DNA of 32,000 bases from Propionibacteriaceae bacterium (GTDB taxonomy: Bacteria > Actinomycetota > Actinomycetes > Propionibacteriales > Propionibacteriaceae), in assembly GCA_031256725.1 (NCBI GenBank), contig JAIRQE010000006.1, forward strand, positions 90,001-122,000, written 5' to 3'. The notes under the pieces were generated by a model. The model was not told where the DNA came from. It saw nothing but the letters and a program-made list of their open reading frames with translations, and ran no database searches. Made by a program: the position numbers and the translations under genes. Shown in pieces: positions 1 through 32,000 of the stretch. Positions within the stretch are counted from its first letter, which is position 1, and the number at the start of each line of letters is the position of its first letter.

Positions 1-495
1 ATCACCTATTCCCTTGTTGTTCCAGGATCACTGGTGGATGGCATGAGTTTCGAGGAATCCTACGAGTACCTGGATTCCTGGGTGATCCTTGCCCTCAAAC
101 AACTAGGGATCGAAGCCCGTTACGTACCCATCAATGACATCACCTCTCCTGCTGGAAAGATCGCTGGAGCTGCTCAAAAGAGATTGAAGGATGGTACGGT
201 CCTCCATCATGTCACCATGGCTTATGACATTGACGCTACAAAGATGTTGGAAGTCTTGAGGATTGGCCGAGAGAAGATGTCCGACAAGGGTACCAAATCC
301 GCTCAGAAGAGGGTTGACCCTTTGCGGTCCCAAACCCAGATGACCCGTGAACAGATCGTGGAGTCTTTTGTGGAGTCTTTCGCGAGCCAGTACACACTAA
401 AACTCAGCCAGGTTTCACCTGACGAGGAAGAGGCTGCCACCACCCTTGTGGAAACGAAGTTTGGTACGCAGCAGTGGCTGAATCTTGTTCCCTAA
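1..495 (+). CDS. lipoate-protein ligase family protein (LplA-like), 3' part; the 5' end lies outside the window
   Basis: Frame 1 is open from base 1 (ITYSLVVPGSL precedes the tracked Met at 34). It carries the LplA/LipB catalytic-lysine motif GKIAGAAQKR and an LplA-like KGTKSAQKRVDPL segment. Stop TAA is at 493-495. Confidence 0.75.
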   Translation: MTYSLVVPGSLVDGMSFEESYEYLDSWVILALKQLGIEARYVPINDITSPAGKIAGAAQKRLKDGTVLHHVTMAYDIDATKMLEVLRIGREKMSDKGTKSAQKRVDPLRSQTQMTREQIVESFVESFASQYTLKLSQVSPDEEEAATTLVETKFGTQQWLNLVP

Positions 496-1961
496 TCCTG
501 GGAGGGTTTCCTGACTCGACGACGACGGCGTCTCTGGGGTGAGGATGTCTTAGCCTCACCGACTTTTTCGGGTACTTCGGTCTTCTCGCGGATAACCACA
601 CCATTACTGCGGCGTTGGCGGCGACCCTCCTGGCGTTTAGCGGGTCTGCGTGCCTCGGCACCCTCACTAGCTTTCCGAGGAGTCTCTTCCTTGGCGGCTG
701 GTTGAGCTATACGCCCTGTAGAACCCTCAGGGATGCCTAAGGCTTCCAAGAGTTCAGGAGTGGTTGAGTAGGCTTCCACAGGGTCTGAGAAATCAAGGTC
801 GAGGGCCTTATTGATCATCTTCCAGCGAGGAATATCAGCCCACACTACAAGGGTCACCGCTGTACCACTACGGCCAGCCCTGCCCGTACGCCCAATGCGA
901 TGGACATAGGTTTTCTCGTCATCAGGGCAGTCAAAGTTCACCACATGGGTCACATTGTCTACATCGATTCCTCGGGCAGCCACATCTGTACAGACGATGG
1001 CTTGAGCCTTCCCTGCTCGGAATTTCGCCAGGGATCGTTCACGAACAATTTGGCTCAGGTCTCCATGGATGGAGGTCACCTTGAATCCACGTTCGGTCAG
1101 ATCATCACTGAGACGCTGAACATCACGCTTGGTGGTACAAAAGATCATCATCCGGGTAGCCTCAGGATTTTGGAGAAGCTTGCCCACAATGGCGGGCTTA
1201 TCCAGATCATGGGCCTGGTAGACGAACTGTGTCGTCGCTGGAACGGTAGTGGCCTCGTGGCTGGTTTCAGCGCGGATATTGATCGGCTGATTGAGGTGGG
1301 TTCGAGCCAGTGTCATGATTGCCGAAGGCATGGTAGCCGAAAAGAGCATGGTCTGACGTTGTTTCGGTATGAAGGAGATCAGCTTCTCCACATCAGGGAG
1401 GAAACCCAGATCCAGCATCACATCAGCCTCATCAAGAACTAGGACGCTCACTGCACTGAGATCAAGATTGCGACGATTCACAAGGTCAAGGAGACGCCCG
1501 GGGGTACCCACAACAACATCGACTCCGCTAGCCAACTGATCAAGTTGGGGTTCGTATCCAACCCCGCCATACACGGTCACAATTGTGGCTTTGCCTGCGG
1601 AAGCTACTGTGAGGTCACCATTGACTTGGAGTGCAAGTTCACGAGTGGGGCACATCACCAATGCCTGTGGTCTAGAGTCCGGGGCAGGAAGGGTGATTCT
1701 CTCAAGAATGGGTAGGCCGAAGGCGAGGGTTTTCCCCGTACCAGTACGCGCCTGACCGATGAGGTCCGTGCCCTTTACTGCGATTGGAATGGACTGCATT
1801 TGTATGGGGAAAGGATATGTGATTCCTTCTGCAGCAAGTGCATCTACAAAGGCTGGGTTGATGCCGAGGTCGGCAAATGTCAGTGTTGATTCGGACAGGG
1901 TTCTCACCTTCAAAGTGTCCGCGCGAGGGCGCGATTCATAGTCTTTCAGGGCATTCACCAA
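492..1961 (-). CDS. DEAD-box ATP-dependent RNA helicase
   Basis: Helicase motifs present: Q motif (TFADLGI..PFPIQ), motif I ARTGTGKT, Ia PTRELA, TPGRL, II VLDEAD, III SAT, VI HRIGRTGRAG. The C-terminal tail is Arg/Lys-rich. Start is TTG/GTG at 1961/1958. The stop overlaps the lplA stop within CTAA 492-495. Confidence 0.9.
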   Translation of the reverse strand: MVNALKDYESRPRADTLKVRTLSESTLTFADLGINPAFVDALAAEGITYPFPIQMQSIPIAVKGTDLIGQARTGTGKTLAFGLPILERITLPAPDSRPQALVMCPTRELALQVNGDLTVASAGKATIVTVYGGVGYEPQLDQLASGVDVVVGTPGRLLDLVNRRNLDLSAVSVLVLDEADVMLDLGFLPDVEKLISFIPKQRQTMLFSATMPSAIMTLARTHLNQPINIRAETSHEATTVPATTQFVYQAHDLDKPAIVGKLLQNPEATRMMIFCTTKRDVQRLSDDLTERGFKVTSIHGDLSQIVRERSLAKFRAGKAQAIVCTDVAARGIDVDNVTHVVNFDCPDDEKTYVHRIGRTGRAGRSGTAVTLVVWADIPRWKMINKALDLDFSDPVEAYSTTPELLEALGIPEGSTGRIAQPAAKEETPRKASEGAEARRPAKRQEGRRQRRSNGVVIREKTEVPEKVGEAKTSSPQRRRRRRVRKPSQD

Positions 1962-4182
1962 GAATGCCAGCGTTTAGTCTACTCTTTTCGGAAGGATTTC
2001 TCATTATTGGCTGGAAACGGGCAATCCTGAGTGAGTTTTGGAGTACAAATATCGAAGAGAAGGCCATCGCTGCCCCAGCAATCATAGGGTTGAGGAGTCC
2101 CAGTACTGCTGCAGGAATAGCCGCAACATTGTAGGCAAAGGCCCAAAAAAGGTTGACCTTGATTCGTGAAAGGGTTTCCCTGGATAGGCGTACAGCATCT
2201 GCGGCTGCCAGCAGATCAGGGCGTACCAACGTAATATCGCTCGCTTCGATGGCTACATCGCTGCCTGATCCCATAGCGATTCCCAAGTCAGCCTGGGCTA
2301 GGGCAGCCGCATCATTAACCCCATCACCGACCATGGCAACCACATGTCCTTGTGCTTGAAGATCAGCCACGATTCGTACTTTGTCGTGGGGGAGGACCGA
2401 AGCCAGAACCTTCGCGATCCCGACCTCTTTGGCAATCCTGTGTGCCACCTCAGGATTGTCACCTGTGACGAGATGGGGGGTGAGTCCGAGTTCCCTTAAC
2501 TGGGTGACGGCTTGTTCGGAGGTTGGTTTGACGAGATCCGCAATGGTGATGAACCCCCGAATGAGGTTGTCCCATGCTACTGCCACGATGGTAGTACCAG
2601 ATCCTGTGAGATCTAACCCAGGTGGTACCTCAGCACTCTGGTTCACCCATGAAACTTGACCTACGCGTACCATTCCCAGTGAAGTCTCATCAATAATCTT
2701 TGCCTCGACCCCAAGTCCAGGATGGGATCGGAATTCTATGACCGAGGGGAGACCTGGCGGGGCGGCGGTGACGATGGCGCGGGCTATGGGATGTTCAGAG
2801 TTTGATTCCAGGGCTGCAGCCACGGTAAGGAGACGGTCTCGACTGATGTCTGCAGTGGTCACAACGTCGGCGACCGTCATTGTGCCTGTGGTGACGGTTC
2901 CTGTTTTATCGAGTACAACCGTGTCAATCTTTCGTGTTGACTCCAGAACCTGAGCCCCTTTGATGAGTATCCCCAACTGGGCACCGCGGCCTGTACCAAC
3001 CATGAGGGCTGCGGGGGTGGCGAGACCTAGGGCACAGGGGCAGGCGATGACCAGAACAGATACGGCTGCTCCGAAGGCCTGGGGTGTGTTGTGGGTTACG
3101 ATGAGCCAGATAATGAGGGTGACCACGGCGATGGCGATCACGATGGGTACGAATACCGATGAGATCCGATCAGCGAGCCGTTGAACGGGGGCCTTTCCCA
3201 TTTGGGCTTGTTCCAAGAGGCGACCCATCTGGGCGAGTTGGGTATCGGCTCCCACTCGAGTAGCTTCAACGATGAGGCGGCCATGGGTATTGAGGGTGGC
3301 TCCGACCACAAGGTCACCAGGTCCAACATCGACGGGGATAGACTCGCCAGTCAGTAGGGATTGATCCACGGCGGAATGGCCCTCAGCAACCACTCCATCA
3401 GTGGCCACCTTATCTCCAGGGCGTATCAGAAAAAGATCCCCTGGTGTCAGCTCTGTGATAGGAACAAGGAGTTCGTGACCATCGCGAATCAGGGTTGCAT
3501 CCTTGGCGCCCATATCGAGCAGGCTGCGGATAGCCTGAGAGGATCGTGTACTTGCCCGAGCCTCAAGGTAGCGCCCAAGAAGGATGAGAACCGTGAGTAC
3601 GGATGCAACCTCAAGGTAGAGCATCATGGTCGCATCCTGGCGAGAAGGCAGCCAGTGGAAAACCATCCTCATTCCAATCTGGCCGGCTTCACCGAAGAAG
3701 AGAGCATAGAGGCTCCACAGGTAGGAAGCTCCGATCCCCAAGGACACAAGAGTGTCCATGGTCGTACTCCTATGGCGCAGATTGAGGGCCATTGTACAGT
3801 GGAAACCCCAAGCACCCCAGAGGACAACTGGTGTTGTCAAACTCAGGCTCACCCACTGCCATCCTGGGAATTGAAGAACAGGAATCATGGCAAGGACAGC
3901 CACTGGAAGGGTCAACACAGCACAGATCACCAACTTTGTCAGTGACGGATGGGATGCCTCACGGAGTTCGTCTTTGTGGAGACTCGCGGAATATCCCGCT
4001 TTCTCGATGGTGGCGATGACAGTATCCACATTCAGATCTGCTGGCAGAATCACACGCGCACGGTTGGTTGCCAGATTAACTGAGGCTGAAACACCCTCAA
4101 GTTTGGTCAGTTTTTTCTCGATCCGGGCGACACATGCCGAGCAGGTCATCCCGCCGATATCGAGGTCGATTTCAGTTGACAC
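1936..4182 (-). CDS. copA: copper-translocating P1B-type ATPase
   Basis: Motifs present: HMA motif GMTCSACV, TGES, membrane CPC (ACPCALGLATP), DKTGT, SEHPIA, GDGVNDAAAL. The longest ORF reaches 4305 but would then overlap the divergent mgsA start. GTG at 4182, preceded by GGAAGA, is my preferred start; the start remains uncertain. Confidence 0.85.
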   Translation of the reverse strand: MSTEIDLDIGGMTCSACVARIEKKLTKLEGVSASVNLATNRARVILPADLNVDTVIATIEKAGYSASLHKDELREASHPSLTKLVICAVLTLPVAVLAMIPVLQFPGWQWVSLSLTTPVVLWGAWGFHCTMALNLRHRSTTMDTLVSLGIGASYLWSLYALFFGEAGQIGMRMVFHWLPSRQDATMMLYLEVASVLTVLILLGRYLEARASTRSSQAIRSLLDMGAKDATLIRDGHELLVPITELTPGDLFLIRPGDKVATDGVVAEGHSAVDQSLLTGESIPVDVGPGDLVVGATLNTHGRLIVEATRVGADTQLAQMGRLLEQAQMGKAPVQRLADRISSVFVPIVIAIAVVTLIIWLIVTHNTPQAFGAAVSVLVIACPCALGLATPAALMVGTGRGAQLGILIKGAQVLESTRKIDTVVLDKTGTVTTGTMTVADVVTTADISRDRLLTVAAALESNSEHPIARAIVTAAPPGLPSVIEFRSHPGLGVEAKIIDETSLGMVRVGQVSWVNQSAEVPPGLDLTGSGTTIVAVAWDNLIRGFITIADLVKPTSEQAVTQLRELGLTPHLVTGDNPEVAHRIAKEVGIAKVLASVLPHDKVRIVADLQAQGHVVAMVGDGVNDAAALAQADLGIAMGSGSDVAIEASDITLVRPDLLAAADAVRLSRETLSRIKVNLFWAFAYNVAAIPAAVLGLLNPMIAGAAMAFSSIFVLQNSLRIARFQPIMRNPSEKSRLNAGILGECPERL

Positions 4183-4283
4183 GATACTAATTCTTCCATG
4201 CGTGGATGCTAATGATTTGAAAACAGTAGGTACGATGGGTCGTTTGCCGTGAGAGAATTGAATGAACTCGGATTGGAGCCGAC

Positions 4284-4733
4284 ATGAGAATTGGTCTCGT
4301 TGCACACGATGATAGGAAGGGTGCCCTCATGGAGTGGTGCGCCTTCAACAGGGGCACTTTAGCGAAGCATGATTTATGGGCGACTGGTACCACTGGTACC
4401 CTCCTCGAACACGAAATCGGACTTAAGGTTAACCGACTATTGTCTGGTCCCAAGGGTGGGGATCAACAGGTTGGTGCAATGATCGCAACCGCAACCCTGG
4501 ATGTTCTCTTCTTCTTTTGGGATCCTGAATCCCCTCAACCTCATGACCCCGACGTGAAGGCCCTCTTGCGTCTGGCCACCCTATGGAATGCGCCCACTGC
4601 ATGTAATACTGCCACCGCAGACATGATCATTTCTTCGCCACTGTTCGCCAGTGACTATAAGCCTCGCAAGCCCGATATGCCTGATCGTGAGATCCGGGTG
4701 GATCGTGACGGAAAGATCCTGATCTACGAGTAA
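4284..4733 (+). CDS. mgsA: methylglyoxal synthase
   Basis: Recalled E. coli MgsA similarity runs through most of the protein: LVAHD..K, ATGTTG, [13 protein letters not shown], [22 protein letters not shown]. Confidence 0.9.
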
Positions 4734-4740
4734 ACCTGGG

Positions 4741-5289
4741 CTAGATCTTTTGGATCTTTCTACGCATGACGTAGTCATCCATGACATACCCTCCGCCTAT
4801 GTCCGTTACGATAGGTTCTTCCAGACTGAAACCCAGCTTGGTATAAGCATCGATGGAGGCTTTATTGCCCTTGTGGACAGTGAGGGAGATCGTATCCACA
4901 TCCGGGCGAGACTGGAAACCCCATGAATCCAACTCGGCGAGGAATAGTCGAGAGATTCCGAGTCCGCGATAGTTCTTGGCAATATAGAGTTTCGAGAGGA
5001 ATAGGCTCTCGTCTTCTTCGCAGGCACCACAGTATCCAGCAGGTACTCCGTCTACCTCGGCTATCCAATAGCGAAAGCTTTTGGTGCAAATGGAGTCTGA
5101 GATGTACTCAGGCGACTGAAAATGGGTAATCATATAGTCCACTTGGGCGGGGCCAATCATGGGAGTGTAGTACTCAGTCCAGATCTGATGTGCCAAAGTG
5201 GCGAGGATCTCCACATCCGAGGAGATCTCCTGTGCAAGATCTGGTTTATTGTCGGCGAACCAAGCGACTGGCCGTATAACTATCTCCAT
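4741..5289 (-). CDS. GNAT family N-acetyltransferase
   Basis: Acetyl-CoA binding signature YIAKNYRGLGISRLFL (Q/RxxGxG/A type). The ORF extends to 5388, but ATG at 5289 (MEIVIRP) follows a GGAGAGGAAAAC ribosome-binding site. Confidence 0.75.
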   Translation of the reverse strand: MEIVIRPVAWFADNKPDLAQEISSDVEILATLAHQIWTEYYTPMIGPAQVDYMITHFQSPEYISDSICTKSFRYWIAEVDGVPAGYCGACEEDESLFLSKLYIAKNYRGLGISRLFLAELDSWGFQSRPDVDTISLTVHKGNKASIDAYTKLGFSLEEPIVTDIGGGYVMDDYVMRRKIQKI

Positions 5290-5420
5290 GTTTTCCTCTC
5301 CGAAGGAATGGTATCTCAAGTTGATGGGAGGGGTTCGCGAGTGTTCAAACTGTGGGTTTTCTGACCTGCTGGTTCTGGGTGAGTTCATGAATCGGTACGG
5401 TGATCGGTATCCTTGTCCCT

Positions 5421-8400
5421 ATGCCCTCTCGCTTGTCTCTTCGCTCAGTTCTCGGTTCGCGTACCCTGATTGCCGATGGAGGCATGGGTACAATGCTCCA
5501 GCGTTATGACTTGTCACTCGAGGATTTTTCAGGGTACGAGGGTTGCAACGAGATGCTGAGCCTGACCCATCCTGAGATTGTGGGAGCGATCCACAGGGAG
5601 TATTTCGAAGCCGGGTCAGACCTTGTTACTACGAATACCTTTGGCGCGAATCTATCCGCTTTGAGGGAGTACGACCTTGAGAACCGTATCGAAGAATTAG
5701 CTCAGGCCGGTGCTCGGATTGCACGGGAGATCGCTGATGAACTCAGTACACCCCAGCGGCCTCGGTGGGTTTTGGGATCCATGGGGCCTGGTACGAAGCT
5801 GGCGAGCCTTGGGCAGATCACCTATCGAGAGTTGCGGGACAGTTACGCCCTTCAGGCGGCAGGGATGGTACGTGGGGGAGTCGATGCCGTCCTGGTTGAG
5901 ACCAGCCAGGATATTCTCTGTGTACGAGCAGCTGTCGCTGGTGCCAAACGCGCTATTGCCGAGGCGGGTGTGGATTGTCCTGTCCTCGTTTCGGTGACCA
6001 TGGAAACCACAGGAACCATGTTGGTGGGATCGGATATTTCTGCGGTGGTTGCCAGTGTCGCATCCTTGGGGATCGATGGTCTTGGTTTGAATTGTGCGAC
6101 TGGCCCCGAGGACATGCGTAACTACCTGCGTCAGTTGGCTGACTTGAGTCCCGTCCCTCTCACATGTATGCCCAATGCTGGGATGCCAGTCTTGAGTGAT
6201 GATGGTGCCTATTATCCGCTGGGTGCTGAAGAATTCGCTGGGATCATGAGGTCCTTTGTGGACACCTATGGGTTGGCCCTCGTGGGTGGCTGCTGTGGTA
6301 CGACACCCGATCACATACGCGCTGTAGCTGGCGCGTTGCGTGAGAATAGTCTGGATGCTGCGACTAACGCGCAGCATGACGGGGCACAGTTGCAGCATGA
6401 CGGGGGTTCGTCTCTCCGCCCAGAGGGTTCGTCATTCTGCGCACTGCAACTTCGCGCAGCACAAGCTTTGTCGCAGAATCCAGACACCGACTCCCACTCA
6501 TCTGGCTGGGTCTCATCCCTGTACTCTGCAACGTCCATTGCTCAAGAGATCTCCTACCTCTCCATTGGTGAACGTACAAACGCTTCAGGTTCCAAGGCGT
6601 TCCGTGAAGCCCTCCTTGCCGCAGACTGGGATAAGTGCGTGGATATCGCCAGAGGCCAAGCAGCCGAGGGGGCCCATGTACTTGATCTCTGCGTTGACTA
6701 TGTGGGACGCGATGGTCGTACAGATATGGCTGAACTTGCTTCACGGATCTCGCGGGAAGTCGATATCCCCCTCCAGATCGATTCCTCCGATCCTGAAGTC
6801 ATCCGCATAGGTCTGGAGAACACCCCAGGCCGAGCAATCGTGAACTCGGTAAACCTGGAATCAGGTACAGGCCCCGGGTCAAAGTTCACGGCAACTATGG
6901 ATGCAGTACGAGAACACGGAGCCGCAGTCGTTGCATTGTGCATCGATGAGGAGGGGCAGGCTCGTACTGCTGAAGGAAAGCTGGCCATCGCAAGACGAAT
7001 AATTTCCATCCTGACAAGCGACTATGGGATGGATGAGCGCGACATCATCATTGACCCTCTTACCTTCCCGGTGGCGACCGGCCAAGATGATGCACGACGG
7101 GATGCCCTCAACACGATGGAAGCCCTCGCCCTGATCAAAGCTGAATTCCCTCAGGTACACACAGGACTCGGGGTTTCCAATGTCTCCTTCGGCCTCAAAC
7201 CGGCTGCCCGGGTTGTTCTCAACTCGATCTTTTTGAATGAATGCCGCACACATGGACTGGATACTGGGATCGTACCTCCGGCCCGAATCCTGCCGCTGTC
7301 GCAGATCCCGGAAGACCAAGCTCAGGCAGCACTTGATGTGATTCTCGACAACCGTAGTGACGGTGATCCTGTTGAGAGGTTTGTGTCGATGTTCGAGGGT
7401 GCTGCAGCGAGGGCCCAGGCGGTGATCGAGAAATCACTACCCATCGAAGAGCGTCTGCGTCGACACATTGTTGGCGGGGTGGTTGCCGGTTTGGAGACCG
7501 ATCTCACAGTTGCTTTGGAGTCGAAGACTGCTGTACAGATCATCAACGAGGATCTTTTGGGTGCGATGAAAGAGGTGGGGGAGGCCTTCGGTGCTGGCCG
7601 GATGCAGCTTCCCTTTGTACTCAAATCTGCAGAGGTGATGAAGAAGTCGGTGACCTTCTTGGAGCCTTACCTGGATCGTGTGGATGGGGCGACCAAGGGA
7701 ACATTGGTCTTGGCGACTGTACGCGGGGATGTCCACGATATTGGCAAGAATTTGGTGGACATCATCTTGACGAACAACGGTTATCGGGTCGTGAACCTGG
7801 GGATCAAACAACCCATTGCCGACATCATTTCCGCTGCTGAAGAGGTGGGTGCTGATGCCATCGGCATGTCGGGATTATTGGTGAAATCCACCCAGATCAT
7901 GAAAGAGAACCTTGAAGAGTTGAACGAGCTTGGTCTGGGGCTTCGTTATCCTGTACTCCTTGGTGGTGCCGCGCTGACTAGGGCTTATGTTGAGGGCGAC
8001 CTGAACGAGGTCTATACCGGAGAAGTACGCTACGCCCATGATGCCTTCGAGGGTTTGGCCCTCATGGATGCCGTTATGGCGACCAAGGATGGGGCAGGGG
8101 AACTGCCGACCACCCGGGTGCGATCAGTTGCTCCCGCCCAACATTTGGAACCGGTCACAACACGATCGACAATCACGCGTCCCATTCCAGGACAGGTGGA
8201 GGTTTCCGTACTGCCATTCACAGGGGTACGAGAAGGCCGAGCAACCCTGGACGAGGTAGTACCATTTCTCGACAAGCGGGCCCTCTTCGCAGCCCAATGG
8301 GGTTTGAAATCGTCCAAGGATGGCCCTAGTTATGAGGACTTGGTCGCCAGTGAGGGTGAACCACGTTTGGCCTGGTGGATTGATCTACTTGCGGAGGAGT

Positions 8401-8945
8401 CGCTGTTGGATTTCCAGGTTGTATGGGGGTACTGGCCATGTTTCTCGCGTGGTAACGACCTCGTTCTCGTGGATCAGCCCCAGTCTTTCCATTTCCCGCG
8501 CCAGTCTTCGGGAAACCATCTGTGTCTTGCGGATTACTTCCGTGATGAGGCTGAGATGAACCAGTACGGCCCCGATGTTGTTGGATTCCAACTCGTCACC
8601 GTCGGCGAGCAGATCAGCCAGCGTACGGCAGAACTCTTCAAGGCTGATGCCTATCGTGATTATTACGAACTCCATGGGTTATCTGTACAACTTACTGAAG
8701 CTTTCGCTGAGTTCTGGCATACAACAGTGAGGGATGAATTGGGGATTAGTGCATCGTCTGGTGAACGGTACTCCTTTGGTTACCCATCCTGCCCAGACCT
8801 CTCCCAACGCCAAGGGATCATTGAGCTACTCAAGCCGGAAACCATTGGAGTGACTCTTTCTGAGGAGTACCAACTCCATCCAGAACAATCCACAGACGCG
8901 ATGATCCTTCATCATCCCGAAGCCCACTATTTCTCCGTGAGGTGA
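5421..8945 (+). CDS. metH: cobalamin-dependent methionine synthase
   Basis: Four modules are recognisable. The Hcy-binding module has GGCCGTTPDHI. The pterin-binding module has GERTNASGSKAFRE. The B12-binding module has DVHDIGKN and SGLL. A C-terminal AdoMet reactivation domain follows. Start is either ATG 5421 or GTG 5400. Confidence 0.92.
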   Translation: MPSRLSLRSVLGSRTLIADGGMGTMLQRYDLSLEDFSGYEGCNEMLSLTHPEIVGAIHREYFEAGSDLVTTNTFGANLSALREYDLENRIEELAQAGARIAREIADELSTPQRPRWVLGSMGPGTKLASLGQITYRELRDSYALQAAGMVRGGVDAVLVETSQDILCVRAAVAGAKRAIAEAGVDCPVLVSVTMETTGTMLVGSDISAVVASVASLGIDGLGLNCATGPEDMRNYLRQLADLSPVPLTCMPNAGMPVLSDDGAYYPLGAEEFAGIMRSFVDTYGLALVGGCCGTTPDHIRAVAGALRENSLDAATNAQHDGAQLQHDGGSSLRPEGSSFCALQLRAAQALSQNPDTDSHSSGWVSSLYSATSIAQEISYLSIGERTNASGSKAFREALLAADWDKCVDIARGQAAEGAHVLDLCVDYVGRDGRTDMAELASRISREVDIPLQIDSSDPEVIRIGLENTPGRAIVNSVNLESGTGPGSKFTATMDAVREHGAAVVALCIDEEGQARTAEGKLAIARRIISILTSDYGMDERDIIIDPLTFPVATGQDDARRDALNTMEALALIKAEFPQVHTGLGVSNVSFGLKPAARVVLNSIFLNECRTHGLDTGIVPPARILPLSQIPEDQAQAALDVILDNRSDGDPVERFVSMFEGAAARAQAVIEKSLPIEERLRRHIVGGVVAGLETDLTVALESKTAVQIINEDLLGAMKEVGEAFGAGRMQLPFVLKSAEVMKKSVTFLEPYLDRVDGATKGTLVLATVRGDVHDIGKNLVDIILTNNGYRVVNLGIKQPIADIISAAEEVGADAIGMSGLLVKSTQIMKENLEELNELGLGLRYPVLLGGAALTRAYVEGDLNEVYTGEVRYAHDAFEGLALMDAVMATKDGAGELPTTRVRSVAPAQHLEPVTTRSTITRPIPGQVEVSVLPFTGVREGRATLDEVVPFLDKRALFAAQWGLKSSKDGPSYEDLVASEGEPRLAWWIDLLAEESLLDFQVVWGYWPCFSRGNDLVLVDQPQSFHFPRQSSGNHLCLADYFRDEAEMNQYGPDVVGFQLVTVGEQISQRTAELFKADAYRDYYELHGLSVQLTEAFAEFWHTTVRDELGISASSGERYSFGYPSCPDLSQRQGIIELLKPETIGVTLSEEYQLHPEQSTDAMILHHPEAHYFSVR

Positions 8946-9874
8946 CCATGACAGATCTGATACTCCCTCTATCCGGCGTGCGGCGAGGCCCCCTTGTGGC
9001 AGGTGAACGAGTAAGCATCACCAACCCGAAGGGCCGCCGCTATTCTGTACTCCTCAAAGAGGGTGGGCAATTCCACTCAACCAAGGGGATCATCAACCAT
9101 GACGATCTCATCGGCAAGACTGAGGGGATCGTCGTCAACTCTACGGGCGGGGTGCCCCATATTGTGATGCGCCCAATCCTGGAAGAGTTCACGGTCTCTA
9201 TGCCGCGAGGGGCGACTGTCATCTATCCTAAGGATGCCTCCTATATCTTGATGTACACCGACATCTTTCCTGGGGCGCGTGTCTTGGAAGCCGGAGCTGG
9301 ATCTGGTGGGCTCTCGATTTCTCTTCTGCGTGGAATAGGGCCAGAAGGCAAGCTATACTCCTATGAACGCCGAGAGGATTTTGCAGAGACGGCAAGGAAA
9401 AACGTCGAGCAGTTCTATGGCGGTCCTCATCCAGCGTGGACCCTCCAGGTTGGGGATCTTGTTGAATCCTATGCAGGCGAAAAGGTGGATCGGGTTATCT
9501 TGGACATGCTCGCTCCCTGGGAGTGTATTGACACTGTTCATACGGCCCTTGAACCTGGTGGATGGCTCTGCTGTTATGTGGCCACGACGACTCAGATGGG
9601 TCGTACCATGGACACTATCCGTACCCATGGTGGCTGGGTTGAACCCCGCTCTATTGAAGTGAACCTACGAGAGTGGCATGCTGAAGGTTTGGCCATCCGA
9701 CCTGGCCACGCTGGCCGGGGGCACACGGGTTTCATTATCCACGCTCGTCGATTGGCGGATGGGGTACAGGCCCCCATCAAGCGTAGGCGTCCCGCTCCTG
9801 GAGCATATGGTTCGGATTATTCTGGCCCGCGTCCCCCCGGAGTGGAGGAGTACGATTCATACTCAGCGCAGTAG
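8942..9874 (+). CDS. trmI: tRNA (adenine58-N1)-methyltransferase
   Basis: SAM-binding EAGAGSGGLS followed by LYSYERREDFAETARKN, resembling the mycobacterial Rv2118c-type TrmI. The GTG at 8942 overlaps the metH stop (GTGA); ATG 8948 is an alternative start. Confidence 0.85.
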   Translation: MTMTDLILPLSGVRRGPLVAGERVSITNPKGRRYSVLLKEGGQFHSTKGIINHDDLIGKTEGIVVNSTGGVPHIVMRPILEEFTVSMPRGATVIYPKDASYILMYTDIFPGARVLEAGAGSGGLSISLLRGIGPEGKLYSYERREDFAETARKNVEQFYGGPHPAWTLQVGDLVESYAGEKVDRVILDMLAPWECIDTVHTALEPGGWLCCYVATTTQMGRTMDTIRTHGGWVEPRSIEVNLREWHAEGLAIRPGHAGRGHTGFIIHARRLADGVQAPIKRRRPAPGAYGSDYSGPRPPGVEEYDSYSAQ

Positions 9875-9893
9875 GGACCGATATACTGCACCT

Positions 9894-11258
9894 ATGAATC
9901 CAGTCTTTTTCGTGGCACTTGTTGCTGGAAAACTGTGTGCGCTTCTCATACGGATTCTTGCGCCGCGCAGGGGTACGAACATTCCAGGACTCATTGCTGT
10001 AAAAATCGATAAGAAGTTCCTTACCAGGGTTCAGGGTATTGATCCGGCGAAGACTATTTTCATTACGGGGACCAACGGAAAATCAACATCGACCAACTTG
10101 GTTGTACACACTCTTAAAAGCGCAGGGCTGTCTGTTTGTTCAAACCTTGAAGGTGCCAATATGCAGCCGGGGGTGGCGACTGCTCTGCTTGGTGCCACAA
10201 CTCTTGGTGGCAGATTCACGAAAGACTATCTTGTTCTTGAAATTGATGAACGTAGTCTTGGGCTGGTCTGCGCTGATCTCAAGCCTGGTCATCTGTGTGT
10301 GATGAATATCCAAAAGGATCAGGTTCAGCGTAATGGGGAACCCGACTATATCTTCCAGAAGATTAGGACTGTGGTTTCATCACTGTCGAATCTTAGTATT
10401 TATCTAAATAATGATGAGCCTCGCTCTTTGGCTCTCGCGGACTCGTGGAGGGAAGGGTTGAAGGTCGTCACCTTCTCGGTGGCCAAGAATTCTCGAAGTT
10501 CAGTCATGGAGGCAGACTGGGGTGTGACCATGCCATGTCCTCGATGTCATGATGCACTTGAGTTCTCCCATATGACTATTGCGGGAATGGGATCATTCCA
10601 CTGCGTTTCATGCGGATTCCGGTCGGGGTCTGCCGCCACGGTCATTGACAGTGTTGACTATGCCACAAGCACTTTCACTTCCGAATCTGTGAGCTATCAT
10701 CTAGCCTATCAAGCGGCTTTCTTTGTTTACAGTTGTTCCCTATGTCTGTGTCTTGCTGCGGAGCTTGGTGTTGATACTGACAAAGTCGTGAAAGCCCTAG
10801 AATCCTTTGAGAATATCGGCGGCAGAATGGAGTCATTTACCTATTCTGGCAAGGAGATATTCTATGTACGCATCAAGCAGGAGAACCCAGAGACCCTCCA
10901 AAGTGCGTTTGATACGATGGCAGAGGATTCACACACCAAGGTTGTCTCACTGGGGCCAGATATTGTCAGCGACTTTGTTCCCCATTACTCCAATACTTTC
11001 TATACCTTCGACTGCAACCTTGAACCACTGATTTCTTCTGGAGTTGAGAGATGGGTTTGTTTCGGTGGAGTCACTGCGTGGGACACCGCCAATAGACTGA
11101 GGTACGCGGGTGTACCCGACGACAGGATCGTCATCGTCGACTCGGATGATACCCAACAGATTCTTGATGCCCTTGTCGCCTGCAAGACGGATAAGGTCCA
11201 TCTGATCACATGGATGAAAATGTACACCGATCTCAAGGAGAGAGCCCATGAGCGTTGA
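9894..11258 (+). CDS. MurT-like Mur-ligase family protein, non-canonical (lacks the ADGRD segment)
   Basis: Mur-ligase P-loop ITGTNGKST, EIDERS, KDQVQRNGE, and a Cys4 ribbon CPRC...CVSC. The C-terminal domain is DUF1727-like (IKQENPET ... GVTAWDTANRLRYAGV). ATG 9894 lies 19 nt after the trmI stop; the tracked ORF start at 9678 is an overlap artefact. Confidence 0.8.
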   Translation: MNPVFFVALVAGKLCALLIRILAPRRGTNIPGLIAVKIDKKFLTRVQGIDPAKTIFITGTNGKSTSTNLVVHTLKSAGLSVCSNLEGANMQPGVATALLGATTLGGRFTKDYLVLEIDERSLGLVCADLKPGHLCVMNIQKDQVQRNGEPDYIFQKIRTVVSSLSNLSIYLNNDEPRSLALADSWREGLKVVTFSVAKNSRSSVMEADWGVTMPCPRCHDALEFSHMTIAGMGSFHCVSCGFRSGSAATVIDSVDYATSTFTSESVSYHLAYQAAFFVYSCSLCLCLAAELGVDTDKVVKALESFENIGGRMESFTYSGKEIFYVRIKQENPETLQSAFDTMAEDSHTKVVSLGPDIVSDFVPHYSNTFYTFDCNLEPLISSGVERWVCFGGVTAWDTANRLRYAGVPDDRIVIVDSDDTQQILDALVACKTDKVHLITWMKMYTDLKERAHER

Positions 11259-12009
11259 TGCGAAGGTGAATCTTCTGTGGCTATGGCCAGACATCCTCAA
11301 TCTTCACGGTGATCGAGGCAATGCCATGGCTTTTCAGCGCATAGGCCATCTGTGTGGGGTTGAGGTTGAGGTGACGAGAGTCACTCAACTCTCACAGGGT
11401 TTTGATCTTGAAAAGGCCGATATTGTTCTGCTTGGTTCAGGAGAGATAGTCGTACTACTAAGAATCATTGAGGCCCTTTCTGGGAATCCCCAGTTGGGGT
11501 CGTGGATTGATGATGGGGGAGTTCTCTTTGCCGTAGGGACTACTGGGTCGGCCTTGGGTCGGGTTATCCATCGTCGTGATGGCAAGATCGCGGGTCTTGG
11601 ATTGCTTGATATGGAATCCCATGAGAGGAAAATGATCCTGGGAGATGATCTCATCTATAAGACCCAGGATATGACCATCTATGGAAGCCAGGTGCATATG
11701 ATGGATGTACATTTGGGTCCTTCCCAATCCTCTTTTGGTTCCGTGACCTATGGGTACGGCAACAATGGGGGTTCTGACGAGGGGGCTGTGCGTCAGAATC
11801 TGGTGTACACCAATGCTTTGGGGCCTGTACTTGTGAAGAATCCTTGGCTCGTGGTTGATCTGATTAACCGTGCGTTGGTTCGTCGCGGGATTGCGGAGGA
11901 AGATCGACTGGTATGCGATCCAGCATTGTTCCGCTTTGAACTGGCATCCGCAGAGGCCATCCAACGGTTTAATGACTCGAAGGAGAAGCCACAATGGGCG
12001 CGCGGCTGA
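11248..12009 (+). CDS. GatD-like (CobQ-type glutamine amidotransferase-like) protein without a nucleophile cysteine
   Basis: Collinear by eye with recalled S. aureus GatD (LNLHGDRGN, GLGLLD, VTYGYGNN, GPVLVKNP). The nucleophile elbow reads FAVGTTGSALG, with Val at 11533-11535. The gene overlaps the MurT-like gene by 11 nt. Confidence 0.75.
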   Translation: MSVDAKVNLLWLWPDILNLHGDRGNAMAFQRIGHLCGVEVEVTRVTQLSQGFDLEKADIVLLGSGEIVVLLRIIEALSGNPQLGSWIDDGGVLFAVGTTGSALGRVIHRRDGKIAGLGLLDMESHERKMILGDDLIYKTQDMTIYGSQVHMMDVHLGPSQSSFGSVTYGYGNNGGSDEGAVRQNLVYTNALGPVLVKNPWLVVDLINRALVRRGIAEEDRLVCDPALFRFELASAEAIQRFNDSKEKPQWARG

Positions 12010-13067
12010 CCATTAACACGGAAGCGATCCTTCATAATCTGAGGATCATTCAGCGCCTCGTAGATAGCCATGGTGTGACTATCAGTGTTGTGACCAAAGC
12101 TCTCCTTGGTCATGAGGAACTTATGAAGATGTGGGTGGAAGCTGGTGTCGCCAGTATCTGTGAATCCCGTCTGCCAATCCTGGAGAAGTGGTCAGGAATT
12201 GATGTCGAGAAGTGGTTGATTCGTTCTCCTGTACCCGGTGAAGCAGATCAGGCTGTACGGTGTGCGGACATCACTTTAGTGAGCGAGGGGGAGATACTGG
12301 AGAGTCTCTCTCAAGCAGCAGTGGCTATGGGGTGTATCCATAAAGTCGTGATCATGGTCGAACTGGGGGAGTTGCGTGAAGGCTGTATGCCCGAGGAACT
12401 TCTGGACCTGTGCGAGTTGGCGGTTGGTTTGCCTGGACTTGATCTCCATGGAATTGGTACAAACCTCTCCGACTTTAACGAGGTGGTACCCAATGATGAC
12501 AATAGGGCGGCTCTGATCGCTGCGGCTGATCATGTCGAGAGGACACTGGGTGTGACCCTTGAGGTTATTTCTGGCGGGAATTCCTCATCTTTGGTATCAC
12601 TGATCCAGGGGAAGCATCCGTCACGGATCAACCATCTGCGTATAGGTGAGGCCATACTTCTGGGTACCCTTGCGTGCTTTGTTGACCCTTTTGAAGGGGC
12701 ACGTTTGGATGCCTTTACCGTGGATGCGCCCATCTTTGAGGTCAAGGACAAGCCTTCCATGCCCTGGGGTGAGCGTTCTCCGCGGGGGGTACCCATTGTG
12801 GATGACCCAACATTGGTGGATCGTGGTGTCCGACGTCGAGCACTGGTTGCACTTGGAAAACAGGACATGAGGGCAGAGTACCTTGTTCCCTGTGACCCGA
12901 GTCTCATCATCTATGGTGACACGAGCGACTGTCTCATTGTGGACGTCACAGACTCTAAACGCGACTATCATCTTGGCGACATCGTCCGATTCCGACCAAA
13001 GTACCAAGCTCTGGTGAGTGCGATGAATTCCCCCTATGTCGACAAGATTGTCCTGCGTGGGGATTAA
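11994..13067 (+). CDS. alanine/ornithine/lysine racemase family PLP-dependent enzyme
   Basis: PLP-lysine context SVVTKALLG, plus CESRL, GGNSSS and RIGEAILLG, typical of the ornithine-racemase/YhfX-like fold-type III subgroup. The gene overlaps the GatD-like gene by 16 nt. Confidence 0.8.
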   Translation: MGARLTINTEAILHNLRIIQRLVDSHGVTISVVTKALLGHEELMKMWVEAGVASICESRLPILEKWSGIDVEKWLIRSPVPGEADQAVRCADITLVSEGEILESLSQAAVAMGCIHKVVIMVELGELREGCMPEELLDLCELAVGLPGLDLHGIGTNLSDFNEVVPNDDNRAALIAAADHVERTLGVTLEVISGGNSSSLVSLIQGKHPSRINHLRIGEAILLGTLACFVDPFEGARLDAFTVDAPIFEVKDKPSMPWGERSPRGVPIVDDPTLVDRGVRRRALVALGKQDMRAEYLVPCDPSLIIYGDTSDCLIVDVTDSKRDYHLGDIVRFRPKYQALVSAMNSPYVDKIVLRGD

Positions 13068-13292
13068 TCAGTTCAAAGAATCGGAATCAAAGTAGCCATA
13101 ATACGCTGTGAAGACACGCTTGCACCGACTTAAAACATCGCTCATAACCAGGATCGACGCGCGTGCAGTTTCCTTGTCCATAGAGTACGGATGTACCACC
13201 ATGGCATTGTTGGGTTTGACGCGGAAAGCGTCCTCAGAGAATAGGTCGGTTCCGTCAACTAAATATGCAGTGTGACCGAGAGTGAAAACGAG

Positions 13293-13688
13293 TTATAGGC
13301 AATCTCTATCTGGGGCTGTGTTATATGGGCAGCGATATATATTAATATCCTCGCCACCTACTTCAACAGGCTCAACAACACCAGGCTTCCTTCCCCAACT
13401 GCAGCTTTCTCCATATCTCTCAACAATTTCATCAAACTTTTCCTGGGTGTTATCGAGGTAATACCATTCCTCACCATTCGGTCCCTGGAAATAGCCAGAA
13501 TTCCCAGGTTCTACATGTTCGCCTACCATGCTGCCTGGGTACTCCCACCAGACTTCTGAGTAGCAGTAATCTGCTGGATCCAGTTTATTGGATGTGGATA
13601 ACATGGCATCTCCTCCGCATCCAGAAAGAACAAAAGCGCCAGTCAGAATGCCGATTTTTAAAATGGGCCTAATTATATTGAGTTTCAC
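13293..13688 (-). CDS. small secreted lipoprotein, function unknown
   Basis: Signal peptide with lipobox (ILTGAFVLSGC). GTG start at 13688 lies 8 nt downstream of a (GA)10 tract. The local sequence is visibly AT-richer than its flanks. Confidence 0.65.
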   Translation of the reverse strand: MKLNIIRPILKIGILTGAFVLSGCGGDAMLSTSNKLDPADYCYSEVWWEYPGSMVGEHVEPGNSGYFQGPNGEEWYYLDNTQEKFDEIVERYGESCSWGRKPGVVEPVEVGGEDINIYRCPYNTAPDRDCL

Positions 13689-13696
13689 GCACCAAT

Positions 13697-13716
13697 TCTC
13701 TCTCTCTCTCTCTCTC
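13697..13716. repeat. (TC)10 dinucleotide microsatellite in a divergent intergenic region
   Basis: Ten uninterrupted TC units are read directly from the sequence. They lie between the lipoprotein start (13688, minus) and the PadR promoter/start (plus). Confidence 0.95.
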
Positions 13717-13720
13717 CCTC

Positions 13721-13748
13721 TTGCAAATTGTCAAGATGCATCTATATT
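13721..13748 (+). promoter_or_regulatory. candidate sigma-70-type promoter for the PadR operon
   Basis: TTGCAA (13721-13726), a 16-nt spacer, then TATATT (13743-13748). Sequence match only. Confidence 0.3.
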
Positions 13749-13763
13749 GACAGTCTATCTAGT

Positions 13764-14141
13764 ATGTGTCACGATATAGGTGTGGAAAGTGTTGAAAGAC
13801 CTGCTGAGTGGCTGCGAGGTCTGCTGGATCTGTGTGTTTTGGCTGTGATCGAGCAGGGGCCTACTTATGGGTACAAGATTTCGACAGCGCTGACTACGGC
13901 TGGTCTGGGGGAGATCAAGGGAGGTACCTTGTACCCCTTGCTGTCTCGGGCAGAGCGCGATGGTCTAGTTGACACCCATTGGGAAGCAGGCGATGGGGGG
14001 CCTGGGCGGAAGTTCTACACATTGACCTCTCAAGGCCAGCAAAGGCTAGCCGAACTTCGTACTGCATGGGAGAACTTTCGGGAGGATGTCAACAGGGTTG
14101 TTGAGGGACACCCAAGAATCGAGATTGAGGAGGAATCGTGA
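13764..14141 (+). CDS. PadR family transcriptional regulator
   Basis: Winged-helix PadR signature: LRGLLDLCVLAVIEQGPTYGYKI ... GTLYPLLSRAERDGLV ... RKFYTLTSQG. The start is uncertain (ATG 13764, GTG 13782 or TTG 13728). Confidence 0.85.
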   Translation: MCHDIGVESVERPAEWLRGLLDLCVLAVIEQGPTYGYKISTALTTAGLGEIKGGTLYPLLSRAERDGLVDTHWEAGDGGPGRKFYTLTSQGQQRLAELRTAWENFREDVNRVVEGHPRIEIEEES

Positions 14142-14216
14142 GTGCGTCAATTATGGAGAGTACCCGAAAGTACCATGCTCCTAAGCCGGGAAGCTTGGAG
14201 GCACTAGGAGGCCAGA

Positions 14217-15002
14217 ATGTACCCAGCAAGTAAGTACCCCCACAAGGTACCTAATCCGCGAAGTGTTGAGGGACACCTAGCGCCGCAGGTTGACGCAAAC
14301 TGGAGTCAGCCCTTCATTAAGGAGATGCGGTTCCTGGAGGTACCTGGCCCAGAAATTGGAGCCGCCCTCGCGGATGTCAACACTCATGTGAGTGAATTGG
14401 GTGAGGACGCGTGGAGATCCTTTGGTGAGCCCATTGCTTATGCAGCGAGTCTCAACCTGCCCAGACGAGAACCACGCAAGGTCTATTGGGAACCGGCCTG
14501 CATAGTATTTCAGGCAACAGCGATGTGGATCCTTTGTGAAGCCTTCTGGAGGATGCTTCGTTCCTTTTCGGACTTTTACATCCAGCCGCCTTTGGTTTTC
14601 TTGGTCCTCTGCCTGATGGTTCTCATGAGTACTGGTGATCGAGTTATGAGGTGGATTGTTCACAATTCTGCTTGCCTTCAAACAGCTTTGCTCGCTTCTG
14701 CAGGAATTGTCGGAGCGATGTTTTTTATTCTGTGGATTACTGGTGGTGCTGGCTGGGGAGAACTACCCTTAGTGTGGGCATGGGTGGTTTCAGGTGTTTT
14801 CATGGTCACTGGAACACTACCGTTGGTCATATCTGGACGGTGGGGAAGGATCGCCCGAAATCCCATTCCTGTACCAGATCACCCCAATCCTCCGCGCCAA
14901 CTGAGAGGCTTAATTGATTGGGATAACGTCTTCTGGTTTCCTGTTGGCGCCGTTGTTGTGCCCGTAATCTACTACGGCATCAATTTTGTTTTCTCCGGTT
15001 GA
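14217..15002 (+). CDS. PadR-associated integral membrane protein
   Basis: AGGAGG ribosome-binding site before the ATG. The N-terminal soluble helix region (FIKEMRFLEVPGPEIGAALADVNTHVSELGEDAWRSFGEP) is typical of membrane partners encoded after PadR genes. Several hydrophobic spans follow. Confidence 0.65.
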   Translation: MYPASKYPHKVPNPRSVEGHLAPQVDANWSQPFIKEMRFLEVPGPEIGAALADVNTHVSELGEDAWRSFGEPIAYAASLNLPRREPRKVYWEPACIVFQATAMWILCEAFWRMLRSFSDFYIQPPLVFLVLCLMVLMSTGDRVMRWIVHNSACLQTALLASAGIVGAMFFILWITGGAGWGELPLVWAWVVSGVFMVTGTLPLVISGRWGRIARNPIPVPDHPNPPRQLRGLIDWDNVFWFPVGAVVVPVIYYGINFVFSG

Positions 15003-15039
15003 AAAGGGTTCAACATTGTAATCTGCGAGATGAGTGTTC

Positions 15040-15975
15040 TCACTGGTTGAGGAGGATCTTTGGGGCACGACTTCTGACCATGATGGAGGCGATGACAAGG
15101 TAGGCCACCATACAGATCAGGAGTCCACTGCAGTCTATGAGGGCGGTCTCGAAGGTGGGTTCCCAGGTGAATCCGTGCTCGTCGTAGGGGTTTAGGCTTT
15201 CAAGGTCGATCTGGGCGGCCCAGGCTCCACCGGCCCATCGTGCGGGGATGACTAGGGAGATGAGTTTCAGAACATCGCCAGCCCATCCTTCAAGATTGTC
15301 TAAGGGGATGGGAATTTCGGAGAGCACGACGAACATAGCCAAGGTAGCCATGAGTACCAAAACGGTCGACTTTGTCCCTCTGACAACGCTGGATACTGCC
15401 AAACCCATGGCGGTACAACACCAGGAGTAGAGGACCAACATGATGGCGAGGAAGGCGAAATTATTCTCGTGAACCATCGTTGTGTCGGTCTCGACGAGAA
15501 GGCAGAAGAACCATGCGGTTAGGACACCTAGGACGATTGTGGGGGGAACAGATCCAAGGAATTTCGAGAGGATATGTTGCCACCCGCGTACTCCCCATGA
15601 GGATTCCCGGGCTAGTACCTTCCATTCATCGCTAACACCAGCAGTTGTGAGGCCTATGGAACCAAAGCCAACCACGGTCAAGACAACGAGTAGGGCAGAA
15701 ACCGAGGAAACCGACTCGACTCCGAGGTTGTTTCCCTTGAGAACCGACTTTCCTACGACGGCCGCCATCAGAGGAAACAAGACGATGATCCACACCGCTT
15801 TGAGTCGCCCCAAGGCCCATTTTCGGATGAAGTTGAGTACCTTGGATTCCCCAGGCTTGTAGGGGACCCAGGCGCTGAAGGGGCGTCCCAGTTCACGGGA
15901 GACCAGGGTACGTAGGCGACCAGAATGTCGAGGACTATAGGATTTGAGAAGCTGATCAAGTGTCTTCTTTGCCAT
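15040..15975 (-). CDS. ABC-2 type transporter permease
   Basis: Multiple hydrophobic spans. ATG 15975 lies 1 nt after the ATPase stop (TGAGATG). It is the last gene of the five-gene operon. Confidence 0.7.
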   Translation of the reverse strand: MAKKTLDQLLKSYSPRHSGRLRTLVSRELGRPFSAWVPYKPGESKVLNFIRKWALGRLKAVWIIVLFPLMAAVVGKSVLKGNNLGVESVSSVSALLVVLTVVGFGSIGLTTAGVSDEWKVLARESSWGVRGWQHILSKFLGSVPPTIVLGVLTAWFFCLLVETDTTMVHENNFAFLAIMLVLYSWCCTAMGLAVSSVVRGTKSTVLVLMATLAMFVVLSEIPIPLDNLEGWAGDVLKLISLVIPARWAGGAWAAQIDLESLNPYDEHGFTWEPTFETALIDCSGLLICMVAYLVIASIMVRSRAPKILLNQ

Positions 15976-15976
15976 C

Positions 15977-17455
15977 TCACCACCGCCCGTTCTCAAGGTT
16001 TTCCATGAGCTGTGCATCGTCACCAGGGGCAGCATTGCAGGCAAGGTACATGTCGGCCTTGCGTCCTTCGTAGGCGACTTCGCTGAGGAACTGGTTCCGG
16101 ATTCCCAAAAGGATCACATAGGCATCGTCAGGCAGATGTACCAGGGTGTGGGTCACCATGATGACGATCTTTGTACTCGACTCTGAGGCAACGAGTTCAA
16201 GGGATCTCATGAGTGCCCGATCGCTAGCGGGGTCGAGTCCAGAATTGGGTTCGTCAAGAAGCAGGATCGTCGGAATACTCATCAGTTCCATAGCCAGGGA
16301 GATCCTCTTGAGTTGCCCACCTGAGAAACTACTCATGTAGTCGTTGTGGCGTTTCATGAACACATCAATCAGTCCAGTATTATTCAGAGCCTTCTTCATG
16401 GTCTCGTGGATCTCATGGGAGCCACCAGGGGTACGTTTCAGCCAATAAGCATCAGAAAGCATTCGCCCCAAAGACACATCTGGCGCCAAAACAGTTTCCT
16501 GGGGTACAAGTGCCGCCACATGTTGTCGTTTCCTGCCACGAGTATGGAGGGGTTCCTCGCCCAACAGCATGGTTGGGTTTCCACGGGTGCGTGTACCTGC
16601 AGAAATTAGAGCACGAAGCAGGGTCGTCTTTCCTGTACCACTGGGGCCACATAATGCCACGACAGAGTTCATTGGAACGCTGAAGGTCAATTCCAGTCGT
16701 TTCTGTGGTCTGGATTTATGTCCGATGGGAAGGATCAGATTGTTGACAGTGAGGGCGTGAAGCCGGTCAGGGCGTTTGGGATCTGTACTGGGAATATCGC
16801 AAGGGCTAGCCTCAAGAAACTCGAACCCAAACCAGCTAAAACGGGTACCTGCGATCTCGAACCATTCGCCAGGGGAGAGTTCAACCGAATCGTGGACTCC
16901 AGCCCCATTGCTGAGGAATACTCCCCGGTCAGCTCCCTTGTGGCGAATGATGGTCAAGGATTCTGCTTGGGCATTCCATCGCAGGGTTGCAGCACGACTT
17001 GGCAGGCCCGGTGTAGTGACCACGAGGTCGCAGGATTCTGCACTGCCCAAGGTGAGGAACTCGCCTGGCCTCAAAGTGAGAGATGAGTCTGCTCGTTCAG
17101 GCCGTTTGAGTCTGGGGCGAGGAATCCTGAAAGGAACCGGTGCCAGGGAAACCTGAATAAAACCGTCTTTCTGGACGGTGAACCTCACCTTATCGATCTC
17201 GAACCACTCAAATTCGCTGACCCTGATGGAGTCATGAGCTCCGTTCACGTCAGTCAGCTGTGTTCGGCGACCATGTTTGACCACAGTCAGTCGCTCGCGC
17301 TCCTCATCCCATTGGAGACTTGCCGCATGGGCGGGAAAACCAGGGCGACGTACCAGTATTTGACAGGCAGAGTCAGAGCCGAGAAGGATCCACTGTCCGG
17401 CAGGGATCTGATGGATTTCCTGATGAGTACTCTCAGTCACGGGTCCCCCCATCAT
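15977..17455 (-). CDS. ABC transporter ATP-binding protein with two N-terminal FHA-like modules
   Basis: The ABC cassette has Walker A GPSGTGKT, Q-loop LVPQET, signature FSGGQ, Walker B ILLLDEP and H-loop VTHT. Two N-terminal repeats (about residues 15-100 and 125-210) show an FHA pattern: LLGS..C.ILV..PG..AHA ... NG ... F.I. Architecture resembles M. tuberculosis Rv1747, but with the permease encoded separately. Confidence 0.8.
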   Translation of the reverse strand: MMGGPVTESTHQEIHQIPAGQWILLGSDSACQILVRRPGFPAHAASLQWDEERERLTVVKHGRRTQLTDVNGAHDSIRVSEFEWFEIDKVRFTVQKDGFIQVSLAPVPFRIPRPRLKRPERADSSLTLRPGEFLTLGSAESCDLVVTTPGLPSRAATLRWNAQAESLTIIRHKGADRGVFLSNGAGVHDSVELSPGEWFEIAGTRFSWFGFEFLEASPCDIPSTDPKRPDRLHALTVNNLILPIGHKSRPQKRLELTFSVPMNSVVALCGPSGTGKTTLLRALISAGTRTRGNPTMLLGEEPLHTRGRKRQHVAALVPQETVLAPDVSLGRMLSDAYWLKRTPGGSHEIHETMKKALNNTGLIDVFMKRHNDYMSSFSGGQLKRISLAMELMSIPTILLLDEPNSGLDPASDRALMRSLELVASESSTKIVIMVTHTLVHLPDDAYVILLGIRNQFLSEVAYEGRKADMYLACNAAPGDDAQLMENLENGRW

Positions 17456-18422
17456 CTGGATCGGCTATTTTCACAGGCGTACCAGTATTCAGGGAGTAAA
17501 GATCGCCATTGCGTGCTTCAAGTCCAGTCCATTGTTGGGCGATATTGACCATACCTGCTATTCCCCGTCCGTGCCCAGAGGCGAGTACGATAATTCGTTC
17601 GATGTGATCTGGAGGTAGTACCTCCCCAGCAGCCTGTGTGAACTCGTCGACATTGGTCACCATGAGGCTCTCTGTGAGTGAGTAAATAATGAGTCGTCCC
17701 AGAAGCTCACTGTCGCCATCACGGGTACCAGCGACAGTTGTGATCTCTTCCCCAGGTGGTACATTCGCGAAACCGGCTGCGCCTTTGAAGCGGAAGGAAT
17801 CCGTGTCGAGCATGAAGACCCGTCGTAACCCTGGAACATGGTGTACATCTGGTGGTGCTGTGAGGAGATTCGGTGCACGCAGATCTCCGATCGTCACCCC
17901 CCGAAGATGGAGGTCGTGAACAAGGAGCAAGACCTCGCCCAGACGTGCAATCTTCTGGTATTTCGGATAGTACGAAGGGTTGTGATGTCTTCCAGCGAAA
18001 ACCCTGCCCTGAGTGACCCGTGAAAACGATGGCCATCCTTGGGTTGTGTCGCCCCAGTCGCCAGCAGACTCATGCCATCGTAGGAGGATTCCGATTCGCT
18101 TGCCTTTGTCTTCGATGATGGCTAGAGGCCAGGAACACGAATTGAGGAGGAGGGCATCTTTCGTATGAGTGGAATCTACCAGGGGCGAGACCACATCGTT
18201 CATGAGAGTTTCAAGATTGCTCCAGTCTATACAGTCACCAGTTCCAGGGCCCTTATGACCAGGCAAGCATTGGGGTTTGAGTATCTTAGCTACGTAGAGG
18301 TTCCTAGACTCATCTCGGCATCGTGTCACTGAGGCAGCGTTGGCAGTCGCCGATGATTCACCCATGAGGCTGGTTGTGTCCATCTCCAAGCATCTGAGAT
18401 CTACCGTGGGGGTTTGTACCAT
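17433..18422 (-). CDS. atypical protein-kinase-like protein
   Basis: Three kinase-like motifs: YVAKILK (beta3 Lys), VHDLHLRGVTIGDLRAPNLL (catalytic loop D-L-R-x-P-N in place of HRDLKPxN), and FMLDTDSF (DFG-equivalent). No obvious Gly-rich loop. An AAGGGGGG ribosome-binding site precedes ATG 18422. Confidence 0.6.
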   Translation of the reverse strand: MVQTPTVDLRCLEMDTTSLMGESSATANAASVTRCRDESRNLYVAKILKPQCLPGHKGPGTGDCIDWSNLETLMNDVVSPLVDSTHTKDALLLNSCSWPLAIIEDKGKRIGILLRWHESAGDWGDTTQGWPSFSRVTQGRVFAGRHHNPSYYPKYQKIARLGEVLLLVHDLHLRGVTIGDLRAPNLLTAPPDVHHVPGLRRVFMLDTDSFRFKGAAGFANVPPGEEITTVAGTRDGDSELLGRLIIYSLTESLMVTNVDEFTQAAGEVLPPDHIERIIVLASGHGRGIAGMVNIAQQWTGLEARNGDLYSLNTGTPVKIADPDDGGTRD

Positions 18423-18432
18423 CAAGCCCCCC

Positions 18433-19311
18433 TTATCTCATCACCAGTGCAGCGACGGATGCATCATCACCAGTTTGGGCGGCACAGTCTTCAACGAGAC
18501 GCAGAAGGTACTTCTTGAGCAGACTTCCATCAGCAATATCGGGTGTCCGGGTAGCTGCAAGGTGTTTCTCGTTGACATGGAGGATTCGCGCTGCTCCATC
18601 TGTACATGCGAAGCAAACCTGACCACTCGCGAGTTTAATGATGCCGTACTCGGCGTGGCTGTGGACACCGGGTAGAGCATTTGTGAAGGAACTTGATCGA
18701 CCCTCGTAGGTGGCATCGTGCCTCGTGAGCCACTGTATCCCCTCAGCGCTGATCAGACCAAAAGCTGAATCCCCTACGGTAAGCCAGTAGCAGGAAACCC
18801 CTCGAAGGGTTGGGATGAAGACACCGAAAACGAGAGTACTTGCTGGATAAAGATCCTCGCCTGTGATCTTTCGAGCGGTGTGGGCGTGGGCCCTCATAGC
18901 ATGATCAACTTTGGCAAGGATCGTGTGTACCATCACAGACCATGCGAGGGTGTTCCAGATGTTGAATCCACTCGAATCAGCCCAGGATTTCACCTGGGTC
19001 CAGGCGGTACGAATAGCGATGTCGGCACTTTCTCGTACAAGTTGCCTGGATTTTTTGCTGGTGTGTGAGGTACCACTCACGCCGTCAGCTACTGCGATGA
19101 AACCCAGATTCTCGGCAACACCAATAAATGCAGAGTCCTGCAAGGGCCACGGTGGTTCCGCGAAGAAATGGTTGCTGCCTATACATGATGCATGGGCTCC
19201 AAAAAAGGTTTCTGTGTTGTAGTGTCCCGATTCCATGGGTTTGTCTGCAAGGAGAAACTTAGACTCGCGGCGTTGTGCTGCCCGAAGATGATAAGGAATA
19301 ACGCTGCTCAT
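18433..19311 (-). CDS. PP2C-family Ser/Thr protein phosphatase
   Basis: PP2C motif series: LQDSAF, IAVADGVSG, VGDSAFGLIS, ACTDGAARIL, GDDASVAALV. The ATG lies 3 nt after the vWA stop. Confidence 0.8.
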   Translation of the reverse strand: MSSVIPYHLRAAQRRESKFLLADKPMESGHYNTETFFGAHASCIGSNHFFAEPPWPLQDSAFIGVAENLGFIAVADGVSGTSHTSKKSRQLVRESADIAIRTAWTQVKSWADSSGFNIWNTLAWSVMVHTILAKVDHAMRAHAHTARKITGEDLYPASTLVFGVFIPTLRGVSCYWLTVGDSAFGLISAEGIQWLTRHDATYEGRSSSFTNALPGVHSHAEYGIIKLASGQVCFACTDGAARILHVNEKHLAATRTPDIADGSLLKKYLLRLVEDCAAQTGDDASVAALVMR

Positions 19312-19314
19312 CGT

Positions 19315-20106
19315 CTAGTATCCCTTGGCTGGAACATAGTCAAAACCAGGCAGTCCTCCAGGGGTGGTGAACTTCTTTCCTCGAGAGGACAGAGCCACGG
19401 AATTGATAATGAACTCGAAGACATGACCGATGACTCCGTGACTCCCATCGACACCAATGGATTGAACGAAACCTGTACCACCGTGGCTGCGTGTTGCTAT
19501 GCGGGCGATGGTGTGGGTCTTCGCATGGCCGAAACCTAAGGCTGCGATCCCGGGGGAATAGGCGGGCTTGGATAGCTGATCATAGGAGGATCTCCATCCC
19601 CGATCCTTGGGTTTACCATCGGTGATGAAGAAGACCGCAGGCCGGCTCCTATCGCTGTAGTGGTTGCTGAGGTACTGGTCATCCTGGTTGAGCACCTCCA
19701 AGAGATATTGGAAAGCTGTGCCATAGTGTGTTGAGGATTGTTTTTCGTGTGCCTTTTGGAGGGACTTCCCAATGTCGAAATGACTGAGTCGATGGATTGC
19801 TGTTAACGGAAGGATGGTCTCAACTTGGTCACCAAATGCCACGATCGAGAACAGGCCCCTCTCATAGATCTGGTGGTAGTCCTCATGGGAGAAAGCCAGA
19901 GACTGAGCAGCAGTAGTACCGCTGTAGGCACCCTCGCGAAGGAGGACCATGAGTGCCGCAGTCCACTCTTTAATGTCATCTAAAGCGGAGAAGGTCTCAC
20001 CTTTGACCGTGATCTCATCATTCATTGATGGGGAGACATCAATGACAAGATAAAAAGGAAAGGCACTGCCAAACCCTGTCATTCGTTCATAGGCAAACTC
20101 ACGCAC
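19315..20106 (-). CDS. TerY-like von Willebrand factor A (vWA) domain protein
   Basis: MIDAS motif DxSxS in FPFYLVIDVSPSM, plus FFITDGKPKD. The overall N-terminus is TerY-like. GTG 20106 lies 9 nt after GGAGG; TTG 20112 and a downstream ATG are alternative starts. Confidence 0.75.
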   Translation of the reverse strand: MREFAYERMTGFGSAFPFYLVIDVSPSMNDEITVKGETFSALDDIKEWTAALMVLLREGAYSGTTAAQSLAFSHEDYHQIYERGLFSIVAFGDQVETILPLTAIHRLSHFDIGKSLQKAHEKQSSTHYGTAFQYLLEVLNQDDQYLSNHYSDRSRPAVFFITDGKPKDRGWRSSYDQLSKPAYSPGIAALGFGHAKTHTIARIATRSHGGTGFVQSIGVDGSHGVIGHVFEFIINSVALSSRGKKFTTPGGLPGFDYVPAKGY

Positions 20107-20246
20107 TGACAACCCCCTCCTTGGCGTGTCGCGAAAAAGTACACACCATTGTTGTTAACTATTCAGCGTTGATAGTCTATACCGAGTTTTATCCTGACAA
20201 CGCCAATATTGAAAGTTCGCAGCAGGGACAGAGTAAACTAGAGCGG

Positions 20247-21068
20247 ATGAATACCGACGAGATATCCAGGGTCCTTCTGGCTGACCCGACGAGTTCTTTT
20301 ACCCAGTTTCTGGGGCGTACCTCTCCCGAATTCCTGCCGGTACAAACGCTGGGACGCTCAGGAGGTGACCTCTCTCCAACAGCGACGACAATTGTTGCTG
20401 TGGCGACCGAGGAGGGGGTGATCCTGGCAGGGGATCGCAGGGCAACAGTGGGTTCAATGATCGCTCAGCGGGATATTCAAAAGGTCTACCCAGCTGACGA
20501 GTACTCAGCAATCGGCATAGCGGGCTCTGCAGGGTTATCCATCGATCTGGTGAAGCTCTTTCGGGTCGAATTGGAGCACTACGAGAAGATTGAGGGTACA
20601 CCCCTGACCCTCGACGGTAAGGCGAACCGATTGGCCTCCATGATTCGAGGAAATCTGGGGATGGCACTCCAAGGGTTTGTGGTGGTTCCCCTATTTGTCG
20701 GATGGGATAGGGTCCGTAACAGGGCGCGAATTTTCTCCTATGACCCCACAGGTGGTTGCTATGAAGAGAACGGTTATTACGCAGTAGGTTCCGGTTCGGT
20801 GTTTGCCAAGGGCTCTCTGAAGAAACTGTATTCCTCGAAAGCGAGCCTGGAACAGGCAGTGATCATGTGTATCCAAGCACTCTTTGATGCTGCTGATGAT
20901 GATGCAGCAACAGGGGGGCCAGATGTACTGAGGCGAATCTTCCCCGTTGTGGTCTCGGTTACCGCCCAGGGGGCGACCCAGATTCCTGAATCTCAGATTG
21001 CTGAGATCACAGACACAGTGTTGGCTGGGCGTATGACTCGCCCCGATGGACCGGAGGCCCAACTATGA
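20247..21068 (+). CDS. prcB: 20S proteasome beta subunit
   Basis: The propeptide contains SSFTQFLGRTSPEFLP (compare recalled M. tuberculosis SSFTDFLRRQAPELLP). This is followed by the mature N-terminus TTIVAV..GVILAGDRRAT...QK, giving Thr1/Asp17/Lys33. The tracked ORF starts at TTG 20121; ATG 20247 fits homologues better. Confidence 0.88.
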   Translation: MNTDEISRVLLADPTSSFTQFLGRTSPEFLPVQTLGRSGGDLSPTATTIVAVATEEGVILAGDRRATVGSMIAQRDIQKVYPADEYSAIGIAGSAGLSIDLVKLFRVELEHYEKIEGTPLTLDGKANRLASMIRGNLGMALQGFVVVPLFVGWDRVRNRARIFSYDPTGGCYEENGYYAVGSGSVFAKGSLKKLYSSKASLEQAVIMCIQALFDAADDDAATGGPDVLRRIFPVVVSVTAQGATQIPESQIAEITDTVLAGRMTRPDGPEAQL

Positions 21069-21808
21069 GCCAGCCCACTTTCTATGTTTCACCCGAGCAG
21101 CAGATCAAGGATCGCGCAGAGTTTGCCCGCTCTGGGATCGCCAAAGGGCGTTCAGTAATCGTTGTCCGATACGAGAATGGGATACTTTTCATTGGGGAGA
21201 ATCGTTCGAAGTCCCTCCACAAATTCGCTGAGATCTATGACCGGATTGGGTTCGCAGCCGTAGGAAAGTACAACGAGTTCGAGAACCTCCGTATTGCTGG
21301 GATCCGCCACGCTGATGTTCGCGGGTACGCCTATGATCGCCATGATGTGACAGGGAGGATGCTCGCGGGGGCCTATACCCAGTTGCTTGGCATGATCTTC
21401 TCTGCAGTGATGGAGAAACCCTACGAGGTTGAGCTGATCATCTCAGAGGTGGGGAATCAAGCTGAGGGGGATCAGATCTTCCGTGTGAACTTTGATGGAT
21501 CCATCACAGAGGAATCTGAGTATTCGGTCATAGGAGGGGCTGCAGATCTCATTGGTACTGCTCTCCAAGACACCTATGTACCTCAGATGAGTCTCGCAGA
21601 ATCCTTTAAGGTATGTCTGGCAGCATTGGCGGCCGATCCTCGCGGTCGTGATGTGGATGTCGATGCCTTGGAGGTTGCGGTCCTGGATCGTACACGCACC
21701 CAGACTCGAAAATTCCAACGACTGGAGACCCACGAGATCCGTGAACTCATAGAAGCAAAGCCACGCAAAGCCCAGGCGAAGAAGACAGATGATGATTCCA
21801 TGCAATGA
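21065..21808 (+). CDS. prcA: 20S proteasome alpha subunit
   Basis: Full-length similarity to recalled M. tuberculosis PrcA (YVSPEQ, RAEFARSGIA, YDRIGFAAVGKYNEFENLR, ADVRGYAYDRHDVTGR, KPYEVEL). ATGA overlap with the prcB stop. Confidence 0.9.
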   Translation: MSQPTFYVSPEQQIKDRAEFARSGIAKGRSVIVVRYENGILFIGENRSKSLHKFAEIYDRIGFAAVGKYNEFENLRIAGIRHADVRGYAYDRHDVTGRMLAGAYTQLLGMIFSAVMEKPYEVELIISEVGNQAEGDQIFRVNFDGSITEESEYSVIGGAADLIGTALQDTYVPQMSLAESFKVCLAALAADPRGRDVDVDALEVAVLDRTRTQTRKFQRLETHEIRELIEAKPRKAQAKKTDDDSMQ

Positions 21809-22865
21809 GGTTGGAGCCTGCCAATCGGTACTCATCATTGGCGCTGGGCTTATTGGTACAAGTCTGGGGCTCGCTCTAGGACAGCGTGGCTATTCAGTCT
21901 ATTTAGAGGATAGTACCCCTAGTCACGCGCTGGTTGCTGCTGGTTTGGGTGCTGGTGAAGTGGGGGGCTGTGAGGACGCAGAAATGGTTGTCGTGGCTGT
22001 ACCGCCCTCGCTCACAGGGGAGGTTGTGGCCCAATCATTGGCGGCCTACCCCCAAGCGACAGTAACCGATGTGGCCTCAGTTAAGGCTCCCATCCTTGCG
22101 CAGTTGCGCGCACTCAGCTGTGATCTTTCGCGCTATGTGGGTTCCCATCCCATGGCCGGATCCCACAGAAGTGGACCTCTGACGGCGCGGGCTGACCTCT
22201 TCGTAGACCGTACATGGGTGGTCACTGCCCATGCAGATGCTGATCCTGCCCGTGTCGAACAGGTCTGTTCCCTGGCTCGCGACTGCCAGGCTCGGGTGGA
22301 AACCATGGGCCCTGACGAACATGATCTAGCAGTGGCCGAGATCTCACATGTACCCCAGATTGTCGCCTCCCTCATGGCGGGGAACCTGACTGAGGTTGTA
22401 CCTGAACACCTGCGTCTCGCAGGGCAGGGGGTACGCGATGTCATCCGTATTGCTGGTAGCGACCCGTCGATGTGGACCCAGATCATCACGGCCAACCACA
22501 GCGCGATCAGCAACGAGTTGGCTAGGTTGTCAGCCTCTCTAGAGAGGGTACGAACCCAGCTCGATTCCACAGAAGCTGTGACACAGTTCATGAAACTGGG
22601 CGTTGAGGGGGCTAGGAGCCTTCCAGGTAAGCATGGTCGTCGAGTCGCTGATTATGTACAGATCACTGTCGAGATTCCCGACTCACCTGGTGCGCTTGCT
22701 CGACTCTTCGCTGATGTTGAAACCGCTGGGGTCAACGTTGAAGACTTGGTTATTGAACATGATCATGCACGTGAAGTTGGATACATCTCTATCTCTGTTG
22801 AGCCCAATGAGACTGAATCACTGGCTCAGGTCATGACCGACGCAGGATGGGCCCTCAAACCGTAG
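21789..22865 (+). CDS. tyrA: prephenate dehydrogenase with C-terminal ACT domain
   Basis: NAD fold VLIIGAGLIGTSLG, the SHPMAGS motif, and an ACT-like C-terminus (ITVEIPDSPGALARLFADVETAGVNVEDL). The gene overlaps the prcA end by 20 nt. Confidence 0.85.
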   Translation: MMIPCNEVGACQSVLIIGAGLIGTSLGLALGQRGYSVYLEDSTPSHALVAAGLGAGEVGGCEDAEMVVVAVPPSLTGEVVAQSLAAYPQATVTDVASVKAPILAQLRALSCDLSRYVGSHPMAGSHRSGPLTARADLFVDRTWVVTAHADADPARVEQVCSLARDCQARVETMGPDEHDLAVAEISHVPQIVASLMAGNLTEVVPEHLRLAGQGVRDVIRIAGSDPSMWTQIITANHSAISNELARLSASLERVRTQLDSTEAVTQFMKLGVEGARSLPGKHGRRVADYVQITVEIPDSPGALARLFADVETAGVNVEDLVIEHDHAREVGYISISVEPNETESLAQVMTDAGWALKP

Positions 22866-22888
22866 ACAGTCATTGGGAAGGATTGCTC

Positions 22889-23545
22889 ATGTACACGATC
22901 GCCATTGATGGGCCCTCGGGCTCAGGGAAGACCACGACAGCGAAGGCGCTTGCGCGGAAGCTAGGATGGGGGTACTTGGATACCGGTGCGATGTACCGCG
23001 CGGTCGCCGTTGGTTGTATGGAGGCGGGGATTTATGATCCTGAAGGTATCGCTGAGTACTGTCGTACTATGGAAGTGGAGATCTCAACAGACCCTGATCA
23101 CCCGGCCATTATTGTGGCGGGTCACGACATCTCCGAGGCTATTCGCGCTCCTGAGACCTCTGCATGGGTGTCGAAGGTCTCCACAAACCCTGAATGCCGG
23201 ATCAACTTGGTACAACGTCAAAAGGACATCATCGCCTCGTCGAATATGGTGGCTGAAGGTCGAGACATCACCACTGTTGTTGCCGCTGATGCTGAGGTAC
23301 GAATCCTGTTGACCGCTGATGCTGAAGCTCGAATGTCTCGTCGTGGTGCTGAACTGGGAGGAAAGGTCGATGAGGCGGGACTTCGTGACCAGGTACTACG
23401 TCGCGACCGAGATGACTCAACCCTTGTGAACTTCACTGTTGCAGCCGACGGTGTAGTGACCATCAACTCGACCTTGATGACCCTTGATGAAGTGGTGGAT
23501 CAGATCTTGTCTCTTGCTGAACATGCGGGGATCCCGGTTCAGTAA
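22889..23545 (+). CDS. cmk: cytidylate kinase
   Basis: [17 protein letters not shown]-loop followed by [18 protein letters not shown] ribosome-binding site. The tracked ORF start at 22847 overlaps tyrA. Confidence 0.9.
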
Positions 23546-23586
23546 TCCGCGACCTCCGGTATGATAACTGGGTTGAAGGAGTACTG

Positions 23587-24894
23587 ATGAAGCCTATTGT
23601 TGCGGTGGTGGGGCGTCCCAACGTGGGCAAGTCGACCCTAGTCAATCGAGTTTTGGGGCGGCGCGAGGCCGTCGTACAAGACATTCCAGGTGTGACCCGA
23701 GATCGGGTGAGCTATGATGCTGAATGGAATGGACGCGAGTTTGTGGTCGTCGATACCGGTGGATGGATCCCTGATGCCAAGGGTATGGCCATGCAGATCG
23801 CAGAGCAGGCAGAACTTGCGATAGAGATGGCTGATGCTGTGGTCTTCGTTGTGGATGCGACCATGGGGTACACCAACGAAGATGAGGCCGTGGTACGTGT
23901 CCTTCGCAAGGCCAGGAAGCCAGTGATTCTGGCAGCCAACAAGGTTGATGACCAAAGGCTTGAGGCTGATGTGACCTCCATGTGGAACCTTGGATTAGGG
24001 GAGCCCTATCCTGTATCAGCCCTTCATGGGCGCGGGTCGGGGGATCTGCTTGATGCTGTGTTGGGTGTACTTCCACCCAAGGAGGAGATCAATGAGGCCG
24101 AGGATGGGCCTCGACGTGTCGCCATTGTGGGGAAACCCAATGTGGGGAAGTCGTCGTTGTTGAACCAACTGTGTGGTGAGCAGCGTTCGGTTGTGGATAA
24201 TGTCGCGGGAACAACCGTGGACCCAGTCGATGAGATCGTCCAGATCGGTGATCAGGTCTATCACATGGTTGATACTGCCGGGATTCGTCGCCGTGTGAAA
24301 GAGGCCTCCGGTCATGAGTACTATGCGTGGTTGCGTACACAGACGGCCATCGAACGCGCTGAGGTCTGTATCGTCGTCATTGACTGTTCGGAGCCTGTGA
24401 CCGAGCAGGATCTTCGGATACTGTCGATGGTGGAGGCTTCAGGGCGAGCGATGGTTGTGGCCTATAACAAGTGGGATCTCATCGACGAGGAGAGACGCCG
24501 TTATTTGGACCGTGAGATTGAAAGGGATCTTCCTCATATTTCCTGGGCTCCATCGGTGAATATTTCTGCTTTGACAGGGAGAAACACAGGAAAACTCTCA
24601 CGTGCGATTGAGACCGCGCTTGAAGGGTGGGAGACCCGGATTTCCACTGGTCGGCTTAATGCCCTGTTGGGGTTGCTCGTCGCTGCTCATCCACATCCAG
24701 TCCGTGGTGGAAAGCAGCCTCGAATCCTGTTTGGTACCCAACCTCAAGCATGTCCGCCCACCTTCCTTCTGTTCACAACAGGGGAGCTGGATGCTCCCTA
24801 TGTACGCTTTATTGAGAGAAGACTGCGTGAGGAGATCGGCTTCGCTGGGACTCCTATACATATCTCAGTGAAGCCGCGAGCAAAGAGATCCTAG
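23587..24894 (+). CDS. der: ribosome-biogenesis GTPase Der (EngA)
   Basis: Two tandem GTPase domains (GRPNVGKS...DTGG...NKVD and GKPNVGKS...DTAG...NKWD) plus a KH-like C-terminus. Confidence 0.92.
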
Positions 24895-25595
24895 GCAGGG
24901 TCACCCTGATCTCGGTCGAGTTCCTTGAGATAGTTGTACACGGTGAAGCGGGTCACTGAGAGCGCTTGAGCTGCTCGTTCAACAGACTCTCTCAAGATGA
25001 AGAATCCGCTGGATTTCAATTCTGCGACAACTGCTTTCTTGTGTCTCTTATGCATCAGGGCTACGGGTACCTCAACGGCATTGATGGCTTTCATCAGGAG
25101 ATCTTCTGCCAAGTCATCAACATCGCCTACGAAATGCTCTGGGATCTGATCACCACCAGGGACGATTGCTGGCAGCATTGTTGCTGCGATCTCGGATACG
25201 GTACGCCAGATTCGAGTATCGCAGTTGATGCATAGGGCTGCGACGGGTTTGCCGGAACTTGTTTCCATGATGATGGTTGAGGATCGTAGTTCCTGACCAT
25301 TGGATCCTTTTCCTGTGTACCCCATCAGGGTTTTGAGTTGATCCCGAGCTGCTGCTTGGAGGAGCAGGTCGGTCGCTGGGCCTCCCACCTTGCGTCCAGT
25401 GAGGGAGCCTTCAAGCGCGACTATGGAGTTCGGGAGCAGGAAGAGATCGTGAAGGACTACCTCGCAGTCTCCGGGTAGAATCTGCGCCAAAGGAGCAATG
25501 AGAGATGACAGGGTACGAAGAATACAATCATGCTCAACCATCTCCTGCGGTGTCATGGTGGCGATACCGGGGACCCCACTTGGTGAAGTACTCAT
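24891..25595 (-). CDS. YheO-like PAS-domain / HTH transcriptional regulator
   Basis: YheO-like pattern [28 protein letters not shown] and a C-terminal HTH ([16 protein letters not shown]). ATG 25595 overlaps the ridA stop (ATGA). The longer ORF to 25706 would overlap ridA by 115 nt. Confidence 0.75.
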
Positions 25596-25996
25596 AGTTG
25601 GGTCTGTGGTACAGCAGCGATGGATTCGATTTCCACCTTGGCTCCTAATGGAAGTGCTGCAACCTGGAAAGCAGCTCGTGCAGGTAGGGGCTCGGTGTTG
25701 AACCACCGGGCATAGACCTCATTGACTGAAGCGAAGTCGGCCATATCGGCCAAGAGAACAGTGGTTTTCACTACAGCAGACAGATCTAATCCAGCCTCGG
25801 CAAGGATGGCTTGAATGTTGGACATTACCTGGTCGGCTTGTCCTGCGGCATCGGTTACTTCGATCACTCCTGTGGCAGGGTTGATGGGTATTTGACCCGA
25901 AACGAAGATGAGGTTCGAGGTTCGTACCGCTTGAGAATAGGGGCCGATGGCTGCGGGAGCTTTGACAGTGATAATGGGTGTATTCGTGGAAGTCAT
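25592..25996 (-). CDS. ridA: RidA family reactive enamine/imine deaminase
   Basis: YjgF/RidA signature: APAAIGPYSQAV...IFVSGQIP...ARAAFQVAALPLGAKVEIE. AAGGAGA ribosome-binding site. Confidence 0.88.
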   Translation of the reverse strand: MTSTNTPIITVKAPAAIGPYSQAVRTSNLIFVSGQIPINPATGVIEVTDAAGQADQVMSNIQAILAEAGLDLSAVVKTTVLLADMADFASVNEVYARWFNTEPLPARAAFQVAALPLGAKVEIESIAAVPQTQL

Positions 25997-26084
25997 GGTT
26001 GAGTCTCCTTGTTGACAACAGCATTGTTTCAGATCTTAGGGCAGTGGGCCTCGGTTGGAGGGTACCAATCGCCGCAACTCATCT

Positions 26085-26115
26085 ATGGGGCCGGTTATAA
26101 GGCTACCAGCCCCAT
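26085..26115 (-). other. 10-bp stem-loop just downstream of the permease stop (possible terminator or processing/stability element)
   Basis: In the minus sense: AUGGGGCUGG, an 11-nt loop, then CCGGCCCCAU (one G:U pair). It starts 14 nt after stop 26129. No U-tract follows. Confidence 0.3.
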
Positions 26116-26128
26116 AAATGAGGGATGT

Positions 26129-27592
26129 TCACTGGGAATGCGTAGTTTGAATAGCTGTTTGTCCTGTCTTCTTCACTTGATAGGCGACGAGTAGTACAGC
26201 AAGCCAAATCGGACCGATGATCACTGCGATTCTGTAACCGGGTGAGAAGCACATCATCACGACCACGAATGCCAGGAAAGCAATGACAAGGTAGTTGCTC
26301 AACGGTTGGAAGGGCAACTTGAATGAGAGTTTCGATACCTCGTCAGGGCCAATCCGTGAGCGGAACTTCAACTCGGTAACCATCACCATGATCCAGTTGA
26401 TGATTCCAGAGATGAGGGCAACAGACATCAGGTAGTTGAAGGCGAAGTCTGGCCATAGGAAAACCACGATAACTGCGATGACCGTGATGCCAGCTGAGGC
26501 GAGGATCCCTGGAATGGGTACTCCATTGCGCGCTACCTTGCCCAGGAAACGCGGAGCATTGCCTTGATGTGCGAGCGAATGCAACATGCGTCCATTGGAG
26601 TAGACGGCGGAGTTATACACCGAGAGTACTGCCGTAATGCACACGAAGTTAAGCAGAGCGGCCCCTGCTTTGAATCCTACATAGTCGAAGATCTGTACAA
26701 AGGGGCTCATCTTTCCGTTGATGGATTGCCAGGGTACGACAGCCATAATGATGGTCAATGTACCGATGAAGAAGAGCAGGATTCTCCAGGCGATCTGGTT
26801 GATAGCCTTGGGGATCGTACGGGTGGGATTATCAGCTTCGCCAGCTGTAATGGCGATCAATTCCACGCCACCAAATGAGAACATAACCACGACCATAGCC
26901 ATGACGAGGCCCACCCACGCTCCATCAATTTGACTCATGATGCCGAAGGGAAGGAAGCCACCAGTGGCAGGATCAATCAAATGATAGAAGGAGGGTACAG
27001 GGGTGCCCGGGTTATGGATCGAGGCGAAAACGATGATGAGCCCAACAACAATCATTGCCACGATGGCGAGTACCTTGATCATCGCAAACCAGAACTCAAA
27101 CTCCCCAAAGGAACGAACACCAATAAGGTTCACTGCGGTGATCAACACAAGACAGATGGTGGCAGTGGCCCATGCAGGGAAGTCAGGGAGCCAATAGTTC
27201 AAGTACAACCCGACGACCGCCAATTCGACCATGGAAACAAGAATGTAGTTGAACCAATAATTCCATCCAGATACGAACCCAGCTCGGTCACTCCAGTTGG
27301 CGTACGCATGATAGGTGAAGGCGCCCGCAACAGGGGTTCGTACTGACATCTCTCCCACAGCCCGCATGACGAAGAAGATAGCAATACCTCCGAGAAGGTA
27401 GGCGATTAGGATCGCTGGCCCAGCCATACTGATGGCTTCTGCTGAACCATAGAACAGGCCAGTACCAATACACCCACCGAGGGCGATCATCTGAATATGG
27501 CGGTTTTTGAGTCGCCGATGAAGGCCAGCGGTTTCTGTGGCTGCTTCAGTATTTTCAATGACGTCGTGTGTCACATTTTCTTCATGAGACAT
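26129..27592 (-). CDS. APC-family amino-acid permease, AroP-like (probable tryptophan/aromatic amino acid importer)
   Basis: LKNRHIQMIALGGCIGTGLFYGSAEAI...FFVMRAVGEMSV closely follows the recalled E. coli AroP/PheP N-terminus. About 12 hydrophobic spans. The gene starts 9 nt downstream of tnaA. Confidence 0.85.
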   Translation of the reverse strand: MSHEENVTHDVIENTEAATETAGLHRRLKNRHIQMIALGGCIGTGLFYGSAEAISMAGPAILIAYLLGGIAIFFVMRAVGEMSVRTPVAGAFTYHAYANWSDRAGFVSGWNYWFNYILVSMVELAVVGLYLNYWLPDFPAWATATICLVLITAVNLIGVRSFGEFEFWFAMIKVLAIVAMIVVGLIIVFASIHNPGTPVPSFYHLIDPATGGFLPFGIMSQIDGAWVGLVMAMVVVMFSFGGVELIAITAGEADNPTRTIPKAINQIAWRILLFFIGTLTIIMAVVPWQSINGKMSPFVQIFDYVGFKAGAALLNFVCITAVLSVYNSAVYSNGRMLHSLAHQGNAPRFLGKVARNGVPIPGILASAGITVIAVIVVFLWPDFAFNYLMSVALISGIINWIMVMVTELKFRSRIGPDEVSKLSFKLPFQPLSNYLVIAFLAFVVVMMCFSPGYRIAVIIGPIWLAVLLVAYQVKKTGQTAIQTTHSQ

Positions 27593-27601
27593 GATATTTC
27601 C

Positions 27602-28981
27602 TTAATGCTTGACTGGTTGAAGGTGAGCGGTGAAATGTCGGAGAACCCTGGGTTCCCATGTAATCTCATAGCCAGGTACCTGCTCGGCGCGGGCCTTGAT
27701 CGACTTCAATGCATCGGCGACCACATCAAGGTGGGCCTGGGTATACACGCGGCGAGGGATTGCCAAACGAGTGAACTCGGATGCTGCTTGTTGAGGTTCA
27801 CCCGTCACAGGATCACGATCCATGAGCAGTGAGCCGATATCGCATGCGCGAATTCCGGCTTCGATATAGAGTTCGATGGCTAGTGCATGGCCGGGGAATT
27901 GGTACCACGGGATGTGGGGGAGTAGCTTCCCAGCATCGATGAACACACCATGGCCGCCAACAGGTGTTTGATAGGGGATTCCTGCTTCGTCGAAGAGGCC
28001 GGCAAGGTACTGGGATTGGCCCAAGCGGTAGGCAAGATAATCCTCGTTAAGTCCCTCTTTCAGACCGATTGCTAGGGCTTCGATGTCACGCCCAGCAAGC
28101 CCGCCATAAGTGAGATACCCCTCGAATGGAATTACATTAGCTTTGATCTTTTCGACGATTTCTTCGTCGTCACGTACCCCAATGAGTCCACCCATGTTGA
28201 CGATGGCATCCTTCTTCGCACTGAGAGCATAGATGTCTCCATAGGAGAAGGTTTCTCGTGTGATGTCCGTGATAGTGGAGGTACGAAATTCGACTTCGCG
28301 CTGTTTGACAAACATAGCATTCTCAGCGAATCGAGCTGCATCAATGACGATGAGCAAGCCATAATAGTCGGCCAGTTCACGTACCTCACGCATGTTGGCC
28401 ACGGAAACAGGCTGGCCTCCTACAGTGTTATTGGTGATAGTCATGACTATCCCTGCAATGTTCTCGACCCCATGGGTGTTGATAAAGGTACGCATAGCCC
28501 GAACGTCAGCATTGCCCTTGAAATCGGCATAGGTTGTCGTATCCAGACCCTCGGCACATACCAGGTCTATGGGGCGTCCACCAGCGAGGCCAACATGACC
28601 TCGTGTGGTATCAAAGAAGGTGTTGGAGAGCCAGTATTGCCCTGGCTTGGTCAGCGCAGGAAAGAGCACCTTTTCGGCTGCGCGCCCCTGATGTACAGGT
28701 TGGTTGTAGGCGTATCCGAAGATCTCCTTGGTGGCCTCCATCAGATGGAAATAGCTGCGGGCCCCTGAATAGGATTCGTCTCCCACCATGATTCCTGCCC
28801 ATTGGGTGTGGCTCATTGCTCCTGTACCGGAGTCGGTCTGCAGATCGATGTACACGTCTTCTGCGCGAAGTGAAAACCCGTTATAAAAGGCATCTTTAAT
28901 GGTTTGTTCGCGGTATTCCCTGGTGGTCATACGGATAGGTTCGACCATTTTGATTTTGAAAGGTTCGGCGATGTATTTCAT
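27602..28981 (-). CDS. tnaA: tryptophanase (tryptophan indole-lyase)
   Basis: Beta-eliminating lyase family. Matches recalled E. coli TnaA rather than tyrosine phenol-lyase at diagnostic stretches: [42 protein letters not shown] (PLP Lys), [22 protein letters not shown]. Confidence 0.88.
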
Positions 28982-29111
28982 CTCAAGCTCCTCGTTGAAT
29001 GCGAATGCCGACGCTTCTTAGACGACACTCAATACTTCACGAGCACTGAACTACCCATGTCGCTTGGTACTCGTGGCAGCAAGTGGTTCGTTCACCATGT
29101 CAGCAATATCG

Positions 29112-29139
29112 ATCTTATACGAAATGTTGAAAGAGTCAA
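29112..29139 (-). promoter_or_regulatory. candidate promoter for the tnaA operon
   Basis: Minus-strand TTGACT (29139-29134), a 16-nt spacer, then TAAGAT (29117-29112), about 125 nt upstream of the tnaA ATG. Sequence match only. Confidence 0.3.
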
Positions 29140-29221
29140 CAGATAGTTAAACAGTACTTTGGTTGGGGGGAGGGCAGGCAACACTGGAAACAATGTGGGG
29201 AGATTGTGGCGAAAAGGTTGG

Positions 29222-29263
29222 GTGAAAAAGGTGGGACCCCGCCCATATCCGAGACGGGGTCCC
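29222..29263 (-). terminator. rho-independent terminator (minus strand)
   Basis: Perfect 9-bp GC-rich stem GGGACCCCG / CGGGGTCCC (29233-29241 and 29255-29263) with a 13-nt loop. On the minus strand it is followed by ACCUUUUUC. Confidence 0.7.
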
Positions 29264-29536
29264 TATGATCGCTCATGGTGGTTGCCGAGACCACTGTTGG
29301 TGAGGATCATCCTCATAGTCGCCCGTCTTTCCTCTAGATCATTGCCCCGATTTCTTTGTATAAACCTCGAAGGTTTCGAGGGGCAAGCGGGATTTGAATC
29401 CGTGTCTGGCGATTTCAGTCGCCACTCATCGATGCCCCGCGAGCGGAATGCTGAATCTTTAGCCCGAGTCTTAATCTGATGACGCTGCCTTTATCATGTT
29501 GGGCTACCACCCCGAGGATTGGTACTGGTGTATTCG

Positions 29537-29562
29537 TGGGGTGGATCGGTCTCGAACCGACA
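29537..29562 (-). other. tRNA-like 3' end (T-arm plus acceptor strand) with no recognisable 5' half upstream
   Basis: In the minus sense: GTCGG-TTCGAGA-CCGAT-CCACCCC-A. This gives a canonical T-loop TTCRANN with a G53:C61 closing pair. No CCA is encoded. I could not fold a cloverleaf from the about 120 nt upstream. Confidence 0.45.
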
Positions 29563-29680
29563 CTGCCATGCCTTAGTCAGCGTGAGCCTCACTTTCAGCT
29601 TGTGCTCCACTCGGCGGTGATAGTACATGCTTTTGGCCACCTCATCCTCGACCCCACCAGGGATTACCAACCCCACACCC

Positions 29681-29723
29681 AAAAACAACAAACCAGCGAA
29701 CCCGCAATCTGAGGGTTCACCGG
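29681..29723 (-). terminator. rho-independent terminator (minus strand), downstream of the tRNA-Pro-like fragment
   Basis: In the minus sense: CCGGUGAACCC, a 9-nt loop, then GGGUUCGCUGG (11 bp including two G:U pairs), followed by UUUGUUGUUUUU. Confidence 0.55.
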
Positions 29724-29751
29724 TTTCCTATGTCCCGAGACATCACATCTG

Positions 29752-29786
29752 TCGGGTTGACAGGATTTGAACCTGCGACCCCTTGA
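29752..29786 (-). pseudogene. 3' fragment of a tRNA-Pro-like gene (variable loop, T-arm, acceptor strand); candidate att site
   Basis: In the minus sense: AAGGGGTC-GCAGG-TTCAAAT-CCTGT-CAACCCG-A. This closely matches the 3' third of recalled bacterial tRNA-Pro (..GGGGTCGGAGGTTCGAATCCTCT..). The sequence upstream gives no anticodon arm, D arm or complementary CGGGTTG strand. Confidence 0.55.
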
Positions 29787-30035
29787 ACAATGTAGGTTGT
29801 TTGCGATTAGGGCTGGTTAGTGGCCAGTTTCCTTGGGTTGACTTGGGAGAACAGTTGTACTCCTTGGCTCAAGTATAGCCGATCAGTTTGGGACATCTAT
29901 GGTCCGTTTGGAAGGGTTTTTGATGGGTTTTCGATGACCTGAAGTAGTACGAGTCTCGACTCACTCCACCCGCGTCTTCACAAGTATCCACCCAAGCTTG
30001 CGGTAGAATTGAAAGCCAGAAAGGAGGAATCGACC

Positions 30036-30224
30036 ATGGTAACTGTTATGACTGAAGAGCAGGTTGATGAAGCCATCCTCCTTTCGGATGCGGCACTCGC
30101 GGCGGCTGGACATTCATACCATGACGCGGCCAACGAAGCCGACCTACGTGAAGCACTGCGGGGGCGAATGACTTTCGATGAGGTGGTTCGTCGTGGCATC
30201 GAGCGGATACAGCACGGTGAGTGA
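30036..30224 (+). CDS. VbhA-like small antitoxin-type protein (partner of the Fic protein)
   Basis: AAGGAGG (30021-30027) precedes ATG 30036. The C-terminal half (LRGRMTFDEVVRRGIERI) aligns residue-for-residue with recalled VbhA (VVGELETSDVIKDLMERI). The stop overlaps the Fic GTG (GTGAGTGA). Confidence 0.55.
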   Translation: MVTVMTEEQVDEAILLSDAALAAAGHSYHDAANEADLREALRGRMTFDEVVRRGIERIQHGE

Positions 30225-30966
30225 GTTTTCCAACTGGGAGAGTTACTTCTGGCCTGGTACATCTGTTCTGAAAAATCTGGCAAACGAAGGAAATCAGCCT
30301 ATTCTCACAGACCTTGAACTCATGGCAACCAGGGTTCGAGGAGCCGAAATCGCGTCTCACCCCATTAAAGGCGACTTTGACTTGGCGCATCTATGCGAAA
30401 TCCACCACCATCTATTCCAAGATATCTATGAATGGGCTGGTCAACTGCGTACTGCTCCAGCATTTCCGGTGGCCATGTTCAAGGGTGGACCGTCACCAGA
30501 ATCCATTGCTCACGGCGTATTTGATGCAGACGATAAACACCCCTATCGATACTTCCCAGCAGGCGAAGCGATGGAATCCCACCTTAAGGATTGGTTCGCC
30601 AGGCTAAATCAGATTCGCGGTGAAGCTCTAGATGCAGCAGCATTCGCTTCATCCCTTGCAGAACCTTGGGGAGAAATCAACGCAGCTCATCCTTTTCGAG
30701 AAGGAAACACCCGAGCACAGGTCTTCTTCTTTGCTCAGTTTGCAGCAGAGGAGGGACACTTCCTGGACTACGAGCGCTTCGCAACAGATGAGTACTTCCG
30801 TTTGAAGTTCAATGCTGGTCGCTTTCTCATCCAGCATGACACCGATACATCTCTCTTGACCGAAGCCCTTGAACTAATCATCGACCGACGGATGACAGGC
30901 AAACCTCGAAGCTATGGTGGGATGCTCCCTGCATATGAACCTCATTACATTTCTGAGAGTGACTAA
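30217..30966 (+). CDS. Fic/DOC family protein with a variant Fic motif
   Basis: N-terminal YFWPGTSVLKN, then LCEIHHHLFQDIYEWAGQLR, and the Fic motif HPFREGNTRAQV. The start is either GTG 30217 (coupled to the antitoxin stop) or ATG 30178. Confidence 0.8.
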   Translation: MSEFSNWESYFWPGTSVLKNLANEGNQPILTDLELMATRVRGAEIASHPIKGDFDLAHLCEIHHHLFQDIYEWAGQLRTAPAFPVAMFKGGPSPESIAHGVFDADDKHPYRYFPAGEAMESHLKDWFARLNQIRGEALDAAAFASSLAEPWGEINAAHPFREGNTRAQVFFFAQFAAEEGHFLDYERFATDEYFRLKFNAGRFLIQHDTDTSLLTEALELIIDRRMTGKPRSYGGMLPAYEPHYISESD

Positions 30967-31057
30967 GGAAACTGGAAATGGCACCGATGGGCCATCAGTC
31001 TTCAGGTGGCATCACTGTCAAGGACAGCATTCCCGACTCTTGATTATTACGTGCAGC

Positions 31058-31234
31058 CTAAATCAGCACTGTTCGCTTTCTAGCCCTTTCCTTCTCCTGA
31101 TAAGAAAGCCAGCAACGTCTTCCCATCTCCCTGAATGCGGTCTCTAGATGAGTAAAGAACTCCTCTGCTTGGATGACCTCTTGAGGCTTAGGCATGTATG
31201 TCTTATCGTGTCGTTGAATCTCTTGCACTGGCAT
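31058..31234 (-). CDS. hypothetical small protein
   Basis: 58-codon ORF with GGAAGGA 6 nt before ATG 31234. I recognise no motif. Confidence 0.3.
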   Translation of the reverse strand: MPVQEIQRHDKTYMPKPQEVIQAEEFFTHLETAFREMGRRCWLSYQEKERARKRTVLI

Positions 31235-31491
31235 AATGATTCCTTCCTGGCTCAAGCATATTCGAAATAATCGAAAACCAAGTCACTTTAAAGAGACGAG
31301 TTCTCATGACTCGTATGGAGTAGGTCACGAAGAAACTGAGCCCAGTTCGTTCCATGTGAACCAGGTGATTGTTGACTGAAGAAAGTGATCAATCTGTAAA
31401 TGAGAATTTTTCTCCTTTAGTTGTACTATACGTCTATTCTGAGTAGACTCATGAGAAGAAATCTGAAGTTTTTCCTCGTTTGGAGGGTTCA

Positions 31492-32000
31492 ATGTTAGTG
31501 AACTTTACAGTGGAGAATTGGCGATCATTCCGTGACCCCACTTCTTTGTCTATGATTGCCACACGTGAGAAGAACCATGGACGTCGCCTAACCAAAATAG
31601 TGAAGCATAAAATGCGACTGCTGCCAGTTGCGGCGATTTATGGGGGAAACGCTTCTGGGAAGACTGGCCTGATCGAGGCGATGTCTTTTGCTCAGATGAT
31701 CATTCTTCGATCAGAAAAATCAGATCGCCCTATCCCCGCAGAGCCGTTTCTGCTCAACTCTGAGTCTAAAGAAAGTCCTAGTCGCTTTTCTTTCACTTTT
31801 TTGGCCGATGATCGACTATTCGAGTACGAGTTCTCCTGCACACTGAGAACGATCATTTACGAACAACTAACTGAATTTCTTGGGGCACGTAAGCGGGTTT
31901 TCTTTGTTCGCAATAACGATAAAGTGATCATAGATACTACATTGCCCGACGCAGAGCGTCTTCAGTTTGCCTTTTTGGGAACAAATCAGAATCAGCTATT
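31492..32000 (+). CDS. AAA/ABC-type ATPase (AAA_15/AAA_21-like), 5' part; continues beyond the window
   Basis: GGAGGG ribosome-binding site 4 nt before the ATG. The frame stays open to the window end. The N-terminus FTVENWRSFRD ... AAIYGGNASGKTGLIEAMSF (Walker A) is typical of ATPase components of abortive-infection/defence loci. This gene is absent from the ORF track because no stop lies in the window. Confidence 0.65.
   Translation, partial: MLVNFTVENWRSFRDPTSLSMIATREKNHGRRLTKIVKHKMRLLPVAAIYGGNASGKTGLIEAMSFAQMIILRSEKSDRPIPAEPFLLNSESKESPSRFSFTFLADDRLFEYEFSCTLRTIIYEQLTEFLGARKRVFFVRNNDKVIIDTTLPDAERLQFAFLGTNQNQL

Follow-up and report, generated by a model that had tools for sequence, protein, structure and literature searches.

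The window (the whole stretch of 32,000 nucleotides that was analysed) carries a three-gene module on its forward strand, whose products are a ligase resembling MurT, a protein resembling GatD and a PLP enzyme resembling ornithine racemase:

9894..11258, + strand: gene 1, MurT-like Mur-family ligase, 454 aa (Pfam, NCBIfam, PDB, AlphaFold2/Foldseek)
11248..12009, + strand: gene 2, GatD-like pseudo-glutaminase, 253 aa (PDB, NCBIfam, AlphaFold2/Foldseek, hhalign)
11994..13067, + strand: gene 3, ornithine-racemase-like fold-type III PLP enzyme, 357 aa (Pfam Ala_racemase_N 7e-21; NCBIfam Orr)

The original prediction had placed these ORFs correctly, with overlaps of 11 nt (11248-11258) and 16 nt (11994-12009) and a spacing of 19 nt after trmI, whose stop lies at 9874 (the gene 1 ATG is at 9894). 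An AAGGAG ribosome-binding site precedes gene 2, and another precedes gene 3. The module was also said to be slightly AT-richer than its surroundings, and the difference is real but modest (GC 0.507 versus 0.531 elsewhere in the window). Its neighbours within the window, trmI, PadR and an ABC transporter, are not cell-wall genes.

A MurT/GatD-like pair and an ornithine-racemase-like enzyme

The two-gene order of the pair is that of MurT/GatD, the glutamine-hydrolysing lipid II isoglutaminyl synthase of S. aureus, S. pneumoniae, S. pyogenes and M. tuberculosis (PDB 6gs2, 6h5e, 7q8e, 6fqb, 9sq9). Gene 1 matched MurT_C (6e-13) and Mur_ligase_M (8e-8) in Pfam and MurT 7q8e in PDB (E 6e-37), and all of the top 13 Foldseek matches to its AlphaFold2 model (pLDDT 87) were MurT; its next-best matches were pMurC in NCBIfam and, among solved structures, PDB 6vr7, by sequence as well as by fold. 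GatD was the only match of gene 2 (1.5e-16 in PDB; hhalign probability 100%, E 2e-47), and its model (pLDDT 94.4) has the class I amidotransferase fold, with a Foldseek TM of 0.81-0.84 to GatD. The interface pair of MurT/GatD, an aromatic residue at MurT 372 and Gly24 in GatD, is kept. Unlike MurT/GatD, however, the two proteins score far under the NCBIfam equivalog cut-offs (167 bits versus 800 for MurT; 70 versus 400 for GatD), and they are linked to a racemase.

Like MurT, gene 1 encodes a central domain with a P-loop, Mg ligands and an acceptor Asn, followed by a Cys4 zinc ribbon and a MurT_C domain. Each of the ligase motifs first read from the translation (GTNGKST, EIDER, KDQVQR, CPRC..CVSC) was found, and conservation was counted over 120 homologues:

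10068..10088, + strand: P-loop GTNGKST, ATP binding; Lys63 equals MurT Lys59; kept in 119/120 homologues
10152..10160, + strand: G87-A88-N89, acceptor-carboxylate motif, equals MurT Gly83-Ala84-Asn85; kept in 118-119/120 homologues
10239..10253, + strand: E116-I-D118-E119-R120, Mg2+ ligands, equals MurT Glu108/110 and Asp112-Glu113; invariant in 120/120 homologues, roles from the literature
10536..10613, + strand: Cys4 zinc ribbon, C215, C218, C237 and C240; all four invariant, aligned with S. aureus C202/C205/C224/C226

In S. pneumoniae MurT, both K59A and N85A abolish activity, and the Asn of the second motif binds the acceptor carboxylate. Also invariant in the family are N138, a G310-R311 hinge and a K328..N331-P332 loop, into which, unlike in MurT, two residues (Q329-E330) are inserted. 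Given the invariance of the ATP, Mg and acceptor-carboxylate residues, ligase chemistry is predicted to be retained in the MurT-like subunit.

The assignment of gene 3 as an ornithine-racemase-like PLP enzyme also stood. Its best NCBIfam match was ornithine racemase, Orr (3.5e-95, 319 bits), as it was for the PLP enzymes of the module in general (319-377 bits); a profile of the gene 3 family matched alanine racemases and YhfX in PDB. Like Orr of Acetoanaerobium sticklandii and OrnR of Salmonella, it is a fold-type III enzyme with Lys35, Arg128, Arg216 and Asn157 present. It differs from them in scoring below the Orr cut-off (480), in being part of a cell-wall operon, not of one for ornithine fermentation or a decarboxylase, and in the residue at the catalytic Cys:

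12096..12098, + strand: Lys35, PLP-binding lysine (SVVTK), equals Salmonella OrnR Lys36; invariant in 34 operon-linked orthologues
12471..12473, + strand: Asp160 (GAC) at the OrnR catalytic Cys position, N-L-S-C changed to N-L-S-D (orthologue alignment)

Most operon-linked orthologues have Cys at this position and keep the OrnR Lys/Arg/Asn/Cys set; eight have Ser, and in the Ser type the Asn is changed to His. An OrnR C164A mutant is inactive and, judging from the alignment, Asp160 is a complication that the original prediction overlooked.

Replacement of the glutaminase site

Unlike in MurT/GatD, the positions that serve glutamine hydrolysis are occupied in the module by other, fixed residues:

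11305..11307, + strand: His20 for the plug Tyr, LYGD changed to LHGD; column aligned, His invariant in the family alignment
11434..11445, + strand: G63-S-G65-E66 for the oxyanion-hole GGG(S/Q)D; from alignments, G65 and E66 invariant
11536..11538, + strand: Gly97 at the nucleophile elbow for the catalytic Cys (S. aureus C94), motif G-T-T-G-S/A; Gly in 120/120 homologues
11818..11820, + strand: Leu191 for the catalytic His (S. aureus H189), TYLHGP changed to TNALGP; Leu in 111/120 homologues (HMMER, MAFFT and hhalign alignments)
10992..10994, + strand: Asn367 of gene 1 for the triad Asp (S. aureus MurT D349); Asn in 120/120 homologues

For gene 2, HMMER, MAFFT and hhalign all aligned Gly97 and Leu191 with the Cys and His of the triad; the triad Asp, in MurT, aligned with Asn367 of gene 1. 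The three methods agreed that the nucleophile Cys is missing, as had been proposed, and placed the replacing residue at Gly97, one after the Val96 originally named. The only two cysteines of gene 2, C36 and C223, do lie elsewhere, neither at a conserved column. In canonical GatD the GGG motif forms the oxyanion hole and the plug Tyr blocks the ammonia channel; the capture Arg is likewise replaced in gene 2. The loss of the MurT Asp was correctly located within the stretch first quoted for it, although the 17 residues of that stretch span 10950-11000 rather than 10950-11012; Asn367 lies in the motif D360-x-x-P-x-Y-x-N-T-F-Y-x-F-D.

In S. aureus, GatD C94G eliminates glutamine-dependent activity, and MurT D349N loses amidation with glutamine. 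As other residues stand in for the Cys, the His, the oxyanion glycines and the Asp of MurT alike, these observations support the proposal that the pair cannot be a glutamine-dependent amidotransferase. Mean column identity in the family is 43%, and the replaced positions rank with its best-conserved columns. The Cys-less type accounted for 87 of 151 aligned sequences (the query together with the 150 top-ranking representatives of clusters at 50% identity). The replacements are fixed across a large family, and not a product of chance or drift.

Distribution, gene neighbourhood and mobility

The Cys-less family occurs in at least 45 lineages, mostly gut Clostridia of termite and human origin (mainly Family XIII/Mogibacterium, Lachnospiraceae and Oscillospiraceae). 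An OrnR-like racemase lies directly downstream of the pair in 32 of the 39 assessable lineages (82%), so that the racemase is a frequent but not a constant neighbour: it is absent downstream in 7/39, including Mogibacterium kristiansenii, the only cultured carrier found. In some lineages, M. kristiansenii among them, no racemase adjoins the pair, which sits in a core position linked to MurJ. Two further lineages have an Alr-type racemase directly upstream, and one human-gut lineage has an Alr/VanT-like racemase instead of the OrnR-like one. Neither the ligase motifs nor the pocket motifs vary with the kind of racemase present, be it a Cys, Ser or Asp variant, an Alr-type enzyme or none at all.

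In 12 of 25 lineages murE is upstream of the module, and MurJ/SpoVB-like, FemAB, LdcB and Alr genes are found among its other neighbours, which supports the predicted context of peptidoglycan synthesis. The murE genes that adjoin racemase-containing operons encode DDPD instead of DNPR.

Exactly these three genes were found in three Propionibacteriaceae MAGs, each time at a different chromosomal site, and in a rough NJ tree the Propionibacteriaceae modules fall on two or more branches of the family. The three genes are thus mobile as a unit in Propionibacteriaceae, and the module in the window looks horizontally acquired. This joint travel, with the downstream position in most lineages, supports a functional link between racemase and pair. 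The suggestion that the module reflects an actinobacterial murein chemotype was not supported, the family being overwhelmingly clostridial.

A putative D-amino-acid ligase and its alternatives

Set beside the observed homology, retained ligase residues, family-wide loss of glutaminase residues, synteny and mobility as a unit, the best reading is an ATP-dependent ligase that adds a racemase-supplied D-amino acid to the alpha-carboxyl of D-iGlu. We give it about an even chance; which acceptor and nucleophile it uses, and what the pocket does, are inferred. The three genes would form one peptidoglycan-modifying module, in which the MurT-like subunit would operate like MurT and other Mur ligases and the GatD-like subunit would keep its fold and its contact with MurT, with glutamine hydrolysis gone. 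The remodelled pocket, together with the likewise remodelled MurT loop bearing Asn367, would no longer deliver glutamine-derived ammonia and may instead bind or admit another amine, most likely a D-amino acid of the D-Orn/D-Lys type made by the co-translated racemase-like enzyme. This would yield a stem peptide with an amino acid on D-Glu, linked as in B2-type cross-bridges and alpha-carboxyl substituents.

The proposed chemistry resembles that of MurC-F, and of MurE especially, in that a free amino acid would attack an acyl-phosphate through its amino group. Unlike MurC-F, the ligase lacks an N-terminal UDP-binding domain, carries a Zn ribbon and requires a GatD-like partner; unlike in MurE, the acceptor would be the alpha- rather than the gamma-carboxyl of D-Glu. 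The archaeal 'MurT-like' ligases of pseudomurein producers, the group behind the pMurC and 6vr7 matches of gene 1, are also divergent MurT relatives, but they lack any GatD partner, whereas the present family is bacterial and its GatD-like partner is always there.

Substitution of the D-Glu alpha-carboxyl involves the same carboxyl that MurT activates. Such chemotypes include B-type D-Orn/D-Lys cross-bridges (Eubacterium limosum/Butyribacterium), glycine in Micrococcus luteus and cadaverine in Selenomonas. E. limosum walls contain Orn, Lys and Ser. Against the D-amino-acid reading, however, no carrier with a known B-type murein or other wall of this kind was found among the homologues listed, nor were E. 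limosum or Acetobacterium relatives seen among them. Also counting against it are the lineages without a downstream racemase, the constancy of the motifs whatever the racemase type, and the Asp or Ser at the OrnR catalytic Cys. In the canonical complex, moreover, the GatD site is 20-40 A from the ATP site, so an amino acid bound in the pocket would require domain closure, or else direct binding by MurT.

Ammonia is a plausible nucleophile as well, because the C94G substitution in S. aureus GatD leaves the activity of its MurT partner with free NH3, at pH 8.5, unchanged. The main rival, unlikely in our judgement but a serious contender, is therefore an ammonia-dependent lipid II isoglutaminyl synthase that makes D-iso-glutamine from the NH3 abundant in gut anaerobes. 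The GatD-like protein would be the structural partner on which MurT depends for stability and activity, and the racemase would serve another step, for example D-Orn/D-Lys supply to a neighbouring non-DAP MurE or a bridge-forming enzyme, a role that the DDPD-type murE would suit. Retention of all ligase residues, the invariant pocket motifs and the racemase-less lineages, M. kristiansenii included, fit this explanation, and a strained elbow (C94 of S. aureus GatD is a Ramachandran outlier) could by itself fix Gly. What it leaves unexplained is the fixation, rather than drift, of Asn367, His20, Glu66, Thr98 and Thr/Ser99, the racemase directly downstream in so many lineages, and the two or more gains in Propionibacteriaceae of the pair together with the racemase but not murE. 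An NH3-dependent copy would also add little there, because Actinobacteria are reported to have canonical murT-gatD already.

A less likely alternative again is another amine on the same carboxyl, such as glycine, an L-/D-alanine derivative or a diamine (cadaverine, putrescine), with a PLP enzyme that in some lineages would be something other than a simple Orn/Lys racemase. Variation at its catalytic position (Cys, Ser, Asp), the Asn-to-His change of the Ser group and the Alr/VanT-like replacement in one lineage point this way; yet the best match remains ornithine racemase, most orthologues keep the OrnR residue set intact, and glycine or a polyamine needs no racemase. We know of no enzyme assigned to the D-Glu alpha-carboxyl substituents that favour this alternative. 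Those known include glycine and its amide, D-alanine amide and cadaverine (Schleifer and Kandler).

That the target is a carboxylate outside peptidoglycan (a small metabolite, a siderophore-like compound or a secondary wall polymer) seems improbable. The logic would be that of staphyloferrin A synthesis, in which S. aureus uses an OrnR homologue and the racemase gives D-Orn to a ligase, and the window's neighbours are compatible with it; but the closest homologues by sequence and fold are specifically MurT and GatD, the features peculiar to MurT (Zn ribbon, MurT_C, aromatic-Gly interface pair) are kept, and cell-wall genes adjoin the module elsewhere. Decay of a functionless murT-gatD remnant, for which the lost catalytic residues and Asp160 might speak, is effectively refuted by family-wide conservation (many invariant columns over at least 45 lineages and ~87 clusters at 50% identity), and also faces intact, translationally coupled ORFs with good ribosome-binding sites and confident AlphaFold2 models.

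We found no earlier description of the module. The module is probably a second MurT/GatD-type system in its host: murT-gatD is reported to be universal in Actinobacteria, so a second, xenologous pair would seem to add a function, not to replace an existing one.

Organization of the cassette

The MurT-like and GatD-like genes and their racemase-like companion are three tightly packed genes that follow metH and trmI in the window (MAG locus tag LBG99_):

5400-8945, metH, upstream of trmI
8942-9874, trmI, directly upstream of the cassette
9894-11258, plus strand, gene 1, MurT-like ligase
11248-12009, plus strand, gene 2, GatD-like pseudo-glutaminase
11994-13067, plus strand, gene 3, ornithine racemase (OrnR/Orr)-like PLP enzyme

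The start of gene 1 lies 19 nt beyond the trmI stop codon. Gene 1 shares 11 nt with gene 2 (11248-11258), which in turn shares 16 nt with gene 3 (11994-12009), and an AAGGAG ribosome-binding site precedes both gene 2 and gene 3. The coordinates in the original prediction proved correct apart from two details (the position of the lost cysteine and the end of a quoted stretch of the MurT-like protein; see below). A promoter and terminator scan of positions 8800-13800 returned sites no more numerous than in shuffled sequence, and no T-box or riboswitch, which might have identified the amino acid, was found upstream of the operons in 11 loci.

The 454-residue product of gene 1 is a MurT homolog: it matches Pfam MurT_C (6e-13, above cut-off) as well as Mur_ligase_M, aligns to S. 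aureus MurT with an E value of 6e-37, and yields an AlphaFold2 model with a pLDDT of 87; MurT structures make up all of its top 13 PDB matches. The 253-residue product of gene 2 matches GatD only (E = 1.5e-16 to PDB GatD; 2e-47 by hhalign to a canonical GatD profile), and its model (pLDDT 94) superimposes on GatD, a class I glutamine amidotransferase fold, with Foldseek TM scores of 0.81-0.84. Both proteins score below the cut-offs of the corresponding NCBIfam equivalogs (167 bits versus 800 for MurT, 70 bits versus 400 for GatD).

The interval between trmI and prcB (9875-20120) also contains a lipoprotein-like ORF (13293-13688, minus strand) and genes for a PadR regulator, a membrane protein and an ABC transporter (its ATPase bears an FHA-like, Yop-YscD_cpl domain), together with PP2C and VWA genes. 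The prcB-prcA proteasome genes (20121-21808) have no adjacent pup, dop or arc. Further along the window, a beta-eliminating lyase of the tryptophanase/tyrosine phenol-lyase family adjoins an amino-acid permease (27602-28981 and 26129-27592, minus strand), a pair that fits an amino-acid-fermenting gut lifestyle.

Catalytic residues of the three proteins

Conservation of ligase residues was scored on 120 homologs aligned with S. aureus MurT. The GTNGKST P-loop (Lys63), Glu116 and Asp118-Glu119 (Mg2+ ligands), and the zinc-ribbon cysteines C215/C218/C237/C240 are invariant, and G87-A88-N89, Asn138 and the Gly310-Arg311 hinge are conserved. The Asn of the GAN motif binds the acceptor carboxylate in MurT, and mutagenesis of MurT has established that several of the retained residues are needed for activity. 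Judged from these columns, the ligase side of the MurT-like protein is intact.

The glutaminase columns were placed by three independent alignment methods (HMMER, MAFFT and hhalign), all of which agree.

Glutaminase-associated positions in canonical MurT/GatD (S. aureus numbering) and their counterparts in the window
GatD nucleophile Cys (C94): Gly97; Gly in 120/120 homologs
GatD catalytic His (H189): Leu191; Leu in 111/120 homologs
GatD oxyanion-hole GGG (GGGxD): G-S-G-E
GatD glutamine-capturing Arg (R128): variable column; E126-R127 pair two residues upstream
GatD Tyr plugging the ammonia path: His20
MurT triad Asp (D349; D355 in S. pneumoniae): Asn367; Asn in 120/120 homologs

The original prediction held that the pair had lost its glutaminase residues, and the alignments bear this out: there is no Cys/His/Asp triad, its places being taken by Gly97 and Leu191 of the GatD-like protein and Asn367 of the MurT-like protein. 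The nucleophile Cys is indeed absent, but the residue that replaces it is Gly97, next after the Val96 originally proposed; the triad Asp is likewise replaced within the MurT stretch that had been quoted, which ends at 11000 rather than 11012. S. aureus GatD C94G and MurT D349N mutants lose glutamine-dependent amidation, and these are exactly the substitutions seen in the window proteins. From these mutants, no glutamine-dependent activity would be predicted for the MurT-like/GatD-like pair; the glutaminase would be gone, and glutamine could not be the pair's nitrogen source. A Thr nucleophile in the G-T-T-G motif was considered and set aside: Gly97 lies at the apex of the elbow, and no His or other obvious base is present. 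The residues through which MurT contacts GatD, an aromatic one at MurT 372 and Gly24 of GatD, are both retained, so the two proteins are still expected to form a complex.

The 357-residue product of gene 3 is a fold-type III PLP enzyme whose best family match is ornithine racemase (319 bits against NCBIfam Orr, below the cut-off of 480; a human-gut orthologue scores 377). The only solved structures matched by its family profile are alanine racemases, YhfX and D-threonine aldolases, and a single-sequence search found no close one. PLP-binding K35 and the PLP-site residues R128 and R216 are invariant, and N157, which replaces the stacking His, is present. Ornithine racemases use two bases, Lys36 and Cys164 in Salmonella OrnR; Cys164 is reported in all 945 members of the OrnR family, and its replacement by Ala (C164A) abolishes activity. 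The position of this Cys is occupied in the window by Asp160 (GAC, 12471-12473; N-L-S-D). Most operon-linked orthologues carry N-L-S-C, and termite-gut loci L009, L011, L014, L015, L018, L023, L024 and L057 carry H-L-S-S (Ser, with an Asn-to-His change three residues earlier). The Asp and Ser variants may represent racemase subtypes with another second base or another reaction. No co-variation of racemase type with ligase or pocket motifs was found.

Distribution and genomic context of the Cys-less GatD family

When 1.8 billion cluster representatives were searched exhaustively, 1038 relatives were recovered. Among 151 aligned sequences (the query plus the best 150 of the 1038 representatives), 87 belong to the Cys-less type (LHGDRGN ... 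GT[TS]GA ... TNxLGP), and the first canonical CGG[YF]Q/TYLHGP sequences appear at rank 83 (E about 6e-23). In this family, with a mean column identity of 43%, few columns are more strongly conserved than the replaced positions. The alignment thus indicates that the substitutions at the glutaminase residues are a property of a family and not an accident. The nucleophile Cys is also missing in GatD relatives outside the GT[TS]GA clade (aligned proteins P0398, P0410, P0430, P0438, P0413, P0414, P0441 and P0447), with LATGSAVE/TTLIGPI and LAVGAGYQ as examples of such Cys-less motifs; glutaminase function therefore seems to have been lost several times in GatD-like proteins. In a literature search, neither a bacterial family of Cys-less GatD proteins nor an operon that couples MurT/GatD with a racemase was found described. 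An archaeal 'MurT-like' clade lacks GatD and is different from the family represented in the window.

Relatives come mostly from gut Clostridia of termites, humans and other animals (Family XIII/Mogibacterium, Lachnospiraceae, Oscillospiraceae and 'Eubacteriaceae' MAGs). The pair had originally been linked to actinobacterial murein chemotypes, a framing left unsupported because the family is clostridial; in addition, no carrier with a known B-type wall was found among the matches listed (homolog lists, cluster names, and a search seeded from an 'Eubacteriaceae' MAG protein). The carriers named among these matches are MAGs (Family XIII, Mogibacterium, Lachnospiraceae, Eubacteriaceae, Oscillospiraceae and Propionibacteriaceae) and Mogibacterium kristiansenii, whose species description gives no wall chemistry. 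E. limosum and Acetobacterium have no homolog among the matches listed, which depend in part on shared 5-residue words.

Gene neighborhoods were compared across 86 loci, grouped into 45 lineages at 80% identity. The MurT-like gene adjoins the GatD-like gene in 42 of the 43 assessable lineages, and in 32 of 39 the next gene downstream encodes an OrnR-like racemase. In 12 of 25 lineages the gene immediately upstream is murE, with the motif DDPD/E/V in place of the DAP-type DNPR, a sign that the stem peptide of these termite-gut Clostridia may have an unusual third residue. Such module-adjacent murE genes occur at loci L001, L003, L014, L016, L017, L024-L026, L030 and L032, with EDPM or ADPE in two.

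Cell-wall neighbors in other lineages include a SpoVB/MurJ-like flippase, an Alr/VanT-like racemase immediately upstream, an LdcB-like carboxypeptidase and a FemAB-family gene. Locus L040 (2877-10067) and related human-gut loci carry, in this order, SpoVB/MurJ-like, Alr/VanT-like racemase, MurT-like, GatD-like, YebC and LdcB-like genes; in this lineage, which is common in the human gut, another racemase family adjoins the pair, on its upstream side. At locus L063 (3044-7735), FemAB-family and MurJ/SpoVB-like genes lie directly upstream of the pair and the racemase is absent; here the module may operate alongside tRNA-dependent bridge synthesis. Two Clostridia MAGs (L002, 5041-6756; L004, 382-1995) have a Cys-less GatD-like gene without an adjacent MurT-like gene, preceded by a conserved membrane protein of 259-269 residues with no Pfam match. 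The L002 gene adjoins lexA, which is also a neighbor of the full operon in related genomes.

The exact three-gene cassette occurs in three Propionibacteriaceae MAGs at three unrelated chromosomal sites: after trmI in the window, after dnaX-recR-DUF1015 (L028), and after tilS-hpt (L089). In a rough neighbor-joining tree, whose other members are unnamed gut-metagenome sequences and Clostridia MAGs, the three cassettes occupy two or more branches; in all three genomes their GC content is slightly below that of the flanks. We read the three sites, the separate branches and the lower GC as repeated horizontal acquisition of a self-contained module.

Proposed activity and its implications

The conserved ligase residues and acceptor Asn of the MurT-like protein, together with the cell-wall neighbors, indicate that it probably uses ATP to activate a carboxylate of the stem peptide; by homology, this carboxylate would be the alpha-carboxyl of D-iGlu. 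The fixed, remodeled pocket at the MurT-GatD interface and the persistent coupling to a racemase, including its co-transfer, suggest that the racemase supplies the nucleophile, which would be a D-amino acid of Orn/Lys type. We give an even chance to the proposal that the module ligates such a racemase-made D-amino acid, the steps beyond homology and synteny being ones that we infer.

An ammonia-dependent synthase, in which the GatD-like subunit is purely structural, would also accommodate the loss of the glutaminase, and is plausible because, at pH 8.5, free ammonia still allows S. aureus MurT to amidate lipid II when its partner is GatD-C94G. It agrees with the constancy of the pocket motifs whatever the racemase type, and with the lack of an adjacent racemase in some lineages, including that of M. 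kristiansenii, the only cultured carrier found. We rate this main alternative as plausible but less likely. It leaves unexplained the fixed new residues, the co-transfer of the racemase, and acquisition by Actinobacteria, in which canonical murT-gatD has been reported to be universal.

Our broader reading of the D-amino-acid ligase is offered tentatively, as somewhat short of probable. The family would be the long-missing enzyme that adds an amino acid to the alpha-carboxyl of peptidoglycan D-Glu, as in D-Orn or D-Lys bridges or substituents of the B2 kind; the MurT/GatD glutaminase would have become a non-catalytic, amino-acid-presenting subunit; and the three-gene cassette, packaged with its racemase, would cross phyla within gut communities and rewrite the wall chemistry of its recipients.

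Chemotaxonomy has for decades made use of the substituents and cross-bridges that the D-Glu alpha-carboxyl carries. Our literature search found no enzyme assigned to them, and a MurT relative that does not use glutamine and has recruited a racemase is an obvious candidate. The proposal addresses this long-standing gap in cell-wall enzymology with a prediction that is open to test and, if correct, shows a route from amidotransferase to amino-acid ligase via a pseudoenzyme subunit. The current names, 'CobQ-like glutamine amidotransferase' and 'MurT ligase domain-containing protein', claim more than the sequences can bear out, and these labels would be wrong even if the ammonia-dependent alternative were right. 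The results also suggest that a small cassette carries a cell-wall modification from Clostridia into Actinobacteria. Members of the Cys-less family are frequent in Clostridia of human and animal guts, and changes at D-iGlu/D-iGln could plausibly alter both how hosts sense muropeptides and how susceptible the bacteria are to agents acting on the cell wall.

Follow-up and report, generated by a model that had tools for sequence, protein, structure and literature searches.

We identified an operon in a Propionibacteriaceae bacterium (GCA_031256725.1 JAIRQE010000006.1:90001-122000) that joins two components of already known type, a TerY-P triad and an Rv1747-like pump, in an arrangement that is rare and inherited as a unit. 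As judged from the predicted proteins, the operon was shown to hold a TerY-P-type phosphorylation switch, comprising a MIDAS-containing vWA protein, an intact PP2C, and a catalytically equipped kinase, and this switch is tied genetically to an exporter of the ABCG/ABC-2 type whose ATPase subunit bears two tandem FHA-derived modules. A search of the searchable literature found no description of a TerY-P triad combined with an ABC exporter.

Organization and recurrence of the operon

The five minus-strand genes lie tightly packed at positions 15040-20112 of the window, the 32,000-nucleotide stretch of DNA that we analyzed, and encode, in order of transcription, a vWA protein, a PP2C, an atypical kinase, an FHA-like ABC ATPase, and an ABC-2 permease (Table 1). 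ORF calls matched the five gene coordinates of the original prediction and reproduced its junctions: 3 nt separate the vWA stop from the PP2C ATG, 10 nt the PP2C stop from the kinase ATG, and 1 nt the ATPase stop from the permease ATG, while the predicted overlap of the kinase stop with the ATPase start extends over 23 nt. An in-frame TTG lies just upstream of the kinase ATG, at 18425, and the longest ORF of the permease begins with a TTG at 16044, with its ATG start at 15975. Promoter and terminator scans of the operon returned no internal promoters or terminators above shuffle expectation. Upstream, the promoter scan found no consensus promoter in the gap common to the operon and prcB. The start of prcB itself is uncertain, with a candidate ATG at 20247.

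Table 1. Features of the operon, with coordinates in the window.
Feature	Coordinates	Strand	Basis
ABC-2 type permease, six hydrophobic helices	15040..15975	-	Pfam ABC2_membrane 47 bits; ABC2_membrane_3 45.4 bits
ABC ATPase subunit, two N-terminal FHA-like modules then nucleotide-binding domain	15977..17455	-	Pfam ABC_tran 79.4 bits
FHA-like module 2, residues ~122-215	16811..17092	-	Yop-YscD_cpl sub-threshold; hhalign vs canonical FHA E 2.3e-9
FHA-like module 1, residues ~12-106	17138..17422	-	38% identical to module 2, BLASTP E 1e-22
Atypical protein kinase, starts ATG	17433..18422	-	Profile search, AlphaFold2, Foldseek
PP2C-type Ser/Thr phosphatase	18433..19311	-	Pfam PP2C_2 38.9 bits (cutoff 24)
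vWA protein, TerY-like, cytoplasmic	19315..20112	-	Pfam, tblastn, MIDAS alignment
Probable divergent promoter region, common to operon and prcB	20113..20246	.	Inferred; sole non-coding gap upstream of operon

Tight gene packing by itself is frequent in bacteria, and recurrence of the five-gene order is therefore the stronger evidence. Besides the window, the full order occurs in four other divergent loci (L001/L002, L003/L004, L005/L006, and L008/L009), with the ATPase and permease fused in L003/L004. A sixth locus, L010, is cut by its contig, and the part of the order that is visible is compatible. Kinases of the five-gene loci are only 26-46% identical, the flanking genes differ at each locus, and the junctions overlap or nearly abut throughout. 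A re-check with HMMs built here agreed on the five-gene loci, although it is circular for these loci. Because the order recurs in divergent loci, each in a different context, the ABC genes do not lie next to the triad by accident. The original prediction had named a lack of co-inheritance of the two sets in related genomes as grounds for its own rejection; neighborhood comparison across the five loci and the cut contig found that they are co-inherited. The five genes very probably constitute one co-inherited functional unit.

All five of the originally assigned domains also stood up to scrutiny, with Pfam identifying the vWA, PP2C, ABC, and ABC-2 proteins, profile searches together with AlphaFold2 and Foldseek identifying the kinase, and hhalign identifying the FHA-like modules.

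A TerY-P-type triad

The vWA protein scored above the Pfam cutoffs for both VWA_2 (33 bits; cutoff 27) and VWA (31.3 bits; cutoff 23.8). Its MIDAS is intact (D25-x-S27-x-S29 and T164-D165-G166), and the corresponding residues (DxSxS, TDG) are invariant in an alignment with five orthologues and two TerY proteins. In a tblastn search, 88% of the protein aligned with the first vWA gene of a Ter locus in Azospirillum ramasamyi (E 1e-5). A hydrophobicity scan found no hydrophobic segments in the protein. The suggestion that it senses the trigger was unsupported; the extracytoplasmic segments, including LysM, sit on the PP2C of relatives. From sequence, its true start is more likely the GTG at 20106 than the TTG at 20112, since the Shine-Dalgarno sequence AAGGAGG (20116-20122) is spaced 9 nt from the former and only 3 nt from the latter.

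The metal-binding residues of the PP2C (D59, D76-G77, G180-D181-S182, D238-G239, and D282-D283) do not vary among 8 relatives, and their pattern shows a phosphatase predicted to be catalytically intact. A PP2C-family HMM built here matched the PP2C of the Azospirillum Ter locus at 4e-9. The window PP2C is a soluble minimal version without the N-terminal membrane or extracytoplasmic extension of its relatives. The latter have 1-2 hydrophobic helices, and the L003 protein also contains a LysM domain.

The kinase had no Pfam or NCBIfam match. A PDB search with a profile of its family hit protein kinases, the best at E 2.3e-5, and its AlphaFold2 model (pLDDT 89.7, pTM 0.90) is a bilobal kinase fold that takes up the entire 329-residue protein. 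Among the Foldseek matches listed at the top, all were kinase-domain structures with probability 1.00. Across an alignment of 28 family members, no substitution occurs at the catalytic residues K46, D180, or N185, and conservation at D206/D208 is at least 90%. The Gly-rich loop of the window kinase is degenerate relative to the family consensus GxGG, and the helix-C Glu is not conserved across the family. These residues show a kinase that is atypical yet, by prediction, catalytically equipped. Its family is very small, with 30 relatives among 1.84 billion proteins in a representative search. Most relatives are membrane-anchored, the kinase by a C-terminal hydrophobic anchor that the window kinase lacks and the PP2C by an N-terminal one. 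Profile alignment with the kinase of the Azospirillum Ter locus gave 97% probability (E 7.9e-11, hhalign) and a motif in common, C-x-W-P-x-A-I-V.

With its vWA (tblastn), kinase (hhalign), and PP2C (HMM) all matching a genuine Ter locus, the triad is related to TerY-P, as had been proposed. The TerY-P triad, which reportedly goes back to Anantharaman, Iyer and Aravind in 2012, is built, as here, from a MIDAS vWA, a PP2C, and a Ser/Thr-type kinase in that order, and likewise behaves as a mobile module joined to varying partners. An FHA partner downstream is seen again in Nonomuraea, where this triad precedes a canonical Pkinase-FHA fusion. The window triad differs from TerY-P in that gene annotation found no Ter genes in the window, the kinase comes from a divergent and very small family that Pfam does not recognize, and the attached output is an ABC exporter. 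TerY-P kinases reportedly carry a C-terminal OB fold (Gao et al.) or zinc ribbon (CoCoNuTs), whereas the window kinase has neither of these nucleic-acid-binding domains. A distant member of the kinase family, L019, does have a zinc ribbon.

The exporter and its FHA-derived modules

The ATPase contains Walker A, Q-loop, signature, Walker B, and H-loop motifs, all at positions invariant in alignments, and the protein shares 27% identity, across 91% of its length, with an FHA-FHA-ABC protein from Mycobacterium kyorinense. ATPase and permease form one fused protein in relatives P0003, P0005, and P0006.

A BLASTP comparison of the N-terminal modules with each other identified them as a tandem duplication, and a DNA repeat (16852/17194, spacing 342 nt) marks the duplicated EWFEI motif. 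A profile of the module family, including module 1, aligned with canonical FHA at 96.2% probability (hhalign), and module 2 matched the FHA-clan Pfam model Yop-YscD_cpl (E 1.8e-7; 31.7 bits, under the cutoff of 33.2). Module 1 was not detected with Pfam, PF00498 (FHA) gave no match at E up to 0.1, no FHA-clan model reached its gathering score in any module, and a search by sequence with the module family profile found no FHA structures. On these profile comparisons, the modules are FHA homologues.

The original prediction had gone further and considered the modules an obvious phosphothreonine reader. FHA ancestry was borne out by hhalign, but the Arg, Ser, His, and Asn of canonical FHA domains are replaced in every family member. 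All 13 modules examined have Gly-Ser or Gly-Ala in place of Gly-Arg and an invariant Pro in place of Ser. In place of His there is always a small residue, which is Ala in 12 of the 13 modules and Cys in the other, and the Asn position is not conserved. Members of the YscD/EscD family keep the FHA fold and not the phosphothreonine-binding residues. This family (Yop-YscD_cpl) provides the best, albeit sub-gathering, Pfam match of module 2, although its degenerate FHA domains occur on secretion ATPases or scaffolds and the context here is an ABC exporter.

Rv1747 shares with the window pump an ABCG/ABC-2 type architecture, two N-terminal FHA-derived modules, and an adjacent kinase gene, and the window ATPase is homologous over its whole length to an Rv1747-like protein. 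Unlike the separate ATPase and permease genes of the window, Rv1747 is one fused polypeptide. Its neighbor PknF is a classical Hanks kinase, and the PknF locus has no vWA or PP2C gene. Both of these genes were absent from the canonical FHA-ABC loci that we examined. The FHA domains of Rv1747 are canonical phosphothreonine binders, in contrast to the window modules with their replaced binding residues, and Rv1747 is positively regulated when PknF phosphorylates threonines in the linker (PMC3138270). The inter-module linkers of the window ATPase contain Ser/Thr that are not conserved in alignments.

A glycolipid substrate is suspected for both pumps. Rv1747 mutants have less phosphatidylinositol mannosides (PMC5549992), and the closest triad-less relatives of the window pump (45-47% identical) adjoin genes for GT87 and MptA/B-family mannosyltransferases (lipomannan-type) on two contigs, both of which come from one metagenome (ERZ27257293) and belong to a sister clade rather than to triad-linked pumps, a provenance that we counted against the hint. 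As a tentative suggestion, the leading candidate for the substrate would be an envelope glycolipid or lipoglycan precursor.

A putative phospho-switch and its alternatives

We propose that the kinase and PP2C would set the phosphorylation state of one component of the complex, with the disordered linkers of the ATPase, the vWA protein, and the kinase itself as candidate targets, and that this state would gate export. The FHA-like modules would then have a docking or regulatory role, as opposed to being canonical phosphothreonine readers. The kinase and the PP2C of most relatives, the latter sometimes with an extracytoplasmic LysM-containing loop, would reside in the membrane beside the pump, and from this anchoring the input is probably an envelope signal. 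The window would represent a stripped-down soluble version of both enzymes. Phospho-control of export is, in our estimation, a finely balanced proposition. The most natural link from kinase to pump is missing because the FHA-like modules are without phosphothreonine-binding residues, and we also counted the unconserved inter-module linkers and the degenerate Gly-rich loop of the window kinase against phospho-gating. Taken as a whole, the best explanation, a co-inherited unit in which a phospho-switch acts on an exporter, has roughly an even chance of being correct.

Precedents exist for components of this arrangement. In the type VI threonine phosphorylation pathway (PpkA, PppA, Fha1), a kinase, vWA, PP2C, and FHA gate a membrane export machine; the vWA domain of PpkA is periplasmic and fused to the kinase, and Fha1 is a canonical phosphothreonine reader. 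The window has the same four domain types and no type VI genes, and the analogy is one of logic only. In Deinococcus radiodurans, DRA0331-DRA0334 place a vWA, a Ser/Thr kinase, an FHA protein, and a PP2C with KI-FHA in one operon under kinase/phosphatase push-pull control (bioRxiv 10.64898/2026.01.23.701218), a system likened here by description only. It differs in lacking a transporter, in its gene order, and in having canonical FHA domains, either free-standing or joined to the phosphatase. The earlier assertion that the TerY-P triad had never been characterized experimentally is outdated, given the biochemical study of this Deinococcus operon and the anti-phage role reportedly shown in 2020 by Gao et al.

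The operon could instead be an anti-phage or anti-competitor conflict system of the TerY-P kind, with the triad as sensor of infection or attack and the ABC pump as its effector or immunity output. Stand-alone TerY-P-like modules confer protection against phage (Gao et al. 2020, according to PMC10542128 and PMC7699616), and TerY-P accompanies CoCoNuT restriction systems (PMC10542128). Beyond being very rare, the kinase family is patchy, and the operon has different surroundings at every locus. One member of the kinase family is fused to TIR and precedes a vWA gene, a distant member adjoins SIR2, and a PIN/RHH toxin-antitoxin pair lies near L008. Together, the linkage of TerY-P with defense (PMC10542128) and the TIR fusion favor a conflict role over housekeeping at the envelope. 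However, the neighbors within the window are housekeeping genes (metH, trmI, murT, prcBA, cmk, and der), with no restriction or defense-gene linkage in the window and no tRNA, integrase, or flanking repeat found at the operon. PADLOC models did not match the window vWA, PP2C, or kinase, but this is a weak test. In a real Ter-locus triad used as a control, the vWA and PP2C were also unmatched and the kinase matched STK_OB only at E 0.005, which implies the models are too narrow to test TerY-P membership. The nearest pump relatives occupy envelope-biosynthesis neighborhoods, and we know of no described defense system with an ABC-2 exporter as effector. A conflict system is possible but doubtful.

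Under the mechanism first put forward, both modules would be working FHA phosphothreonine readers as in Rv1747/PknF, with the kinase phosphorylating threonines and binding switching the exporter on. Whole-length homology of the ATPase to FHA-FHA-ABC proteins, the FHA derivation of the modules, including the FHA-clan match of module 2, and the Rv1747 precedent (PMC3138270) are consistent with such a reader. The module sequences point the other way, both in the replaced Arg and His and varying Asn and in the failure of profiles to reach FHA structures or FHA-clan gathering scores. Moreover, the Ser mutated to inactivate the Rv1747 FHA domains (S47 and S248; PMC3138270) aligns with the invariant Pro. 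Hence, we judge this mechanism quite unlikely.

A pseudokinase or scaffold role for the kinase-like protein, with regulation by binding, such as of the vWA MIDAS to an acidic residue, and not by phosphotransfer, is very unlikely. Its degenerate Gly-rich loop, the unconserved helix-C Glu, and the lack of a Pfam match would suit a pseudokinase, but the beta-3 Lys, the catalytic Asp and Asn, and the D-x-D metal motif are invariant or nearly so in the 28 family members, and a catalytically intact PP2C is always adjacent. Kinase activity is expected because such a phosphatase makes little sense without it. Finally, an accidental adjacency of two independent sets, which would accommodate the occurrence of the ABC clade without the triad and of the triad with other partners, is close to refuted by the order and tight junctions kept in five divergent loci of unrelated contexts and by the compatible sixth contig.

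Returning to the proposed phospho-switch, the operon may, with a rather low probability, represent an unrecognized TerY-P class in which the switch drives an ABC-2 machine through FHA-derived modules with a ligand other than phosphothreonine. Such a class might serve defense or envelope remodeling under attack. If true, this would provide the first concrete output for the TerY-P triad and a route to the long-unknown TerY-P mechanism.

Layout and surroundings of the operon

All five minus-strand open reading frames were confirmed by their coordinates, and the junction spacings of the original prediction all held (see the table below). The sole coordinate correction concerns the vWA gene, which more likely starts at the GTG at 20106 than at the TTG at 20112 because the Shine-Dalgarno sequence AAGGAGG is spaced 9 nt from the former and only 3 nt from the latter. 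Consensus scans found no internal promoters or terminators in the operon beyond shuffle expectation, and an Rfam scan of the whole window returned no matches. The G+C content is ~53% throughout the window, and no mobile-element marks surround the operon in the form of a tRNA, flanking repeats, or a compositional anomaly. The window derives from a Propionibacteriaceae metagenome-assembled genome (MAG), and its kinase-like protein has an exact counterpart in NCBI entry LBG99_02180, encoded on a contig of 182,600 bases. In actinobacteria, pup usually sits immediately before prcB; here the operon occupies that expected place, and none of pup, dop, arc/mpa, and pafA was found within the 32-kb window.

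Positions and content of the features and loci compared
Sequence	Positions	Feature	Observation
Window	8942-12009	trmI-like ORF (8942-9874), MurT-like ORF (9678-11258)	the two frames as given share ~200 nt, which makes a later MurT start probable
Window	11248-12009	253-residue ORF after MurT-like ORF	no Pfam match at 1e-5; GatD partner expected here
Window	13728-14141	PadR-family regulator	with next feature, convergent with permease gene; pair not conserved beside operon in other loci
Window	to 15002	261-residue protein	four hydrophobic segments, no family match
Window	15040-20112	operon, minus strand	flanks: PadR, prcBA
Window		vWA stop to PP2C ATG	gap 3 nt
Window		PP2C stop to kinase ATG	gap 10 nt
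Window		kinase stop / ATPase start	overlap 23 nt
Window		ATPase stop to permease ATG	gap 1 nt
Window	20116-20122	Shine-Dalgarno of vWA gene	
Window	20121-21808	prcB, prcA	directly divergent from operon; longest prcB ORF (TTG 20121) probably over-extended, candidate start ATG 20247
Window	24891-28981	YheO-like PAS/HTH regulator, amino-acid permease, beta-eliminating lyase (tryptophanase or tyrosine phenol-lyase type)	minus strand
Window	30178-30966	Fic/DOC-family protein	within 30178-32000; G+C falls to 0.44 in the window's last kilobase
L001/L002		vWA, PP2C, kinase family, ABC ATPase with N-terminal extension, ABC-2 permease	
L003/L004		same five-part order as window operon	ATPase and permease fused
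L003	1237-2886	receptor-like PP2C	
L005/L006		same order as window operon	another Propionibacteriaceae MAG; L005 flanks: PEPCK, SNF transporter
L005	9723-10000	279-nt gap from 887-residue kinase-family gene to called ATPase start (393 residues, one module)	ATPase frame open upstream to 8741, so start may be mis-called or first module decayed
L008/L009		same order as window operon	L008 flanks: Xre-type regulator, PIN/RHH pair
L010		same order as window operon	as far as contig extends
L012	202-2812	kinase-family member (649 residues), vWA gene	short contig
L015	6989-11109	triad and fusion of canonical Hanks kinase with canonical FHA domain	NZ_LT559118.1 753992-758112; stretch unannotated, record labelled plasmid, 11.85 Mb
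L020	953-6078	single-module fused pump relative, mannosyltransferase genes	
L021	2667-7724	single-module fused pump relative, mannosyltransferase genes	set just after clpP-clpX
Azospirillum ramasamyi		TerD x3, TerB, TerC, TerD, vWA, vWA, TerY-C, PP2C, 'InaA family' kinase	Ter locus

The kinase fold and the FHA-derived modules

Four of the five proteins matched Pfam families above curated thresholds (VWA_2/VWA, PP2C_2, ABC_tran, and ABC2_membrane/ABC2_membrane_3), in agreement with the vWA, PP2C, ABC, and permease assignments originally proposed. Alignment showed every metal-binding Asp of the PP2C to be kept. The vWA protein retains the MIDAS DxSxS and TDG motifs and has no hydrophobic segment, the ATPase carries a full set of ABC motifs, and the permease has six hydrophobic helices. 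In PADLOC the ATPase matched mad3 and mad8, which was put down to generic ABC-ATPase similarity.

The kinase-like protein had no match in Pfam, NCBIfam, or PADLOC, and a word-index homologue search returned nothing but the protein itself. When 1.84 billion cluster representatives were scanned exhaustively with HMMER, 30 proteins scored at E up to 0.001; one of these (P0126, 1e-22) was excluded as spurious, being a translated tandem DNA repeat. In a 28-member alignment of the family, K46, D180, and N185 are invariant, D206/D208 are conserved in at least 90%, and the consensus includes GxGG...VxK, LHxxGxVVGDLxxxNxL, and LDxDSF. Searching the PDB with the family profile recovered almost only protein kinases, the best being CaMKIV (E 2.3e-5), and the alignment covered the Gly-loop/Lys segment as well as the catalytic loop. 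AlphaFold2 gave a model with pLDDT 89.7 and pTM 0.90 from the alignment (pLDDT 36.7 from single-sequence input), and all top Foldseek matches listed for this model were kinase-domain structures, at probability 1.00 and TM-scores of 0.5-0.6. Together, the alignment, profile matches, model, and structural matches establish a protein kinase fold, as had been supposed. The window kinase keeps the catalytic residues, but its Gly-rich loop is degenerate. Judging by conserved residues, the kinase and phosphatase seem to be competent, as do the MIDAS site and the ATPase.

The N-terminal part of the ATPase is a tandem duplication (residues ~12-106 and ~122-215; 38% identical, BLASTP E 1e-22), and a DNA repeat with a spacing of 342 nt coincides with the duplicated EWFEI motif of the modules. 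In Pfam, module 2 alone gave a signal, to the FHA-clan family Yop-YscD_cpl only and below its cutoff (31.7 versus 33.2 bits), and a 13-module family profile found no FHA structure among PDB sequences. The same profile aligned by hhalign with the canonical FHA profile of FHA-ABC transporters over 79 columns (96.2% probability, E 2.3e-9), and the whole ATPase aligned with a Mycobacterium kyorinense FHA-FHA-ABC protein at 27% identity and 91% coverage. On these two comparisons the modules are FHA-derived, upholding their supposed FHA-likeness.

The further claim that they form an obvious phosphothreonine reader is unjustified, because the phosphothreonine-binding positions are all changed, in MAFFT and hhalign alignments alike. 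Gly-Ser replaces the canonical Gly-Arg in all modules but one, which has Gly-Ala, and the NG turn shows no conservation of its Asn. The SxxH motif has an invariant Pro in place of Ser and a small residue in place of His (Ala in 12 modules and Cys in the thirteenth). That Ser is the residue replaced in S47A and S248A, the substitutions used by Spivey et al. to inactivate the FHA domains of Rv1747, the Mycobacterium tuberculosis FHA-FHA-ABC exporter (PMC3138270). FHA descent is thus shown at the level of profiles, but the modules appear to have no phosphothreonine pocket.

Co-inheritance of the operon and its kinship with TerY-P triads

We compared loci seeded by the closest ATPase homologues (41-47% identity) and by kinase-family members. 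The gene junctions overlap or nearly abut in each of the loci from L001 to L010 tabulated above, and the flanks differ wholly between loci. Since order and close junctions persist while flanks do not, the unit moves as a whole, and the operon is shown to be one co-inherited unit rather than an accidental juxtaposition. The five genes very probably form a functional unit.

The combination is specific but not obligatory. The canonical FHA-ABC genes examined have at most a Hanks kinase in their vicinity and in no case a vWA or PP2C gene. The sister clade closest to the pump (single module, fused, 45-47% identical) is without the triad. Members of the kinase family combine with other partners too. 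Nonomuraea gerenzanensis (L015) has a vWA gene, a PP2C gene, and a kinase-family gene (the last at 100% hhalign probability), with a canonical Pkinase-FHA fusion encoded after them. The repeated appearance of FHA or FHA-derived domains in downstream partners is the strongest indirect hint that kinase and FHA-like modules act together. In L012, a TIR domain at the N-terminus of the kinase-family member is suggestive of an NAD-degrading, immune-type form of the triad switch.

Several lines of homology identify the triad, by sequence, as a divergent TerY-P-type triad, bearing out the proposed match to the vWA/PP2C/kinase trio of Ter loci. A tblastn search of plasmids with the vWA protein matched four records, including a textbook Ter locus of Azospirillum ramasamyi, where it hit the first of two vWA genes (E 1e-5, 88% coverage). 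The kinase-family profile matched the kinase of that locus over 207 columns (hhalign, 97% probability, E 7.9e-11), with a common CxWPxAIV motif. Window-family HMMs detected the PP2C (4e-9) and kinase (2e-6) of the same locus, neither of which was in the training sets. A distant kinase-family member (L019) lies in a classic TerY-P set (zinc-ribbon kinase, vWA, PP2C) adjoining SIR2. PADLOC gave no match for the window triad, which says little because a genuine Ter-locus control triad also largely failed.

The statement that such triads had never been characterised is outdated. According to secondary accounts of Gao et al. 2020 (in PMC10542128 and PMC7699616), TerY-P-like modules are stand-alone anti-phage systems; they also go with CoCoNuT restriction systems (PMC10542128), and a Deinococcus vWA-kinase-FHA-PP2C operon has been dissected biochemically (bioRxiv 10.64898/2026.01.23.701218). 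The content of Anantharaman et al. 2012 (PMC4104200) is taken here from PMC10542128.

Proposed export control, possible conflict role, and significance

Phospho-control of export has, in our estimate, an even chance of being the operon's role. The kinase and PP2C would set a phosphorylation state that gates the exporter, with the FHA-like modules acting as docking or autoinhibitory elements and the vWA MIDAS binding a partner at a residue that is acidic or phosphorylated. The PP2C of most relatives carries one or two hydrophobic helices at its N-terminal end, and the kinase of most relatives ends in a Pro-rich linker and hydrophobic anchor. These features would place both enzymes at the membrane beside the pump, the phosphatase facing the cell wall. 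In the PP2C of L003, two hydrophobic helices surround a LysM domain and a Ser/Pro-rich linker, and a cytoplasmic phosphatase domain comes next; the PP2C of L008 has hydrophobic helices enclosing a loop of ~170 residues. The window PP2C and kinase are minimal soluble versions, and extensions would not fit between such closely packed genes.

Clues to the substrate come from the triad-less sister pumps, which adjoin GT87 and MptA/B-family mannosyltransferase genes on two contigs of one metagenome (ERZ27257293), and from Rv1747 mutants, which have reduced phosphatidylinositol mannosides (PMC5549992). Taken together, these clues are a weak pointer towards a glycolipid or lipoglycan of the envelope, a possible though doubtful identification.

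The chief rival is a role in conflict or defence, which we consider rather unlikely. The TerY-P precedent and the TIR fusion speak for it, as do the context-hopping of the operon between loci and the rarity of the kinase family, but the window operon has housekeeping surroundings and the sister pumps an envelope-gene neighbourhood. A locus search with the narrow kinase alignment returned only one locus from genomes, in the MAG that also holds L005, and three from metagenomes. Controlled export and a conflict role are compatible with each other.

Both halves of the system are already known, as TerY-P triads and as kinase-regulated FHA-ABC exporters. Their union in one operon with degenerate FHA modules was not found in the searchable literature, which did not cover the primary TerY-P paper. 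General importance is limited by the great rarity of the system, which has been seen to date only in metagenomic assemblies. TerY-P triads are widespread and attached to many defence and stress systems, and we found no account in the literature of their phosphorylation targets or mode of signalling. Here, the triad is genetically wired to just one output that lends itself to biochemistry, an ABC ATPase bearing putative regulatory N-terminal modules, whose activity could serve as the read-out in a simple test bed for the TerY-P switch. If the analogy holds, the Rv1747 paradigm of kinase-controlled glycolipid export, in which the exporter adjoins the kinase PknF, would be carried past mycobacteria. 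The operon also represents an FHA lineage that appears to have lost the phosphothreonine pocket yet is still tied to a kinase/phosphatase pair.
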